A stretch of 63,368 nt of DNA, filler included. It is 4 parts of 4 records of this genome, joined end to end, with 100 filler letters (N's around TTAATTAATTAA, not from the genome) between each part and the next. Parts side by side here need not be neighbours in the genome. Positions count along the whole stretch, not along the records: positions 16,275 to 40,327 come from SRR22947725_1766; 3 more parts are not named here. One strand, written 5' to 3'. This document shows positions 1-63,368 of this stretch, one piece after another. The position numbers and the translations under genes are program-made. Positions within the stretch are counted from its first letter, which is position 1; each line of letters starts with the position of its first letter. The notes under the pieces were generated by a model, which did not search any database, was not told where the DNA came from, and worked only from the letters and a program-made list of their open reading frames with translations.

Positions 1-1
1 G

Positions 2-1576
2 TTGGGGGGGTTGGGGGGGTTGGGGGGGTTTGGGGCGGATGGGGCGGATGCACGATATAACGTGCCTGAGACTCGATCATCGGGGGATGGGCGGTTTTGG
101 ATGGATGACGGGACGGTTCCGAGGGGTGGGATGCTCGTGGTGGATGTCGGTCGGCGGGTGCTTCGTCCGGTGAACGATTTGCAGCGGGACGTGCGGGCGG
201 CTTTGCGGAAAAAGGCGTACGATTTTGATCGAGTGAAGGACGTTTTGCGGAAGCTCGAGATCAGGGACTCGAAAAAGACGGGGAACATGCAGATGCGGGA
301 TGACGGTGGCGGGAAGCGCAAGGCCGAGGGTGGCAACCCTGGGGAACAGGAGGGATGTGTTGAGGATGGCGCCGGTCGTAAAGCAAGGGACTATGCAAAA
401 AAGGTGTTTGATGCGCGCGGCAAGACGTACCTTGCTCCGCTGACGACGGTGGGTAATTTGCCGTTCCGTAGGCTCTGCAAGCGGTTTGGGGCGGATATCA
501 CGTGCGGGGAGATGGCGATGGGGCAGAACCTCATGCAGGGCCAGCCCAGCGAGTGGGCCCTGCTCAAGCGTCATCCCGAGGAGGACTTCTTCGGGGTGCA
601 GGTGTGCGGGGCGCATGCGGATACGATGGCGTATTGCGCGCAGCTTATTGAGGAGAATTGCCAGGTGGACTTTGTGGATATCAATTGCGGCTGTCCAATC
701 GACGTGGTGGTGGATAAGGGGGCCGGGTCTGCCGTCCTCACCAAGCCGAAAAAGCTGGAGGAGATTGTCCGGGGGATGACGTCCATGCTGACGTGCCCCG
801 TGACGGTCAAAATGCGGCGGGGTTTCGATGAGCGACACGACCTGGCGCACAAGCTGATCCCCCAGCTTGGATCGTGGGGCGCGTCGGCGGTCGTCCTGCA
901 TGGGCGGACGAGAAAGCAGCGGTATTCGAGGCCGGCAGATTGGGATTATATTCGAATGGCAGCGTCTTCGAGCGGCGAATCATGTCAGGTGATCGGCAAC
1001 GGCGATGTGTACGGCTGGCAGGACCACGTCAAGGCCCTGGAGTCGGGGGATGTGGTGACGACGTATGTCGCACGCGGCGCACTGGTCAAGCCGTGGATCT
1101 TCACGGAGATCAAAGAGCGTCGCGATTGGGATATAAATGCCGGAGAACGCCTGGATATCGTGCGACAGTTTGTCCGAAACGGGCTTGAGGTGCGTTGTCG
1201 CTCCCGGAATGAACACGCTCGAAACTCCCCCCCTCTCTCACTCGGCCGTCGCTCGCTCACTCGTCAGCATTGGGGGAGCGATTTGAAGGGTGTCGAAAAC
1301 ACCAGACGATTTTTGCTCGAGTGGCTCAGCTTTGCCCACCGATACGTCCCGGCCGGGCTTCTCGAGGTGCTGCCGCAACGGTCCAACTGGCGACCGTCCG
1401 CTTTTGTGGGCCGGAGTGACTTGGAGACCCTGTTGGCGAGCCCCGACCCCGCCGACTGGATCATGATATCGACGTGGTTCCTTGGGCCCACGCCGAATGG
1501 CTACAAGTTTCACGCCAAGCACCAGGCAAAGTCGCACGCGTCGAGGAATGGCGAGCCGGGCATGGAAAACGGCTGA
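2..1576 (+). CDS. DUS3: tRNA-dihydrouridine(47) synthase, DUS3-like (5' partial; intron 1190-1267)
   Basis: Motifs LAPLTTVGNLPFRR, DINCGCP, HGRT and ARGALVKPWIF. Removing GT..AG 1190-1267 restores the conserved GLEHWGSD motif. Confidence 0.93.
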   Translation: MGGLGGLGGFGADGADARYNVPETRSSGDGRFWMDDGTVPRGGMLVVDVGRRVLRPVNDLQRDVRAALRKKAYDFDRVKDVLRKLEIRDSKKTGNMQMRDDGGGKRKAEGGNPGEQEGCVEDGAGRKARDYAKKVFDARGKTYLAPLTTVGNLPFRRLCKRFGADITCGEMAMGQNLMQGQPSEWALLKRHPEEDFFGVQVCGAHADTMAYCAQLIEENCQVDFVDINCGCPIDVVVDKGAGSAVLTKPKKLEEIVRGMTSMLTCPVTVKMRRGFDERHDLAHKLIPQLGSWGASAVVLHGRTRKQRYSRPADWDYIRMAASSSGESCQVIGNGDVYGWQDHVKALESGDVVTTYVARGALVKPWIFTEIKERRDWDINAGERLDIVRQFVRNGLEVRCRSRNEHARNSPPLSLGRRSLTRQHWGSDLKGVENTRRFLLEWLSFAHRYVPAGLLEVLPQRSNWRPSAFVGRSDLETLLASPDPADWIMISTWFLGPTPNGYKFHAKHQAKSHASRNGEPGMENG

Positions 1577-1758
1577 GACGTGATCAATTTCCCGGTAAAG
1601 CGGTGGCACGCGGTCAATTCTTCTGCTTTATACTCAGTTATCGCTTTATTACCCCCCTCGTTTCCAACGCTTGCATCGTTTGCCACGTAGCGAGGCAGAA
1701 AAAAGGCCGTTTTTCGTTACCCGGTAGCGAACGCCTTCGGTCTCCTCCTCGCCGCTCC

Positions 1759-3223
1759 ATGAAGCTCTCGACCAGGTCACGGTACGTGGGCCTCAAAGTT
1801 ACTTGCTTAATGGATTGGATGCCCCAGCAGCGCCGTCGCGGCCCCTCGCGCGGCGTCTCTCGCGACGCCTCCCGCGACTTCTCTCGCTCACACGTCCTCG
1901 GTCCCTGTTCGTTGAAACCACAGAGGTCACCGGCGGTGGCTGATAGCTGGCCTGGTCGTGCTCGCCGCATTGATCTACCGATACACGAATCTACTTGGTC
2001 AATGGACGGAAGATCTCGACGAGTTTGGGTACGAGAGCGACGCGACGCAGGGCAATGTGTCGTCGCTTGTCGGGGCCGTGAATGGGTCATCGGCCTCACA
2101 GGGGGCCATGTACCCCATCCAGCTGGCAAAAATCGAATCTCCCGAGTTTCCTGAAGATATAGATGCGATGTGGGACGGTGTGGACGAGCTGGAAACCGGG
2201 AGCACGCCCCCGCCGCCCGTCGCAAGGCCGTTCAGGCCGAATCTGCAAACGCGGCCGTTCCCAGAGGGACAGGAGGACACCATGGGGTCGGTCCTCAACG
2301 AGCTCGCATCTTGCAAGCGATTATCATGCATGATTCGCGTCCACGACAAGATTGATGGACGGACAAGGTTCAATTTCCCCCATTTTTTCCTGCTTGGCTA
2401 TCCCCACAGCGGCCAGCAGCCGCTGCTGCGGTTTCTGAATCGCCACTCGGAGCTCGACGGGTCGGTTCCCCTGAACGGATCTTCGTGGTTCCATGCCTGC
2501 CAAACGGAAGACAAAATCGGTTGCAACGTGGCCTCCGAAGCGGAGTACATTCAGACGTATCTCAACGCGAAAAAGGCGGCCGAGCGGGGACTCGACTTTG
2601 TCACCCTGGACGCCTCGTCGGACTACATCTCTGCGGGTGGACCGCTCGCCAGGAAGATGTATAGGTACTTTCCGTGGCTCAAAATCGTCATGATCATCCG
2701 GGACCCGATAAGTCGAGTGCTCGCCAAGATCACCAGACAAAACGATGACGGCAGTATCTACCACCTCTGCGCGGAGAAGCGACAGCTCCTCGGTTGCATT
2801 CAAGACTACCTCGAGTCTGGGGACGGTAGCTATGCAGAGGCTATCGAAGGCTGGCTCACGACCTTTCCCAGCGATCAGATCCACGTGATTCAGTGGGAGG
2901 AACTGCTCGAAGCCCCAGACAAAGTCCTCTTCGACCTCAAGTACTATTTGGGCATGGACGTCGGCGAGCTTGTGGGCAAATTTAGCATGCGTGGCGTGCC
3001 GAGGACGAAGGCCACACTTCGAAAGGGGCAGTACATGCGGTTGATGCGGCAAATCGAACCGGAGGTGTCAACGACCCTGTCGCTCTTGCAGTCTCACGGT
3101 GTGGGCGTCAACAAGCGCGCCTGGTTGTCGACGTGGGAAAGCGGCTGGCAACGGGTTCTCAGTAGCTGCACCGAGCAGGACGAGTGCACTTTGGACCGCA
3201 TTGAGCTCATCGATCTGGCTTAG
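1759..3223 (+). CDS. Type II membrane sulfotransferase-like protein with degenerate PAPS motifs (exons 1759-1781, 1924-3223)
   Basis: Intron gtacgt..cag 1782-1923 gives MKLSTRSRGHRRWLIAGLVVLAALIY, a signal anchor. It shares FPWLKIV and IHVIQ motifs with the downstream sulfotransferase. Confidence 0.75.
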
Positions 3224-3548
3224 GCTTTTCACAGCTGCTTCGATCCAACGACCTGCCTCGACCTGGAAGATAGGTCCTGACGCGTCAGTCGTAATACCTG
3301 CTTGATCTACCTCTATTTTTATCTCTATCCTTGCTACTGTTCCAAGCACTCTATGGAAACCAGTATTCCCCAAACCAGAACGTCCAGGTCGCGATGAATC
3401 CTCTAGATTCGGCGAGAACCTCTCCGCGCAAAGCGTGGAAGAGCGCGCACGGGCGCCACAGGTACGTACACCCCTACTTTTTCCTCAAAAGGCACACTCT
3501 TGCATTGGGGACAAAGACGTCGCCAGGCAAGGCGGAAACAGCGCCTCG

Positions 3549-5213
3549 ATGACCGACGAGGCGATGCCCTCACTGCGCGTTGGCCCTTCTCACAGGAAAA
3601 AGCTGATCCTCTTCCTGATGCTATCCATCGCTGCTGCTGCGACGCTCCTCAGCGTATTTAAGCGGGAGGTGACGTATATGAAGGCGCGAAGCGAAGGACG
3701 GGATAGCGGGGGTGTGACCTCGGGACATAAACGGGGCGGGGTTCAGTTGGACAAGCACAGCGTAGAGCAGGCATTGCGGAGACGGTTCGACGAGGAGGCG
3801 AGTCTTGTATATGTTCCAGGAGAAGAATGGGCCGGGAGCATCGACGACCAGCGTACGGTGCCTGGAGGCGATCGTGGCAAAACTGCCACGGCAACAGAGA
3901 AGAGCAAGGATACGCTGGAGGGGAACAAGAAGAACAAGGTGAATGCGGGGAAGGAGAAGGATGGAAGAAACGATGATGAGACTCATAATCGTCGCGATGG
4001 CGCTGATGAGGAAGAATTTGATGGGTCCGATGTGGACGCCGATTACGTGCGCGACCACGCGTTGGACTCCAAAGAGGATGGCTCTGTGGACGACGTAGAC
4101 TACAGCGATGGCGATTCCACGGACGTCCAAGGGCAGCTGGATGAAGACTATGGCGTATACGAAGATACGTCGGTGCATTCATACGTCCCACAGGATGCAA
4201 CCGCCAAGCCGGCAAAGGGGGGTTTCGACGCCACCCCCAAGCTCGTCGAACCAGCGGTCCATCAGGCACTCGAGGAACTCAAAGCCTGCAAATCGCTGGA
4301 GTGTATCGGCAAGGCGCACAAAAAGCTCAAGGGAAAGACCAAGTTCAATGCTCCGCACTACTTCCTGATCGGGTTCCAAAAGTGCGCCACAACGAGCGTG
4401 AACAACTACCTGAGAGGCCATCCCGAATACATGCCAAGCGTGCTCAAGGAGGCGCACTACTTCACCTCCTGCGCCAAGTCTTGGAGTGAACCCAACTGCA
4501 AGGCCAACAGCACCCAGGACTACATCGACAACTACCTGAGGATAGCTGACGCGGCAGACAACGGCCTCATGGCAGCCACCGTTGACGCCTCGGTCGACTA
4601 CGCGTGGAAGGGCGAGGAACTCGCCCGTGATATCCATAAGGTTTTTCCCTGGCTGAAAATTGTCGTGATGATGCGAGAGCCCATTTCGCGAGTGATCTCG
4701 TACACGAGGATGTGGACCCAGAGGGGCGTGCGGACGTCGACCCACAAGGACAACCGGATAGCCTGTGACGATGGCGAGGACTTGTTCGACTGCCTCTATC
4801 CGCATCTTACGCCCACGGCATACACGGGGCATTACGCTGCGCCCCTGGAAGGATGGTTGAAAGTCTGGCCTGCCGATCAGATTCACGTGATCCAGTTTGA
4901 AGAGTTTGTCAGCGAGACGGACGCAGTCATGCGCCGGCTCAAAAAGTTCCTGGGGCTCGACCCGACGCTTCCCGAGAACCAGCAGCTCTACAATGTCAAC
5001 ACGCGGAAAGACTCGGGCGGCTCTCCCATGAAGCGGCGAGAGTATCGGACCCTGATCGAGATGGCACGGCCGGATAGCGAGCGTGTCGCCGACCTGCTGC
5101 AAAAGCATGGGTTGGCGGAGAAGGACGCCTGGATGCGGCGATGGGAGCAGGTCTGGGACGGCAACTTGAAGGCTTGTGGGCCCGACCGCATCTGTATGAT
5201 CAACTCCAACTGA
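3549..5213 (+). CDS. Golgi-type sulfotransferase (heparan-sulfate 3-O/N-sulfotransferase-like domain)
   Basis: N-terminal TM anchor, acidic stem, 5'PSB FLIGFQKCATTS, KEAHYF and 3'PB MREPISRVISY. Confidence 0.85.
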   Translation: MTDEAMPSLRVGPSHRKKLILFLMLSIAAAATLLSVFKREVTYMKARSEGRDSGGVTSGHKRGGVQLDKHSVEQALRRRFDEEASLVYVPGEEWAGSIDDQRTVPGGDRGKTATATEKSKDTLEGNKKNKVNAGKEKDGRNDDETHNRRDGADEEEFDGSDVDADYVRDHALDSKEDGSVDDVDYSDGDSTDVQGQLDEDYGVYEDTSVHSYVPQDATAKPAKGGFDATPKLVEPAVHQALEELKACKSLECIGKAHKKLKGKTKFNAPHYFLIGFQKCATTSVNNYLRGHPEYMPSVLKEAHYFTSCAKSWSEPNCKANSTQDYIDNYLRIADAADNGLMAATVDASVDYAWKGEELARDIHKVFPWLKIVVMMREPISRVISYTRMWTQRGVRTSTHKDNRIACDDGEDLFDCLYPHLTPTAYTGHYAAPLEGWLKVWPADQIHVIQFEEFVSETDAVMRRLKKFLGLDPTLPENQQLYNVNTRKDSGGSPMKRREYRTLIEMARPDSERVADLLQKHGLAEKDAWMRRWEQVWDGNLKACGPDRICMINSN

Positions 5214-5425
5214 TCAGTTCATCACTCATGAGTGTAAAGACTCCTGGCGAAAAAATCAGCGAAAAAATCAGCGAAAAAATCAACTTAGAACCACTGGTTC
5301 CTTTGCCTCGTTGTGTAGCGCAGCGCATCCAACCCGTGAAGTACACGGCGGCGGAAAAGGAAGGCCCGACGCGCGCGCGCCGTCGCACCGTGGTTCTCAG
5401 TCACGAGACCGAGGTCCCGGCCAAG

Positions 5426-6364
5426 ATGGGAGACCAGGCACGAACAGAGCCGTCGCAGTCCCCCTTCCATGCCTCTACCCTCGATTCAAAGGTCGCCATC
5501 GTCACAGGCGGGGGCTCTGGCATCGGGCTCGAAATCACGAGGCAGCTCGGCCTGCACGGTGCTGCTGTCGTCATCAGCGGGCGCCGTGACCACGTCCTCC
5601 AAGCCGCGTGTGACGGCCTTCGCCCCCATATGACCATCTCGTACGTGACCGGCGATGTACGAAAGTACGAAGACTGCCAGCGGATGGTGGGAGAGGCTCT
5701 CAAACGCCACGGCCGGCTGGACATCGTGGTCAACTGTGCGGCCGGCAACTTTCTGGCCATGGCCGAGCAACTGAGCTCGAACGGGTTCAAGACGGTGCTG
5801 GAAATAGATACGCTTGGAACGTTCAACGTTTGTCGGGCGAGTGTCGAGGCGCTGAAGGAGCGGAAGGCCACGGGGACGTCGATCGTGAACATATCCGCCA
5901 CGCTGCACTACGGGGCAACGTGGTATCAGGCCCACGCTTCGGCGGCGAAGGCCGCAATTGATTCCCTGACGCGAACTCTGGCACTGGAATGGGGTTTGCA
6001 CGGGATTCGAGTGAATGGAATCGCGCCCGGCCCCATCCAGGGGACCGCTGGGCTGAAGAAGCTGGCGGGCGTGGATGCAACTGGGAGCGGAGGCTCCCCG
6101 CCAGGCAAGACTCTTGAGGATCAGATCAAGGAGAAGATTCCGATCGGTCGGGCAGGTACCGCCTGGGATATTGCCATGGCGGTCGTGTATCTGTGCAGCA
6201 ACGCTGGAGGGTTCGTGACGGGACATACGATGGTCGTGGACGGGGGAGAGTGGATGTGGCGTCCGCCCGTCGTCAGCCGAGAGATGGTGGAACGTGTCAG
6301 TCGTGGCATCGAAGGCGCCAGCCGGCAAGTCGGGATCGGTGGCCGCGCCACGAGTAAGTTGTAG
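5426..6364 (+). CDS. DECR2: Peroxisomal 2,4-dienoyl-CoA reductase (SDR)
   Basis: TGGGSGIG, NCAAGNF, ISATLHY and HASAAKA motifs; C-terminal PTS1 -SKL. Confidence 0.9.
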   Translation: MGDQARTEPSQSPFHASTLDSKVAIVTGGGSGIGLEITRQLGLHGAAVVISGRRDHVLQAACDGLRPHMTISYVTGDVRKYEDCQRMVGEALKRHGRLDIVVNCAAGNFLAMAEQLSSNGFKTVLEIDTLGTFNVCRASVEALKERKATGTSIVNISATLHYGATWYQAHASAAKAAIDSLTRTLALEWGLHGIRVNGIAPGPIQGTAGLKKLAGVDATGSGGSPPGKTLEDQIKEKIPIGRAGTAWDIAMAVVYLCSNAGGFVTGHTMVVDGGEWMWRPPVVSREMVERVSRGIEGASRQVGIGGRATSKL

Positions 6365-6381
6365 CATGATTTACGTGAGAC

Positions 6382-7404
6382 TTATGTCAGATCATCCTCG
6401 TCCCCGCTCAGCTCACCTGCACTCGACATCTTCCTCTTGGCTCGCAGCAGCATCTCCGTCTTGAACCCATCAAGCCTCGTCAGCGAATCAAAGTCGGCCA
6501 CCGCCCCCGTGAACAGGTCGACGTCCCCGTCCTCCATCGCCCGCGCACAGCTCTCCGCCAATATTGCCTCCCGGCTCTTGTCGAAGTTAAAGTCCACGTC
6601 TTTGTACTCCTCGATCTTGTCCAGCACAACATCAGGACGACTGGAGCACAGCAGACACAGACACGCCAAGAGCAAGTGACCTTTTGCCGAAAACTTGAGC
6701 AAGTTGTTATCAACGCTTGCTCTGGCCACCTGCTCGTAGATACGGACCGCCTTCCCGTAGTCGCCCCCGAGCGCACTGTATTGCGCCACCTTCAACATGC
6801 ACTTGTTGCTCTCCGCCGTCGAGTGATCCGTGTAGAACAAGTCAGCCGCCTGCTCATAAAACATGATCACCGAACTCCTGTCCACCTGCGCATCCGGGCC
6901 GTCCGAGCCCCCCGACGCGCTCTGAGCCTCGGCCTCCTTCTCCAGCTGCTCTGCAATCTCCCGCAGCTGCCTCGCCGCCATCCCCAACCTCCCCATCTCC
7001 GTGTACAAACTCACCGCCTGCTCCAGCGACGAGATTGCCTTCTTCCGCATCTTGCTCACATCCTTCTCGCTCGGCTTACCTCCCCGTTCAGAATCATCGA
7101 CCGACGGCCCACCGGAAGGGCCCGCCGCCTGGGCGCCTCCAATCTTCTGGTACGCCTTGGCCGCCTCAACGTACGCCGACGCGGCATCGTGCTTACTCTC
7201 GAGCTTTATGGCCACCTCTGCCAGCTTGGTATACGTCTCACCAGCCTCCTTCCACAACTTGCCGAGCTTGAACTGGTTTGCAGCCTGCTCGTAGAGCTCG
7301 CTGGCGTCCTCGTACTTGTTCCCAAACAGATTCCAGCCCAGCAACTTTCTATCAGCCTGGGAAGCCAAGCCCCGGGCTTTGGAGGCGTACGCTGACGGCA
7401 TCAC
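6382..7404 (-). CDS. alpha-soluble NSF attachment protein (alpha-SNAP)
   Basis: KYEDASELYEQAANQFK, GRLGMAAR and NNLLKFSAK motifs; C-terminal EDDLT. Confidence 0.92.
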   Translation of the reverse strand: MMPSAYASKARGLASQADRKLLGWNLFGNKYEDASELYEQAANQFKLGKLWKEAGETYTKLAEVAIKLESKHDAASAYVEAAKAYQKIGGAQAAGPSGGPSVDDSERGGKPSEKDVSKMRKKAISSLEQAVSLYTEMGRLGMAARQLREIAEQLEKEAEAQSASGGSDGPDAQVDRSSVIMFYEQAADLFYTDHSTAESNKCMLKVAQYSALGGDYGKAVRIYEQVARASVDNNLLKFSAKGHLLLACLCLLCSSRPDVVLDKIEEYKDVDFNFDKSREAILAESCARAMEDGDVDLFTGAVADFDSLTRLDGFKTEMLLRAKRKMSSAGELSGDEDDLT

Positions 7405-7554
7405 CGCTCGTTTTAAGCGTACAGTGTTCTACGGGTCCCTCTTCGGTGCGCTTCGATCGTCGACGGCGTGGTAAATCGACAACAACAAAACTGCGAATTT
7501 TCTTTCTGCCGTTGTAGAGCCTCTGTTGCGCGTGTACACGCTCTCCCCGCTGCT

Positions 7555-9470
7555 ATGAATGATCTACTGGGATTGGTGAAGGTGCGTTGGCGCGTTGGCG
7601 TCTTTCAGGGAGCGTGACGGCCGGGTCGAAGTCGACCAATTCCGTTTCCGGTCGATCTCTCCACCTCCCTCGGCGAGGCGTCGTAGATCTGTCCGGCCCG
7701 GCCCGGCGGCCCGATCCGTCCGACCGCGCTCGACTCGTGCGAAATACCTATCACACAGCCGCTGCTTCTGCCATGTCTGGATACCGTAGGATGGGTCTGG
7801 CTCGCAGCGCGCGCCGCAGCCTGCCCCGTCTCGCTCAGCCGAGCCGGCCGCCCCGGCGCCGACGACCGCCAAATCGACGGGATTTTTCAAATCGTTGTCC
7901 ATCAAGAACTCCAAGACACCGGTGGATATTGAAGCACCAATGGATTCGAAAAACGCCTCGGACATGGACCAGTTTTACGCGCAGGTGTCCGTGATCAAGG
8001 CCCTGATGGCCGACATCAAAGACTTGCAAGTCAGGCTGGAGGCGAACAACGAGCGGACCAAGACGGCAGTGCGAACTGCACAGGTGCACGAGCTGAGGGA
8101 AAAGATGCAACAGGATGCCAACACGATCAGCAAGGAGGCGGAACAGATCAAGAGCTATCTGAAGCAGCTGGACGCGGAAAACGCGGCGGCGATGAAGAAA
8201 AAGGGGCAGGGCAAAGGGACGGCGTCGGAGCGCACGCGTACTGCAGTGACAGGTGCCCTTAAAAAGAAGTTGAAAGAGTCGATGGACGAGTTCCAAGAGC
8301 TGCGCGAGCGGCTCATGGCCGACTACAGGGAGACGGTGGAGAGGCGCGTGTACACAGTGACCGGGGAGCACGCGAGCGAGGAGCAAATTGACAATATGAT
8401 TGACGAAGGGGAGGGAGAGATGATATTCCAAAAGGCAATCATGGAGCAAGGCAGGGGCTATGTCATGGACACGGTGGCAGAACTCCGCGAGCGCCGGGAT
8501 GCGGTGCTTGAGCTCGAGAGGAGCCTGTTGGAGTTGCACCAGGTGTTCTTGGATATGGCGGTCTTGGTCGAGGCGCAGGGGCAGATGATTGATAATATCG
8601 AGAACCAGGTATGGTGTTGTCTCTCCCTGCTTTGTATGCCCCGGCGTCTGATTCGGAACACCCTGTTGTTGTTTGTTGCTGTTTGTCGCTTGAGGCCAAG
8701 CCCTCCACACGCCCATCATTCTTGTTTTGAGATGTCCGCGTTATTCTCGCTGCGAGTATGACGACATCAAGCCCACTGATTTTTTTGTCTGATGCTATTG
8801 TTTCTCGTTGCCCCCCGAACACGTTAGGTCGCGAAGAGCGCCGAGCACGTCAAGGGCGGCGTGGCCCACCTCGAGGCCGCCAAAGTTTCCCAACGGAAAA
8901 CGCGCAAGTGGATGTGCTGCGGCATCGTCCTTGGGCTCATTATCATTATTGCTGTCGTTCTTGCGTCAGTCGGCGCCTCGACTGGGTTCTAACGACCTCG
9001 TGCCGTTGTTTCTCGTTTCTCGATTCTCGTTTCTGATCTGCGTCAAAGTTTGGCGTAGCGTCAAGCCCACCCATAGGATTTGGCTCGTCTACATTGTATC
9101 GTCGACTGTTATTAGATCATCGTGAATCGCATTGCGCGTCGTCGGACGCTCGCCGTGCGATCCCACAAGCCCACTAAAAAAGCCCACGAAGAAACCAACC
9201 GTTCGTTCGTTCGTTCGATCGAACAAACCCACAATCAACATGCACTCTCCCACGCATTCTTGGAGCCATCCTGTTCCCTCGTGACACTCAAACCCTCGCA
9301 CATGCGCACAGATCAATGCCTCCTTGGCCCAAGTCGAAACCGGGGTGACCCACCTGGCCGCCGCCAAGCAGCACCAAAAGCGCTCGAGAAAGATGATTTG
9401 TTGCGCGTTGATCATGATTCTTTTGGCGGGAATCGCGGTCGCCATTATCCTTGCGATCACATTGAAATAG
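7555..9470 (+). CDS. Plasma-membrane syntaxin (SYP1/Qa-SNARE); exons 7555-7581 and 7790-8608, then alternative last exon 8828-8992 or 9312-9470
   Basis: MNDLL N-peptide, Habc domain, SNARE motif ELERSLLELHQVFLDMAVLVEAQGQMIDNIENQ. GT-AG introns are in frame, and both last exons encode the SNARE C-terminal end plus a TMD. Confidence 0.88.
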
Positions 9471-9489
9471 TGAACCAGCGATATGATAC

Positions 9490-10860
9490 TTAAAAGACAA
9501 CCGGTTTTGCCAAATGGCGGCACAGAAACCCCCAAATCTTGTCGGCCACCGCCCGCGGCTGATCTTCGTGGATCGCGTGTCCCGCCCGGGGCACGACCGC
9601 CATCTGAAACTTGCCCTGCATCTGCGCGATCGTGAGTGTCTTATCGAGACGGTCGTGTCCCGCTAATAGAAGCAACTTTGGTGCACTGACCTGAAGAAAT
9701 GCCTGCGACAGCCCCGTGAACCAACCGATCCAAAACGGCTCTGTCCGCTCCAGCGCCACGCGCCACACATATTTGTAGGGTGGCTTGGCACTCGACGGGG
9801 ATTTCATTGACCCGTCGTGTCGCTTCTCTTCCACGCCGCTCCTTCTCCCCGCCTCCTTCTCCTTCTCCTCGTGTGGCTTGGTTTCCTCGACGATGCTCGG
9901 GTACCTTGGGATGGGCGGCGGCGGCCCCATCGCTCCCAACTTGCTCGTCTTGCTTGCCGTCTTCTTCGCGATCGCACTCGCCATTGCAGTCGTCGTGGGG
10001 GGCGACTGAGACTGAGACTGGCTCCCGCCCACGGCCGACCCGCCCACGACGGGCACGACGGGCACGACGGGCCCGGCCGTCGCCTCAACAAGCATCCCCG
10101 GAACGGAAATCTCCGCACTTTCCCGCCGCCGCGCCGTGCCGCTCGACACCGCCCACTCGACAGCATCCTCTACGCTATAAAACCCCTTGGGACGTATCGC
10201 CAAAATTGCCGCCATGCTCTTCAACGCTTCCATCGCCGTCCCCTCCACCACGTCAATCGCAACCAACCCGACGACCCTCGACGCCAACGCACTGCCGGCC
10301 ATTGAAGCGAGCTTGATCGCCACGGCCGCTCCCATGGACCACCCAACCAGCACCACATCCCCGAACCGATGCGCCAAGTGCGTCACGTACAGCGCCTCGA
10401 CGTCAAGGAGCAACGTCTCAATCGAAAGGTCTGTCTCGTCGTCTGCAGTCGTCGCTCCGTGCCCCCGCATATCTGGCGCCACCACGACCACGTTTGACGT
10501 GCGCAACGGCGATGATGGCAATGACGATGATGGCAATGACGATGACGGCGATGACGGCGATGACGGCGGTGACGACGTCGAGCACACGCTGTCATCACCG
10601 TCTCGTGACGACGAGAGCAGGGCATCCGCCAGGGGCGCAAACGTCAGCCCACTATAGCCTGCCCCGTGGATGCATAAAACGAGGAGTGGACGCTGTGTCT
10701 CGCTCTCTTCACGCGCGCGACCGCGCTCCCCCTCCTCTCGGGCCCCGTCCAACCCGTCCCGGCTGAACTCGTGCAGATGCACCGTGCAGTGATTTGAAAC
10801 TCCTGGCGCCCCCCCTCGGAGCGCCAAATCCACATCCCGCGCTCGATACCGCGTGCACAT
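9490..10860 (-). CDS. PPME1: Protein phosphatase methylesterase 1 (alpha/beta hydrolase)
   Basis: HGAGYSGLTF, GWSMG nucleophile, DVVEGTA, DRLDKTLTIAQMQGKFQ and GHAIHED. The start codon is uncertain. Confidence 0.88.
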   Translation of the reverse strand: MCTRYRARDVDLALRGGAPGVSNHCTVHLHEFSRDGLDGAREEGERGRAREESETQRPLLVLCIHGAGYSGLTFAPLADALLSSSRDGDDSVCSTSSPPSSPSSPSSSLPSSSLPSSPLRTSNVVVVAPDMRGHGATTADDETDLSIETLLLDVEALYVTHLAHRFGDVVLVGWSMGAAVAIKLASMAGSALASRVVGLVAIDVVEGTAMEALKSMAAILAIRPKGFYSVEDAVEWAVSSGTARRRESAEISVPGMLVEATAGPVVPVVPVVGGSAVGGSQSQSQSPPTTTAMASAIAKKTASKTSKLGAMGPPPPIPRYPSIVEETKPHEEKEKEAGRRSGVEEKRHDGSMKSPSSAKPPYKYVWRVALERTEPFWIGWFTGLSQAFLQVSAPKLLLLAGHDRLDKTLTIAQMQGKFQMAVVPRAGHAIHEDQPRAVADKIWGFLCRHLAKPVVF

Positions 10861-10949
10861 CAGCAAATGTACTACAACAAAAAACAAAACCGTCCCGATA
10901 CGTGACCGAAACGAATGACGAGATACGTATCTCTTGTACAACGATTTTT

Positions 10950-11936
10950 TCAAAGCGCAAACTTTCCATCGTGTCCGACCGACCCCCCGCCCACGCCCAA
11001 CCCGGTCACAGCATACACCCCACCACCGCCACCCGCCTTGTCCACCCTGCTCGTCACGAACAACACGTCCATCCCCTTTCCGCCAAAATTGCAGGACGTC
11101 GGACGCGAATACCCCACCTCAACCTCTCGAACCACCGCCCCCGAGCTCCCATCCACGCAGCGCACAAGCCCACTCTCGCCCACCGCCACCCACAGGTTGC
11201 CGGCATCGTCCAACGCCATCCCGTCCGGCACGTTCGCGTGCTTCGTCTCCGTCTGGTGCACCAGGCGGTGCGACGACGACGAAGAGGACGACGAAGAGGA
11301 CGACGACGACGACGTGTCCGGCACCCCGTGCTCGTCCGTCGCGTACGCCCGGACGCTCTCGTCCCTCGAGTCCACGATGATACACTCCCCATTCCTCCAC
11401 ACGATCCCGTTGGGACACCCGATGCCGAGGGGAGCGGGCGTGATGTCCTTGAACGCCCGCGTCCCGGCGTCAAACACGCACAGCGATCCCATGGGGCCCG
11501 TCCGCCACGACAGGCTGAGGTGGCCGACGACGAGATGCGTGCCGTCCGGCGTGACTTTGCCATCGTTGAATCGAGCGCCCGCGTCCGTCGCGCCGATGCA
11601 GTCGGGGAGCGTGGCAAGAACGCTCGAGGACTGCGACTCGAGGTCGACCAGCCGGAGATGCCGGCTCGTGCCGACCAACAGCTTCGACGGGTCGCTCGTC
11701 AGGAAGGCGCAGGACGCCGGCTCGCCGTCCGGGCAGACGAACGCGATGCGAACCACCGGAGATGGCGCCGGAGCCCCCGTCACGGCGTCAGAGACGACGT
11801 CAGAGACGGCGTCGATGGCGTACACCGTTGATTTGGAAATGTCCACAAAATACAGGCGATCGAGGCGCTCGTCGTAGATCGGACCCTCGCCCAGCTCGCA
11901 GTGGAGGTCCCCCGTGATACAGACAGACCGCGTCAT
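10950..11936 (-). CDS. SMP-30/gluconolactonase (regucalcin) family
   Basis: ELGEGPIYD, RFNDGK, PNGIVW, PDGMALD and PTSCNFGG motifs. Confidence 0.88.
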   Translation of the reverse strand: MTRSVCITGDLHCELGEGPIYDERLDRLYFVDISKSTVYAIDAVSDVVSDAVTGAPAPSPVVRIAFVCPDGEPASCAFLTSDPSKLLVGTSRHLRLVDLESQSSSVLATLPDCIGATDAGARFNDGKVTPDGTHLVVGHLSLSWRTGPMGSLCVFDAGTRAFKDITPAPLGIGCPNGIVWRNGECIIVDSRDESVRAYATDEHGVPDTSSSSSSSSSSSSSSHRLVHQTETKHANVPDGMALDDAGNLWVAVGESGLVRCVDGSSGAVVREVEVGYSRPTSCNFGGKGMDVLFVTSRVDKAGGGGGVYAVTGLGVGGGSVGHDGKFAL

Positions 11937-12066
11937 GGTGGGACGGCTTTAAAATGTTCAAGAAAGTCATAAATAGTCTCGACTTCAAGAGAGGCTTGTC
12001 CGGACAGGGCGAGACGAGGTTGACGGGACCTGGTGCGCGTTCACTGAACAATACATGCAGGATTGA

Positions 12067-12966
12067 ATGGCGTTCGTTGAACAGCAACAGGGACGGGCAC
12101 CCAGGGCCATGCGGAGCGGGTTGGGGACCGTGCGGAGCGGGTTGGGGCGACGGAAAGGGGCTCGGGCCCGACCTTGGCCCCTCGCTGCAGTCCGTTCCCC
12201 GCCTCCCCTCCACTTGGATCGCGTGACGTTCGGCTACGTGCCGTCGTCGCCGATCCTTCGACAGGCATCGCTGACGGTGCATCCTGGGACGCTGCACTTT
12301 CTGCTGGGGCTGAACGGGTGCGGCAAGTCGACCCTGCTGCGGGTGATCAACGGGATGGTCGTGCCCCAGAGCGGGGGCGTGGTGTTTGGTCGCGTTGGCG
12401 ACGCGGGTGATCCATCTGGCGTCGATGACGTGGATGACGTGGATGATGTCGCTGACGTCGCTGACGTGGATGACGTCGCTGATGTCGGTATAGGCTATGT
12501 GTTTCAAAACCCGGACGACCAGGTGTGCATGCCGACGGTCTACTCGGACGTGGGTCTGGCGCTGGGCAAGTACGAGGGCCTGGGGAAACGGGACGCGGAT
12601 CTGCTCATACGGCACGCGCTGGCCCAGGTGAACATGCTGGAGTACGTGGAGCGGCAGTCGTCGTCCCTGTCCGGGGGACAGAAGCAGCGGGTGGCCATCG
12701 CGGGGGCGATGGTGGAGCATCCGGCCATCTTGCTCTTGGATGAGCTGACGACGTTTCTGGACGGGTCGGATCAGATGAATGTGCTCAAGGCGGTTCGGCG
12801 GATCGTGACAGAGACGGGGATCACGGCGGTGTGGGTGACACATCGGCTGGAGGAGTTGGCGTATGCGGATGCGGTCTCGTATATGGAGGATGGTCGGGTG
12901 GTATGGACGGTGGATGCGGAGGAGGCCAAGAGGAAGATGCAGAGGATGGGGGCGTACGTTGTCTAA
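12067..12966 (+). CDS. ABC subfamily I / ECF-type ATPase, probably plastid-targeted
   Basis: Walker A GLNGCGKS, VFQNPDDQ Q-loop, LSGGQKQR and LLLDE; Arg/Ala-rich transit-like N-terminus. Confidence 0.85.
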   Translation: MAFVEQQQGRAPRAMRSGLGTVRSGLGRRKGARARPWPLAAVRSPPPLHLDRVTFGYVPSSPILRQASLTVHPGTLHFLLGLNGCGKSTLLRVINGMVVPQSGGVVFGRVGDAGDPSGVDDVDDVDDVADVADVDDVADVGIGYVFQNPDDQVCMPTVYSDVGLALGKYEGLGKRDADLLIRHALAQVNMLEYVERQSSSLSGGQKQRVAIAGAMVEHPAILLLDELTTFLDGSDQMNVLKAVRRIVTETGITAVWVTHRLEELAYADAVSYMEDGRVVWTVDAEEAKRKMQRMGAYVV

Positions 12967-13044
12967 CAAGCGTGTAAATTCGTTGTCAGTGGTCGGGAGT
13001 GCAGGGTGGGAGCGCAGGGTGGGAGCGCATGGTGGGAGCGCAGG

Positions 13045-14781
13045 TTAGTCGCCATCGTCACCGGCTCCGTTCGAGCTTTTCCTCCTCTTTGCTCCGCTGC
13101 GTGCGCCGCCGACGTATTGGACCAGGCGCTCGCGCCGCTCCTCCCGGAAGCTGGCGTACTCGGCGACGGTGGCGTTCTCAAACAATTCTTTCAGGGCTTC
13201 CATCCCCGCGTTCTTGGCCGCTTCGGCGTCCTGGAATTCAATCAGGGCTTTGGAACCGTATTCGAGGGTGGTGACGCGCGAGCCGACGAGCGCCGGGTTC
13301 CTCTTGCCCAGGGTCCGCGCGAGGTCGTTGCCACGGCGGACTTGTTGGTTCGGCGGGATGTCCTTGACGTAGACGATGTTGTCACGGGCGGGGTAGTCCT
13401 GGGGGCCGGAGAATGAGGCATACGCCATGTCGCTCCCGGTCACATACATGCGGTTTGCAAACGTCGGGAAATACGTCTTTGTGAATTCCTCGACCATCGG
13501 ATCGTCCGCACCCCCCTCGATCTGTCCCTCCTCCTCCTCCTCCTCTTCGCCATCCTCCGCGTCTTCAGCGCTCTCCTCCGCGCGCACGGCCATGCACGCA
13601 AACGCCGCGCCGGTCATGAACGCGTCGTAGCCAGCGTCGTGGGCAGCCTCGCCGGCGCCAATGTCACGGTACATGTCGTAGCCCTCGGCGTGTGTCACGA
13701 GGCCCTCGTGGTCCTCCATAAGTGTGGCATACAAGGGGGCCAAAGTCGTATCTACGTCCGGATCCTTGTCTTTCAGCATGCGCTGCGAGATGAGCTTGGT
13801 ATCGAAGATGCCGCCCGGAAACTGCCGCATCACCATGTCCCGAAACTCCTCCCAAGACGCCGGCAGCGGCGCCACGAACGAATGAATGCTATACGCAATA
13901 TCAAACGCCAAGTTATGCCCCACGGCCGGCTTGCAGCTCTCACGCATCGCGTCGAGGACTGACGCAAACCCAGCGGCGTCCAGCACTGCCTGACGCCTCG
14001 CCTCCGCCATCTCCCGCTCGCGCGTCTCGATCTCCTCTCCAGTCGCACGTACCAGCTTGATTAGCGCCCGCGACGTCCCCTCGATCTCCACCTTTTCCGG
14101 ATAAAACCCCGGAAAGCGTGCCTCCTCGCATCCAAACTGGTCCTTACGCAGCTCCTGATACTGCAGCGCGCGTTGATACGAGTTGACCGGTGATAGCAAA
14201 AGCTCGGACTCCTCGCCAGCCAGCCAAGACCGCACGTCCTTGATCAAGTCCGCCACCAGCATCTTGTCCAGCTCGGTCGACGGCACAATCTCCCCGCGGT
14301 CGTTCCGCTCCGTCCGCTTCCGCTGCTCGTCCTCCAGCGCCTTGAGCTTTTTATCCCGCAGCGACCCCGGCATATACGGTATCCCGTGATAGATCCATTT
14401 GTTGAAGTCAAACTTGTGCTCGCTCAGAAACTGCAGGCTCCCCGCCTCGCTCAGGAACCTCGGCGCATAGTCCTCAAACGGCCGCGGAAAGGTGTAAAAG
14501 TTGAATGTTTTAGCCGCGTACGACCGAAGATCTTCGTCCCACGCGAACACCGACAGGCCAAACTGGTTCACGACGAACGCCGAACTGCTCTGCACGAGCT
14601 CCTCGTAGCGGTCCTCCACGTCGTGCAGGTATGCCGGCGGCTTGCCCTCCGCCAGACCGTTCCGATTCTCCGACACGAACAGACCCGTCATCTCACAGTC
14701 GAACGCATAGAAACTGGCCCCCTCCAACGCCTCCCGGATGGCCGGCAGCGCCTCGGCAAAGTTGTCCTTGGTCACCTCCAT
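13045..14781 (-). CDS. PARN: Poly(A)-specific ribonuclease (CAF1/DEDD family)
   Basis: MEVTKDNF start; FDCEMTGL, FDFNKWIYHGIPY, VGHN and HDAGYDAFMTG motifs. Confidence 0.88.
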   Translation of the reverse strand: MEVTKDNFAEALPAIREALEGASFYAFDCEMTGLFVSENRNGLAEGKPPAYLHDVEDRYEELVQSSSAFVVNQFGLSVFAWDEDLRSYAAKTFNFYTFPRPFEDYAPRFLSEAGSLQFLSEHKFDFNKWIYHGIPYMPGSLRDKKLKALEDEQRKRTERNDRGEIVPSTELDKMLVADLIKDVRSWLAGEESELLLSPVNSYQRALQYQELRKDQFGCEEARFPGFYPEKVEIEGTSRALIKLVRATGEEIETREREMAEARRQAVLDAAGFASVLDAMRESCKPAVGHNLAFDIAYSIHSFVAPLPASWEEFRDMVMRQFPGGIFDTKLISQRMLKDKDPDVDTTLAPLYATLMEDHEGLVTHAEGYDMYRDIGAGEAAHDAGYDAFMTGAAFACMAVRAEESAEDAEDGEEEEEEEGQIEGGADDPMVEEFTKTYFPTFANRMYVTGSDMAYASFSGPQDYPARDNIVYVKDIPPNQQVRRGNDLARTLGKRNPALVGSRVTTLEYGSKALIEFQDAEAAKNAGMEALKELFENATVAEYASFREERRERLVQYVGGARSGAKRRKSSNGAGDDGD

Positions 14782-15087
14782 CAGGGAATCCGACCGCTGG
14801 GCCTCGCCGATGACGGCTCGCCGGGCGTGCGTCGAGCTGGTTGATGTATAGGCTCCAGAAAAGCGACCCAGGGAAGGAGAATCGCGGCGGGCCGGGCGAG
14901 AACGAAGAGGCTGAAGACGTGATTTCCCCACGAGAAGAGGCATGAGGATACCAACCCTCGCAACGTGACTGGGGGCGACGGGCGATCCCGGTGACGTGCA
15001 GGTGCGAGTGGCGATCTTCGATGGGATATTCGATGCGCTATTCGATGCTCCACACACAAGAACAGAGTAGAAACGAAAAATCTTCAG

Positions 15088-16072
15088 TCAGTCCCACAGC
15101 CTCTCAATCTCCTCGAGGCTCTTTCCTTTCGTCTCCGGGACGATCGAGTGGATGGTCACCAGGGCCAAGACGCCCACCCCCGCAAAGGCAAAGTACAAGC
15201 CGCTCGGCCCCAGTGAGTCCTGCAGCGAGGGCAAACACAGACTCACGAGAAAGTTGCTGGCAAAGTTTGTGATGGTCGCCAGCGCGAGGGCGCTCCCCCG
15301 CACGCTCAACGGGAACACCTCCCCGCAGAGCAACCAGGAGATTGGTCCGAAGGAGACCTGGTACGCCCCCACATAGATTAGAAGCGCCCCCACATTCATC
15401 CAGATTCCGATATCCGAGGACGCCGGGACAAATGGCACGAGATTGCCCTGGATGCCGCCGAGGATGAGGAGGGAGGCGACAATGCCCGAGACGCCCAGGA
15501 GGAGGAGGGGTCTGCGACCCCAGCTGTCTACGGTGGCCACAGCGACGCCGGTCATTACGAGCTTGAACACGCCCAGGACGACCGAGATACCCGTCGCCGA
15601 GTCGGCAGATGCAAACCCAGCGTCTTGAAAAATCTGCGCCGCGTAATACAGCACGGACGGCTGGCCGGTTATTTGCTGGAAAAGCATCAGCGACAGGCCG
15701 ACCGCGAGCGGCCGGCGATATCTGGGCTCGGTGAAAACCGTCCAGAACGACGACGATGGGCCCGCGGTCTCGGCCGACATCATCCCCGCCACCTCCGCCT
15801 CAAGAACATCCGGCGCTGCCCCTGGCGCCGCCCTGGACAGCGACGTCACCGCCTCCGCTTTCCTATTCTTCAGCGCCAGCCATCTCGGACTCTCCGGCAG
15901 ATACAACATGCCCGCCACGAGCACCAGCGCCAGCGGCACCGCGGCCCCATAAATGAGCCGCCACCCGCCCACCGTCGAGATTGACAGGTACGAAATCAGG
16001 TACCCCATCAAGATCCCGCCCACGATAAACGCCTCCTTCATGCTGATGAGCACGCCCCGCACCGCCGGCGGA
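15088..16072 (-). CDS. MFS sugar porter (xylose/vacuolar glucose transporter-like), 3' exon; 5' part lost at the contig end
   Basis: PESPRWL, QQITGQPSVLYYA, GRRPLLL and PETKGKSLEEI motifs; splice acceptor at about 16073. Confidence 0.85.
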
Positions 16073-16120
16073 CTGTCGCATTGTGATCGACGACAGGAGA
16101 CATGTGAGTGGCACGACAAT

Positions 16121-16174
16121 CATCGTCATCAACCCAACATCATTATCACCATCATCACCATCATCACCATCATC
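16121..16174. repeat. (CAT/CAC)n microsatellite at contig end
   Basis: catcgtcatc...catcattatcaccatcatcaccatcatcaccatcatc runs into the gap. Confidence 0.8.
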
Positions 16175-16274
16175 NNNNNNNNNNNNNNNNNNNNNNNNNN
16201 NNNNNNNNNNNNNNNNNNTTAATTAATTAANNNNNNNNNNNNNNNNNNNNNNNNNNNNNNNNNNNNNNNNNNNN
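16175..16274. other. Artificial contig linker (N44-TTAATTAATTAA-N44)
   Basis: Six-frame stop cassette flanked by Ns; GC content and gene architecture change across it. Confidence 0.98.
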
Positions 16275-16302
16275 AGATCGGGTATCGCTTCCGTTTCTAA
16301 AA

Positions 16303-17265
16303 CTAAATTTGGTCAATAATTGCCTGGGCCGCATCCCAACCGGACATTGCGGCATTTTCAATTCGTTCGCCTCCAAAACTGTCTCCCGCTAGGCTCAACC
16401 GGTCCCAGGCGGATGTGTATTGAGTGGCTCCAAAGGTAACCAATGGCTTGGCAAAGCCCCAACGGTGGCATTTCCATTCAGTAATCTTGGCATTGAGACA
16501 CTCTTCTGCGGCGGCCACTAATAAAGGTCCGCGTTCTTCATCAGGAGCGTCCCAAAATTGTTGGGAGTAAGAATCGACTGCATGAACAGTGCAGGCAGGA
16601 ATCGGAGAAGTTCCCTTCATGTGGTTATCTGAAATCCAATCAATTTCCGTTGTCGGGTGAGTAATTGTTCCTGGGGAAGAAAGGGAGGAGGGACGGTCCA
16701 AAATTCCCAACAGGGCAAGACAGCGGGTGTAACGTACTGCTTCTAATTGATCCATTACCTTTGATTCTAATTCAAATTGGCTTCTTTGAAAAAGTTCCAG
16801 CATTTGAGGCACGGGAAGGGTGAGTACTAAATGATCTGCAAATAATTTTCGGTCCCCCCCCCCCTTTTCATTAATCTGCCATTCTTCATCAAAGAAAATA
16901 GAATCAACAAAAAATTCTTTTTGAAAAGAAAAAGACCTCGCCAAAGCCTTCGCAGGAGCAGTCATACCATTTACACCACGGTATCGAATACTTTTGGGAA
17001 TATCTTCTCTCCCTGCAATTGAATCATACCACGGAACTACTGCGTCCATGGATTGCCATTTTGTAAGCAATTCCTTCATTCTAGAATCCCGCACGGTGAA
17101 AAATTGTGCACCATGATCAATTCGAGCCCCAGCCATCCTCCTGGTCGACATCCTGCCACCCACACCGCGGCCTTTTTCAACCAAAACAACATCATGCCCC
17201 TGTTCCGCTAAGCGATACGCACACACACAACCGGAAATCCCGGCACCCACAACAACGACTTTCAT
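16303..17265 (-). CDS. Renalase-like NAD/FAD-dependent oxidoreductase
   Basis: GAGISG, EKGRGVGGRMSTRR, DHGAQFFT, HRW and AGD..GG.IE.A..SG motifs. Confidence 0.88.
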   Translation of the reverse strand: MKVVVVGAGISGCVCAYRLAEQGHDVVLVEKGRGVGGRMSTRRMAGARIDHGAQFFTVRDSRMKELLTKWQSMDAVVPWYDSIAGREDIPKSIRYRGVNGMTAPAKALARSFSFQKEFFVDSIFFDEEWQINEKGGGDRKLFADHLVLTLPVPQMLELFQRSQFELESKVMDQLEAVRYTRCLALLGILDRPSSLSSPGTITHPTTEIDWISDNHMKGTSPIPACTVHAVDSYSQQFWDAPDEERGPLLVAAAEECLNAKITEWKCHRWGFAKPLVTFGATQYTSAWDRLSLAGDSFGGERIENAAMSGWDAAQAIIDQI

Positions 17266-17359
17266 ATAATTAGAAAACTTTTAAGGATACTTTACATTAT
17301 AAATTAAAAAGATAAGAATTATTCTACATCCCAGGCAAACCAGCACAAACTCAATACAA

Positions 17360-18259
17360 ATGAAAAATACTTCCGAAGATTATACGTTCATTGTAAATTC
17401 ACTGAAAGGACAACTCCCCAGTCTTCCCTTGGTCATGGATGAATTAATGACGATTATCTCGGACCCTAATGTCGCTCTTTACGCAATCAAAGACATCATT
17501 AAAATGGATCCCTCTATTTACTCACAAACCCTTAAGGTGGTAAACACCGTACAATACCGGGGTGAGGGAGAGTCCAGAATTACCAGCCTTGATGATGCCA
17601 TGCAAAGACTGGGATTGGAGAAAGTAAAACGGATTGCCTTGAACACCTCTGTCCTCACGCTTTTCAGTGGTGCAGAATTTACCAATAATTTTAGTCCCGA
17701 GACCCTGTGGACTCATAGTGTGGGTGTGGCGGTTGCAAGTGCAAGTCTCGCAGATTTTCTCCACTTTCCAATGTCTGACCAGGCATATTCCTGCGGACTG
17801 ATTCACGATATCGGAAAACTGGCGAAGTTAAAATACGATCAGCAAAATTTTTGTGAGGAATTAAATAAGGCGAATGAACTAGGACTGAGTAATTTTCATA
17901 CCGAAGTGACCCATCAAAAAATTAGACATGATCTATTGGGGGCCCAAATCGCAAATTCATGGGGAATTTCTCCCCTCGTTGAAGCAGTTGCCAGATGGCA
18001 CCACGAGGAGGACCGTTCCAAGCGAACCGAGGTGGAGGATCCTGACATTCACAAATTGATTGATGTGGTTCAGTTTTCAAATTCTCTGATTAAAGAAATC
18101 AAATTTGGAAACAGCGGACATTCTCAAAAAGAAGTGCCCTCTCCATCAATCATGAGAAGATTGAAAATCAGTGAGGAAGGTCTCGATGAATTTGAGGAAA
18201 AATTAAAAAATGAATTGGAAACAGAAAAGGAACATATTTCACTTTTGAATAGAAAGTGA
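17360..18259 (+). CDS. Stand-alone HDOD domain protein
   Basis: LPSLP, LWTHS, GLIHDIGKL and WHHE motifs. Confidence 0.85.
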   Translation: MKNTSEDYTFIVNSLKGQLPSLPLVMDELMTIISDPNVALYAIKDIIKMDPSIYSQTLKVVNTVQYRGEGESRITSLDDAMQRLGLEKVKRIALNTSVLTLFSGAEFTNNFSPETLWTHSVGVAVASASLADFLHFPMSDQAYSCGLIHDIGKLAKLKYDQQNFCEELNKANELGLSNFHTEVTHQKIRHDLLGAQIANSWGISPLVEAVARWHHEEDRSKRTEVEDPDIHKLIDVVQFSNSLIKEIKFGNSGHSQKEVPSPSIMRRLKISEEGLDEFEEKLKNELETEKEHISLLNRK

Positions 18260-18281
18260 AGCTTGATTCCTTGGGTTTATC

Positions 18282-18728
18282 CTACGAACTTTCCAGAAGA
18301 TCCGCAAAACTGAGCATGTATTCTACCACATGTTCCCGTCGATTTCTTTCTAAGTAACGAAAGCCGCCATTTAAATTCCCCAAAACCTTCCGATCGGATA
18401 AATTTTCTAATTGAACGATATCGGAGTGCGACAAACCATGTTTTTCAATAAAAAGGAAAATGTCATCCACCTTGTTACCCGTGCACGAGCAGTAATCAAT
18501 TGCATGCTCTGACCACTCGTCCAACTGAAAATCCACCGATTCCACAATTTCTAGACTGCTCATCCCAGTTAGAGTTTGGATAAGGTGCCCGGCGTTACAC
18601 TGGCCCATATGCCCCCATTGGTATTGGACATCTTCCTGGTCGAGTCGCTTAGAAGTTTCACGAAGGGCATCAATTAAAAAGCGATTAGTGAAAGACTTGT
18701 TAAATGTGTGGGTGCTTGTGTTTTTCAT
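18282..18728 (-). CDS. Conserved hypothetical protein
   Basis: Clean ORF with a YQWGHMGQCNAGHL motif; no family recognised. Confidence 0.7.
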   Translation of the reverse strand: MKNTSTHTFNKSFTNRFLIDALRETSKRLDQEDVQYQWGHMGQCNAGHLIQTLTGMSSLEIVESVDFQLDEWSEHAIDYCSCTGNKVDDIFLFIEKHGLSHSDIVQLENLSDRKVLGNLNGGFRYLERNRREHVVEYMLSFADLLESS

Positions 18729-18946
18729 CAATAATAATGGTTGTAGATAGTAATAAAAACTAAGTTTTCAGAAATTTCAAACTTGATCGATTTACATTTC
18801 AGGTTCGAAACTTGGATTTAGATGATACAATCTTTTATTCTAACTTGGTGCAAAATGGGAATAGTATATTTTATAGTTCAGTTCAGAAATATCCAACTTT
18901 GAAGTACTAGATATTTAACAACACCCCGCTCCCGCTCATTTCCATT

Positions 18947-19666
18947 ATGATTCAATTTAAATTCAGACCCTCTCACGAACGCGGTGCACGCGACCATGGT
19001 TGGCTTCAGGCACGATTTTCATTTTCTTTCTCGGATTATTACGACCCCGAACATTCCGGTTTTCATTCCCTTGTGGTAATGAATAACGATATAATACAAC
19101 CCCAAGGAGGATTTGGTAATCACCCCCATGATAACGCCGAAATTTTCACCTATGTAATTTCAGGTGAACTCGAACATAGGGACAGTATGGGAAATGGCTC
19201 GGTTATTAAACCCGGAGATTTACAATACATGAGTGCCGGAGACGGGGTTCATCATAGCGAGTTCAATCCATCCGATTCGGAAAAAGTTGAGCTTTATCAG
19301 ATTTGGATGCTACCCAATCAAAAAGGTGGCCAACCCATTTACGAGGAAAAAAAACTCGGGAAAGACCAGGTGAAGAATGAGGTCAAAATTTTATTCTCCG
19401 ATGATGGGCGTGAAGGTTCCACCCCCATTCGACAAAATGCCACCTTTGGATTTGGTCAACTTGAAGAGGGTCATTCCGTCTTACTGCAACCGGATCAGGA
19501 TAAACCAAATGCGTGGATTCAGGTGATCAACGGTTCTTTGACCCTGGGAGATTTTCAACTTGGTCAAGCCGATGGCCTGGGTATTGAAAAGATCGATTAT
19601 TCCCTCCCTATAAAGGCCGAACAAAATTGTAAATTTTTCATCTTCCGATTATCTGAAAGTGAATGA
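18947..19666 (+). CDS. Pirin family protein (YhhW-like)
   Basis: RG..DHGWL, FSFSDYYDP, HPHDNAEI and MSAGDGVHHSE motifs. Confidence 0.92.
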   Translation: MIQFKFRPSHERGARDHGWLQARFSFSFSDYYDPEHSGFHSLVVMNNDIIQPQGGFGNHPHDNAEIFTYVISGELEHRDSMGNGSVIKPGDLQYMSAGDGVHHSEFNPSDSEKVELYQIWMLPNQKGGQPIYEEKKLGKDQVKNEVKILFSDDGREGSTPIRQNATFGFGQLEEGHSVLLQPDQDKPNAWIQVINGSLTLGDFQLGQADGLGIEKIDYSLPIKAEQNCKFFIFRLSESE

Positions 19667-20283
19667 ACTCCTTCACCGAAGAACTTTTTAGGGAAAGTAA
19701 GATGGGATACGATCTACCCGATGCAGAAATTGAATATTTTCCTGAATTTTTCTCGCGGGAAAAGTCTCTCAATTTCCTTCCCCAATTACTTGATACTATT
19801 AAATGGAAGCAAAACACTATTAAGATGTATGGAAAGGAAAACCCGGTTCCCCGGTTGGAGGCCTGGTATGGTGACCCAGGCAAAAGCTATGCCTATTCCG
19901 GCATTCGCATGGAGCCTACTCCATGGACTGATGAACTGAGGGAAATTAAACGATCGATCGAGGCCGAAGTAGAGATCTCCTTTAATTCGGTCTTAATTAA
20001 TTATTACCGGGATGGTCAGGACCGGGTGGCGTGGCACAGTGATGATGAAAAAGAACTCGGAAAAAACCCGGTAATCGGCTCGGTCAGTTTTGGAGCGGAG
20101 CGCACGTTTAAACTGCGGCACAAGCGATACAAGGAGAATAACCTCAAGCAAAGCATTGTTCTTAAAAACGGTAGTTTTTTACTAATGAAAGGGGCGACTC
20201 AGCACCATTGGATGCATGAAATCCCTCGAACTGCCAAACCCATTGGGCCAAGAATTAATCTTACCTTCCGGGTAATTAAATAA
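19663..20283 (+). CDS. AlkB-family 2OG-Fe(II) dioxygenase (ALKBH2/3-like)
   Basis: PRLEAWYG, NYYRDGQD, WHSDDE, H.IP and RINLTFR motifs. Confidence 0.92.
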   Translation: MNSFTEELFRESKMGYDLPDAEIEYFPEFFSREKSLNFLPQLLDTIKWKQNTIKMYGKENPVPRLEAWYGDPGKSYAYSGIRMEPTPWTDELREIKRSIEAEVEISFNSVLINYYRDGQDRVAWHSDDEKELGKNPVIGSVSFGAERTFKLRHKRYKENNLKQSIVLKNGSFLLMKGATQHHWMHEIPRTAKPIGPRINLTFRVIK

Positions 20284-20394
20284 AGAATCCTCGCTCTTAT
20301 TTTATAGTGCTGAATAGTGGCATTTGCTTGCCGACTTAAAGGATTCGATTCAGCATATTGTGAACTTTAGTCCGTTCTGTAACGATTTATTATT

Positions 20395-20961
20395 GTGAAG
20401 CTTTTTCTCATATTCCTATCCATTCCTTTACTAACAGCCACTAGTCTATTGGCTTATGATTCTATGTATGAAAAAACACCTGTTGGAGAAATCAAAGTGC
20501 TCGAACTTCCAGCCCGCTTGGCATTGGAAGCCAAGTCCGGTAAGTCATACTTTGACGCAGATAACGGATTATTTCGAAAACTATTCCGTTTTATCTCATC
20601 CAATGATGTATCCATGACCACGCCGGTTGAAGCTGATATTAAACCTGGAAAAATGAGGTTTTTTGTCGGGAAAAAAGATATGAATAAAAATCTGCAGTCC
20701 AGTAGTTCTGTAAGGGTTACTAATATGCCTGCCCGTAAGGTCGTATCCATAGGCATCCGTGGAGGGTATTCGGAAAAGAGTTTCATTTCCAATCAGTCAA
20801 AATTGATGGAATGGTTTGCGAAGAATAATAAGTATGAACAAGATGGTCCTGCTTACGGGGTTTACTGGAATGGTCCATTTGTACCCGGTTTTTTGAAAAG
20901 GTCAGAAGTTCATATCCCCATTCGTACCCGAAAAAAAGATAATCTGGAAAAAACAAAATGA
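20395..20961 (+). CDS. SOUL heme-binding protein, secreted
   Basis: Signal peptide; FRKLFRFI, MTTPV and YWNGPFVPGFLKRSEV motifs. Confidence 0.82.
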   Translation: MKLFLIFLSIPLLTATSLLAYDSMYEKTPVGEIKVLELPARLALEAKSGKSYFDADNGLFRKLFRFISSNDVSMTTPVEADIKPGKMRFFVGKKDMNKNLQSSSSVRVTNMPARKVVSIGIRGGYSEKSFISNQSKLMEWFAKNNKYEQDGPAYGVYWNGPFVPGFLKRSEVHIPIRTRKKDNLEKTK

Positions 20962-20988
20962 ATTTACTTACTCAATCCACCTAAACTT

Positions 20989-21522
20989 ATGAAACTACTC
21001 ACACTTACACTCATGACTGCGATCAGCTCCTTACACGCTTCCAATTTATACGACCATAAACTCAAAACGATTGATGGGGAGGAAACTTCTTTATCGGAAC
21101 ACAAGGGAAAAGTGATCCTCATGGTCAATGTTGCCTCAAGGTGCGGTTTTACCCGCCAATACAAGGGACTTGAAGAACTGTACCAAAAATACAAGGAAAA
21201 GGGATTAGTAATCTGTGGATTTCCCTGCAATCAATTTGGCGGGCAGGAGCCAGGCTCTGAGTCCCAGATAAAAGAGTTCTGCTCAACCAAGTTTGGGGTC
21301 TCTTTTCCCATGTACTCCAAAATCGATGTCAACGGTCCAACCCGTCATCCACTGTACGAAGAAATTATTGGGGATAACGGTCCCCTCAAAGGAAAAATCA
21401 AATGGAACTTTGGAAAAATCCTCATCGGTAAGGATGGAAAACCGATCGACCGTTTTGGCAGCATGACCTCCCCAAGTTCCGGAAAGCTTATTAAAGCGAT
21501 TGAAAAATCGCTCGAAGGATAG
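20989..21522 (+). CDS. Cys-glutathione peroxidase with signal-like N-terminus
   Basis: NVASRCGFT, GFPCNQFGGQEPG and KWNFGK motifs. Confidence 0.93.
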   Translation: MKLLTLTLMTAISSLHASNLYDHKLKTIDGEETSLSEHKGKVILMVNVASRCGFTRQYKGLEELYQKYKEKGLVICGFPCNQFGGQEPGSESQIKEFCSTKFGVSFPMYSKIDVNGPTRHPLYEEIIGDNGPLKGKIKWNFGKILIGKDGKPIDRFGSMTSPSSGKLIKAIEKSLEG

Positions 21523-21544
21523 AATTCCAGAAAACTTTTTTCCA

Positions 21545-22864
21545 ATGCGTACTCACCTTTGTATTTCACTTTCTATATTCTTTTTCAACGGCTGTGTTAA
21601 TATGGAATGGCGTGGGGGCATGATTCCCCATGTCGGATTAAGCAAGGATGCTCCTACGAATCGTCAAAATATCGTAAATAATTCAGAGCCATTACGTGAA
21701 AGTGCAAGCCAGTGGAATCAATATCGCGGCCCCAACCGGGATGGGCACATTCCTCCCCAGGGCGTTGACATCAATTGGAAAGAAAAACCAAAAGCGTTAT
21801 GGAAGGTATCAGCAGGAGCAGGCCACTCATCGATTTTAATCGCTGAACAAACGGTTTTCACGCTCGAACAAGATGGAAACAGTGAGACTTTATTCGCTCG
21901 CCACCTTTCAAACGGAAAGAAAAAATGGAAAATAGCCCAGCAAACCAAGTGGAATGATATGATGAGTGGAACCGGTCCACGGTCTACCCCCACTCTACTG
22001 GACGGAAAACTCTACACTCTTTTTTCAAACGGAGTTCTTTGCCGAGTCAATGCCAAGACCGGAAAACTGGATTGGGAGACCAAGACCATTGATTCAGACT
22101 ACGAATTTCCAGAATGGGGAATTTCCTGCTCTCCGCTGATTTGGAACGAATTGATTATACTTAATTTGGGCGGGGAAAAAAGTGCGGTCCGGGCCTATTC
22201 CACCAAGGATGGAAAACTGGCTTGGGAGTCCGATTTACTCGGAAGCGGAGTCTACATTTCATCCAGTGTTCTTAGCTTGCTAGGCGAAGATCACTTACTT
22301 GCCGCGGTCGAAGGAAAAATTGCCGGACTTAATCCCAGAACTGGAAAAACATTGTGGGAAAAACCTTGGAAAATTTTTCTTAACAATGCCCAAATTGCCC
22401 AACCCATTGCCTTGTCAAAAAATTCCTTTCTTTTGGCCGCAGGTTATGGAAAAGGGGCTGAGTGTTGGAATATTTCAAAACGAGCGAATGGAAAATATCT
22501 TATTGAAACAAATTGGAAGTCCAAAAACCTGAAAGCTAAATTTTCAAATCCTGTACTGAAGAACGGCTATCTTTACGGGCTGAGTGAAAATCTTTTGGTT
22601 TGCCTGGAAGCCAAAACAGGGGAATTAAAATGGCGCGGTAACAAATACGGGTACGGCCGAATTCTCGTATCCAGGGAGAAATTGCTGGTTCTTGGTAACA
22701 CGGGTGTTCTTTCTATTGTGGAAGCAACCCCGGACCAATTTAAGGAAGTTTTTTCCGAACAACTCCTGAGCAATGTGCGTTGCTGGAATGGCCCTGCGTT
22801 AGCCAGTGGCTATCTTGTGGCAATGAACGGCGAAGAACTGGCCTGCTTTGACTGGGAGAAATAA
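21545..22864 (+). CDS. PQQ-like beta-propeller repeat (lipo)protein
   Basis: WNQYRGPNRDG and repeated ..TG...W motifs, typical of PVC bacteria. Confidence 0.82.
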   Translation: MRTHLCISLSIFFFNGCVNMEWRGGMIPHVGLSKDAPTNRQNIVNNSEPLRESASQWNQYRGPNRDGHIPPQGVDINWKEKPKALWKVSAGAGHSSILIAEQTVFTLEQDGNSETLFARHLSNGKKKWKIAQQTKWNDMMSGTGPRSTPTLLDGKLYTLFSNGVLCRVNAKTGKLDWETKTIDSDYEFPEWGISCSPLIWNELIILNLGGEKSAVRAYSTKDGKLAWESDLLGSGVYISSSVLSLLGEDHLLAAVEGKIAGLNPRTGKTLWEKPWKIFLNNAQIAQPIALSKNSFLLAAGYGKGAECWNISKRANGKYLIETNWKSKNLKAKFSNPVLKNGYLYGLSENLLVCLEAKTGELKWRGNKYGYGRILVSREKLLVLGNTGVLSIVEATPDQFKEVFSEQLLSNVRCWNGPALASGYLVAMNGEELACFDWEK

Positions 22865-22987
22865 TTACAACTTAGCAGAAAGTCTCCACCTGTAGCTCTT
22901 TCAAGCAATTACTTTATTGCTTATCATCTATAGCCAGCTCGTTTTGCTCGCGGTAATTGTAAAGATTTACTAGAAGTAGTAAAAAAA

Positions 22988-24232
22988 TCACATCTTCAGG
23001 ACTGGGATTTCGTCCCAGCTGGTGGTATATCGGGGCGTCCTCATTTCCCGACGCATGCTCCATTTTTGTTTCACCCCTTGAGAACCGAGGAAAGCACAGG
23101 CTTGTCCGTATTGAGAGGCCACCTCCTCCAATGCATCCACGAATTCCTTTCTTCTTGGATTACCATGCTCCTCAAAAAGAAGGCCTTGCTGTGCCCCTTT
23201 CGGGATCAGGTCGATCAGTAAAACACCTGCTTTCTTATAGGCATATCCCTTACGATAAATTGAACGGAGCAGGGACTTGGCATTTTTCACTACCCGGATC
23301 AAATCGTCGGTGGGTTCATCAAAAGCGAGCGTCCGGGCATTGGAATATTGTTCCTGGTCTTCGCGAAAACGATTGGTTTTTATAAAAACCTGCAGGGCGG
23401 AGGCAAGGGATCCTTCCGAGCGGATCTTACGGGTCGCTTTAACTGCGTAGTTCGCCACCGCCTCCTCTAATTCGGACAGGCTTTCAACCGGCCGGCCAAA
23501 GGAGCGGGAAGAACAGGTGTTTTTACGGGGCTGGGGAACCTGCTCCATTTCCAGGCAGGGAATTCCCGAGAGTTCCCGTTGAGTACGCTCCAGGGTGACT
23601 CCTCCAATGGATCGAATCATCGAAGAAGGAGCCCGGGCAAAGCGGAGGGCGTTAGTTAAGCCGACCCGTTGCAAACGAATACTCAACCTAGGTCCCACCC
23701 CCCAGATATCCTCGACCGGAATACCGCTGAGTACCTCATCCTGCCCGGCCGACACCTCAAAACAACCGGTCTTTTTTTTCTTAGCCAGACGGTTGGCTAA
23801 TTTTGCCAATGTCTTGGTGTTTCCAAGCCCAATTGAAATCGGTATACCCGTCCAACGGCCCACCGTTTTACGAATACGCTGACTCAAAAGCAGTGGGGAT
23901 TTAACTCCGCTCAGGTTTAAAAACGATTCATCAATCGAATAAACTTCCATATCCGGGGCAAACCGGGCCAGTACCGAAGTGACCCGTCTGGACATATCGC
24001 CATACAATTCATAATTCGATGAAAATACCGTCACTCCATTCCACTCGCAGAGTTTTTTAATTTGGTGATAAGGAGCGCCCATAGGAATACCGAGGGCTTT
24101 GGCCTCATTGGAACGGGCGACCGCACAGCCGTCATTATTGGAAAGTACAATTACCGGTCTATTTCGTAATGCGGGACGGAAGACGCGTTCGCAGGAAACA
24201 TAAAAATTATTACAATCCGCCAGAGCAATCAT
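22988..24232 (-). CDS. umuC: Y-family DNA polymerase V catalytic subunit
   Basis: DCNNFYVSCER, SNNDGC and YSIDE motifs; C-terminal W.MRRE.RTPRYTT.W. Confidence 0.95.
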   Translation of the reverse strand: MIALADCNNFYVSCERVFRPALRNRPVIVLSNNDGCAVARSNEAKALGIPMGAPYHQIKKLCEWNGVTVFSSNYELYGDMSRRVTSVLARFAPDMEVYSIDESFLNLSGVKSPLLLSQRIRKTVGRWTGIPISIGLGNTKTLAKLANRLAKKKKTGCFEVSAGQDEVLSGIPVEDIWGVGPRLSIRLQRVGLTNALRFARAPSSMIRSIGGVTLERTQRELSGIPCLEMEQVPQPRKNTCSSRSFGRPVESLSELEEAVANYAVKATRKIRSEGSLASALQVFIKTNRFREDQEQYSNARTLAFDEPTDDLIRVVKNAKSLLRSIYRKGYAYKKAGVLLIDLIPKGAQQGLLFEEHGNPRRKEFVDALEEVASQYGQACAFLGSQGVKQKWSMRREMRTPRYTTSWDEIPVLKM

Positions 24233-24744
24233 AAGGAATGAATCACACTAGTGACCACTCCCCATAAATGCGTATCATCTTCTTCCTTCAACAAAATCGG
24301 TTGGAATTTTGAATTTTCAGGCATGAGCCAGGATTGTCCCTTGTCCTTCCGAAAACGCTTCACGGTAAGCTCGCCATTCAATGCCACAATCACAACCTTG
24401 CCATCTTTTGCCTGGGCACTACGGTCCACCACCAGGAGATCTCCGTCATGAATCCCCGCACCGATCATCGATTCTCCATTTGCCCGCACGAAAAAAGTGG
24501 CACTGGGCTCCCGAATGAGGTGAGTATTTAAATCAAGTACTCCCTCCAAATAATCATCTGCAGGCGAGGGAAAACCCGCAGATACTCCACAGGCGTAAAG
24601 AGGCAACTGATTTTCCTTCTCTTTTACAAATCGTAAAATACGATCTACTTGGCTCACTGGTATACGAACCGGGCGAGTTTTCTCACCGTAATGGTTACTC
24701 CCTTTGGGACGACCTGCTCCTTCTCTTTTTCCACCTCTTGTCAT
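24229..24744 (-). CDS. umuD: UmuD with N-terminal extension (UmuDAb-like)
   Basis: AGFPSPA cleavage region, GESM (Ser) and TVKR (Lys) S24 peptidase; N-terminal RGGKREGAGRPKG...TRPVRIP; 4-nt overlap with umuC. Confidence 0.92.
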   Translation of the reverse strand: MTRGGKREGAGRPKGSNHYGEKTRPVRIPVSQVDRILRFVKEKENQLPLYACGVSAGFPSPADDYLEGVLDLNTHLIREPSATFFVRANGESMIGAGIHDGDLLVVDRSAQAKDGKVVIVALNGELTVKRFRKDKGQSWLMPENSKFQPILLKEEDDTHLWGVVTSVIHSL

Positions 24745-24748
24745 ACCT

Positions 24749-24771
24749 TTGAAATATGTTACATTTTTCAA
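24749..24771. promoter_or_regulatory. 23-bp palindromic operator upstream of umuD
   Basis: TTGAAATATGTTACATTTTTCAA is a near-perfect inverted repeat 4 bp from the umuD ATG. Confidence 0.7.
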
Positions 24772-24831
24772 AAAGGCAAGGGAGGATCTTAAAAATGTGA
24801 TCCTTATTTCTTTTCCATTCGATATACAAGT

Positions 24832-25548
24832 GTGGATTCATTAAGCAAATCAAATTCTTTTACTCACCTCGTTGTAGGTGGATCACGCGGGATCGGTCGA
24901 TCCCTGGTAGACCAATCCATACAAGCTGGTCAATCGCTCTCAGTTCTGTCTCGTACCCCTCCAGTGGAACAATCTTCTGGTTGTACTTGGATCACAGGAG
25001 ATGCTGCAAAACCGGAGGAGTTTACAGATCAGTTACCTGAAAAAATAAATGCTCTCACCTTTTGTCCAGGCAAGGTCATTTTAGGCCCGATCAGACGATT
25101 GAAAGCGGAGCAAATGCTTGAAGCCTACCAAACCAGTGTATTGGATGCATTTACATTGGTGCAGGCATTACTTCCCCGTCTCGATGGATCGGTTGTCTTT
25201 ATCTCCTCAGTCGCAGCCACTACTGGCTTGCCGAGCCATTGTGCTATTTCCGCAGCTAAATCGGGACTGGAAGGATTTGCTTTAGCTCTTTCTGCCGATT
25301 TAGCACCCAAGGTCCGAGTGAATGTGGTCGCACCAACCTTGACTCCAACCGAAATGGGTTTAGGAATGGTCGGCGGAGATAAAATGATTCCTTTAATAGA
25401 AAATAAACATCCTTTAAAAATAATTCCCGCAGTGGAGGAAATTGCCGGTACTATTTCTTTCCTGCATTCCGATGCCGCAAGGTCAATTACTGGACAGGTC
25501 CTCAAGGTAGATAGCGGACTGTCCAAGCTTCGTCTCAATGATCGCTGA
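24832..25548 (+). CDS. Atypical short-chain dehydrogenase/reductase
   Basis: GGSRGIG, VRVNVVAP and ITGQVL.VD.G motifs; catalytic YxxxK reads ISAAK; overlaps the photolyase start. Confidence 0.85.
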   Translation: MDSLSKSNSFTHLVVGGSRGIGRSLVDQSIQAGQSLSVLSRTPPVEQSSGCTWITGDAAKPEEFTDQLPEKINALTFCPGKVILGPIRRLKAEQMLEAYQTSVLDAFTLVQALLPRLDGSVVFISSVAATTGLPSHCAISAAKSGLEGFALALSADLAPKVRVNVVAPTLTPTEMGLGMVGGDKMIPLIENKHPLKIIPAVEEIAGTISFLHSDAARSITGQVLKVDSGLSKLRLNDR

Positions 25549-26995
25549 CCCATCCCCGCCCACTAGTGGACGGGCGATTGTTTGGTTTCGGAAAGATTTA
25601 CGCCTACAAGATAATCCCTGCCTCGAAGCCGCACTACAATCGGGCAAGGAAATCATTCCAGTTTACATTTGGAATCAAGAAGAAGGCGGACAATGGAGCC
25701 CGGGTGCTGCTGCTCGTTGGTGGCTTCACCACGCACTGGCAAGCCTAGGTAAAGATATTCAACACCTTGGCGGTTCTCTCCTCCTGCAAAAAGGATCGGC
25801 GGAGGAAATCCTACCCCGCTTAGCGGATGACTTGGGTGCGGAAACCCTCTATTTTGGAAGGACCTATGATCCCGCTGGCCTCGCTACTGAGAAAGCAGTG
25901 GAACTTGCATTTTCGAACCGGAATGCCACCGTTGAATCGTTTAACAGCAGCCTTCTGCAGGAACCTTGGGAAATCAAAAATGGATCGGGGCGACCCTTTC
26001 AAGTTTTCACCCCTTATTGGCGGAAATCCAGGGCCGGTATTTACAAGGAACCGCTTAATTATTCCCTGGATAGTCTACCTTTTCTTTCCCCGCAATCTCC
26101 CGGGCTGAGTATCGACGAGTTAGAATTACTGCCCGATCATAGCTGGCATTTAAAACTATCCGAACACTGGGATGTTTCCGAGGATGCTGCCCACAAGCTT
26201 ATCACGCGAACGGCAGATGTAATTACCCGTTCCTATGCCACTGCCCGAAACATTCCCTCGGTGGATGGAACATCTCGATTGTCTCCCTACCTTGCCTGGG
26301 GATTAGTCAGTCCAAGACAGATCTGCCAAGCCGTGTTAACCGCAGATAATGATTGTGGACATCGCGGTGAAAACAAGTACCTCGTCGAGATTGGCTGGCG
26401 TGAGTTTTCCTATCAATTACTCTATCATTTCCCACACATCCCGGACCAACCACTTCGGGAAAAATATTCCACCTTTCCTTGGCTCGATGATAACCAATCA
26501 TTACGGGCCTGGCAGTTTGGAAATACTGGATACCCGATGGTAGATGCGGGAATGAGACAACTTTATGAGACCGGATGGATGCACAATCGGGTACGCATGG
26601 TGGTCGCTTCATTCCTCGTAAAACACCTCCTTATTTCATGGCAGGAGGGAGCACGCTGGTTTTGGGATACACTCGTGGATGCCGATCTCGCAAGTAACAC
26701 GCAGGGCTGGCAATGGGCCGCGGGTTGCGGAGCGGATGCAGCTCCCTACTTCCGGATTTTCAACCCGATTACACAGGGAGAAAAATTTGACGGAAAAGGT
26801 GAATATGCCCGTAAATGGATCCCCAGCCTAAAGGAACTACCCGGAAAATGGGTATTTAAGCCCTGGGAAGCCCCGCCCGATCTCTTGCTGGTAAGCGATG
26901 TCTTTTTGGGCACTAACTACCCCCACCCCTGTGTGGATCATAAAGAAGGTCGGGCCCGGGCTCTTGCCGCACTCGCTTCAATCAAAGAATCGTAA
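25538..26995 (+). CDS. phr: CPD DNA photolyase (class III-like)
   Basis: WFRKDLRLQDNP, GAAARWWLHH, TSRLSPYL, GWMHNRVRM and GWQWAAGCGADAAPYFRIFNP motifs. Confidence 0.93.
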   Translation: MIADPSPPTSGRAIVWFRKDLRLQDNPCLEAALQSGKEIIPVYIWNQEEGGQWSPGAAARWWLHHALASLGKDIQHLGGSLLLQKGSAEEILPRLADDLGAETLYFGRTYDPAGLATEKAVELAFSNRNATVESFNSSLLQEPWEIKNGSGRPFQVFTPYWRKSRAGIYKEPLNYSLDSLPFLSPQSPGLSIDELELLPDHSWHLKLSEHWDVSEDAAHKLITRTADVITRSYATARNIPSVDGTSRLSPYLAWGLVSPRQICQAVLTADNDCGHRGENKYLVEIGWREFSYQLLYHFPHIPDQPLREKYSTFPWLDDNQSLRAWQFGNTGYPMVDAGMRQLYETGWMHNRVRMVVASFLVKHLLISWQEGARWFWDTLVDADLASNTQGWQWAAGCGADAAPYFRIFNPITQGEKFDGKGEYARKWIPSLKELPGKWVFKPWEAPPDLLLVSDVFLGTNYPHPCVDHKEGRARALAALASIKES

Positions 26996-27082
26996 CCTGA
27001 AAATGTTTCGGACGGAACTTTTTCAACCATCGAATTCCCGCACCATGGTATCGGCTTTATTTCTCCTCTCTACTCAGTACAA

Positions 27083-28648
27083 ATGAAAACCTCTATTGTT
27101 TGGTTCCGAAAATCTCTACGCCTGCATGACAACCCCGCCTTAATGGCCGCGTGCGAAAATGAACAGGTCGACTCTATTATACCACTCTACATCATTGACC
27201 CCGATATATTCGGTGGGAAATTTGAGAATTGGAGCCCCAACCGATTGCGGTTTTTAATCGAAAGTCTGTCTGATCTAGACAAACAACTTTCCACCCGATA
27301 CGGGAGTCAGTTAGTACTGATTGAAGGCAAAGCAGAGGATGTATTTGAAAACCTCGAAGGCCTGTTGGGGGAATCTTTTAATTCCCTCTATTGTGAATAT
27401 TCCTCCGATCCATGGGAACGAAAAAAATTCTCCGTGATCCAAAAAACACTCTCGGAAAAAAATCAAGCCATTCAGCTTCAATCCATTGATTCTTTTCACA
27501 CGATTTTGGATGTGGAAAAAGTAATTTCCTCACCCCATTTCCGAAACCCGAAATCAATGAAGGACATCGATCGGGTATTTGCTTCCCATTTTGATAAAAA
27601 CGAGTATGGCTTTTACAAAATCGACGACCCCATTCCTGAACCTGAAAAGAGTAAACCCTTTCCTCAGATTTCCGGGATCCAACCGTTATCAATTGAAGAC
27701 CTAACTGCTCAGATTTCCCGAGAGGTAAAAACAGATATCATGTCTGTAAAATCATATTTCCAGGGGGGAGAAACTGAGGCACTCTCCCGATTAAAAAAGA
27801 AAGTTTCAGGACAGGTTGAATATGTAAATACATTTAAAAAACCTAAAACCATGTCGACCAATACCACTGGTGAACCGATGGAACCCAGTACCACTGGACT
27901 GTCTCCGTATCTAAGTGTGGGTTGTTTATCAGTTCGTAAATTATGGAAGGAGTGTGAAAAATGCCAACTTCAGGGACCCCATTCACAACCTCCCGAATCC
28001 CTTCACGGCCAACTAATGTTCAGGGAGATGTTCTATCTTCTTTCTAGGACTGTGGATCATTGGGACCACGATCAATCCAATGAGATGTGTAAAGAGATAG
28101 AATGGGGGGAGTACGATCAGGAAAAAATGGAGGCCTGGGAAAAAGGACAAACCGGCTTTCCTTTAATCGATGCGATGATGAGACAACTCGAGGCCACCGG
28201 TTGGATGCACCACCTTGCCAGGCATGCAGTTTCGTGCTTTCTGACCCGTGGACAACTTTGGCAAAACTGGAAATACGGAAGGGATGTATTTGACCGAAAA
28301 CTTCTGGACAGCGACTGGGCATTAAACAATGGAAATTGGTTATGGCTATCTGGGGTTGCCCCTTTTTCTATGCCCTATTTCAGGCTCTATAATCCCTGCC
28401 CAGATGCGAAATCAAGCCTCAATGTGGAAGCACAGACCGCTGAGTTCATTAAATTCTGGGTCCCGGAACTGAAGGATTTCCCTCCCCGGTATATCTATGA
28501 ACCACACTTAGCATCTGAATCAATCCAATCCGATTCCAACTGTATTATAGGCAAGGATTATCCAAGCCCGATCGTGGATAGAAAAGAGAGTGCCAAGGAA
28601 AACCTTGCCAAATTTAAAAATAGTCTCTCCCGCTTAAAATCGGCCTAA
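27083..28648 (+). CDS. Eukaryote-type (6-4) photolyase / animal-like cryptochrome
   Basis: WFRKSLRLHDNPAL, STTGLSPYL, PPESLHGQL, GWMHHLARHAVSCFLTRG and DSDWALNNGNWLWLS motifs. Confidence 0.88.
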   Translation: MKTSIVWFRKSLRLHDNPALMAACENEQVDSIIPLYIIDPDIFGGKFENWSPNRLRFLIESLSDLDKQLSTRYGSQLVLIEGKAEDVFENLEGLLGESFNSLYCEYSSDPWERKKFSVIQKTLSEKNQAIQLQSIDSFHTILDVEKVISSPHFRNPKSMKDIDRVFASHFDKNEYGFYKIDDPIPEPEKSKPFPQISGIQPLSIEDLTAQISREVKTDIMSVKSYFQGGETEALSRLKKKVSGQVEYVNTFKKPKTMSTNTTGEPMEPSTTGLSPYLSVGCLSVRKLWKECEKCQLQGPHSQPPESLHGQLMFREMFYLLSRTVDHWDHDQSNEMCKEIEWGEYDQEKMEAWEKGQTGFPLIDAMMRQLEATGWMHHLARHAVSCFLTRGQLWQNWKYGRDVFDRKLLDSDWALNNGNWLWLSGVAPFSMPYFRLYNPCPDAKSSLNVEAQTAEFIKFWVPELKDFPPRYIYEPHLASESIQSDSNCIIGKDYPSPIVDRKESAKENLAKFKNSLSRLKSA

Positions 28649-28684
28649 GAATAGACCCCAAAAATTGCCTTTACTGATTTCTTT

Positions 28685-30343
28685 TTAGAAAAGTAATAGG
28701 TTACCTTCCCGATCCACTTTGGTACCATCCGCCAATTTTGTTTCCCCGGTCATTCCAGTAAATCCGCGAATTGTCTCCAATGTATCCGCCTCCTCCATTT
28801 TCTTATCGGTGCGCCAACGCTTAATTCGGGGAAAACGCAAAGCCACTCCTGACTTATGACGACCAGAAGAACGGGCCCCTTCAAAAGCGATCTCAAAAAC
28901 CATGCTTGGTTTAACGGAACGAACCGGCCCAAATTTCCCGGTAATATTTTTGCGGACGAATCGGTCGACTTTTTCAATTTCGCTGTCACTTAATCCGGAG
29001 TACGCTTTTGCAACCGTGACCAATTCCCCCTGTTCATTCCAAACTGCAAGGGAATAATCGGAATATAAATTCGAGCGTTTCCCATGTCCAAGTTGAGCAC
29101 TGACCACCACCATATCGGCGAGGTATGGATCGATCTTCCACTTATACCAGGATCCTTTCACCCGGCCGGATTCGTAGGAAGAATTCTTTTTCTTCAGCAT
29201 AAATCCCTCCACTCCACGAGCCCGGGATTCTTGACGAAGCTTCGCCAAATTTGTCCAAGATTCTCCCTCCACCAGCGGAGACAATCCAATGGGAAAATCA
29301 GCCGGGAGCGACGAGAGTGTAATCTCCAACTTCTTTCTTCTTTCTTCCATGGGAAGTGATCTTAGGTCGGACCCTTCCATGCGTAAAATATCATATGCCT
29401 GAAATCTGACCGGTTCCCGCCTGAGAATGGTGGGACCCGGATCCTTTCTTCCCAGTCTGGTCTGAAGACGTGAAAAGGATCGCATTCCCTCCTGGCCCCA
29501 GGCCAGGATTTCTCCATCCAGACAGAGGTCACCGGGAAGCCACTTGCCGGCATCCATTACTTCAGGAAATGAATGACCCACGGATTCATCTCCCCTCGAC
29601 CAAATCATACAAGTACCCCCACGATTAATCAATTGAGCCCGAATCCCGTCCCATTTCCATTCCATTTGCCAATCCTTCACACTGCCCAGTTTCTCGACTT
29701 CTTCCTGCAGTGGATTTGCGAGACAGAACGGAAAAGGTTGGCATACTCGATCCTCATCGACCCCGGGGTTAAGAATACCCTCCATGCGTAAGGTTTTGGG
29801 TGACCAATTTCCGGCCAGTCGCTGGGCAATAATCGCAGGCTGCACTCCGCCCACCCGGGCAAGTGCCTTGCACAGATTTCCTTTAGATACTCCCATCCGA
29901 AATCCCCCGGTGAGCAATTTGTGAAAGGGCAAAAAATCCTTTTCACCCAAAAAGTCCCAGGCTGCAAAAATATTTTCTCTTCTTTGCTCTATTTCCATGC
30001 CGACCATCGGTTCAATAAATTTCCCGATCAGTTCAGCTAAGCCCACCTTTCCCCTCCCCTCGCCCTGGCTGGCAATGAGCAGGGAAATTGTCTCCGCCAG
30101 ATCCCCCACCCGGTCATGGCATTCCTCCAGCAACCATTGCGGAAGCCCACTCCGTTCGGAAGCAAATGTACGGAGCTCCGAAGTTTTGATTGCTCCCTTA
30201 ATTCGGTTGCCCGCGAGGAACCAGCAGACCCAAATAGAATCTTTCGGATCCGCATCGGTTAAGTATTGTACTAAATGGTCGAGTCGATCATTCGTTTTTG
30301 TCGCCTCATCGAGGTCGTGAAAAAGCTGGGAAAACTCCTTCAA
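28685..30343 (-). CDS. ATP-dependent DNA ligase
   Basis: EWKWDGIR adenylation motif, LDGE, EGFMLK, WYKWK and LRFPR. Confidence 0.93.
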   Translation of the reverse strand: MKEFSQLFHDLDEATKTNDRLDHLVQYLTDADPKDSIWVCWFLAGNRIKGAIKTSELRTFASERSGLPQWLLEECHDRVGDLAETISLLIASQGEGRGKVGLAELIGKFIEPMVGMEIEQRRENIFAAWDFLGEKDFLPFHKLLTGGFRMGVSKGNLCKALARVGGVQPAIIAQRLAGNWSPKTLRMEGILNPGVDEDRVCQPFPFCLANPLQEEVEKLGSVKDWQMEWKWDGIRAQLINRGGTCMIWSRGDESVGHSFPEVMDAGKWLPGDLCLDGEILAWGQEGMRSFSRLQTRLGRKDPGPTILRREPVRFQAYDILRMEGSDLRSLPMEERRKKLEITLSSLPADFPIGLSPLVEGESWTNLAKLRQESRARGVEGFMLKKKNSSYESGRVKGSWYKWKIDPYLADMVVVSAQLGHGKRSNLYSDYSLAVWNEQGELVTVAKAYSGLSDSEIEKVDRFVRKNITGKFGPVRSVKPSMVFEIAFEGARSSGRHKSGVALRFPRIKRWRTDKKMEEADTLETIRGFTGMTGETKLADGTKVDREGNLLLF

Positions 30344-31344
30344 TCCAATTCCTCCTCTCGAAAACTGGATTCGTTTAAAACCGAGGCATTGATTCCCTTC
30401 TCTCCCAGAAATCGGCTCAGTGCATCTCCATTCCCATGTGTCAATTTAACCACCTCCGCTCCGGTCCCAGTAATCACATCAATCAGACCAGGCCAATCTG
30501 CATGATCAGAAAGAACAAATCCACGATCAATATTTTTTCTTCTGCGGGGTCCCCGTATTGCCATCCATCCCGATGCAAAACCACGCTTTACCCCACGAAA
30601 TTTCTTCATCCAACTACTATCCTCCACTGCAGGGGGTGCAATGACCATCCCATTAGCAATCACTGTGTCTTTCTCTATTTTTTTAATTGCGGGTAAGGAA
30701 ATCCCCGCATTTTGATAATGTTCGAGGAAGGGATGAACTGCGGAATGGGCATATATTAGTCCAATCGAAGGATCAAGGCCTGCTACTATCCGTTGTGCCT
30801 TTCCTAAAGAGTAAGCAAATACAAGCGAACCCTGTCCAGAATCCTTATTGTGCTTCCACCATCGATTAATTTGGTCGTAAATTTCCTCCTCCGGTTGCCA
30901 ACGGTAAACCGGCAGCCCAAAAGTACACTCCGAAATAAAGCCATGGCAGCTTACGAGCTCGAACGGTTCACAAGTTCGATCCGCCTGTGGTTTGTAATCT
31001 CCACTGACCACCCACACTCTACCACGAACCTCAATTCTGATCTGTGAAGAACCTAAAATATGACCCGCGGGATGAAAAGAAACAATTGCGTCTTGAATTG
31101 TTTGCTTTGTTCCAAAGGGTATTGATTCAATTTTATTTTTTTGCCCGACCCGAATTTGCAACAACGGCCGGCACGAATCCGAACAAAGATAATTTTCATG
31201 CCCCGACCGCGCGTGGTCACTGTGGGCATGAGTAATGAGTGCCCGCTTTACTTGCCCGCGCGGATCAACGTAAAAGTCTCCCGCCGGGCAATAGAGGCCT
31301 TCTTTTTTTAGAATTAAAATTTGATTGTCTCTACTGTTACTCAA
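30340..31344 (-). CDS. Ligase-associated DNA damage response exonuclease (MBL/beta-CASP fold)
   Basis: THAHSDH, AGHILGS, SGDYK, ECTFGLP and LSDHADW motifs; overlaps the ligase start. Confidence 0.9.
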   Translation of the reverse strand: MSNSRDNQILILKKEGLYCPAGDFYVDPRGQVKRALITHAHSDHARSGHENYLCSDSCRPLLQIRVGQKNKIESIPFGTKQTIQDAIVSFHPAGHILGSSQIRIEVRGRVWVVSGDYKPQADRTCEPFELVSCHGFISECTFGLPVYRWQPEEEIYDQINRWWKHNKDSGQGSLVFAYSLGKAQRIVAGLDPSIGLIYAHSAVHPFLEHYQNAGISLPAIKKIEKDTVIANGMVIAPPAVEDSSWMKKFRGVKRGFASGWMAIRGPRRRKNIDRGFVLSDHADWPGLIDVITGTGAEVVKLTHGNGDALSRFLGEKGINASVLNESSFREEELD

Positions 31345-31458
31345 TGAGTATTCAATTGATTCCTAAATAGGAAAAAGGACAAACTTTTTAAAAAAGTGGC
31401 CGAAGGAAAAGGCAATTTCAACCGATTTCTTTGCTTCACAGTACTCATTATTCAAAAA

Positions 31459-31481
31459 TTGAAATAAAAATGAACTTTCAA
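31459..31481. promoter_or_regulatory. Second TTGAAA-N11-TTTCAA box in the divergent exonuclease/sigma intergenic region
   Basis: TTGAAATAAAAATGAACTTTCAA has the same arms and spacing as the umuD box. Confidence 0.45.
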
Positions 31482-31519
31482 TGATCCTTCCCGCGACCCG
31501 GATCGTTTTATTTATCATA

Positions 31520-32464
31520 ATGGTTACTCCACATGTTACAAGATCTCAAGGAAGCGATACTCCTGACCCAGTGGGCAGGTTTATTTCCGATCGTTCACGC
31601 ATGGCACCTCCTTCCAAGGAAGAGTGCGACAAACTTTTTCTGGAAATGTCAAAAGGCTCAGACGAAGCCAGAAAAGAATTAATTGAACGACATATCCGAC
31701 TAGTCGCTTCCATTGCACTCAAGTTCCGCCAGACAAATGTTCAAATGGAAGACATCATGGCCGAGGGCATACAGGGCTTGGTGGTTGCATTGGATAAATT
31801 TGACTACACCAGGGGGATAAAATTAAGCACATATGCAGCATGGTGGATTCGGCAAAGAATTCAGCGCCTCATTGGTAAAATGTCAGGTGCCGTTGCCGTT
31901 CCTCACGATGTTTCCCAAGGAAAGAGAAAAGAAGGTCAAATTCGTTCGTCATTGCAAGTCGATCTGGGTCGTCTGCCTACTGACGACGAAGTCAACGATG
32001 CATTGGGACAGGATAGAAACCTTACCAAACGAGTTAAATTTGCGCCCACCAGCTCCCTCTCGATGGATGAGCCTCTGAGTGAGGATTCCGACAGTACTTT
32101 GGCCGACTTGATGACTGCGGAAGAAGAACTCAAACAATCCTATCGCGAGGATGGTTCACTCTCCGATGATATTGGTGTTGCATTGTCTTTTCTCGATCAA
32201 CGAGAAAGAAAAGTATTAAGCATGCGTTTCGGTATGGAAAAAGGAGAATCAATGAAATTGGATGATATTGCTGATTCGATGAATGTATCTGGTGAGCGCG
32301 TCCGACAGCTCGAATCTCTCGGTTTGAGAAAATTACGGGCAGTCCTCCTGCAAAATGGAAAAATTGACTTTCGAAAATTAGATCAACTGGTCAGTACAGA
32401 TTTACGTGGCAAAACGAAGATGAGTCCTTTAGAACTTTCCCTCGTTTTAGATCCAGCCACATAA
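31520..32464 (+). CDS. Alternative sigma-70 factor (RpoS/RpoH-like size, no region 1.1)
   Basis: Region 2 EGIQGLVVALDKFD..RG.KLSTYAAWWIRQ and region 4 SGERVRQLE. The start could be 31481. Confidence 0.9.
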   Translation: MVTPHVTRSQGSDTPDPVGRFISDRSRMAPPSKEECDKLFLEMSKGSDEARKELIERHIRLVASIALKFRQTNVQMEDIMAEGIQGLVVALDKFDYTRGIKLSTYAAWWIRQRIQRLIGKMSGAVAVPHDVSQGKRKEGQIRSSLQVDLGRLPTDDEVNDALGQDRNLTKRVKFAPTSSLSMDEPLSEDSDSTLADLMTAEEELKQSYREDGSLSDDIGVALSFLDQRERKVLSMRFGMEKGESMKLDDIADSMNVSGERVRQLESLGLRKLRAVLLQNGKIDFRKLDQLVSTDLRGKTKMSPLELSLVLDPAT

Positions 32465-32465
32465 A

Positions 32466-33386
32466 ATGTCTTTTTCCTTATCAAAATGGGTGTGTCCACC
32501 CCCAGAAACTTTTAATGAACCACTTGGTTCAGGCGGACGCGTGGAATGGTTTAGGTGCTTACCGTATGTTCTCATTCACCTGATTACAGTACTTGCCTTT
32601 TTTTATCCGGTTACAATAAGTTGCCTTGTCGTAGCATTGGTCTCATACAGCTTACGTATGTTTTCAATTACCGCATTTTATCACCGTTATTTTTCGCATC
32701 GTAGTTTCAAGACTTCCAGACTTGTTCAATTTATTGGTGCGTTCGTTGCCTGTAGTTCGGGCCAAAGGGGTCCACTGTGGTGGGCCGCACATCACCGAAG
32801 GCACCACAAACATTCCGATACCGAAGAAGATGTTCACTCCCCTCACACGAAGAGTTTTTTTTGGAGTCATACCCTTTGGTTCATGACCGACTATGCAGTG
32901 CCCACTTTTCTTAAAGAAATCCCGGATTGGTTAAAATTCAAAGAACTTCGGTTTTTAAACCGCTTTGATTGGATACCACTCGTTTTACTCGGATTTGCCT
33001 GTTACTACGCACCCGAAATTACTTGGTTTGCAGAGCTTACCGGACTCTCTAATATGCAGATGTTATTATGGGGATTTTTTGTCCCCACAATCGTTCTTTA
33101 TCATGCTACATTTGCAGTAAACTCAATTACTCACATGTTTGGAAAAAGGCGGTTTAATACCAAAGATGAAAGCCGAAACAATTGGATTGTTGCCATCTTT
33201 GCATTCGGAGAAGGCTGGCACAATAATCACCACTTCTTTCCGGGATCTGCGAGGCAAGGATTTTTCAAAGGAGAATTCGATCTTACTTACTACGGTTTAA
33301 AATTTCTTTCTTTCTTTGGCCTGGTTCGCGACCTCCGGCCGGTTCCGGGTTGGGTGAAACAAAAAGCAATCGATTCCTCTTCCTAA
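32466..33386 (+). CDS. Membrane acyl-CoA/acyl-lipid desaturase (delta-9-like)
   Basis: His boxes HRYFSH, HRRHH and HNNHH. Confidence 0.92.
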   Translation: MSFSLSKWVCPPPETFNEPLGSGGRVEWFRCLPYVLIHLITVLAFFYPVTISCLVVALVSYSLRMFSITAFYHRYFSHRSFKTSRLVQFIGAFVACSSGQRGPLWWAAHHRRHHKHSDTEEDVHSPHTKSFFWSHTLWFMTDYAVPTFLKEIPDWLKFKELRFLNRFDWIPLVLLGFACYYAPEITWFAELTGLSNMQMLLWGFFVPTIVLYHATFAVNSITHMFGKRRFNTKDESRNNWIVAIFAFGEGWHNNHHFFPGSARQGFFKGEFDLTYYGLKFLSFFGLVRDLRPVPGWVKQKAIDSSS

Positions 33387-33389
33387 ATT

Positions 33390-34628
33390 GTGAAAATTGC
33401 AGTGGTGGGATCGGGCATATCCGGTTTAGCGTGTGCCTACCTGTTACATAATAAGCATGATCTCACCTTATTCGAATCTGAAAAAAAACCGGGTGGTCAT
33501 GTCAATACCGTGGAAACCAAAGGAAAGACAGGAACTTTCCAGGTGGATACTGGCTTTATTGTTTTCAACCAAGAAAATTATCCCAACTTAATCCGCTTAC
33601 TGGATCAATTAGGGGTGCAATCCCAGCCCACCCGAATGGGATTTTCAGTTCAGTCCGATAAGTTAAACCTTGAATATAGCGGAGAGAACATCCGTGGACT
33701 ATTTGGACACATTCGTAATCTCCTCGATCCCAAACACTGGAATATGGTCCGCGATATCTTACGCTTTCATGAACTCGCAAAAGAAAAGAGTAACCCGGAA
33801 CAAACCATTGAATCCTTTTTAGAAAAAAATAATTTTGGAAATCGTTTTTCTAACTACTTTCTATTACCGCTCGGATCTGCACTCTGGTCATGCTCACCCG
33901 AAAAATTTGGTAATTTCCCGATGGAATTTGTCTCCGACTTTCTTTCCAACCATCAAATGCTACAAGCCAATAACAGGCCTATTTGGCGGGTAATAAAAGG
34001 AGGGTCACACACCTATGTTAATCGATTAATTGATTTACTGGGCGACCGGATTCAGTTGAATACACCTATTCAAAATGTCCGGCGGGTCGAAAATGGAATT
34101 TCCCTCACCCTACCAGACGGAACCGAGCAAGAATTTGATGAAGTGATCCTGGCCTGTCATGCCGATCAATCCCTCCGCTTACTTGAATGTCCCACCGGGG
34201 AAGAAAAAAATCTCCTACAATCCTTCCCCTATCAAAAAAATCGGGTTACTTTGCATAGTGATGATTCAGTACTACCGAGAAGAAAATCCGCACGGGCGAG
34301 TTGGAATGCTTATCTCCCCCAAAAAGAAAGTACCGAAGCATTGGTCACCTATGACATGAATATTTTACAAAACCTGCCCACCCAGGAACCATTTTGCGTA
34401 TCCCTCAACCAGGAAAATATAGTAAAACCAGACCTGATACACGGTAACTACCATTTTTCCCACCCCACTTATCACTCGGGTAGAAAAGAAGCCCAGTCCA
34501 AACACCAATCCTTTATCCGCAATCGAGGCGTTTCTCTTTGTGGTGCGTACTGGGGTTATGGATTTCATGAGGATGGATTAAATAGCGGTTTGCGGGTGTG
34601 TAAGGAATTTGGTGAAGTTCTCGGATGA
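33390..34628 (+). CDS. FAD-dependent oxidoreductase (UfaD-like)
   Basis: GSGISGL, VDTGFIVFN..NYP and GAYWGYGFHEDG motifs. Confidence 0.88.
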   Translation: MKIAVVGSGISGLACAYLLHNKHDLTLFESEKKPGGHVNTVETKGKTGTFQVDTGFIVFNQENYPNLIRLLDQLGVQSQPTRMGFSVQSDKLNLEYSGENIRGLFGHIRNLLDPKHWNMVRDILRFHELAKEKSNPEQTIESFLEKNNFGNRFSNYFLLPLGSALWSCSPEKFGNFPMEFVSDFLSNHQMLQANNRPIWRVIKGGSHTYVNRLIDLLGDRIQLNTPIQNVRRVENGISLTLPDGTEQEFDEVILACHADQSLRLLECPTGEEKNLLQSFPYQKNRVTLHSDDSVLPRRKSARASWNAYLPQKESTEALVTYDMNILQNLPTQEPFCVSLNQENIVKPDLIHGNYHFSHPTYHSGRKEAQSKHQSFIRNRGVSLCGAYWGYGFHEDGLNSGLRVCKEFGEVLG

Positions 34629-35383
34629 AAAGTTCCCTCTATTTCGGCGAGGTAAGACATCAAAGAAAAAGTCCAATAAAACATGCCTTTTCTTACCGGG
34701 TTTTCATGACTCACCTCTTCCTCGACGAGTTGAGTGAAGTCTTTCAAAAAAGATGGTTCTGGTCGCTTGACCGATTGAACCTCTCCTCTTTTTTCCGAAA
34801 GGATTATCACAAACCAGAACATCACGATCTGGCCGATGCGGTACGACTGACCATGAGTAAACAACTGGGATATGAAGTCAAAGGGCCCGTATCCATCATT
34901 ACCCACCTACGTACATTCGGGTATTGCTTCAACCCCGTCTCATTTTACTACTGTTGGAACGAGGAAAAAAGTAAACCCCATGCATTAATGGCAGAGATTA
35001 CCAATACTCCCTGGCACGAACGGTATGCAAAATGTTTTCGTTGGGACAAAAAGGATCAGGATAAATCAAAGCATTCCTTCGCAAAGGAATTCCATGTCTC
35101 CCCTTTCATGGGAATGAATATTGACTATGACTGGAGATTTCTTGGCCCCGCAGATAAGCTCAAGGTGGACATGATTTTGCGGGAGAACAAAGAAATCCTC
35201 TTTACCGCACACCTCAATCTTGCGAATAAAGAATTAAACTCTGCCAATATGGCGTGGGCTTTGATCCGTTTTCCTTTTCTTACTTTTCGAATAACCTTTG
35301 GAATTTATTGGCATGCTCTGCTTCTTCGTTTAAAAGGGTGTAAATTTTATCCTCATCCAAAAAATTCAATTTCAACTTCCTAA
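34625..35383 (+). CDS. DUF1365 protein (UfaO-like)
   Basis: H.R..P..H.F.Y, GYCFNPVSFYYC, EITNTPW and KEFHVSPFM motifs. Confidence 0.9.
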   Translation: MKSSLYFGEVRHQRKSPIKHAFSYRVFMTHLFLDELSEVFQKRWFWSLDRLNLSSFFRKDYHKPEHHDLADAVRLTMSKQLGYEVKGPVSIITHLRTFGYCFNPVSFYYCWNEEKSKPHALMAEITNTPWHERYAKCFRWDKKDQDKSKHSFAKEFHVSPFMGMNIDYDWRFLGPADKLKVDMILRENKEILFTAHLNLANKELNSANMAWALIRFPFLTFRITFGIYWHALLLRLKGCKFYPHPKNSISTS

Positions 35384-36652
35384 ATGACAGAAAAAAAAGC
35401 CAAGCAGGAAACTAAACTTGCCAATTCAGAAACCTCACAAAATGGGTTTTGGAAAAGAGCCCTTCTTTCACAATTAAAAAAAATCGATCGGGGTTCATTG
35501 ACTGTCGAAACAAATAATGGCACTCAACAATTGGGCTCTCCTTCCCAGAATAGAATCTCAGCTACAATTCAGGTTACCAATTCTGACTTCTTCCGAAAGG
35601 CTTGCCTAGGTGGTTCGCTTGGAGTGGCAGACAGTTATGCGGAGGGAGATTGGAAAACGGATGATTTAGTAAGCGTATTTCGCCTCTTTCTACAAAATCA
35701 GGATGTGATGGACGGAATGGAAAGCGGTTGGGCATCCCTACTCAACCGAGTGGCAAGGTGGGGATATTTAATCGGGCAAAAAAACACCATTAAGGGAAGT
35801 CGCAAAAATATCGCTCTCCACTACGATCTGGGGAACGATTTTTATGAACTCATGCTTGATCCCACCATGACCTATTCGTGTGGTATTTTCAATTCACCCG
35901 AGAGTACACTCGAAGAAGCATCACTGGCAAAATACGACCGAATCATCGATCAGCTTGATATTCAACCCCACCACCATATTTTAGAAATTGGGTGCGGATG
36001 GGGTGGATTTGCCGACCGGCTTGCTCAACGAACCCAAGCCAAACTAACCGCCACCACAATTTCCGACCGTCAATTTGAATACGCTCAAAACCGGATTCAA
36101 AAAAACGGATTCGAAGATAGGGTATCGATCATAAAAAAAGACTACCGCGATTTAGTTGGTCAGTTTGACCGGATTGTTTCAATCGAAATGATCGAGGCGG
36201 TAGGCCATGAATTCCTCCCCGGATATTTTTCCAAAATTTCCGACCTCTTGCTCTCCAACGGTGCTGCCATGATTCAGGGAATTACCATGCCCGATCATCG
36301 CTACAGGCAGTACCTCAAGGAGGTCGATTATATCCGCACCCGAGTATTTCCCGGAAGTTGCGTACCCTCCGCCTCGGCAATGATCGAAGCGGCGGTCAAA
36401 AACTCGGACCTCCGCCCTGCAGATCTGCACGACTTCGGGTACCATTATTCACGCACCCTGCGGGAATGGCGCCTACGCTTTTTGGATAATGAAAAATCGA
36501 TCAAGGAACTCGGTTACGACGAACATTTCCGAAGAGCCTGGATTTATTACTTATGCTATTGCGAAGCCGGATTTGAGGAAGGGTATACTGGAGATATCCA
36601 CCTGTTACTCGCCAAGCCGGAATGTAAACTCGCTCGGGGCTTCCCTCAATGA
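35384..36652 (+). CDS. Cyclopropane-fatty-acid synthase family SAM methyltransferase (UfaM-like)
   Basis: HYDLGNDFY, LEIGCGWG, SIEMIEAVG and YLCYCEAGF motifs. Confidence 0.92.
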   Translation: MTEKKAKQETKLANSETSQNGFWKRALLSQLKKIDRGSLTVETNNGTQQLGSPSQNRISATIQVTNSDFFRKACLGGSLGVADSYAEGDWKTDDLVSVFRLFLQNQDVMDGMESGWASLLNRVARWGYLIGQKNTIKGSRKNIALHYDLGNDFYELMLDPTMTYSCGIFNSPESTLEEASLAKYDRIIDQLDIQPHHHILEIGCGWGGFADRLAQRTQAKLTATTISDRQFEYAQNRIQKNGFEDRVSIIKKDYRDLVGQFDRIVSIEMIEAVGHEFLPGYFSKISDLLLSNGAAMIQGITMPDHRYRQYLKEVDYIRTRVFPGSCVPSASAMIEAAVKNSDLRPADLHDFGYHYSRTLREWRLRFLDNEKSIKELGYDEHFRRAWIYYLCYCEAGFEEGYTGDIHLLLAKPECKLARGFPQ

Positions 36653-37188
36653 AAACGAAATCATCCTATCTCCTCGACCTGGTAATTTTTCAAATAGCAT
36701 GGTTTTGCTGTGTCCTCGCTCCCCTGAGCCCAATCCCGCAAGCACTCCCTGTCATTGGCTTAGTCCTGGTACTTATTCGCACCCAGTTTTCCCGTGGATT
36801 GAAAGAAGTTCTCCCCTTTGCCATTGCCTGTTTCCTACTGGGTGTGGCGGGCGATGCAGGTTTAGTTCAACTTGGCCTGCTTTCTTTCGATGCATATCCT
36901 GATTGGTTCGGTGCCCCCCTTTGGATGGTTGCCCTGTGGCTTAATTTTGGACTAATGCTCAGGCCACTATTCACCTGGTTCCTCGATCATTGCTGGCGGG
37001 CAATTATTGGCTTCTCTGCCGGTGGCGTGGTCGCCTACTATTCAGGTCAAAAATTGGGAGTTCTCACCTTAACTGTAGATATTCAATCCCAATTGGGGGT
37101 GGCAGCAGAATGGGCTATTGCCGGTATTATCCTACGCTACCTCCATCTTAAATTCCCCAGCACTCCACAAGAAAATGAGCACGCTTGA
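36649..37188 (+). CDS. DUF2878 membrane protein
   Basis: FQIAWFCCVL, PLWMVALW and GG..AY..G motifs; operon context. Confidence 0.8.
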   Translation: MKTKSSYLLDLVIFQIAWFCCVLAPLSPIPQALPVIGLVLVLIRTQFSRGLKEVLPFAIACFLLGVAGDAGLVQLGLLSFDAYPDWFGAPLWMVALWLNFGLMLRPLFTWFLDHCWRAIIGFSAGGVVAYYSGQKLGVLTLTVDIQSQLGVAAEWAIAGIILRYLHLKFPSTPQENEHA

Positions 37189-37975
37189 ACTTCTTCTATA
37201 CGGACAATTAGGTGCCTCCCTGGTAATGGCGATTGCCTGGGCTCATGCAATCGTCATCAAAAATACATCCTATGTGGATGTGTTGTGGGGCTATGGAGTT
37301 GGCATCCTTGGATTTATTTATCTGGTTTTGGAAAGCGAAACTTGCGATCCCACTCGTTTGGCACTTCTGAAAGCACTCCTCCTCACTTGGTCAATTCGAT
37401 TGGGAACCCATTTACTCACAAGGTGCTGGGGGAAACCAGAGGATGCACGCTACGCCTATCTGAGAGCAGCGATGGGAGGGAAAGCACAATTGGGATTCTT
37501 TGTCTTTTTCCAGGTACAGGCATTTTGGGTGGTTTTATTCGCTTCTCCATTCTTAATACTCGTAAAAAATCCAAATCCAATTAATTCACTCGATCACATC
37601 GGACTCATTATTTGGCTGACCGGTTTTGCTGGGTTACACCTGGCGGATAAACAACTCAAACTATTTAAACAAACTCCCGGCCGTACTCGGGCAGATGTAT
37701 GCAAAACAGGATTATGGAAATTTTCCCGGCACCCCAATTATTTTTTCGAATGGATTCTATGGATTGGTTATATCCTTCTTGGTTGGCAGGCACCAAGTGG
37801 TGTATGGCTTTTACTTCTCCCCATTATTTTATATATTTTCCTCTCTAAAATTACCGGCGTTCCCTTCGTGGAGGCAAGAAAACTGGAAGCAAGCGGAGAG
37901 GAATATAAAACTTACATAAAACAAACCAACTCCTTTTTCCCTTGGTATCCCCAAAAAAAAGATTTTTCCTCATGA
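37175..37975 (+). CDS. DUF1295 (steroid 5-alpha-reductase-like) membrane protein
   Basis: VDVLW, EDARY, ADKQL and GLWKFSRHPNYFFE motifs. Confidence 0.88.
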   Translation: MSTLELLLYGQLGASLVMAIAWAHAIVIKNTSYVDVLWGYGVGILGFIYLVLESETCDPTRLALLKALLLTWSIRLGTHLLTRCWGKPEDARYAYLRAAMGGKAQLGFFVFFQVQAFWVVLFASPFLILVKNPNPINSLDHIGLIIWLTGFAGLHLADKQLKLFKQTPGRTRADVCKTGLWKFSRHPNYFFEWILWIGYILLGWQAPSGVWLLLLPIILYIFLSKITGVPFVEARKLEASGEEYKTYIKQTNSFFPWYPQKKDFSS

Positions 37976-39012
37976 GCATCACTAATTTTTTAATCGATCT
38001 TGCAGAACGTGGCCTCGTACCCGATTTCATGATCCGGGCTGGCATTCGAAATCTTTGCAAAAAACGATTACAACAATGCAGATCAGATAACTGCGAGGCC
38101 AACGCCGAACTGGCGGAAAAATACATTGCCGATTCCGATGCCTCTCCCATGGCCGTGCTCACTGAAAAAGCCAATGAACAACACTACGAAGTACCCGCCG
38201 AATTTTACAGGCACGCCCTTGGAAAAAACTTAAAATATAGTTCCTGTTACTACGAAGAAAAAAATAAATCCCTTCATGAAGCGGAAGACAGGGCACTCCA
38301 ATTAACCTGCGAACATGCACAATTAGAAGAGGGTCAGGATATTTTAGAATTGGGTTGCGGATGGGGTTCACTATCACTTTGGATGGCTAAAGAATTCCCC
38401 CGATCTTCCATTACCTCGATTTCCAATTCCAATTCCCAACGGGAATATATTCTCGGCCAGGCTCGCAGTCGGGGGATCGAAAACCTTCGGGTAATTACGG
38501 CTGACATTAATGCATTTGAAACTGATTCAACCTATGACCGAATTGTTTCCGTGGAAATGTTCGAGCATGTAAGAAACCACCGGGAACTCTTCCGGCGAGT
38601 CAACAGCTGGCTCAAAAACGGGGGGAAATTATTCACTCATGTATTCTGCCATCGGTCCACATCCTATCCATTCGATGTGGAAGGAGAGGATGATTGGATG
38701 TCCCAACACTTTTTTAGTGGAGGCACCATGCCCGCGGATGAACTTTTCCTTCGAATCTCAGGAACACTCGAACTGGAACATCGCTGGCGTTGGTCTGGCA
38801 CACATTACGCAAAAACATCCGAGGATTGGCTTCTCAATATTGATCAGTCACGCGATGATATCCTATCCCATTTCCAACAAGACCTCAGCATAGCGGAGGC
38901 CCATCGAACCTTTAATCGATGGCGCATCTTCTTCCTCGCCTGTGCAGAGACTTTTGGTTTTAGGAATGGACAGGAATGGTGGGTCAGTCATTACTTGTTT
39001 AAAAAACAATGA
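37972..39012 (+). CDS. Second CFA-family SAM methyltransferase (coclaurine N-methyltransferase-like)
   Basis: ANEQHYEVP, LELGCGWGS, SVEMFEH and WRIFFLACAE motifs. Confidence 0.88.
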   Translation: MSITNFLIDLAERGLVPDFMIRAGIRNLCKKRLQQCRSDNCEANAELAEKYIADSDASPMAVLTEKANEQHYEVPAEFYRHALGKNLKYSSCYYEEKNKSLHEAEDRALQLTCEHAQLEEGQDILELGCGWGSLSLWMAKEFPRSSITSISNSNSQREYILGQARSRGIENLRVITADINAFETDSTYDRIVSVEMFEHVRNHRELFRRVNSWLKNGGKLFTHVFCHRSTSYPFDVEGEDDWMSQHFFSGGTMPADELFLRISGTLELEHRWRWSGTHYAKTSEDWLLNIDQSRDDILSHFQQDLSIAEAHRTFNRWRIFFLACAETFGFRNGQEWWVSHYLFKKQ

Positions 39013-40256
39013 AAAAATCATTCCTCACCCCCCTTCTTTTTTTCGTACTCTTTCAATTCAATTACGCGGAATCCAACTTCACCGATTCCCTCAACTGGCC
39101 CCAATGGCGCGGACCCAACCGCGATGGCTTTGTCCCCAAAGATTCACCTTGGCCCTCCACGATTGACGGGAAATACCTCACTCAGTCTTGGCAGGCAGAA
39201 TTAGGAAAAGGCTACCCAGGGCCTGTTCTGTCCGATCAATTGGTATTTACCGTCGAATCAGTCGAAGGGAGCGAAGTCGTACATGCCATAGATCGTAAAA
39301 CGGGGAAACCCGCCTGGAAATTCGAATGGGAGGGTCAAATGAAAGTCCCTTTCTTTGCCGCCAAAAATGGGAGTTGGGTACGGTCAACCCCGGCCTTTGA
39401 TGGAGAGAATTTATACGTCTGTGGAATGAGGGATGTTCTTCATTCCCTCAATGCGAAAACCGGAGAAGTTAATTGGAAAGTTGATTTTGTGGAGCGTTAC
39501 AAAACACCTCTCCCTGCTTTTGGTATGGTTTGTTCCCCGCTCATAGACGGAAAATATTTATATATCCAGGCGGGTTCCGGTTTTGTAAAACTCAATAAAA
39601 AAACCGGTCTATCGATTTGGCGTTCCCTGGTTGATAAAGGCGGAATGTTCGGCAGTGCATTCTCCTCTCCCGTAATGGAAGAAATAAACGGAAAAAAACA
39701 ATTGGTAGTTCAGACACGAACCGACCTGACCGGGGTGGATCCGGAATCCGGTCAGAAACTTTGGTCGCAACCAATCAAAGCATTTCGTGGAATGAATATT
39801 CTCACACCAAGTGTTTTAAATAATCAAATTTTTACCAGTAGTTACGGTGGAAAATCACTATTATTTGACATTCCAAAAGCGGGCAAAAAACAAAGTATTG
39901 TACAGAACTGGGAAAATAAGCAGGAAGGGTACATGTCCGGGCCGATTATTTTGGATGGGTATTGCTACATTCATCTTCGCAAACAACGGATTACCTGTCT
40001 CGACATGAAGAACGGAGAAACCAAATGGATAAGCAGTGAATCATTTGGCAAATATATGTCGATGGTTTCCAATGGAAAAGAAATTCTTGCCCTCGATGAA
40101 GACGGTACACTGTACCTAATCGATCCCAACCCTGAAAAATTTGTGATTAAAGAAAGCCGGAAAATTTCCGACTCCCCCACCTGGGCACACCTCGCGGTTT
40201 CAGGGAATCAATTATTTATCCGCGAAATTGAATCACTTGTTTGCTATAGTTGGTAA
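39009..40256 (+). CDS. PQQ-like beta-propeller repeat protein, secreted
   Basis: Signal peptide, WPQWRGPNRDG and TG...W repeats. Confidence 0.82.
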   Translation: MKKSFLTPLLFFVLFQFNYAESNFTDSLNWPQWRGPNRDGFVPKDSPWPSTIDGKYLTQSWQAELGKGYPGPVLSDQLVFTVESVEGSEVVHAIDRKTGKPAWKFEWEGQMKVPFFAAKNGSWVRSTPAFDGENLYVCGMRDVLHSLNAKTGEVNWKVDFVERYKTPLPAFGMVCSPLIDGKYLYIQAGSGFVKLNKKTGLSIWRSLVDKGGMFGSAFSSPVMEEINGKKQLVVQTRTDLTGVDPESGQKLWSQPIKAFRGMNILTPSVLNNQIFTSSYGGKSLLFDIPKAGKKQSIVQNWENKQEGYMSGPIILDGYCYIHLRKQRITCLDMKNGETKWISSESFGKYMSMVSNGKEILALDEDGTLYLIDPNPEKFVIKESRKISDSPTWAHLAVSGNQLFIREIESLVCYSW

Positions 40257-40267
40257 TCCAGCACTTT

Positions 40268-40327
40268 GTCATTGCTCGGAGGACGGCAACGGCAAGTCGA
40301 CGCGGTAATCCACTGCATGCAATGGAC
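40268..40327. repeat. Probable REP-like extragenic repeat, truncated at the contig end
   Basis: GTCATTGC...GACGCGGTAATCCA..TGGA is GC-rich relative to its flank and the assembly breaks here. Confidence 0.4.
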
Positions 40328-40427
40328 NNNNNNNNNNNNNNNNNNNNNNNNNNNNNNNNNNNNNNNNNNNNTTAATTAATTAANNNNNNNNNNNNNNNNN
40401 NNNNNNNNNNNNNNNNNNNNNNNNNNN
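40328..40427. other. Artificial contig linker
   Basis: N-run + TTAATTAATTAA + N-run. Confidence 0.98.
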
Positions 40428-41028
40428 GGTTGATTTCCAATGTGCTCCAATCCGTAAACAAAGAAGAAAAGCAGGCGGCACATATAGTACCTCCTATCGT
40501 TAAAAGTGAAAACACATTACGGTCATTAATTTGCCAATTCTTATACTTCCAGTCTCGGTAAGCCACCTGGCCAAATGCGAAGGCGAGTCCAGCCCCTTGC
40601 ATTAGCATAAATCCGATCCAAATATCACCACTTGGGAGTTCCTTTGCTTTGATAGTGCCAGCTCCTAAAACCGATAGAATTGCCACGAGTAGATAACGCC
40701 AAGAAAACTTTCGCTGACGAATATCGTTTATCAGAACAACATAAACAGGAGTTAAAATCGAAAAGATAGCGACTAGATGAGAGGGGATATAGTAAAATGC
40801 ACGCATATATAAACTGTACATTAATCCAAACTGGACTGCACCGTAGAGAATGAGACGCCCGCGGTCACGCACCGAAATGTCATGTGTTATGAGGAAGGGC
40901 AAGAATAGGAGGGATGCACATCCAAGCCGAATTGTGGCAACTATGTATGGATCAACTCCAGTTAAAGCATTTCCAATTAGGCCGAAGGAAAAGGCCCAGA
41001 TTATTGAGACTATAGCTAGATAAATCAT
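40428..41028 (-). CDS. EamA/DMT transporter, YigM/BioP (biotin transporter)-like, 3' truncated
   Basis: IWAFSF.L.G..L..VD.Y...IRL..A.L.FLPF, Q.G.MY, LTP.Y and FA.G.V.Y pattern, recalled as matching E. coli YigM. Confidence 0.75.
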
Positions 41029-41061
41029 TTACCCAGCCATTTACATACCATGCAAGCAAGT

Positions 41062-42966
41062 CTACCAATTGTAGGTTAAACCAAAGGAAAATTGATCTCC
41101 TTTTGGTGCAATCCCAGGAATTTCCTGAAAGCCTTTTTCCCATGGTTTTTCATAGGCTACAAAAAGTTCCAAATCCTTAAATCCTTTAGGGTAATAACTG
41201 GCTGCAAAATGACTAGAGGTATTTTGGCTGGGAGAGCCTTGTATAACTCTTATTATATTTTCTCTCTGTTGCCTCCATTCATTGTCAATTCTTACTTCAA
41301 TCGAATCAGAAGGGTTCCAAATTAAACCAAAAGTGGCTCGGTGCTCTGGATAATTTAATGCATAGAAACTTCCCCAGATTGATGAGTCGGAGTAATCTTC
41401 GTTTTTCTCAAGATAAGCATAACTACAAATTGCCTCTAGATTAGCCCATTCGCGAGAGGCAATGATTTCTAAGCCGAAGGTTGTTATGTCGACATGATTC
41501 GCTTTTCGGTAGGTTTCCCAGTCAATGTCATAGGTCCAATCTACCAAGTCATCATCCCAACGGTGAAAGATTGCTGTATTTAATTTCCATTTATTTCTGG
41601 TGATTTTGTATCCAGTTTCAAGGTTTTTAGAAACTGATCTACGAAGATCACGGGTACTTCTAAATGTACCAGAATTTGTTGGTCCACCAATTGCACCATA
41701 TCCTAAAACTTGGGTTGATTCAGAATAGGATAAGTAGATGTTTTCGGATCGTTTCTCATTTTCTATTCTAGTCCAACTTATTTCAGCAATAGGAGAAAGT
41801 CTTTGTTTATCCCTATTTGTATCGTCCCATGAAGCACCTGCTTTTAGAGTTATTTCTTCTTCATCACCAAGTGCATGTCTGTATTCAGGGACAAGTGAAA
41901 TTTTGTAGTATTGGCGGTCGGTAAAATCACCATTTTTTAGATTCCATGTCGGTTTCTCTAAGTACCCTCCAATCACTTTAGACTTGTCCATTTTATCGTA
42001 AGTGTACTGAGCAAAATGATTTAAAGAAAAGTTTTTGTTCAGGTTATGCTTTCCTGAAATAGCGAAACCATGGACTAAGCTCTGATGTCTTGCATCGTAA
42101 TGATAGATAGGCGGGTTTTTACGATCCAAGATGAAATGGTCAGATAGGCGTTTATAGAAACCTGAAACCTCAAAGTGACCTTCGTTGTAGTTTTGAAGGT
42201 GGTTAAAATTAAATAAACGAATCTGATAGTCTTCTGTTTCATAGTATTTACCTTTTGTTGAGTACATACCAGGCCAGCCATAAAACTTATCCTGATATCC
42301 AGCGAACAGATCGGTTTGCGAATCTGGGCCCAGTAATTGGATGCGCCCAGATGTACGATCAAAAGAGTGATCCCCGAAAGGAATGGTACCGTCACTCTCG
42401 GAACGTGAAGCTTCAATTTCCGCACCCCATGTCCAGTCCTTTGAATTTCCGTACGCCCCAGTCAGGGCGTGGTGAAGACGCTGAAAATTTAGGTTATGGT
42501 CACCACCTCCGATGGTCAGGCTACCCCCTTTGGTAATTTCACTCCAGGAGTAAGATACAGTTCCAGCATTACTATTAAAACCGCTTATCGCGTTATCTGC
42601 ACCAGTCAATGCTTTGGGTTCTCCCAGCATTTCTGGAGCCATAAGTAATTCAGTATTGTAGTGACCAGTTTGCGGATCAAGTATAGTAATACTTCCCACT
42701 TGAACGCCAGTTTCCTCAAAAGTTCCACCTCTTATGCTTATGTCCCCCTGTGCTTCTGTAATATTACGAACTTGCATGTCTACCCTTGGATCAAATTCTA
42801 AATTAGATATGGGCGTTTCATAAGTTGTAACAGGGCGCTGATTCGCTGTTTCCTGTCCCATCACCGTGAGGGCAGGCAATTCACTTGCGTTTCCTGGCTC
42901 TTGAGCGAAAGAATGTGAGTTCGTGAAATATGAAAAGTAAGCTAAAAAGGCAAAACGAATTAACAT
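41062..42966 (-). CDS. TonB-dependent outer-membrane receptor
   Basis: Signal peptide, plug motif DISIRGG.FE..G....DPQTGHYN and beta-barrel C-terminus FGLTYNW. Confidence 0.88.
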   Translation of the reverse strand: MLIRFAFLAYFSYFTNSHSFAQEPGNASELPALTVMGQETANQRPVTTYETPISNLEFDPRVDMQVRNITEAQGDISIRGGTFEETGVQVGSITILDPQTGHYNTELLMAPEMLGEPKALTGADNAISGFNSNAGTVSYSWSEITKGGSLTIGGGDHNLNFQRLHHALTGAYGNSKDWTWGAEIEASRSESDGTIPFGDHSFDRTSGRIQLLGPDSQTDLFAGYQDKFYGWPGMYSTKGKYYETEDYQIRLFNFNHLQNYNEGHFEVSGFYKRLSDHFILDRKNPPIYHYDARHQSLVHGFAISGKHNLNKNFSLNHFAQYTYDKMDKSKVIGGYLEKPTWNLKNGDFTDRQYYKISLVPEYRHALGDEEEITLKAGASWDDTNRDKQRLSPIAEISWTRIENEKRSENIYLSYSESTQVLGYGAIGGPTNSGTFRSTRDLRRSVSKNLETGYKITRNKWKLNTAIFHRWDDDLVDWTYDIDWETYRKANHVDITTFGLEIIASREWANLEAICSYAYLEKNEDYSDSSIWGSFYALNYPEHRATFGLIWNPSDSIEVRIDNEWRQQRENIIRVIQGSPSQNTSSHFAASYYPKGFKDLELFVAYEKPWEKGFQEIPGIAPKGDQFSFGLTYNW

Positions 42967-43001
42967 TTCTTATTAAAAGCACTTCCGTCAGATTTTTTCA
43001 A

Positions 43002-43033
43002 TCGTTAATTATACATATTATAATGGTTAACAA
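43002..43033. promoter_or_regulatory. Putative BirA-like operator upstream of the TonB receptor
   Basis: The minus strand reads TTGTTAACC-N14-AATTAACGA: one consensus-like half-site and one degenerate. Confidence 0.4.
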
Positions 43034-43168
43034 TTAAGATGGTTATACATTTCCCTTCATTGAATCATTGATGGAAATTGTTGGGGAGTATAAAATAAAT
43101 TTATAACTTCAAGTTTATTTCGGTCGCAAATTCTATCTTTATGGACATTTCAATGTAAAAACCACAAT

Positions 43169-43696
43169 TTGATAATTATAGTGAATTTCAAAGAAAAGCT
43201 GGATGTAGAAAATCGTGTGGAGGAGATTTTTTTTGCAGGGGGGTGTCTGTGGGGAGTGCAGGAGTTTATTAGGCATTTACCGGGTGTTGTTTCTACCGAA
43301 GCGGGAAGAGCTAATGGATCAGCCAGCACTACTAATACTGAATATGACGGCTATGCTGAATGTGTTCGAACTATTTTTGATCGAGCACAGGTAACGATGG
43401 AGCAGTTAATGGAATATTTTTTTGAGATTATTGATCCGTACAGTTTGAATAAGCAGGGTGAGGATATTGGGGAAAAGTACAGGACTGGAATATACAGCAG
43501 GAGGCAGGAACATCTTGATGCGGCCCATAATTTTATCACCTCTCTCGAAAATTCAAAATCAATACTTGTAGAAGTATTGCCTTTAAGTAATTTTATCCGG
43601 AGTGATGAAGAGCACCAAGATCGATTGCAAAAAAATCCTAAGGAAAAATGTCATATTCCAAAAAAACTCTTACATAAATACCGGATCAGAGTTTAA
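43169..43696 (+). CDS. msrA: Peptide methionine sulfoxide reductase A
   Basis: FAGGCLWG and QGEDIGEKYRTGIY motifs; C-terminal CHIP. Confidence 0.88.
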   Translation: MIIIVNFKEKLDVENRVEEIFFAGGCLWGVQEFIRHLPGVVSTEAGRANGSASTTNTEYDGYAECVRTIFDRAQVTMEQLMEYFFEIIDPYSLNKQGEDIGEKYRTGIYSRRQEHLDAAHNFITSLENSKSILVEVLPLSNFIRSDEEHQDRLQKNPKEKCHIPKKLLHKYRIRV

Positions 43697-43726
43697 TAAA
43701 TATTATTGGATTCCTTACTTTACTTG

Positions 43727-45658
43727 TTACAGATTCGGACCGAGCGGACAGGACAGTGCGCAGGCAATACCCCGGAGAATTTGAATTTCGATATCGGTGG
43801 TCTTTCCATCGTGGTCAATCGTTCGGGCACAGGCATCGATTAGAGATCGTTTTTCAGTCGCACTCATTTTGTTGAGTCGTTCGATCGCTTTGTCCATCGA
43901 GGATAGGCCACAATTCTGACTAGGAGGTAGTTTGATTTGCCCGCTTCGATCCAGGGCTTGCATACCGTGGTTAAAGGATGGTTGGGGGTCGGCCCCATCC
44001 TGTCCGTAGTGAGAGAGGGCACCAAGAATTACTGCACAATCTGAAAGCCGGCTGCGGATAGATGCACGGCCATGTAGTTGGCGAGGGTAGTGTTGTTTAC
44101 CAAAGTCAAACTCGATAACCTTGTGCAGGCACCATTCGAAAAGATCAATGCTTTCATCCGCTCCGATTAATTGGACTATTAATGTTTGGAATACAGAAAA
44201 TTGATTCATCGAAAGCTCGGCAATGGCGGGCCTTGATTCTTCCACTAAGACCAATTTTTGTTCGCAGGAAAGATTGGTGAGTAGGGGTTCGATTTTTTCA
44301 GTTTGATAGAGCGTTCCTTCCTCAGCTTGGTGTTCGATCATTTGGGCCTGTCGTTTTCTGGCGTCTAGATCTTTAATGTCGAGTAGCAAAGCAAATAGTA
44401 AACAGCGGGCACCAAATGGTTCCTTTGCCTGTTCGATCAGAGGTGCTGGGATAGAGGCAATTAAGGATCGTACCTGTGCCAGTTTTTCTTCGTCTATTTT
44501 TCCCTCGCTCTTGAGAAATGTCTGAGCCGAAGGAGTGTGCTCTTGTTGTTCCGTTCTAGTTTGGGTAGCAGTTTGGTTTACGGTTGTTTTCCCACTGGGA
44601 GAAGCTCCAGCAAATCCAGAAATCCCCGCCATTTCGCTGCCTTGGGATGCAATCTCGGAAATTTTATCAGTATTTGGGTATGAATTTTTCCAATTTGGAT
44701 CGATCCGTTTTATTCGAATAGGCAGCGGGGGGTGTGTGGCAAACATGCTACTTATACCGGAGCTGAAAAACATATGCGAAAATTCCTGAGCTCCAGCTGA
44801 TTGTAACTTAGACCCGTGAGAATATCCTCCAATTCGTTTGAGTGCACCGGCGATACCATCCGGATTACGGGTAAATTGCACTGCTGATGCATCGGCAAGG
44901 AATTCTCTTTGCCTGCTGATTGATGCTCGAATCATTGCTCCAAAGAAGCCCCCGATTCCACCAATGATCAGTAATCCTATTCCTAATATTACAAGGGCTC
45001 CTCCTCCGCTGTCTTTTCCGTTTCTTCTGCGCCCCCCTGAAACATAGGCAATGTTGGTAAGGATCCGCCCGATGCTGGATAAAAATACAATTCCGAAAAT
45101 AATACCGGTTAAGCGAATATTGATTCGCATATCCCCATTGAGAATATGGCTGAATTCATGTGCCATTACCCCCTGCAACTGGTCTCGGTTTAGTTTGGTG
45201 GCGCATCCCCGAGTTACTCCAATTACCGCATCCCTTGGAGAATAACCCGCCGCAAAAGCGTTAATTCCCTCTTCCTCCATTAAGTAAACCGGTGGTACGG
45301 GAGTACCGGATGCAATTGCCATTTCCTCGACGACATTAAGGACTTGTCGGGAGAGCGGATCTTTAGTGCTTTGGTTCAGTCTTTGTCCGCCCATTGATTC
45401 AGCAACCACTTTTCCCCCTGAGGAAAGCCAACTAATTCGGAAAGCACTGGCAAGAAATACTGCTATTATTGTGCTCACACTAGAGACTGCAGCTAATTCA
45501 AAGGTCCATGCTAATTCGGCTAGATTTTTTTCAAATCCAACCGCAACTGAGGCTAAACAGAAAATCGAAATGATTATACAGAGTACCGCAAACCCAAATA
45601 GTAAAAAAAGATACCCGCTAAGTCCACGGGCTTTGTCCTGCTGTTCAAAAAAATCCAT
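43727..45658 (-). CDS. M48 (HtpX-like) membrane zinc peptidase with C-terminal extension
   Basis: INAFAAG, HEFSH, SRQREFLAD and THPP motifs. Confidence 0.9.
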   Translation of the reverse strand: MDFFEQQDKARGLSGYLFLLFGFAVLCIIISIFCLASVAVGFEKNLAELAWTFELAAVSSVSTIIAVFLASAFRISWLSSGGKVVAESMGGQRLNQSTKDPLSRQVLNVVEEMAIASGTPVPPVYLMEEEGINAFAAGYSPRDAVIGVTRGCATKLNRDQLQGVMAHEFSHILNGDMRINIRLTGIIFGIVFLSSIGRILTNIAYVSGGRRRNGKDSGGGALVILGIGLLIIGGIGGFFGAMIRASISRQREFLADASAVQFTRNPDGIAGALKRIGGYSHGSKLQSAGAQEFSHMFFSSGISSMFATHPPLPIRIKRIDPNWKNSYPNTDKISEIASQGSEMAGISGFAGASPSGKTTVNQTATQTRTEQQEHTPSAQTFLKSEGKIDEEKLAQVRSLIASIPAPLIEQAKEPFGARCLLFALLLDIKDLDARKRQAQMIEHQAEEGTLYQTEKIEPLLTNLSCEQKLVLVEESRPAIAELSMNQFSVFQTLIVQLIGADESIDLFEWCLHKVIEFDFGKQHYPRQLHGRASIRSRLSDCAVILGALSHYGQDGADPQPSFNHGMQALDRSGQIKLPPSQNCGLSSMDKAIERLNKMSATEKRSLIDACARTIDHDGKTTDIEIQILRGIACALSCPLGPNL

Positions 45659-45685
45659 GTTGAACGGATCGGGTTTTCGATCCAG

Positions 45686-46279
45686 TTAGAATTGTACTTT
45701 CGGTGCTTCTTTAATCTTTTTGCTTTCGAATTCGAGGAGAGTGCCATCTTGACCATGACCAAACATACCCGCGAAAAAGACTGGAGGAAAGGTTTGTTTG
45801 TAGGTGTTGTAAGCTGTAACGGAGTCATTGAAAGCCTGCCTTGAAAATGCGACCTTGTTTTCAGTTGAACTGAGTTCTTCCTGTAAATTTGCCATATTCT
45901 GATTGGCTTTCAGATCTGGATAACTTTCCGACAATGCAAAGATGCGACCTAAAGCACCACCCAACATACCTTCGGCTCCCGCCAAACCGGCAATTGCAGT
46001 GGCATCCCCGGGATTTTGAGAAGCAGCCTGCAGGCTACTTTGTGCCTGATTACGGGCTTGTATGACCGCTTCTAAGGTTTCTTTTTCATGGGCCATGTAT
46101 CCCTTCACTGTCTCGATCAGGTTGGGAATGAGGTCATATCTCCTTTGCAATTGAACTTCAATTTGAGAGAAGGCGTTTTCAAAGCGGTTTTTAAGCGTGA
46201 CTAATTTGTTGTAGATCCCAACAACGATCATCACTAAGACGATTAAAACTCCGACGATAACAAGTGTGGTGATTAACAT
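45686..46279 (-). CDS. lemA: LemA family protein
   Basis: QRRYDLIPNL, ESYPDLKAN and TENKVAFSRQ motifs. Confidence 0.93.
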   Translation of the reverse strand: MLITTLVIVGVLIVLVMIVVGIYNKLVTLKNRFENAFSQIEVQLQRRYDLIPNLIETVKGYMAHEKETLEAVIQARNQAQSSLQAASQNPGDATAIAGLAGAEGMLGGALGRIFALSESYPDLKANQNMANLQEELSSTENKVAFSRQAFNDSVTAYNTYKQTFPPVFFAGMFGHGQDGTLLEFESKKIKEAPKVQF

Positions 46280-46693
46280 ATTAAGATAAGTTTATGATTA
46301 AGAAAGCAATAATTTTTAAGGATAGTTATAATACTCAACTTTGGTCAAGTTGCGATTTTACCACGGTAATAATTGAATACCTAGTAAACATAGATCATAA
46401 GAATGGTAATTTAAATTATAATTAATAACTTTATTTATAAAAGAGGGAATGTCGTTAACATTATGATAAACAAGGTAATTGAAGAAATGAATAAGAAGGA
46501 TAAGAAATTGTTTCTGCTCAACTAAAGGGAAGAGCCGGAAATGAATTTTAGTTGGATAATATCTAGAGTGCGTTAAACCTTTTATAAATCTAGCTCAATG
46601 GAATCTGCCAGAAATCGAAAAGTGAAAAAACTAAGCAGTCGCAATTTCGGCTAAAAGCATAAGAATTATAATTCATCTGACATAATTATAGTA

Positions 46694-48880
46694 ATGAAAA
46701 TCTTATTCCTTTCCTTTCTTTTTCTGAGTTTATTTTTAACAAGCTGGGCTAAAAAGCCTAATATTGTCTTTTTCTTTACTGATGATCAAACATCGAGTGC
46801 TTTGGGATGTTATGGACACCCGCTAGCCAAGACTCCCAATATTGACCGTTTAGCCGATGAGGGAACAAGGTTCGAGAATGCCTTTGTGAGTCAGTCAATT
46901 TGCTGGGTTAGTCGGACTACGATCCTAACCGGATTGACCGGGCGAAGTTATGGAGTTCCAGGAAACCATGATATGGCCAAACCTGAAGCGGTGGAGAAGC
47001 TTTATGTGGATTATTTGAGAGATGCCGGATACCGTACAGGGTTTGCTGGTAAGTGGCATGCGAAAATGCCCAAAGGGTGGAAAGCTCAGGATCATTTTGA
47101 TGAGTTTCATCCAATTGGTAGAAATCCGTTTTATAAAAAACAGGAGGATGGAACCCTTCGCCATGAGACGGAATTGATTGTGGATCGTGGAATCGAGTTT
47201 ATTGAAAATCAGCCCAAGGATAAACCGTTTGCTATAAATATGTGGTTTAATGCCTGCCATGCTGAAGATGGCGACCGGCGTCCTGGGATTGGACATTTTC
47301 CCTGGCCACGAGCGATGGATGGAATGTATGAAGAGGACGAGATTTCACCCCCCCGATTGAATGATCCTGAGATTTTTGAAAAACAACCGGACTTTTTAAA
47401 AACCACTATTAACCGAGAGCGTTTTTTTTGGCGTTGGAATACAGATGAGCGCTACCGAACTAATATGCGGGCTTACTTGCGAATGGTCAGTGGGATTGAT
47501 AATGCAATTGGCCGGTTTCTGAAAGCATTGGAAGAGCAGGGGTTAGCTGAAAATACCATTATTGTTTACACCGCAGATAATGGATATCACATGGGGAATC
47601 GGGGATTTGCCGGTAAATGGTCACACTATGAAGAATCACTCCGTGTTCCGATGGTGGTTTATGATCCACGGGTTAAAGGAAAAGTTCGTGGGCAGGTTCG
47701 GCAGGAATCGGTTTTGAATCTCGATCTTCCCTCCACTTTTCTTTCGTGGGCAGGGGTAAAAATTCCGAAAAGATATCAGGGCAAAACTTTTGCAAAATTA
47801 ATTTCTGAATCAAATCCATCCTCTTTGCGTAAATATACATTTCACGAACATTTTGCGGTTCGTCACCGAATTCCTGCATTCGAAGGGATGCGTGGTGAAC
47901 GATTTAAGTATGTCCGCTATGTGGATGAAAAAAATTATGAATTTTTACATGATTTAAAAAATGATCCAAATGAACTGATTAACTTGGCGAGCAATCCCAA
48001 ATACACAAAAACTCTGAAAGAAATGAGGGGAATGACGGATCAACGAGTTAAGGAATTGGGAGGCCCCTTATCTCCGATGAAAGAACTTCTTTCCCAGTCG
48101 ACCGATCCATATCCGGTTTCTGCTGCCAAGGTTGCGAACCGACCAGGTGAGGACGGTTTTGCCAGTCTGATTACTCCCGGGAACCGAATGCGAAATTGGT
48201 CTGGGGATTCAAAATACTGGTCTAAGAAAGATGGAGTACTCATTGGCCAAACGGATGGCACATTAAAGATGAATCATTTTATCACATGGAAAGCGGCTAC
48301 GGTCCGAAATTTTGACCTTCGTGTAAAGGTTCGGGTCACTGAAGGAGGAAATAGTGGTATTCAATACCGGGGAACTTCGCGACCGGATATCGGGTTGGAT
48401 GTGGTGACTGGTTATCAATGCGACGTGGTCGCCAATCAATCCAAATACAATGGAATGCTTTATGAAGAGAAGGGCAGGCGAATACTCTCACACACGGGAG
48501 AAAAAGTAATAGTGGATCATTACGGACAGCCCTGGGTTGTGGGTACTTTTTCAGTAAAAGAATTCAAGCCCGGTGAGTGGCATGAGTATCGAGTTCTGGT
48601 GGAAGGTAACCGTCACCGACACTGGATTGACGCTCACCCCACTGCAGATTTAATTGATTTGCATAAAGAGGGTAGGACCTTGGAGGGTGTTTTAGCGATG
48701 CAGGTACACAGGGGTCCATCTATGACTATTGAATTTAAGGAAATGCGAATCAAGCACCTTCCAGATGATCTCCCTTTGTTACAATTAAAAGATCATCGTA
48801 TTCCAATCGGTTCTTTAGGGGTTCGCCCGCAGGGCAAATTACCTGAAAATTGGAAGCCTCCGGTTTATAAGGAGAGATAA
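46694..48880 (+). CDS. Secreted S1 sulfatase fused to a C-terminal DUF1080 (3-keto-disaccharide hydrolase-like) domain
   Basis: PNIVFFFTDD, CWVSR..LTG, GKWH and DNG motifs; C-terminal GNSGIQYR, GYQCD and GVLAMQVH. Confidence 0.88.
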   Translation: MKILFLSFLFLSLFLTSWAKKPNIVFFFTDDQTSSALGCYGHPLAKTPNIDRLADEGTRFENAFVSQSICWVSRTTILTGLTGRSYGVPGNHDMAKPEAVEKLYVDYLRDAGYRTGFAGKWHAKMPKGWKAQDHFDEFHPIGRNPFYKKQEDGTLRHETELIVDRGIEFIENQPKDKPFAINMWFNACHAEDGDRRPGIGHFPWPRAMDGMYEEDEISPPRLNDPEIFEKQPDFLKTTINRERFFWRWNTDERYRTNMRAYLRMVSGIDNAIGRFLKALEEQGLAENTIIVYTADNGYHMGNRGFAGKWSHYEESLRVPMVVYDPRVKGKVRGQVRQESVLNLDLPSTFLSWAGVKIPKRYQGKTFAKLISESNPSSLRKYTFHEHFAVRHRIPAFEGMRGERFKYVRYVDEKNYEFLHDLKNDPNELINLASNPKYTKTLKEMRGMTDQRVKELGGPLSPMKELLSQSTDPYPVSAAKVANRPGEDGFASLITPGNRMRNWSGDSKYWSKKDGVLIGQTDGTLKMNHFITWKAATVRNFDLRVKVRVTEGGNSGIQYRGTSRPDIGLDVVTGYQCDVVANQSKYNGMLYEEKGRRILSHTGEKVIVDHYGQPWVVGTFSVKEFKPGEWHEYRVLVEGNRHRHWIDAHPTADLIDLHKEGRTLEGVLAMQVHRGPSMTIEFKEMRIKHLPDDLPLLQLKDHRIPIGSLGVRPQGKLPENWKPPVYKER

Positions 48881-49054
48881 ATGTTTTTTTCAGGAAGAAC
48901 TTGGATTATCGTTATTATTCTATCTACAATTCTAGGTACTGGGATAAGAAGAGATTTACAACTTCGCTCCGCGTACGAACAATTTAAAACAAACTCAACT
49001 CTTCCAGCGGGAATAGATGCTGAGTCCATTAGTAAAGAGGCAGAATCCCGATGA
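48881..49054 (+). CDS. Small 57-aa membrane-anchored protein (absent from ORF track)
   Basis: MFFSGRTWIIVIILSTILGTGIRR... starts right after the sulfatase stop and ends in an ATGA overlap with the next gene. Confidence 0.6.
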   Translation: MFFSGRTWIIVIILSTILGTGIRRDLQLRSAYEQFKTNSTLPAGIDAESISKEAESR

Positions 49055-49419
49055 AAACAGAATATTTTTTTAGAACCCTTCGAAATCGTTGCCCTAGGTG
49101 TAATGAAGGTGCAGTCTTAGGAAACCTTTTTCACAGGCATGAGAAATGTTCTAGCTGCGAACTTGCGTTCAGTAGGGAAAACGGATTTTTTATCGGAGGG
49201 ATTCCGATTAGCTATGGATTAATTTGTGGACTTTGGATCGTTCCACTTTTGGTTGCTTGGTTGTTGGAATGGGTACCGACTGATTGGATGATTGGCCTTA
49301 GCTTTAGTGGAGCAATCGGTTTGCCTTTATTAACTTACCGATACAGTCAATGCCTATGGCTTGGTTTATATTTTACTTTTGCTGAACATGAAATGCCAAT
49401 GAACAACAAGCCCAAATAA
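49051..49419 (+). CDS. DUF983 family membrane protein
   Basis: CPRC..G...C..C, E.GFF.G and two TM helices. Confidence 0.75.
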   Translation: MKTEYFFRTLRNRCPRCNEGAVLGNLFHRHEKCSSCELAFSRENGFFIGGIPISYGLICGLWIVPLLVAWLLEWVPTDWMIGLSFSGAIGLPLLTYRYSQCLWLGLYFTFAEHEMPMNNKPK

Positions 49420-49517
49420 GTGAATTTTGGGGAAATAATTAGGGCTCCTCTGACATTACTATTGATGAAATCAGGAAAAAACTTTCTCTTATTCTGAAAT
49501 CAACTACTCCCACTATT

Positions 49518-51317
49518 ATGAAATTCTCCTATCATAAACTAATTTATTTCCTGTTTTTATTCTGCCTGACTTCTTTATTTGGCCAAGAGTCAGCTGAACT
49601 TCATCCGTGGACCGATTTGAATGGCCGGACCCTACAGGCGAAATTCATCAAGGGTAATAATACGAGCGTTACGATTGAATGGAATGGACAACGTTTTGAT
49701 TTACCCATGGATACCCTAAGTGATCAATCGAAGGCTTTGGCCAAAAAGTTTATGCAAAAGAGTGCTAGTTTTGAAAAAGTTGATGCTAATGTTCAGCAGT
49801 GGAAAGACACTTCAGGTCGAACCATTCAGGCGAAATTTATCAAGTCGGATAAATTAACTGTTACATTGAACTGGAACGGTAAGACTACCGTTCTCCCATT
49901 ATCCATGTTTGATCAGGAATCTCAAATGATGGCCTCTAGGTTACAAAGCGAGAATATAAGTGTGGCGGTATCACCCAATAGTAATCCGGTTGTGAAAGTT
50001 GATTTGAACGGTGACCTTGATCTGTTTGCAGAATATCCATGGGCAAACTCTACGGGTAAAACCGTAAGTGGACGTTTCCTTGATGTAAGTAAGGACGATG
50101 TGAAATTATCCATCAATCGTGGAACCAGGGAGGTTTCTATTCCACTCGCTTCTCTTGCCCAGGATTCTCAGAGTTTAGCTCAAAAACTTAAAATAATGCA
50201 GGTTAAGGCTCAAAAGGCGGGAGCCACCTTGGCCAAAAAAAGAAAAACGATGAAGGTTCCTGCAGTAACCGATGCGGATCTCGAAATTGAGCACGAATTT
50301 AAGGATGTGAATGGTCGTACTGTAAAGGCTCAGTTCATTGATGCTGATGATCAGACTGTTTCAGTTGTTATCAAGACAAGTTCGAGAAATGCCATTCCAT
50401 TACCCTGGGATAAATTCGATTCAGCTTCGATTGCCAAGTTGGAAGCGTTACGCCGAAAGAAACTAGAAATTTCGTCAAGGAAACCCAAAATTATCCCTGC
50501 TAAAGGAAGCCGGTTGTCTTATTATGGAAATGGAAAATATAAGGATTATAATACCGTTTTTGAGGGTGATTCCTATACCATTGGTTTACCTTATAGTGGA
50601 AGTGGATTACATGTATGGATTAATCCGGGTGCTCATAAAATGCCAGATTCTGCCAAAGGTAATCCGCTCGGCTTGAGAAGAATGACAATTGGGTTTATTT
50701 CACAATATGTGGACAGATCAGATGGGAAGCGTGCGAGAAGAAGGAGTCGGAAAATCACCAGTTTTGATTCCTCGCCCGAACCATCTCTAGATCGTGAAAA
50801 AATTACCCTAACAGGAAAGTATGAAAACGGGGGGACATTCGAATATAACATGGAAGTGAACCGTAACGGAATGCAGTTTTGGTCTAGGATTAAAGATCCT
50901 GCTGGAGAAGAATGGCCAACTTCCACAAGAGTAAGTGTTGGTCTCCATGGAGTTGTTCCAAATGTTAAGGATTTAGCGATGAGTGCGATTAAACCACAAA
51001 TCGGAGATGGTGCTTTTTATATGACCCCGGTTGAGGGAAAACGAATAAAACTTCCTTTCGATAAAAAATGGATCGAAATCAAAATACCAAGAGGTGCTTT
51101 GTCATCTCTTAAAGGAGTGGAGGTTATGGGAACCCCATATTATAATTTTAAATTCAATATTTCTCCTAATAACGGAAAGGATATGAATTTTAATTATTCT
51201 AAAGGATATGGCGGAACTTTCCCATTCCAAGGCATCAGCTTAGACTATTCCTCCAAGGAGAAAAGAACCGAAGTGCCACGTAGTCGAAGTTTGAAGGTTT
51301 CTGTAACCAAAAAATAA
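49518..51317 (+). CDS. Secreted protein with four SHD1-like repeats
   Basis: Repeats WTDLNGRTLQAKF, WKDTSGRTIQAKF, WANSTGKTVSGRF and FKDVNGRTVKAQF, each followed by a P...LS..SQ-like motif. Confidence 0.75.
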   Translation: MKFSYHKLIYFLFLFCLTSLFGQESAELHPWTDLNGRTLQAKFIKGNNTSVTIEWNGQRFDLPMDTLSDQSKALAKKFMQKSASFEKVDANVQQWKDTSGRTIQAKFIKSDKLTVTLNWNGKTTVLPLSMFDQESQMMASRLQSENISVAVSPNSNPVVKVDLNGDLDLFAEYPWANSTGKTVSGRFLDVSKDDVKLSINRGTREVSIPLASLAQDSQSLAQKLKIMQVKAQKAGATLAKKRKTMKVPAVTDADLEIEHEFKDVNGRTVKAQFIDADDQTVSVVIKTSSRNAIPLPWDKFDSASIAKLEALRRKKLEISSRKPKIIPAKGSRLSYYGNGKYKDYNTVFEGDSYTIGLPYSGSGLHVWINPGAHKMPDSAKGNPLGLRRMTIGFISQYVDRSDGKRARRRSRKITSFDSSPEPSLDREKITLTGKYENGGTFEYNMEVNRNGMQFWSRIKDPAGEEWPTSTRVSVGLHGVVPNVKDLAMSAIKPQIGDGAFYMTPVEGKRIKLPFDKKWIEIKIPRGALSSLKGVEVMGTPYYNFKFNISPNNGKDMNFNYSKGYGGTFPFQGISLDYSSKEKRTEVPRSRSLKVSVTKK

Positions 51318-51327
51318 ATTTGTAAAT

Positions 51328-52299
51328 TTATTTCCCGGTTACAGCATAAAGCGTACATGTCCATGTTGCCCCTGTTTTTCGAAATCGGTAGCTGTGTTGG
51401 CTTTGTCCACCTTTTATTTGTTTACGAGCTTCATTGTAAGCCTCTTGCTGGGAGGTTCCTTTTCCAAAGTAAGAAACATAATCTTTTTTGGGAATTGCCG
51501 GAATAGAGGTTTTTGGGTTCTTCGTATTAGGCTGACTCGAATAATTAATTATCCTAGGATTGACTTTCCGACTTTTGGGTTCTTCCCCCTTTAATGGTAA
51601 GACAGTTTTTGGTGCAGTCAGGTTTCTTTCTACAATTAAGCCGTTCTCACTGTTTGTTCTCCGAATTGAAACGCTTCTCTTATCGTAGTCTAGATTCGAA
51701 ATATGATATTTCATATAACCTATTGTAAAGGGTTTGTTTAATTCCCTACTTGAGATTTTAACAGACTCAGTTCGGTAGGATTTAGTCAGATCAAATTTGA
51801 GTATATAATCCGGTGTGAGTGAAAATTTCGTGAGACTGGAAATTTCATATGCTTCTTTCCTCAGCGGATAATCGAATATTTTAGCTGTACCAACTTTTTT
51901 AGTTCCTCCTTTAATTTCATTTTTCACATTTTCCACCTTAAATAATTCAACCAATAGAATTGGCGATTCTCCCTCAGTAGATTTTCTTAAAGATGGTCTG
52001 TTGGGAATGAATTTTTCTACTTCCACATAGGGAATACCAACTTCAATTCGGTTTCTTGCATATTTACCATTACCTGTACTATTTTTGAGGTCCAGAAGGT
52101 AGGGAGTCTCACCAATCCAACCATCAATTTTGTAACGAGATGGTTCTTGCATCAACGATGCAAAAACTAATTTGAAAGGTTCAGGTGACAAGACAATACT
52201 GGGTGGGTCTTTAAAAAGGCTAACCAGGTCATCCCAATATGTGTAAACAATTGAAAAAACAAAAAATACTACTGCAACAATGGCAAATGGTGTTCTCAC
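51328..52299 (-). CDS. Hypothetical protein with N-terminal membrane anchor
   Basis: Long AT-rich ORF with a hydrophobic N-terminus; no family recognised. Confidence 0.65.
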   Translation of the reverse strand: MRTPFAIVAVVFFVFSIVYTYWDDLVSLFKDPPSIVLSPEPFKLVFASLMQEPSRYKIDGWIGETPYLLDLKNSTGNGKYARNRIEVGIPYVEVEKFIPNRPSLRKSTEGESPILLVELFKVENVKNEIKGGTKKVGTAKIFDYPLRKEAYEISSLTKFSLTPDYILKFDLTKSYRTESVKISSRELNKPFTIGYMKYHISNLDYDKRSVSIRRTNSENGLIVERNLTAPKTVLPLKGEEPKSRKVNPRIINYSSQPNTKNPKTSIPAIPKKDYVSYFGKGTSQQEAYNEARKQIKGGQSQHSYRFRKTGATWTCTLYAVTGK

Positions 52300-52365
52300 A
52301 CTAAAATTTCATTACAGTATTATTTATTGTATACAACTCAATATTACTAATTGTAATTTTAAATT

Positions 52366-53181
52366 TCAGTCCGAAAAGCAGGCTTGCAAATTTTCCAAAC
52401 TTATTCGGGCACAGTCTTCAGGGGTGGGGTGGTAGTCAAAGGGTTCAACCGAGACCCAACCATCGTATTGAATTTCCTTTAACGCTTTTGCCACAGCACC
52501 GAGGTCGGTTGGGCCCTGGCCCGGGCCGCGGTGGTTGACGTCATTACCATGAAAATGGGCGACTTCCCAGCGGTGATCATAAATCGTGGCAATTGTTCCG
52601 GCTGGTTCATGGGCCATGGCTTTCATGTCGAGGTGCATCCGGCAGGCGGGTCGGTTGACTGCGGTGATGAACCTTCGGGCTTCGGCACAGGAGGAAAGAA
52701 AACTGGTTTCTGCTGGGGAGAGGGGTTCAACAGCAAGGGTGACTTCCATCTCGCCTGCAAGTTCGCAGACTTCACGAATGATTTCAACTGCCCGGGCAAA
52801 GGCATCTTCGTAAACCGTTCCATGTTCGAGGTTACGTTGTTGGGGGCTACCAAGAACCATAATCGTTCCGCCCATTTGTGCGGTCAGTCGGGTAAGTTTT
52901 TTGAGGTAGTCACACGCGGCCCGACGCATTCCTTCATCGGCAGAGGTGATGTGCAACCCCTCGGTCTTGGCCATTAACCAATGGAGGCCGACAATTTCTA
53001 GGCCTGCTGACTTGGCGGCATTAAAACAGCGCTCGGCATCACTTTCGTTTATTTCGAGAGGGTTTTCCTTGAGGGTGAATGGTGCAATCTCAACCCCTTG
53101 GTAGCCAATTTCAGCTATTTTGGAAAAGCCGTCCTCGATTGATAAACCCTGGAGTACTTCGTTACATAGCGCGAATTTCAT
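52366..53181 (-). CDS. Sugar phosphate isomerase/epimerase (AP endonuclease 2 TIM barrel, tagatose 3-epimerase-like)
   Basis: GYQGVEIAP, AVEPL, HLD, HFHGND and VSVEPF motifs. Confidence 0.85.
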   Translation of the reverse strand: MKFALCNEVLQGLSIEDGFSKIAEIGYQGVEIAPFTLKENPLEINESDAERCFNAAKSAGLEIVGLHWLMAKTEGLHITSADEGMRRAACDYLKKLTRLTAQMGGTIMVLGSPQQRNLEHGTVYEDAFARAVEIIREVCELAGEMEVTLAVEPLSPAETSFLSSCAEARRFITAVNRPACRMHLDMKAMAHEPAGTIATIYDHRWEVAHFHGNDVNHRGPGQGPTDLGAVAKALKEIQYDGWVSVEPFDYHPTPEDCARISLENLQACFSD

Positions 53182-53208
53182 AAATTTAATTGTGGGAGGA
53201 TTAATACC

Positions 53209-55641
53209 TCAATTTTTCTTATCCGAAAGATAGTCTTCCGGGTAACCGGGGTGGGGGGGCATAATTGATGCGGGGTGTCCTGTATCTTTGGCAAATTCGT
53301 TAAATCGTTGACCGATTTTCGCGTCTTTGGCTGGGCCGCTATGAAAAACAAAACGGTAGCGAAGTTGTAAACTTTGGCCCTTTTTAATGGTGTGCTTTCC
53401 GTTCCCTCTAATTTTGGTGGGAGCAAATGGATTAGCTGATATTAGGCCATAGTCACGGGCATGCCACCATGATTTTTCTGCCTTCTTCGTAATATTAGTG
53501 GGGTGGCTGAAAAAAGCGATGCCGGCTTCTTTTCCTTCGATGGTACCGTAATAATGTACCCAGTCTGCCCGTTTCCCCCAGATGCTTTTCCCTTCCACTC
53601 CCTCACTGTTTCGAGCCTTACCGAATACTTGTTTAACTCCGTGCTTGGGACTTGGAGTCAATCTCAGGTCAGGGTGGGTTCGGATTCCAACAAATCCATC
53701 CTTGAATTCCTCGAAGACGATATCCTGATTGGTGGCGTGCATATTGATTTCCAAATCTAAATAACGGGCAATTTCGTCTCCGCCAAATGTCATAGTACGG
53801 GTATCCGCCCCAATGGTTTTACCCTCACTATCCTTCCAGGCATTCAATGTCTTGATGAGGGCACGATCTTGGCCAGAGCGGGATTCAATGACTTTTAGGT
53901 GTTCAACAGTGCCAGAGTTTTTAAATTGGTTGTGCCAGAAACCAGCACCACTCATTACTTGGTGTCCAATGAAAATTCCTCGATGGTGTGGATGATCTTT
54001 TGCTTCGCCCGAGGTATCTTTTTTGAATGGGTAGTCCCGAAGCATACGAATATTCCCGGGCCCCTGAACTGGCCAGATGATTGGCTGGGAGAGTTTGTCA
54101 AAGTTATACTTGGCAAAGAATTCACCGGCAATGTACACATCTATTCCGTCTTTGGATTGTTTCAGTTCAGTAGCAAATTTCGCTTCCGGTCTTTTCAATC
54201 GGTTGAGCGTGTATTGAACTTGTGGGTCATTCATTGATTCTCCATTGCTGGAGAGTAATTTTGAACTAAACTCAATTTCAAAAATTCTGCCCGCTTCCAA
54301 TCCTTCCAGCTCGATTTCAAAGGGTCCGGTTCCGGTTAAATTCAGGATTTTGTGTTCTTTGTTATCTTTCTCACTCGATCCATAACGATAACCGTATTCA
54401 TAGCAAAAACTGCGGACACTTATTTTCTCGGCCAGCTTGTCCGGATCCTGAACAGGCTTGGTGAACCAAAATTTGAATCCCCGGGTGGTCGTTTTGAAGT
54501 CTTTAACATGGAATGGTGTTTTTCCATTGTAGGTAATTCTTTGCAGTCCCTCATCAGGTCTTTGCCATCCTCGGGCGGTGGAGGCATAGTAAATTGATTT
54601 GCCTTTTGCATCCATGGCAATCCGAACACCACCTGCCCGTAATTCCTTGGTATTTAGAAAAAGAGTGGATGCTCCCTGCCAGGCACCATCGACTTTTTCC
54701 ATCATTATACGGTTAATTCTACGCCCGTTTTCGTCCGGTACCAGCATCTGTCCATTGAAGGGGCCAAAGTTTTCGGTTTCGATAATAAAAGGTTTACCAC
54801 ATGAACTCATCGTTTTTCTGGTTAACTGAACGGAGGGTTGGTTGTGCAGATCATCAAGCATTTTACGGGGAAGAAAAATCGGTGTACCCAAGTTTTTCAG
54901 GTCAGGATCCCAGACCAAGCTTGATGGATGACCATTAAAGGAGCCTGGACGAACATTATAAATAGGGGAACCGCCACGCCAGTCTCCCTGGTTATCTCCG
55001 CACCAAACTTCTCCGTCCGGTGAGCGGGTGATTCCATTGTGCATACGAAAGCCACTCGCAAAGGGGGTAAGTTTGCCATTCTTGTCGTAATGAACGACCC
55101 AGCCCCGTAGATGATTCGATGAAAAATTTCGGCCCCGTCTGCCTTCCTTTGAATAGTCACCCCGGGGAGTATGAAAAGTGGGACCATTGTGGGATGCAGT
55201 GCCTAACGCGATGTAATATCCTCCGTCACCGTCTCTACAGATTGCGTTCGTTTCATGATAATTTCCACTTATTCCAAAATCGGTGGACAGGTTGTTGTAA
55301 CGGTCTGCAACTCCATCCTGATTGGTATCAATGATCTCAGTCAGTTCGGCCATTTGAGATACGAGAATATGCCCAGGTGCGACAAGCACCATTCCCATGG
55401 GGTTATGGAGACCGGTGGCAAAAACTTTCCACTTGGTTGACTTTGGGTCTTTGCCGGGTTTCGTAACCACCACATCGCCCCGACGAAGACAGGCATACAA
55501 GTTTCCGTCTTTGTCAAACGCTACACCTCCGATCTCTGGGGGCATATCGTCTGGAAAGGCAATGTTTTCAATGGTGTAACTTGAGATCGAAGCGAACGCT
55601 GATGAGAAAAGGCAAAGGGAGAGAAGAAGAATAGTTTTCAT
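53209..55641 (-). CDS. Secreted beta-propeller protein fused to a C-terminal PmoA-annotated/DUF6807 beta domain
   Basis: FATGLHNPMG, D.N.DG.AD and DNQGDW in the N-terminal part; DHPHHRG and WHARDYGL..ANPF in the C-terminal part. Confidence 0.7.
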   Translation of the reverse strand: MKTILLLSLCLFSSAFASISSYTIENIAFPDDMPPEIGGVAFDKDGNLYACLRRGDVVVTKPGKDPKSTKWKVFATGLHNPMGMVLVAPGHILVSQMAELTEIIDTNQDGVADRYNNLSTDFGISGNYHETNAICRDGDGGYYIALGTASHNGPTFHTPRGDYSKEGRRGRNFSSNHLRGWVVHYDKNGKLTPFASGFRMHNGITRSPDGEVWCGDNQGDWRGGSPIYNVRPGSFNGHPSSLVWDPDLKNLGTPIFLPRKMLDDLHNQPSVQLTRKTMSSCGKPFIIETENFGPFNGQMLVPDENGRRINRIMMEKVDGAWQGASTLFLNTKELRAGGVRIAMDAKGKSIYYASTARGWQRPDEGLQRITYNGKTPFHVKDFKTTTRGFKFWFTKPVQDPDKLAEKISVRSFCYEYGYRYGSSEKDNKEHKILNLTGTGPFEIELEGLEAGRIFEIEFSSKLLSSNGESMNDPQVQYTLNRLKRPEAKFATELKQSKDGIDVYIAGEFFAKYNFDKLSQPIIWPVQGPGNIRMLRDYPFKKDTSGEAKDHPHHRGIFIGHQVMSGAGFWHNQFKNSGTVEHLKVIESRSGQDRALIKTLNAWKDSEGKTIGADTRTMTFGGDEIARYLDLEINMHATNQDIVFEEFKDGFVGIRTHPDLRLTPSPKHGVKQVFGKARNSEGVEGKSIWGKRADWVHYYGTIEGKEAGIAFFSHPTNITKKAEKSWWHARDYGLISANPFAPTKIRGNGKHTIKKGQSLQLRYRFVFHSGPAKDAKIGQRFNEFAKDTGHPASIMPPHPGYPEDYLSDKKN

Positions 55642-55660
55642 GATTATTTAGGTCTGATGT

Positions 55661-55873
55661 TTACCGTACCGATTTGATGAACAGAATCAATGAATCGTAT
55701 TCTGCTTCTTGGAGTTTGTATGGTGGCATCATTCCAGTCAGGTACCCTTTAACAGTTTTGGCCATCGGGTTTTCAATTGATTCACGGATATAAGCTTCGT
55801 CCACAACGAGAGAGGAAGCTTTTAAAAATTCCCTTTTGGAACCGAAGGAATCTTTGAGCGTGGGACCGTGGTT
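55661..55873 (-). CDS. C-terminal part of a cytochrome c domain protein (5' truncated; absent from ORF track)
   Basis: NHGPTLKDSFGSKREF...DEAYIRESIENP.AK.VKGY...MMPPY carries the axial-Met region of class I cytochrome c; CxxCH would lie beyond the gap. Confidence 0.65.
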   Translation of the reverse strand, partial: NHGPTLKDSFGSKREFLKASSLVVDEAYIRESIENPMAKTVKGYLTGMMPPYKLQEAEYDSLILFIKSVR

Positions 55874-55973
55874 NNNNNNNNNNNNNNNNNNNNNNNNNNN
55901 NNNNNNNNNNNNNNNNNTTAATTAATTAANNNNNNNNNNNNNNNNNNNNNNNNNNNNNNNNNNNNNNNNNNNN
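55874..55973. other. Artificial contig linker
   Basis: N-run + TTAATTAATTAA + N-run. Confidence 0.98.
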
Positions 55974-56124
55974 CGAGGATCTGTGTGCTCTCTGCGTGAC
56001 ATCTTAAACTGAAACAAGTCACGGTCCATTTGGCCGGTCCGTGTATCTGGCTCACAGCCTGTCGTAGTCCGACTGCTGGTTGTGGTTTGATTCATAGTCC
56101 GCACCTGGCCGACTTGCGCCAATC

Positions 56125-57774
56125 ATGAGCCAACATCACTTTTCCGGTGCGGCCAAAGGTGCAGGCGCCTCCACGAGTAAGGTGAGGTTGAGGGCCCGCG
56201 TCCGCATGACCATTCTGTTTTCATGTGTCCGTTAACCGATCAACTATGCCTTGCCCGCAGGTCGGCGCTTCTTCGCTGAATGAGGAGGGATGGGAGCGGT
56301 CTGACTTCCCGATTTTGTGCGAGACGTGCCTCGGACCTAACCCGTATTTGCGCATGGTACTCGCTCCGACCAATTTGTCATTCATCTCTACATGATCTTA
56401 GCTGTGTCATTTTGACCTCTGCTCTGCCGTGCCGTGTGATCGGGATCGAAATCGGGTTTCCTTCACGTTATCTCCGTCAGCATTCGATTACCTTGTGTGT
56501 AGCAGAGGCTTCTTTGTATCACGTCTCACCAGTTCAATGTGATCAGAATGAAGCAAATGTCTTATCCTAAGTCGACCATTTGCTCCGTATTTGATGCGTG
56601 GGTCTCCTACGACACCCTAGCTCATGAATTTCCAATCAACACAAAACAGACGAAAGCGCAGTACGACAAGGAATGCAAGGTCTGTGCTCGCCCTTTCACC
56701 GTGTTTCGGTGGCGTCCGGGAAAAGACGCGCGGCACAAAAAGACCGAGATCTGCCAAACATGTGCGAAGCTCAAGAACGTGTGCCAGACTTGCTTGTTGG
56801 ACCTGCAGTATAACCTGCCCGTACAAGTCCGTGACCAGGAATTGGCAGAGGCTGTGCGCATAGAAATGCCGGAATCAGGGGCGCACAAGGAGTGGTTCGC
56901 GGAGCAAGCGGAGCGCCGCCTCACAGAAATGAACGACCTGCCGTACGGGAAGTGCGCACCGACCGAGACCCTGCTGCGCTTGCAGAGGACGACGCCGTAC
57001 TACAAACGGAATCAGGCACGTATATGCTCATTTTTTGTGAAAGGGACTTGCAACCGTGGTGATATTTGCCCGTACCGGCATGAAATGCCTCTTGGTGGCG
57101 AGCTTTCGAATCAAAATATGAAGGACCGATACTACGGCGTCAACGACCCTGTGGCCAACAAGATGCTTCGCGGGGTCAACAGTAAGGAGGCGGACATGAC
57201 GCCCCCTTCGGATCCTACAATCACCACCCTTTATGTCGGAGGCTTGACCGACGGCATCACAGAGGCTGACCTCAGGAGTGTTTTTTACCCGCACGGAGAG
57301 ATTGCTTCGGTGTGTCTCCGCCCTTGCATAGCCGTCCCTTTCACCACCCTCGTCTTGGTTGCTTGCTTCTTCCTTGTGTAAAACTTTAGTTCATGACGAT
57401 GGTTTGCCAACGGATACCATTCTCTTCTATCTGGTATGCAGATTCGAATCATAGAGAAGTCCAAGATTGCGTTCGTGGATTATCAAGAACGAGCGTCGGC
57501 AGAGCAAGCGGCGCATAAGCTCAATGGCCGGCTGATGGTGAAAGGCCAACGCTTGCGGCTCATGTGGGGGAAATCGCAACAAGGACACGAGGCTGCGTCG
57601 TCGTCCTCTAAGACGGATAGTGTAATTCCAACGGTTTCCATGCCATCTGTGGTGGGCCAGATGCCGATGATGCCCAATATGCCGCAGTTCCCTGCTGGAG
57701 GAGCTCCCGGATATTCCATGGCCTATCCATCCATGAATCCAACTGCCATGGGTGCCAGGCCGCAAAGAGACTGA
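56125..57774 (+). CDS. RBM22: Pre-mRNA splicing factor RBM22/SLT11; exons 56125-56181, 56261-56356, 56650-57309, 57442-57774
   Basis: [39 protein letters not shown] finger and an RRM; three phase-0 GT-AG introns. Confidence 0.92.
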
Positions 57775-58100
57775 GAAAACAAGCTGGGTTGTTTCTTGGG
57801 TTTTCTGCGGCATCATGTGAAAGGCTTGCAATTCCAAGGGAACGGGATGGGTCTGATATCACCGCCGCAGTGATTCCTTGCAGCACAATGCAGTGACTCA
57901 TGCTTCTGCCTGAAGCGGAAAAAAATATATGTGGACAGTGGCAGTCTGCCAGTAGCTATGCATTTGTCAGACTGGCGTGGTTTACATTTTCAATTCCATC
58001 GTTATCCTAATGTTACAACTTGAAGGCTTTTTTCCCTGACTGCCTCGCACCTCTTGTCACGGTGACGGAGATGAGAATCTCGAGATGTAGCAGAAAACAA

Positions 58101-58267
58101 TGAGATGAGATTTGATAGAAAGAGCGATCAGATAAAGTGAGCTGGGCACGGAGCCCTACTTACAACTGGAAACTATGAGGGTGCTGTGTCGTGGTGTTGT
58201 GATAAGATGAGATGAGATTTAATACAAAGCGGAAGAATGAGAAGCCTCAGGCGGGCACCGGGCCTAC
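58101..58267 (-). repeat. Two copies of a dispersed short repeat (possible non-LTR/SINE 3' ends)
   Basis: TGAGATGAGATTT(A/G)ATA head plus GATAAAGTGAGC.GGGCA..GCCCTAC..ACAACTGGAA body, shared with 62752-62851. Confidence 0.6.
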
Positions 58268-58360
58268 GTCATATAATTCGATCAAGAAAAAGGGAAAAAT
58301 AATCACCACTCCGGTGGCTTCTTGGCTTCTTTGGCTTTTTCCTCCTTGCTGCGACAGAAG

Positions 58361-61300
58361 ATGGAAAAGATGAAGGCCGCAGGGGGTGCCATGGGTGGCA
58401 TGGCAGGAAAGATGATGTCAAAAGGATCGGGCCAAGGTCGGAAATCCCTGACCGGCATGCCGACTGGTCCCAAGCAGGTGCTTTTTTCCCGCCCACTTAC
58501 TCCCTCATTTTGGGTCATTGGTTTTCCACGCGCACTGTGAGTGCAGATCGGTGAAATCAAGCTCTTCCAGAAAACACTCAACGACATTATCAAGGGAATG
58601 CGGAACACACGCAAAGACCAAGCCAAATACGTCGCACAGGTCATCATCCCGCCCTCACCCTCGCTGCCCCGGTGTGGTGGTTAGTTACGCAAGCATTACA
58701 TGGTCACCATTATTTGTTACACCAATCACAAGCTGAGACTAAACTTCACAAGCACCCCAATATGCCACCAAAATGTGAAGGTGATGAAAGAGGTCAAGGA
58801 GGAGCTCAAAAGCGACGATATGCGGACCAAGGTGACGGCAGTGCAAAAGCTCACATACCTGCACATGATGGGTTATGACATGTCATGGGCGTCATTCCAC
58901 ATCGTTGAGATCATGTCCTCCCCGCGTTTCTCACACAAACGGATTGGTTACTTGGCGGCTGCTCAATGCTTTGATGACACAACCGATGTCATCCTTCTCA
59001 CCACGAATCTATTCAAGAAGAACTTCGCGTCATCATCACAATACGAGGTTGGCCTCGCGATCTCGTGCCTATCAAACATAGCCACCCCCGATCTATGTGA
59101 GGCGCTGGTGGCCGACGTGGTGGCCAAATTGGGCGCTTCCACACCGTATGTGCGAAAGAAGGCTGTCCTTTCCCTGTACAAGATTTATGTCCGTTATCCT
59201 GACGCCCTAAAGCCGACATTTCCTCGCCTCAAGTCGAAACTTAGCGACGACGAGCCTTCGGTGGTGTCCGCAGCCGTCAACGTGATCACGGAGCTAGCGC
59301 GTAAGAATCCACGCAATTTTCTGGGGCTGGCCCCTGTGCTATTCAATATCCTGACCACGTCTTCCAACAACTGGATGATCATCAAGGTTGTCAAGCTCAT
59401 GGGCGCCTTGCTGCCCCTGGAGCCTCGCCTGGTGAAGAAGCTGTCAGCACCCATGGCAAACATCCTCAGCAACACGCAGGCCAAGTCGCTGCTATACGAG
59501 TGCATTTATACCGTGCTGGTGGGCATGTCAGAGGACACAGGGCTGGTGAAATTGGCCTCAGAGAAGCTTCGTTTGTTTATTGAGGACGAGGATCAGAACC
59601 TGAAATTCCTTGGCCTTGTGGCCTTGGAGAAGCTACTAGATTCTCACCCGCGCCTGGTGGTCGAGTACCGAGACGTGGTCATGAAGTGTTTGGTGGACAA
59701 AGATATCACTATTCGTGAGCAGGCGGTGCGCGTCATCGGCGGCATGGCCACGCGCCGATCGATTGCTGACATTGTGGACAGGCTGCTAGATCATGCTACC
59801 AAGGCTGAAGGTGCATATCGTGACTTCTTGATCCAGAGCATCGTGGACATGTGCGCCAAGGAGAACTACGCTCGCATCTCTGACTTCGAGTGGTATGTCT
59901 CGCTCCTGGTGCAGCTCGGCACAATGCAATCCACTGTATGTGCTGATAACATCGCTAGGCAACTGATGGACGTGTGCATCCGCGTAAAGGCGGTGCGCGG
60001 CTACACAGCCAACATGTGCACCGCCCTGCTGCTGGACGCCCGCCTCATGGCGCCGAAGGAGAACACCAAGGTGCTTGTGTCGGCGGCTTACATTGCTGGC
60101 GAAAACGCGGCGCTGATCCCCACCGAAAATGGGGACGCGGTCAAGACCTTGGGGCCCACAATGAGAAGCCTTCTGGACTCTCGGGTTCTGACTTTGCCTT
60201 CGGAGGTGCAGCAAGTTTACGTGCATGCGGCACTCAAGATCCTGGTGGTCCTGTTTGCACAGGCGAATGCAGAGGACTTGACTGAGTTGCAGGATTGGGC
60301 TGTAGAGACAGTTGGGGCTTTCACGCTGAGCGCGGACGCCGAGGTACAGGAGCGGTCTTGCCTGCTGCAGCAGATGCTGAAGGTTGTCTCTGGTAGCGGG
60401 GACGAAATCGGGATTCCTGTGGACACGGCGGCTCTCGTCAGCGAGCTTCCCGCCCTTTTCCAGCCCGACCTTCTTCCAGTGTCGTCCAAGGCGCAGCGCA
60501 AAGTAAAAGCCAAATGCAGTCTCAAGCAGTGGATCGGACCTAAACCGCCGCAGATTAGTGCTTCAGAGCTCAAGACGGATCCGTGGAAGGAAGTGGAGGA
60601 CCCAACCAGCTTTTATGACGGAGAGGACGAGGAGGAGGACGTAGAGGAGGATGCCGTCGCGAAAGAGGATGTGGCGGCGAAGAAGCACGCTGGAAGCACT
60701 GCGCGGTCAGCTGAGTCAGTATTTTACCTTGATGACGGCGATGAGAACGGAGAAGACGTTGACGCAATTCCCATAGCCAAATTAGATTTGGGGGGTTTTG
60801 GCGAGGAGGAGCCTAAGAAGTCGAAAAAGAGCAAAAAGAAGTCGAAGAAGTCGAAGAAGGCTGCCGCCGAGGCCGATGCTGCGCGTCCAGACGTCCTGGT
60901 CTTTGGTGAGGATGATGATGATGATGATGATGTGGTTAGCTCTGAGGAGGAGGACCTGGGCGATCTTGCCAAGCTCAAGGATGGTGATGTGGCTTTGCCG
61001 GAGGGGCCGCAACATCGTCAGGTGACGGAGGTGAAGTCTCAGGACAAAAAGGAAAAGAAGAAGAAAAAGGAGAAGAAAGAGAAGAAAGAGAAGAAGGAGA
61101 AGAAGAAGAGGAAGGACATTGAAAAAGAACAAGGTAAAGAAACGAGCAAGGCCAAACAGACCGAGGAGATGCTGCTGGATTTCGGTGAAGAACCACCACA
61201 GGGCAATGCCGGTACAGCTGATTTCTACGGCGACGAGGAGGGGACAAAGACAAAGAAAAAGAAAAAGGACAAAAGTAAGAAGGACAAGAAGGTCAAGAAG

Positions 61301-62107
61301 GAGAAAAAGTCCAAGAAGCGACGTGGGGGTGACGTTGTCTTCGCCGATGACAACCTTCGATTGACCTGCGCAGTCACAGGCTCCAAGGAGGCGACCTCCG
61401 ATAACGGGGATGTCAGTGATCTGCTTGCCCTGGCTGGGGACAGCAATCAGTCTGCGGTGGATGTGACCGTTGAGGTCACTTTCACCAGCCTATGTTCGTC
61501 CCACCTCAGCGCTGCTGCCTTGGATTGCCAACAGCTTTTGGTCCGTGGGAAACCAATGGAGCTTGCTGTGAAGGACAAATCGGTGGCCGGCGTAGGCGCT
61601 GCTGGGCTTGCGCCAAAGGAGACTGTCGTCGCAAATATGATTTTGCGGCTCACTGGCAAAGAGGCATTTGAGGGGGCGCTTGGGGGTGGCTGTGCCGTAG
61701 AGGCCATGGTCCGTTACGACTCCCTCATGCCCGTAGAGGCTAAGGCCAGTTATCTTGTGAAGGGAACATCGTTGCTCACAGGAACCGCCATCACAATGGA
61801 GGCTTACGAACAGCTCATGCGGGACACAGACCGGCTCGCACATACTACTGCAGGTCGAGTCGATCTCAAGTTGACTTCATCTCTCAAAGAGGCCTTGACC
61901 ACTATCTGTAGTGCTGTAGGACTGTATGTCACCGCATCAACTGAGACCGCTGCGACCCTGTACGGCGAAGCCGTGGCAGGTCTGCCCCCGGCTGTTGTAT
62001 GCGTGATGCTGAAGATGGTGGATCAAGCAGTCGTGGGGGTGAGTGTACGTGGGTCTTGCGAGGGCCTTCCAGAAGAGGTGATGAAGGAGCTTCGGGCCAT
62101 CTTGTGA
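58361..62107 (+). CDS. AP3D1: AP-3 adaptor complex subunit delta; exons 58361-58477, 58547-58639, 58781-62107
   Basis: FQKTLNDIIKGMRN, KLTYLHMMGYDMSWASFH, KRIGYLAA, NNWMIIKVVKL and DFEWY motifs; Lys/Glu-rich hinge. Confidence 0.93.
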
Positions 62108-62751
62108 CCAGAATGGAGCACCAGATGTGATGATATGGGCAGCAATGAGGACCATCCTGCTCGGCAGATGCACTGCTGGCAAAGAAAAACACTAATTTTA
62201 CAAGCACCGGTTCGTCCATTTTTGCTAATTTCATTGGTCGGCACAGTAAAGGGCAAAGGATTTCATCAGGCCAGACATCATCAACGATATTGGTTCTTGC
62301 TTTGTCCTAGGCATCGTTTAGGAAAACTGCACCAGCGGCAGGATCCCCCGTCGATACATTACTGAGGTTGGTCATTAGAGTGTGCATCATTTTCTACCCA
62401 ATCAGATCCTGCCAGATACGACGTCAGCCCCCCATAGCAGTTTTCCTTTGACTTGACGGGTATGAATTATCATCTTGACGTCCTGTTGCCGAGGTGGGAA
62501 AGTGTGTCATGATTTATTGGAACAGGATACGGCCCAGAGTGAAAACAAGGAAACTATCCTTGGAGTGTACGTGAGCCATCCCGTTGGGAGATTGAAGGAT
62601 GTGTGTGCGTTTTTATCTCCGAGTCGTGTGCATGAGGCCGGGCACGTGCTCGTGAGCAGCAAGCGTCCTCTTTTCTTTTTCAAACCAACCTTTCATTTTG
62701 ATTCATGAACCGAAATGGGCATTCATAAACAAGTTCGAAGCCATATCGTCC

Positions 62752-63330
62752 GTGAGATGAGATTTAATAGGACTGATGTGGATTTATGATCGGAGTTTAT
62801 TAGAACGAGCGGATGGATAAAGTGAGCAGGGCAGGGCCCTACAACTGGAACTTGTTGTTGAGAGTGTTTGATAGCGTCGTGAACCCAACGACGGACGGTG
62901 ATGGAGCAGGTGAAAGTGAAGGTGTCAGTTATTTATTTTTCAAAACGTCTTGGTTTTACGAGGCTCTTTGGGGGAACATCTAGCTATCAGAATTGTTATC
63001 AAAACATTAAGCTAAATCTAAAAAAACTTCGATATCATGCCGTACGCATGCACGACACCTTGAGATGGGCATCGATATCGACCAGAATTGTTTTCAAAAG
63101 ACTTCCTCATCATACCAGAAACATCCCAATTACACTCAGCTGCTCCTCACCATGACACCATCACACCTCCGGATCTTCACAGTCTCTTCCACTAGGCCCA
63201 TGTCGGGCCAAACGCGGTTATCAGTGATGGTGGTGCTCAGGTGAGATGAGATTTAATAGAAAAGTGAACGTGAGATGAGATGAGATTTAATAGAAGCTAG
63301 AAGCGACGGAAAGGATGAGAAGGTGAGGCT
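62752..63330 (-). repeat. Three further copies of the TGAGATGAGATTTAATAG repeat (62752, 63241, 63270)
   Basis: Exact recurrence of GTGAGATGAGATTTAATAG; the minus strand reads CTATTAAA(TCTCA)n. Confidence 0.65.
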
Positions 63331-63368
63331 CGCAACAGTCCAATCCAAACCATCGTCTGATAAACGCG

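Follow-up and report, generated by a model that had tools for sequence, protein, structure and literature searches.

A Qa-SNARE gene of a Picochlorum-like green picoalga occupies positions 7555-9470 on the + strand of the window, by which we mean the whole 63,368-nt stretch of DNA analyzed. Its first coding exon (7555-7581, + strand; 27 nt, MNDLLGLVK) was recognized from the sequence, from the N-termini of the transcript-derived proteins P0004 and P0135, both of which read MNDLLGLVK/DGSGS (a slash marks a junction), and from an RNA-contig joint, 7579>7788 (cut +2, GT..AG), present in two of four runs, X1 and X3. The following 208-nt intron 1 (7582-7789, + strand; GT..AG, donor GT at 7582) is skipped in contigs of both these runs, and X1 cover was zero in the bins 7631-7784 inside it. 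The 27-nt coding exon and intron 7582-7789 are additions to the earlier picture of the gene. The product of the shared exon 2 (7790-8608, + strand) begins with the N-terminal region and the Habc (Syntaxin, PF00804) domain and runs into the SNARE motif as far as ...IDNIENQ; it was 100% identical to P0003 and P0004.

Behind exon 2, a single donor (GT 8609-8610) is followed by two acceptors, AG 8826-8827 for terminal exon A and AG 9310-9311 for terminal exon B, both in phase 0. Exon A (8828-8992, + strand), delimited by the sequence and the end of P0135, encodes 54 amino acids followed by TAA and comprises the closing segment of the SNARE helix, a Trp-bearing basic linker, a CC pair, and an anchor ending in ...SVGASTGF. 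Exon B (9312-9470, + strand), delimited by the sequence and its conservation, encodes 52 amino acids followed by TAG and comprises a second version of the SNARE helix end, a basic linker in which Met replaces Trp, a CC pair, and an anchor ending in ...AITLK. The original prediction had placed duplicated terminal exons behind the donor at 8609, in phase 0 and with AG acceptors, at exactly these coordinates. The 219-nt proximal intron (8609-8827, + strand; GT..AG) is removed in isoform A, as seen in contig joints of X1 and X3, and a 703-nt intron (8609-9311, + strand; GT..AG) that encloses exon A and its probable poly(A) site would be removed in isoform B. No in-frame ATG was found between the upstream stop and the start of either terminal exon, so each needs splicing for its translation. 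The pyrimidine tract is poorer before exon B than before exon A. Prokaryote-style gene calls run on into the intron at the syntaxin locus.

The syntaxin gene lies head to head with an alpha-SNAP gene (6382-7428, - strand; Pfam SNAP, 3.2e-82), a layout also present in L003-L007, L010, L013, L014, and L017 among the related loci. On the other side, an alpha/beta-hydrolase gene (9490-11118, - strand), identified from sequence and Pfam, is convergent, with its own stop 20 nt from that of exon B. No syntaxin was found in the nearest genome compared (G001), whose matches were restricted to the low-GC part of the window.

Protein class and the two C-terminal ends

By its closest named matches in protein comparison, the gene is assigned to the SYP1/syntaxin-1-type Qa-SNAREs. 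An algal SYP1 syntaxin had been proposed from the DNA alone, and the Pfam domains and the named nearest relatives bear this out; the latter included 'Qa-SNARE, Sso1/Syntaxin1-type' of Volvox, syntaxin-131/132/121/124/125-like proteins, and the JGI entry 'syntaxin 1B/2/3'. The PF00804 domain matched residues 7-167 of the exon 2 product (4.3e-45) and scored 155.6 bits in P0135. For the SNARE domain, exon A alone gave a Pfam match of 9.8e-11, and exon B alone, at 26.7 bits, came just under the cut-off of 26.8. With the same cut-off for PF05739, the whole isoform A (P0135) scored 54.4 bits over profile positions 1-53 of 53, and the whole isoform B, represented by P0015 of P. oklahomense, scored 39.6 bits over positions 1-52 of 53. 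By the register of syntaxin 1A, the zero-layer Gln is presumably that in ...VEAQGQMID....

The peptides of exons A and B were identical at 19 of 45 positions (42%, E 1e-11), and the claim that they are diverged with intact frames, each retaining a basic linker, CC, and an anchor, held. The uncharged C-terminal stretch comprises 24-27 residues with a mean hydropathy of 2.3-2.8 in A and 24-25 residues with a mean hydropathy of 3.0-3.2 in B, preceded in each by RK..RK, and both ends are thus predicted to carry a single C-terminal membrane anchor behind the basic linker. Among 31 aligned positions before the anchor, seven showed fixed differences between A and B, four had non-overlapping residue sets, and 12 were invariant in both. 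The fixed differences, which include the juxtamembrane Trp (A) versus Met (B), fall outside what we take to be the core heptad positions of the SNARE helix, where ends A and B have the same residues. Isoform B lacks an otherwise near-universal juxtamembrane Trp, and its anchor is more hydrophobic than that of A. With 11 of the 31 positions isoform-diagnostic and the core unchanged, the gene offers a natural experiment on the non-core SNARE, juxtamembrane, and anchor features of these proteins.

Conservation and use of exons A and B

Both exons were seen in five of the 80 related loci (L002-L005 and L007); since L003, L004, and L005 are identical in this region, the five represent three distinct lineages. 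Three distinct relatives have sufficient sequence downstream, and in each of them exons A and B are intact, with their AG acceptors, phase, and stops kept, and the identity of exon B was 96% in L002-L005 and 84% in L007. Between the window and L002/L003, dN/dS was 0.029-0.031 for exon 2, 0.057-0.066 for exon A, and 0.014-0.018 for exon B, pairwise values from which constraint is not assignable to the window's own branch. For exon A, pN was 0.10-0.11 and pS 0.66-0.71; for exon B, pN was 0.025-0.034 and pS 0.69, corresponding to 26 synonymous and 3-4 non-synonymous changes. Synonymous sites were near saturation, and the introns, at an identity of 0.46-0.53, were unalignable. As judged from these substitution patterns, exons A and B are both held by purifying selection. 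Neither is the unconserved partner that the original prediction had named as a reason for doubt, and because both are intact and under such selection in the relatives, the exon pair is more than a chance occurrence.

The RNA data comprised assembled contigs of four runs (X1, X2, X3, and X7), in which rare variants are dropped, so that missing joints are no proof of absence. The proposed A junction, 8608>8828 (joint 8606>8826, cut +2), was observed in contigs of two of the four runs, from two studies, at a depth of 19 in X1 and 24.6 in X3, and P0135, a transcriptome protein of the same species, ends in the exact exon A peptide. The proximal intron was also found to be retained in unspliced contigs at 8581-8855 (X1, depth 13.2) and 8581-8773 (X3, depth 18.8), and P0004 is the product of an intron-retaining transcript. 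For the B junction, the orthologue IEAQ/VNSSLAQ occurs in the transcript products P0015 and P0127 of P. oklahomense, both of which are devoid of any exon A, and the P. renovo gene model P0123 ends in exon B. Searches with exon A against proteins of near length gave four matches among eight candidates, none of these on the 5930- or 6695-nt contigs tied to the B-like ORFs P0146 and P0148 (see below), and searches with exon B against longer proteins matched two of 59 candidates, both from Picochlorum. No A-form transcript product of P. oklahomense was found among 12 cluster members. Each junction is accordingly known from a different organism: exon A is used in this species and exon B in a congener, and we infer that exon B is used in this species as well.

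It is conceivable that exon B is instead silent here, a recent leftover, with isoform A alone being made. The B junction 8608>9312 was seen in none of the four runs, within the limits of contigs that drop rare variants; contigs of X1, X3, and X7 gave no cover at 9171-9478, and the sole exon B contig (X2, 9212-9377) is unspliced across the acceptor, in a run that also covers intron 1 unspliced. Additionally, the B form of this species was absent from a collection of 5.8 billion proteins, where its two transcript-derived proteins are isoform A and the intron-retaining form, and the poorer pyrimidine tract before exon B points in the same direction. However, contigs lose rare variants, and the excess of synonymous over non-synonymous changes to L002/L003, together with the intact frame, acceptor, and stop, means that any loss of constraint on the window's branch must be very recent. 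A silent exon B is therefore considered unlikely.

Contigs covering exon A or the region after it ended at 9122 in X1 (record 5, 8826-9122), 9124 in X2 (record 12, 9051-9124), 9076 in X3, and 9022 in X7. Contigs cannot show RNA ends, and their stops give a weak hint that the RNA of isoform A ends near 9122, with a probable 3' UTR at 8993-9124 (+ strand) drawn from the stops at 9122 and 9124, which come from two studies. Neither terminal exon of the window is followed by the green-algal poly(A) signal TGTAA; TGTAT alone occurs, at 9095.

The same contigs bear on a serial use of the two exons, in which a donor inside exon A (after ...VVLAS) would be joined to exon B to give a protein with both SNARE ends. 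Such a structure is exactly that of P0124, a 399-aa gene model of Picochlorum sp. SENEW3, and in each of the four lineages the Ser codon has a GT directly after it (TCA/GTC, TCT/GTC, and TCT/GTT). However, this GT is accounted for by a conserved Val codon, and contigs run unspliced past it and past the exon A stop (X1, 8826-9122; X3, 8826-9076; X7, 8826-9022). P0135 stops at the exon A stop, P0015 and P0127 are without exon A, and the second SNARE half would be buried behind a truncated anchor. Serial use is thus highly improbable, and the fused P0124 model is most likely a gene-prediction artefact. There is equally little to be said for exon B on a separate transcript, either as what is left of a second, tandem syntaxin gene or as a small gene of its own: the RNA of isoform A seems to stop near 9122, short of exon B, and exon B with the motif copies upstream of it (see below) resembles a duplicated unit, but none of the four lineages has an in-frame ATG after the upstream stop and ahead of exon B, the gap from A to B is just 151-319 nt, and exon B of P. 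oklahomense is spliced straight to the shared ...IEAQ donor.

The reading we prefer, and hold with considerable confidence, is that one SYP1/syntaxin-1-type gene gives rise to two tail-anchored proteins through alternative terminal exons. Transcription would start at or before ~7493, and exons 1 and 2, encoding the N-peptide, Habc, and the SNARE layers to about +2, would be constitutive. Joining of donor 8609 to the proximal acceptor 8827 would yield exon A, with a stop at 8990-8992 and an RNA end near 9122, and hence the 336-aa isoform A. When exon A and its 3'-end signals are skipped, joining of donor 8609 to the distal acceptor 9311 would yield exon B and the 334-aa isoform B. The choice of splice site would thereby be tied to that of the poly(A) site, as in events of the 'alternative last exon' type. 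Since the core positions, basic linker, and CC are the same and the surface positions, Trp/Met, and anchor differ, both isoforms would be expected in SNARE complexes but with distinct behavior, possibly in their partners, regulators, membrane domain, or turnover; the original prediction had offered secretion versus cytokinesis as an example of such a split.

Related systems, origin of the duplication, and a candidate intronic element

Algae of this kind have compact genomes with few introns. The closest known parallel of the gene among plants, SYP132 of Medicago, is like the algal gene a plasma-membrane SYP1-type Qa-SNARE with two alternative last exons. Its alpha and beta isoforms are reportedly those named SYP132A/C by Pan et al. 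2016. The legume precedent invoked in the original prediction is real (PMC7145992, PMC6063945): Medicago truncatula SYP132 (SYP13II) is described as producing alpha and beta forms from two alternative last exons after a common upstream part (PMC7145992), and the isoform-specific exon as having its own acceptor, with its deletion moving splicing to the other exon (PMC7145992, PMC6063945). The event is termed alternative splicing in these reports, and also alternative polyadenylation or termination (PMC7145992, PMC6063945). According to PMC7145992, the alternative splicing of SYP132 originated with the earliest dicots and is tied to mycorrhizal and rhizobial symbiosis; unlike this symbiosis-linked case, the algal duplication is found in a lineage of single-celled Picochlorum-type algae. 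In the dicot Cornus florida, a predicted SYP132-like isoform (P0122) departs from the canonical SYP132 sequence after ...DNIES, a single residue short of the algal junction.

An ancestral or a convergent relationship to SYP132 had been suggested, of which the convergent alternative stood and the ancestral one did not. Related loci at ≤56% identity have no intron at the junction point and one C-end. In trees of the C-ends, which with 55-56 columns only are of limited resolution, land-plant SYP132 ends clustered apart from both the exon A and the exon B classes, which indicates an independent origin of the algal exons. The dating to the base of the dicots, the distant algae without an intron at this point, and the separate land-plant C-ends together mark the resemblance as convergent, and shared descent with the dicot exon pair is not supported.

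Among the Chlorellales (Parachlorella, Micractinium, Chlorella, Auxenochlorella, and Prototheca), SYP1 proteins were 60-67% identical over the shared exon and carry exon A-type C-ends (VAKSVEYVQAG...RKWMCC); unlike the Picochlorum-type gene, each has one annotated C-end. Exon A nested among these single C-terminal exons in the trees. In the free tree, the B clade joined Coccomyxa and L013, both also without the Trp, a grouping that was set aside as an effect of long branches or convergence. With P0146 and P0148 added and the three longest rows (L011, L070, and L075) dropped, the B clade formed a group of its own, and monophyly of the Picochlorum A and B exons was not rejected (p-AU 0.57). The B-like exon ORFs P0146 and P0148 come from contigs that match in length those bearing syntaxin genes only 66-69% identical, a link by which the switch would predate the genus.

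Isoform switches of syntaxins are also described in animals. In C. elegans unc-64 (syntaxin 1), the choice between A and B is governed by a site for an RNA-binding protein within the last intron and involves intron retention, with CELF/UNC-75 as the regulator, and mammalian Syntaxin 2 also has two anchors (PMC4946901). Similarly, the algal intron before exon A is retained in part of the RNA, and each of the two exons has a conserved motif in the intron before it. Unlike in unc-64 and Syntaxin 2, the algal swap covers 52-54 amino acids, taking in the juxtamembrane linker and the final third of the SNARE helix.

This motif, AAGCCCAC(T), was located by sequence scan at 8769-8776 (+ strand), 59 nt upstream of exon A, and three further AAGCCCAC copies lie at 9063, 9167, and 9180 between exons A and B (9063-9187, + strand). 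In L002, L003, L006, and L007, a copy stands 53-60 nt ahead of exon A, and the A-B interval of L002, L003, and L007 holds one or two copies; both exons have the motif upstream of them in every lineage. None of 20,000 shuffles yielded any 7-mer common to all six regions. Since AAGCCCAC is absent from intron 1, it is not a general intron feature, and it may be a candidate element in exon choice. A docking-site model was rejected: the reverse complement GTGGGCT was absent from the + strand of the algal 16.2 kb and of L002-L007, and nothing thus points to competing RNA pairing of the Dscam type.

For genome annotation, the finding matters in that public models of the locus choose A, choose B, or wrongly fuse both. 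A more speculative proposal, which we put forward tentatively, is that a regulated C-end switch evolved independently in the Picochlorum lineage and is older than the genus, with AAGCCCAC(U) as a strand-specific candidate site for a factor that would set the A/B ratio, depending, for instance, on growth versus autospore formation or on a change in salinity, and with B as a mechanistically different fusion or targeting variant and not a redundant duplicate. The algal gene is probably a new, independent case of a kind of isoform switch known from nematodes, mammals, and dicots. That it arose separately in a single-celled alga suggests that two forms of the SNARE end and anchor are needed time and again, independently of multicellular tissues or symbiosis.

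Structure and host of the syntaxin gene

The syntaxin gene was placed at 7555-9470 on the plus strand from the sequence and from transcript-derived proteins. Two of these, P0004 and P0135, match the window at 100% identity across the shared exon and have the same N-terminus, MNDLLGLVK|DGSGS, which places a 27-nt first coding exon (MNDLLGLVK) at 7555-7581 and intron 1 at 7582-7789. Removal of intron 1 was observed in RNA contigs of two of the four runs as a joint at 7579>7788, which becomes GT..AG when the cut is shifted two places rightward. The Pfam Syntaxin domain (4.3e-45) lies in shared exon 2 (7790-8608), which ends in ...IDNIENQ, followed by the donor GT at 8609. Behind this donor lie exon A (8828-8992, acceptor AG at 8826-8827) and exon B (9312-9470, acceptor AG at 9310-9311), both entered in phase 0. 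The coordinates, joins, and peptides of the original prediction were reproduced exactly from the sequence, and its duplicated terminal exons behind one donor were borne out, as each has an AG acceptor and an intact frame, with 19 of 45 residues identical between the two peptides. An in-frame ATG was absent upstream of either exon in the window and in three relatives; hence, each exon would be translated only after splicing.

A search with the shared-exon protein returned 782 proteins at an E-value of 1e-5 or better. The closest named matches were SYP1/syntaxin-1-type Qa-SNAREs of the Chlorellales (Parachlorella, Micractinium, and Chlorella) at 60-67% identity, in agreement with the predicted algal SYP1 syntaxin, followed by other green algae and then by land-plant SYP12/SYP13. 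A further group at 79-82% identity included transcripts and gene models of Picochlorum oklahomense, Picochlorum sp. SENEW3, sp. BPE23, and P. renovo. Judging from this identity, the gene is that of a Picochlorum-type picoalga. Algal DNA, with a GC content of 0.56-0.63 and intron-bearing genes, is confined to the first ~16.2 kb of the window. Beyond it the GC content is 0.39-0.48, and positions 16275-20000 match, at 100%, a contig (C24) of the 2.5-Mb genome G001, which is classed among prokaryotes; no syntaxin was found in G001. The window is composite: either bacterial DNA was binned with or joined to an algal contig, or the assembly is chimeric.

An alpha-SNAP gene (6382-7428, minus strand) lies head to head with the syntaxin (7555 onward, plus strand). 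The two genes encode components of one fusion machinery; their start codons are about 150 nt apart and their RNA contigs abut at 7493-7495. The pairing is kept in the related metagenome loci L003-L007 and L010 and in the 52% relatives L013, L014, and L017. On the other side, loose ends of X2 and X3 RNA contigs flank 9603-9633 in a convergent hydrolase gene (minus strand), which suggests that this gene is spliced and that the long ORF call at 9490-11118 is not its true structure.

Conservation and divergence of the two terminal exons

Both exons were found downstream of the shared exon in five of 80 related metagenome loci (L002, L003, L004, L005, and L007). As L003-L005 are identical at both exons, these represent three distinct lineages, with shared-exon identities of 93-94% and 82%. 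The contigs of L001 and L006 end inside or just past the intron, the latter reaching the beginning of an A-type exon. L008-L010, at 61-69% identity, share this intron position and carry an A-type exon, and their contigs end 54-77 nt further on, while loci at 56% identity or less have one C-end and no intron at this point. Acceptors, phase, and stops were kept in all two-exon lineages, where the flanking intron sequence is unrecognisable.

Comparison of the window with L002/L003 gave a dN/dS of 0.03 for shared exon 2 (pS 0.66, pN 0.045-0.047), 0.057-0.066 for exon A (pS 0.66-0.71, pN 0.10-0.11), and 0.014-0.018 for exon B (pS 0.69, pN 0.025-0.034); two non-coding stretches were only 0.46-0.53 identical. 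Exon B has the lowest dN/dS of the three and is the most constrained part of the gene; clade-wide, it therefore cannot be a relic in decay. Conservation of both exons held in all three lineages.

The two protein ends were compared over 31 aligned pre-anchor positions in five A and six B sequences. Twelve of the 31 were invariant in both classes, fixed differences occurred at seven (2, 6, 7, 9, 24, 25, and 28), and residue sets did not overlap at four (3, 5, 10, and 16). Positions 1, 4, 8, 11, 15, and 18, which we take to be core layers +3 to +8 from the register of syntaxin 1A, have the same or conservative residues in A and B; under this register, the diagnostic differences therefore map to the surface of the helix and to the linker. 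At position 28, B has Met, where A and most other sequences examined have Trp. The anchor is more hydrophobic in B (mean hydropathy 3.0-3.2 versus 2.3-2.8 in A), and B ends immediately after it (...ITLK), where A carries a short ...SVGAxxGF(K) tail. From these features, both ends would be able to zipper into a SNARE complex, and their regulators, partners, membrane domain, or turnover may differ.

RNA evidence and a candidate intronic element

The RNA data were contigs in all four runs (X1, X2, X3, and X7). The predicted junction 8608>8828 was present in one X1 contig (depth 19) and one X3 contig (depth 24.6), from two studies, and a transcriptome of the same species contains the complete 336-aa isoform A (P0135). 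The second predicted junction, 8608>9312, appeared in contigs of none of the four runs, a data type that cannot show absence; its orthologue was found in P. oklahomense, where the transcript products P0015 and P0127 read ...IEAQ|VNSSLAQVETGVTHL..., with the exon B orthologue joined directly to the shared donor without exon A. Exon B is covered by a single contig (X2, 9212-9377), which is unspliced; as X2 likewise reads unspliced across intron 1, this run contains DNA or pre-mRNA. Exon A contigs extend past the stop to 9122 (X1), 9076 (X3), and 9022 (X7), and one of X2 stops at 9124; the contig ends at 9122 and 9124 weakly hint at an RNA end near 9122, upstream of exon B.

The intron before exon A (8609-8827) was also found unspliced, in contigs of X1 (8581-8855, depth 13.2) and X3 (8581-8773, depth 18.8), at depths comparable to the spliced form in both runs. 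Intron 1 was cleanly removed in X1, with zero cover there. P0004, the product of a "complete" MMETSP transcript, retains the same intron. The reading frame of the retained tail varies between strains, so it is not conserved coding sequence. Many metagenome gene calls for this locus likewise run on into the intron. Gene models use either exon: P0125 and P0126 of BPE23 use exon A, and P0123 of P. renovo uses exon B. The SENEW3 model P0124 (399 aa) splices from inside a truncated exon A to exon B, so that one protein would carry both SNARE ends; this fusion probably reflects an annotation error. The cluster around P0015 has 12 members: two B forms, two A forms, one fusion, six intron read-throughs, and one 43-aa fragment.

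Between exons A and B, the only 8-mers common to the window, L003, and L007 were AAGCCCAC and AGCCCACT. Both were also common to the intron before exon A, together with one further overlapping 8-mer, CAAGCCCA; no common 7-mer was found in the 250 nt downstream of exon B. In mononucleotide shuffles, an 8-mer was shared among three regions in 172 and 57 of 20000 trials, and a 7-mer was common to all six regions in none of 20000. The window has eight occurrences of AAGCCCAC against 2.1 expected, a count reached in none of 100 shuffles. The motif AAGCCCAC(T) precedes both alternative exons on the plus strand (8769-8776, 9063-9070, 9167-9174, and 9180-9187), and it is strand-specific and kept in the otherwise unalignable introns of all relatives. 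In L002-L007 (loci of 3.8-6.7 kb), all plus-strand AGCCCAC copies are located either 53-60 nt upstream of exon A or in the stretch separating A from B, apart from an additional copy 83 nt upstream of exon A in L007, and the opposite strand has none. Elsewhere in 371 kb of loci, plus-strand copies occurred in L009 (same intron), L027, and L036, and seven minus-strand copies in six distant loci; GCCCAC variants lie in the same intron of L008 and L009. A general intron signal was rejected because the motif is absent from intron 1, and a complementary "docking" sequence was not found. The motif is a candidate cis-element for splice or poly(A) choice, and it would have been duplicated along with the terminal exon.

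Origin of the exon pair and comparison with known isoform switches

Phylogenies of the C-terminal exons, built from 55-56 columns and accordingly weak, placed exon A of the Picochlorum group as a starred clade nested among the single C-ends of the Chlorellales, and exon B as a starred clade of its own with a long branch. A constraint of A and B to one clade was not rejected and gave a slightly better tree (p-AU 0.57). The trees are fitted equally well by a duplication in the stem of the lineage, after which B changed rapidly, and by an older one. When exon B was searched against 1.84 billion representatives, 38 matches reached an E-value of 0.001 or better. Two of these are close, one being the ORF of the window itself and the other an 83% relative. 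The short ORFs P0146 (51%) and P0148 (46%) fall in the B clade, and their contig sizes (5930 and 6695) equal those listed for the syntaxins P0022 and P0020 (66% and 69% identical to that of the window), which hints that exon B may be present beyond, and older than, the sampled genus.

The original prediction had called the arrangement ancestral or convergent with respect to legume SYP132. That precedent is real: the alpha/beta arrangement of Medicago SYP132 (PMC7145992, PMC6063945) works alike. The C-ends of land-plant SYP132 group apart in the tree, and PMC7145992 dates the origin of SYP132 alternative splicing to the base of dicots; on this dating, the likeness is therefore convergent, and shared descent of the algal pair with that of plants is not supported. 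The algal pair thus differs from SYP132 in lineage and origin, without any symbiosis context. In Cornus florida, the syntaxin-132-like isoform X2 (P0122) departs from canonical SYP132 after ...DNIES, one residue before the algal junction, and continues in a non-SNARE-looking tail, which suggests a dicot intron at nearly the same position.

C. elegans unc-64 A/B and mammalian Syntaxin 2 also work alike, according to PMC4946901, where the unc-64 choice is set by an intronic protein-binding site and intron retention. In contrast to unc-64, which swaps part of the anchor only, the algal swap covers 52-54 aa, among them the final third of the SNARE helix. A published account of the Picochlorum syntaxin was not found in a search that covered mainly open-access journals. 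Judged by titles and the beginnings of abstracts, the papers listed on Picochlorum alternative splicing gave no account of this gene and those on green-algal SNARE/SYP1 splicing no algal isoform; those listed on syntaxin alternative last exons included no algal case. The reading as duplicated alternative terminal exons has good support in the clade and is likely to hold in this organism, and the algal syntaxin is a new, independent case of an already known kind of isoform switch.

Follow-up and report, generated by a model that had tools for sequence, protein, structure and literature searches.

Introduction

The class that unites (6-4) photolyases and animal cryptochromes (Eu64) is routinely labelled 'eukaryotic (6-4) photolyases' (PMC8476157, PMC9178010), and prokaryotic (6-4) repair is ascribed to the FeS-BCPs. 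These prokaryotic (6-4) photolyases (Agrobacterium PhrB, Synechococcus SePhrB) contain an Fe-S cluster and a DMRL or 8-HDF antenna; they share the presumed (6-4) photoproduct substrate and prokaryotic hosts with the protein described here but constitute a different CPF class (excerpts of PMC9178010). Prokaryotic homologues of the Eu64 class are mentioned in excerpts of PMC9498864 and PMC7560933, which list Gloeobacter, a 'Euryarchaeota archaeon' 6-4 PL and 'several bacteria' and invoke HGT from green algae for the '(6-4)/animal CRY' homologue of Gloeobacter. Deppisch et al. (PMC9498864) regard the occurrence of '6-4 in all three domains' as a sign of an ancient gene.

The gene under study lies at positions 27083..28648 of a 63,368-nt stretch of DNA (the window), on a contig (positions 16275-40327; SRR22947725_1766) from a marine Opitutales bacterium. 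Judged from its sequence and predicted structure, it probably encodes a functional Eu64-class (6-4) photolyase of alveolate derivation with a role in repair. A preliminary description of the locus could not confirm that the gene was undescribed. The presence of the Eu64 class in prokaryotes is already in print, although the excerpts of PMC9498864 and PMC7560933 do not describe a marine Opitutales/MGII/MGIII clade, its alveolate affinity or its operon. The published 'Euryarchaeota archaeon' 6-4 PL may belong to the same clade. Literature searches returned nothing on '6-4 photolyase' in Verrucomicrobia or on eukaryote-to-prokaryote transfer of photolyase.

Overall organization of the gene and protein

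The open reading frame starts with ATG, contains zero internal stops and encodes 521 residues. Pfam detects DNA_photolyase (2.3e-27) and FAD_binding_7 (3.6e-65) in the protein, which is organized as follows.

27083..28648, + strand: predicted Eu64 (6-4) photolyase gene, 521 aa, without C-terminal extension (ORF list, Pfam, PDB, AF2, Foldseek)
27092..27559, + strand: N-terminal α/β (antenna-binding) domain, aa 4-159 (PF00875)
28007..28618, + strand: FAD-binding helical domain, aa 309-512 (PF03441, 219.6 bits)

The translation contains all of the motifs that had been listed for it (FKKPKT, STTGLSPYL, PPESLHGQL, DSDWALNNGNWLWLS, QLMFRE, GWMHHLARHAVSCFLTRG at aa 373-390 and GVAPFSMPYFRLYNP), far beyond chance expectation. 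The reported similarity in base composition to the neighbouring genes is also observed, with a GC content of 0.437 and a GC3 of 0.448 compared with 0.453 for window positions 16276-63368.

Class assignment and predicted structure

In a phmmer comparison with the PDB, the protein is closest to Chlamydomonas aCRY (5ZM0, 6FN0; 1.9e-98), followed by the Arabidopsis (6-4) photolyase UVR3 (3FY4; 9e-93), the Dm (6-4) photolyase (3CVU, 7AZT; 5e-92) and mouse CRY2 (9e-92). E. coli CPD photolyase (1.8e-43) and DASH (1e-41) are far weaker matches, and the score is 333 bits for Eu64 versus at most 152 bits for the CPD and DASH classes. In a maximum-likelihood tree, the Eu64 clade of 46 rows is separated with 100/100 support from six outgroup rows, which are HN..M/L-type CPFs that include the class III photolyase of the window itself, class II and FeS-BCP sequences having been left out. 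NCBIfam scores fall below cut-off for PRK10674 (197.7 versus 506 bits), crypto_DASH (197.4 versus 317 bits) and crypt_chrom_pln (150.6 versus 604 bits), which, like the HH..RH active site, is inconsistent with a CPD class I/III or Cry-DASH identity. The Pfam search of the 521-aa protein likewise gives no match to PF04244, the FeS-BCP DPRP-type domain.

The AF2 model of the protein, built from an 87-row alignment (A2), has a pLDDT of 96.4. An earlier model from a shallow 19-row alignment (A1) was discarded with a mean pLDDT of 70.8 and values below 50 in the FAD-domain core (aa 373-452). Pfam and superposition of the AF2 model reveal the two-domain PHR architecture of an α/β domain and an FAD-binding helical domain. 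In Foldseek, the model matches 6fn2, 3cvu and 3fy4 with TM values of 0.87-0.92 (aCRY, 0.87/0.92; Dm (6-4) photolyase, 0.88/0.91; UVR3, 0.87/0.87), so that aCRY is the best match in both sequence and fold. Of the related structures, 3cvu contains the Dm enzyme with a T-T(6-4) lesion, and 6FN0 is a (6-4) DNA complex. The last helix of the model (aa 500-520) forms the end of the PHR, and the aCRY PHR alignment reaches residue 517 of the 521; a C-terminal extension is absent. The PDB ranking, tree, fold and residues bear out the earlier proposal that a eukaryote-type (6-4) photolyase/animal-CRY member is located beside a CPD photolyase in a bacterial operon.

Active site, lesion pocket and tryptophan chain

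The functional residues of the Dm and Arabidopsis (6-4) photolyases, namely, His365/His369, Trp407/384/330/381 and Asn403, all have equivalents in the window protein, although the overall identity is ∼36%. The differences are the replacement of Dm W302 by Phe, an extra loop residue before R421/Y423 and a longer interdomain linker. The sites were located by alignment to 7azt and in a site table.

28010..28027, + strand: QLMFRE, with F313 in place of the Trp (Dm W302) of QLLWRE, an alveolate-type signature (site table)
28103..28339, + strand: Trp tetrad codons W341, W393, W396 and W419 (Dm W330, W381, W384 and W407) and N415 (Dm Asn403) (alignment to 7azt)
28199..28252, + strand: GWMHHLARHAVSCFLTRG, in which H377 and H381 align to Dm His365 and His369 (alignment to 7azt)
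28352..28396, + strand: GVAPFSMPYFRLYNP loop with a one-residue insertion, in which R434 and Y436 align to Dm R421 and Y423 (alignment to 7azt, site table)

The His-His-x-x-Arg-His motif corresponds to H376-H377-L-A-R-H381 and reads H/H/H in 12/12 prokaryotic rows versus H-N...M/L in the outgroup rows. The two Dm histidines are named in the PDB titles of 3cvw ('H365N') and 3cvx ('H369M'). The tryptophans occur in the contexts EIEW (W341), LWQNW (W393 and W396) and GNW (W419); the Dm tetrad numbering (W407, W384, W330, W381) and the position of N403 next to FAD N5 follow excerpts of PMC9008703. The tetrad and N415 are kept in 12/12 prokaryotic rows, and W341, W396, W419 and N415 are invariant in A2. 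Apart from F313, all 13 positions checked are kept in every one of the 12 prokaryotic rows, and most of the catalytic positions checked are invariant in the 19 sequences of A1. aCRY carries a C-terminal extension and uses a tyrosine as terminal electron donor, whereas the window protein stops at the PHR domain and has a tryptophan at the terminal-donor site.

F313 is located in the predicted lesion pocket. This site is Phe in 12/12 prokaryotic rows and 18/18 alveolate-group rows but Trp in the 19 other Eu64 rows and all six outgroups. The CRY rows (fish CRY1, Nematostella cry2) have lost the equivalents of K253, N418, R434 or H381, which the prokaryotic clade retains.

From homology, we infer a repair mechanism in which the FAD of the C-terminal helical domain would be photoreduced to FADH- via W419 > W396 > W341 > W393. 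The pyrimidine(6-4)pyrimidone lesion would be flipped from the duplex into a pocket lined by K253, Q310, F313, H377, H381, W421, R434 and Y436. Excited by blue or near-UV light, FADH- would donate an electron to the lesion, and the His377/His381 pair (Dm His365/His369) would transfer a proton, after which the bases would be restored and the electron returned.

Gene neighbourhood and assembly

The gene is flanked by a bacterial phr and an ATP-dependent ligase, as initially described, and the upstream photolyase belongs to class III rather than class I.

22988..24771, minus strand: umuD-like gene (S24 peptidase) and umuC-like gene (Y-family polymerase), transcribed away from the SDR-phr operon (Pfam IMS/IMS_C/DUF4113, Peptidase_S24)
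24832..25548, + strand: short-chain dehydrogenase/reductase (SDR) gene, whose last 11 nt overlap the start of phr (adh_short_C2, 1.3e-29)
25538..26995, + strand: class III CPD photolyase (phr), directly 5' of the (6-4) gene (PDB 4u63, 7.2e-134, then plant CRYs)
26996..27082, + strand: 87-nt gap separating phr from the (6-4) gene, with no + strand terminator-like site (weak, as scan counts are near the shuffled expectation)
28685..30343, minus strand: convergent ATP-dependent DNA ligase of the LigC / 'cisplatin damage response' type (NF006701, 637 bits, cut-off 543; TIGR04120, 564 bits, above cut-off)
30340..31344, minus strand: ligase-associated DNA damage response exonuclease (TIGR04122, 437 bits, cut-off 325)

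In 24/27 bacterial loci, the (6-4) gene directly follows phr on the same strand; the other three are cut by a contig end. Homologues of the SDR gene are present in 24/27 bacterial versus 3/52 archaeal loci, and those of the ligase, exonuclease, umuD-like and umuC-like genes occur in 23, 21, 20 and 17 of the 27 bacterial loci, respectively. A sigma-70 family gene 2.8 kb downstream of the (6-4) gene is kept in 22 of them. The archaeal copies of the (6-4) gene have unrelated contexts. The spacing suggests that the (6-4) gene is probably co-transcribed with SDR and phr, the SDR gene being the probable first gene of an SDR-phr-(6-4) operon. Promoter/terminator scan counts (6 versus 4.8 and 8 versus 5.1 expected from shuffled sequence) are near chance, and an Rfam search of the whole window yielded no match. 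With such co-transcription, one light-dependent operon would serve both major UV photoproducts within a conserved DNA-damage block of umuDC, LigC ligase and exonuclease.

The window consists of four contigs joined through N/ttaattaatta linkers at 16175-16274, 40328-40427 and 55874-55973. Within the second contig, the gene has ∼10.8 kb on its left and 11.7 kb on its right, so the mid-contig position assigned to it holds. The phr/(6-4) and (6-4)/ligase junctions are both bridged by contigs in four runs of four studies. Contigs of 8.9 kb (23694-32593), 6.3 kb (26954-33000) and 6.2 kb (26385-32593) span both junctions, and the fourth run has a separate contig for each (26143-27574 and 27606-31209). 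Candidatus Seribacter sulfatis (G001/L006) carries a copy that is 99% identical and has the same neighbour. RNA-library contigs (X7) also cover the locus; contigs cannot show transcription.

Distribution and phylogeny

The tight prokaryotic clade occupies 108 confirmed places in species genomes. The distribution check proposed earlier placed it, within Opitutales, in one genus only (10/11 genomes there versus 0/290 elsewhere), and in marine group II/III archaea it is patchy (41/301 Poseidoniales-order genomes). Single-cell genomes contain members as well, and one archaeal contig that carries the gene is 533 kb long. A scan of IMG/VR with clade-specific patterns revealed no clade member in a viral carrier; of 58 pattern matches, three were confirmed, all giant-virus MAGs with 25-27% identity. 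In a relatives search from P0124, the named relatives were stramenopiles, a choanoflagellate and animals, with no prokaryote named.

In the main tree (IQ-TREE, LG+C20+F+G4 PMSF, site-heterogeneous ML; 52 rows without a Gloeobacter sequence), the prokaryotic clade (100/100) branches as the sister of the Amoebophrya group (99/97), and three more starred nodes around the pair (95/82, 99/98 and 99/96) are alveolate as well. The surrounding alveolate paralogue groups are on megabase eukaryotic contigs. The AU test rejected alveolate monophyly without prokaryotes for 18 rows (p-AU 0.0019) and for eukaryote-sourced alveolate sequences only (15 rows; p-AU 0.026), the tested groups having been named after the trees had been seen. 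Deviant amino-acid composition is flagged in 13 tree rows, prokaryotic ones included, and the stem of the prokaryotic clade is long (0.62). Its root is a polytomy, so that bacteria and archaea are both candidates for the first recipient. The next sister is P0123, an 80%-identical relative of which is on a contig with an exon-like split SHMT gene. The FastTree (98 rows) and quick (63 rows) trees, used for row selection only, have conflicting backbones, with the prokaryote group near Cafeteria/Thecamonas in one overview tree and near the Eu64 base in the other.

The alveolate (6-4) photolyases of Amoebophrya sp. A120/A25 (P0382, P0397), Crypthecodinium cohnii (P0342) and Symbiodiniaceae ('UVR3'; P0391, P0392), whose names are database annotations, come from eukaryotic hosts with megabase contigs and fall in the same Eu64 subclade (99/96) with ∼46-50% identity to the window protein. 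The rare characters common to the prokaryotic clade and alveolates are the W>F change in QL.FREM and the one-residue insertion in GVAP.S.P. 'FSMP' is also found in Amoebophrya, and 'SMP' in the loop is common only to Amoebophrya-type rows (P0382, P0397, P0353) and P0123. QLMFRE and GVAPFSMPYFR had been read as marks of an old lineage; the site table shows instead that they are derived signatures shared with alveolate (dinoflagellate/Syndiniales) (6-4) photolyases. At 525-620 aa, the alveolate proteins exceed the window protein in length and often end in a C-terminal tail, and the fourth-Trp site is Tyr in the Amoebophrya rows but Trp in prokaryotes.

The source of the gene was most likely a dinoflagellate-like protist, long ago. 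Of the evolutionary options considered at the outset, the tree and AU tests support eukaryote-to-prokaryote transfer and disfavour a bacterial sister of the entire class; of the two donors proposed, the alveolate nesting supports a eukaryote, and no viral carrier turned up in the IMG/VR scan with clade-specific patterns. A marine alveolate (Syndiniales/dinoflagellate-like) would have been the donor and a marine prokaryote the recipient, followed by passage between domains. Today the gene is fixed in a single genus of marine Opitutales, and its occurrence in Poseidoniales (MGII) and MGIII archaea is patchy.

Alternative explanations and probable function

An artefact, in which a eukaryotic fragment had entered a bacterial contig through misassembly or mis-binning, could be suspected from the concatenated window, from its first contig (GC 0.60), which has no match in the nearest genome, and from one clade member in a 'Micrococcales' MAG that looks mis-binned. 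The probability of this reading is negligible given the 10.8 kb of flanking sequence within the gene's own contig, the bridged junctions, the phr-(6-4) order repeated in 24 of 27 bacterial loci (single-cell genomes among them) and the agreement of GC and GC3 with the neighbours. A more serious but still unlikely alternative is that the clade is an ancient prokaryotic lineage beside which, or from which, the eukaryotic (6-4)/CRY class arose, or which supplied the alveolates with their genes. The quick tree places the prokaryotes with P0122/P0123/P0127 near the Eu64 base, the alveolate-prokaryote clade is one of two basal halves of Eu64 in the 52-row tree, and the ancient reading of Deppisch et al. 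(excerpts of PMC9498864) points the same way. The prokaryotes, however, sit inside four successive starred nodes among alveolate paralogue groups on megabase eukaryotic contigs, and this nesting, together with the AU rejections, favours transfer over an ancient bacterial sister lineage; the narrow, patchy host range also counts against an ancient gene. Dinoflagellates are known to take up bacterial genes, which fits the reverse direction.

The protein would likely function in (6-4) photoproduct repair rather than signalling, because it lacks a C-terminal extension, keeps the lesion pocket and is encoded in tandem with phr inside a conserved repair-gene block, and also because the nearest genome (G001, 86% complete) yielded no match to the FeS-BCP domain (PF04244), with three control genomes positive. 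Fo synthase (CofH) gave nothing above cut-off in the same 86%-complete MAG, which is not proof of absence. The HHLARH motif and Trp chain are also retained in light-independent animal CRYs, and aCRY, the closest solved protein, is bifunctional; a sensory role is therefore compatible with the sequence. A protein that is mainly a blue-light sensor (a prokaryotic 'animal-like cryptochrome' or aCRY-like dual CPF), with repair secondary, would agree with aCRY as best solved match and with the complete Trp tetrad, which supports long-lived radical pairs. The conserved sigma-70 family gene would suit a sensor that regulates gene expression, for example, of the neighbouring sigma factor or damage-response genes. 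Both readings are quite improbable, as the signalling-type extension of aCRY and animal CRYs is absent, the lesion-pocket residues are all kept whereas CRY rows have lost some, the gene is fixed beside the CPD photolyase, and the unrelated archaeal contexts argue against a conserved signalling partner. Equally doubtful is a dual-function photoreceptor/photolyase, like Chlamydomonas aCRY and diatom CPF1, that prokaryotes obtained from a Syndiniales-like parasite lineage and exchanged between domains; if true, it would be the first signalling module of the 'animal-like cryptochrome' type in Bacteria and Archaea. The literature searched contained no biochemical study of any prokaryotic clade member.

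Implications

A (6-4) repair enzyme of alveolate origin would mean that the eukaryotic class has a coherent, conserved branch among prokaryotes, in two heterotroph groups that are among the most abundant in the surface ocean. The well-supported alveolate origin argues against taking the occurrence of '6-4 photolyase in all three domains' as a sign of great age. The clade would instead offer a rare case, open to testing, in which a light-dependent repair function passed from a eukaryote to a prokaryote and was then exchanged between bacteria and archaea, and its compact, intron-free and extension-free Eu64 proteins may serve as material for the biophysics of (6-4) repair and Trp-tetrad radical pairs.

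The (6-4) photolyase gene resides in a bacterial DNA-damage gene block

The (6-4) photolyase gene follows a class III CPD photolyase gene (phr) on the same strand with a spacer of 87 nt, and a sigma-70 family gene is found downstream. The features of the locus are as follows.

22988–24771, minus strand, umuD/umuC-like genes, divergent and upstream of SDR-phr
24832–25548, plus strand, short-chain dehydrogenase/reductase (SDR) gene, whose last 11 nt overlap the start of phr
25538–26995, plus strand, phr, class III photolyase (top PDB match 4u63, 7e-134, followed by plant CRYs)
27083–28648, plus strand, (6-4) photolyase gene, ORF of 521 aa
28199–28252, plus strand, GWMHHLARHAVSCFLTRG in the (6-4) translation (aa 373–390)
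28685–30343, minus strand, convergent, LigC-type ATP-dependent ligase (NCBIfam score above cut-off)
30340–31344, minus strand, ligase-associated exonuclease (NCBIfam score above cut-off)

The translation also contains FKKPKT, STTGLSPYL, PPESLHGQL, QLMFRE, DSDWALNNGNWLWLS and GVAPFSMPYFRLYNP. All motifs quoted in the preliminary description are thus present in the 521-residue protein, its ORF coordinates are exact, and the neighbours that it named (a phr photolyase and an ATP-dependent ligase) are borne out by Pfam, NCBIfam and PDB matches. The umuD-like protein carries an N-terminal extension of ∼55 residues ahead of the S24 domain.

The window is a composite of four end-to-end contigs, as indicated by three linkers (N runs around 'ttaattaatta' at 16175–16274, 40328–40427 and 55874–55973). 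The composition profile exhibits a GC step from 0.60 to ∼0.44 near 16.2 kb. Within the second contig, the (6-4) gene has ∼10.8 kb of sequence to its left and 11.7 kb to its right, and its GC content (0.437; GC3, 0.448) fits that of positions 16276–63368 (0.453). The whole stretch or part of it occurs in 19 listed public runs from 12 studies (at least half of its words in 15), all of which are marine or aquatic metagenomes or metatranscriptomes.

The preliminary description had raised a chimera as a concern, and contigs from four runs, each of a different study, were aligned to the window. Single contigs of 8.9, 6.3 and 6.2 kb span 23694–32593, 26954–33000 and 26385–32593, respectively, and the fourth run provides separate contigs over 26143–27574 and 27606–31209, one per junction. 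Because these contigs bridge both junctions of the gene, the junctions were independently assembled. An assembly artefact is ruled out by the bridging contigs, the GC match to the host and a 99%-identical copy, adjoined by the same photolyase, in the nearest genome (G001, an 86%-complete MAG), whose corresponding GTDB record (L006) is titled Candidatus Seribacter sulfatis. Contig 1–16174, with a GC content of 0.60 versus ∼0.45 elsewhere in the window, has no match in the 86%-complete G001 and may be foreign to the bin.

The protein is predicted to adopt the fold and active site of eukaryotic (6-4) photolyases

The (6-4) protein consists of an N-terminal DNA_photolyase domain (residues 4–159; Pfam, 2.3e-27) and a C-terminal FAD_binding_7 domain (residues 309–512; Pfam, 3.6e-65), and none of the NCBIfam bacterial-photolyase and DASH models matches it at cut-off. 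In a phmmer search of the PDB, the top match is the Chlamydomonas animal-like cryptochrome aCRY (1.9e-98, 333 bits), followed by Arabidopsis (At) (6-4) photolyase (9e-93), Drosophila (Dm) (6-4) photolyase (5e-92) and mouse CRY2 (9e-92); E. coli CPD photolyase and Cry-DASH rank at 1.8e-43 and 1e-41, respectively. A confident AlphaFold model generated from an 87-row alignment (pLDDT 96.4, pTM 0.94) superimposes on aCRY (6fn2; TM 0.87/0.92), on Dm(6-4) photolyase with a bound T-T(6-4) lesion (3cvu; TM 0.88/0.91) and on At(6-4) photolyase (3fy4; TM 0.87/0.87).

Residues were mapped through a HMMER alignment to 7azt, whose numbering is the canonical Dm numbering minus one. H377 and H381 correspond to Dm His365 and His369; W419, W396, W341 and W393 to Dm Trp407, Trp384, Trp330 and Trp381; and N415 to Dm Asn403. 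K253, Q310, W421, R434 and Y436 correspond to Dm K246, Q299, W409, R421 and Y423, whose roles were reportedly described in the 2008 Dm(6-4) structure paper. The sole departure from Dm(6-4) among the mapped residues is F313 in place of Dm W302. The Dm numbering agrees with the Trp numbers in the accessible text of PMC9008703 and with the PDB titles 'H365N' and 'H369M'.

Relatives are distributed in marine Opitutales and planktonic archaea

A protein search yielded 3779 matches, the best 120 of which exhibit 53–94% identity and are nearly all metagenomic; the few names among these 120 are 'Opitutales bacterium', 'Marine Group III euryarchaeote' and a JGI 'cryptochrome'. One genome per GTDB species was then scanned with patterns from a 19-row alignment, giving 177 matches, 108 of them confirmed and 80 kept (27 bacterial loci, 52 archaeal loci and one unlabelled MGII record). 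The bacterial loci derive from MAGs and single-cell genomes of marine Opitutales/Opitutia/Puniceicoccaceae, together with one 'Micrococcales' MAG, and the archaeal loci from Poseidoniales (MGIIa/b) and MGIII, one being on a 533-kb contig. The 'Micrococcales' copy (L059, 1–1539) is almost the same as a Poseidoniales single-cell copy (L038; branch lengths 0.065 and 0.075), and because of this near identity mis-binning of its 4.9-kb contig is probable.

Among 301 genomes sampled evenly from the order around G001, 10 contain the gene (E ≤ 1e-120), and all 10 belong to the genus of the window, for which 11 genomes were sampled; at this threshold it was not found in 8 other-genus genomes of the family or in 282 genomes of other families. 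For the order around a Thalassarchaeaceae genome, the count is 41 of 301. Five of 51 genomes have one in-frame stop each inside the match (TAG in G102, G403 and G506; TAA in G315 and G498), and these may be pseudogenes or assembly errors.

In 24 of the 27 bacterial loci, the gene immediately preceding on the same strand is phr-like (66–100% identical to the window phr), and in the remaining three the (6-4) gene begins ≤220 nt from a contig end. Homologues of the SDR (24), ligase (23), sigma factor (22), exonuclease (21), umuC (20) and umuD (17) genes recur in these 27 loci. The DNA-damage block (umuD/umuC, LigC ligase and exonuclease) is kept around the photolyase operon across the genus, in 17–23 of 27 loci. 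The archaeal gene context is unlike the bacterial one; an SDR gene accompanies the photolyase pair in 24/27 bacterial versus 3/52 archaeal loci. In seven of the 52 archaeal loci (L028, L031, L033, L034, L043, L052 and L066), a second cryptochrome/photolyase family (CPF) gene of ∼510 aa is directly downstream (e.g. L034:7613–9142), with ∼25–30% identity to either window photolyase and scores under all NCBIfam cut-offs.

The prokaryotic clade branches among alveolate enzymes

Representatives of 50%-identity clusters, named where possible, include fish cry5 and CRY1, Cafeteria, Thecamonas, Phakopsora, Porphyridium and an MMETSP transcript (P0122). A search with P0122 retrieved dinoflagellate and Syndiniales proteins whose contigs reach 3.9 Mb (Durusdinium, Crypthecodinium '6-4 photolyase', Cladocopium, Symbiodinium 'UVR3', Effrenium, Polarella and Amoebophrya).

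In the main tree (IQ-TREE, LG+C20+F+G4 PMSF, 52 rows, 516 columns, three unlabelled metagenomic rows excluded; ultrafast bootstrap/SH-aLRT), the whole eukaryotic (6-4) photolyase/animal cryptochrome class and the prokaryotic clade are each supported at 100/100, and the alveolate-plus-prokaryote half of the class at 99/96. Moving inward, support is 99/98 once the Symbiodiniaceae UVR3 group is off and 95/82 once the MMETSP0468 group is off; inside of the Crypthecodinium/Durusdinium-A split, the Amoebophrya group and the prokaryotes unite at 99/97. In a quick tree of 55 rows, the branch that joins the prokaryotes directly is the unlabelled P0123 (96), their nearest relative outside the clade. A low-GC metagenome contig (L093:109–1924 and 2612–4228) carries an uninterrupted (6-4) gene with 80% identity to P0123, beside an SHMT gene in three collinear, exon-like pieces (profile positions 1–47, 114–223 and 241–399).

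AU tests, for groups chosen after the trees were known, rejected grouping without the prokaryotes of the 18 alveolate rows (delta lnL 51.6, p 0.0019) and of 15 alveolate rows restricted to eukaryote-sourced sequences (delta lnL 34.5, p 0.026). Independent characters agree with the tree. The residue at the Dm W302 site is F in 12/12 prokaryotic and 18/18 alveolate-group rows and W in 19/19 other class members and 6/6 outgroup rows; all 30 prokaryotic and alveolate-group rows also have one extra residue in a loop (GVAP.S.P versus SASAFF), and the loop reads 'SMP' only in the prokaryotes, three Amoebophrya-type rows and P0123. An alveolate origin of the prokaryotic branch followed by exchange between domains is likely. 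Two Opitutales groups, MGIII and MGII form a polytomy at the base of the clade, so either domain may have been the first recipient, and an IMG/VR scan with clade-specific patterns found no viral copy.

The lesion-pocket Trp at the Dm W409 site is replaced by A, G or S in nine alveolate-group rows (P0385, P0391, P0392, P0357, P0386, P0395, P0362, P0350 and P0127) and kept in the prokaryotes, Amoebophrya-type rows and the Crypthecodinium/Durusdinium-A group. This change may reflect functional divergence among dinoflagellate paralogues.

Predicted function and significance

We infer from sequence that the protein is a (6-4) photolyase for DNA repair, since neither its catalytic pocket nor its electron-transfer chain is disrupted and both are strongly conserved, it has no C-terminal signalling extension, its tandem with the CPD photolyase is fixed inside the DNA-damage block, and no alternative (6-4) photolyase was detected in G001, where a search for an FeS-BCP domain (86%-complete MAG) found none. 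Set beside this repair role, a sensory or dual role like that of aCRY is improbable. G001 encodes a third, distant CPF of 501 aa (contig C97, L088:1378–2880, minus strand) whose top PDB match is Sulfolobus tokodaii photolyase (2e0i, 2.6e-38) and which belongs to neither the eukaryotic (6-4) photolyase/animal cryptochrome class, class III nor FeS-BCP. The antenna of enzymes of the eukaryotic (6-4) class is 8-HDF according to the accessible text of PMC9178010; despite this use, no Fo synthase (CofH) scored above cut-off in the 86%-complete G001.

In their accessible text, Xu et al. 2021 (PMC8476157) and the 2022 SePhrB paper (PMC9178010) name the class 'eukaryotic 6-4 photolyases' and set it against prokaryotic FeS-BCPs. 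Miles et al. 2020 (PMC7560933), in the portion available, assign two Gloeobacter proteins to the (6-4)/animal CRY group, with Lucas-Lledo and Lynch 2009 given as the source for gene transfer from algae to Gloeobacter. Passages of Deppisch et al. 2022 (PMC9498864) report a 6-4 photolyase in a 'Euryarchaeota archaeon' and 'several bacteria', interpreted as ancient presence in all domains, and Rinke et al. 2018 (PMC6461757) mention, in the sections accessible, an MGII 'photolyase (phrB)' with patchwork HGT and no class assignment. A search of freely accessible main texts found no literature on the marine clade, its alveolate affinity or an assay of any member.

The central reading of the preliminary description, a gene of the eukaryotic class in a bacterial operon beside a CPD photolyase, is real and right, as judged from PDB ranking, tree and context. 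Published work already hints at prokaryotic members of the class, and the chemistry predicted for the protein is already known; the (6-4) gene is part of a new, well-populated prokaryotic branch of this known enzyme class.
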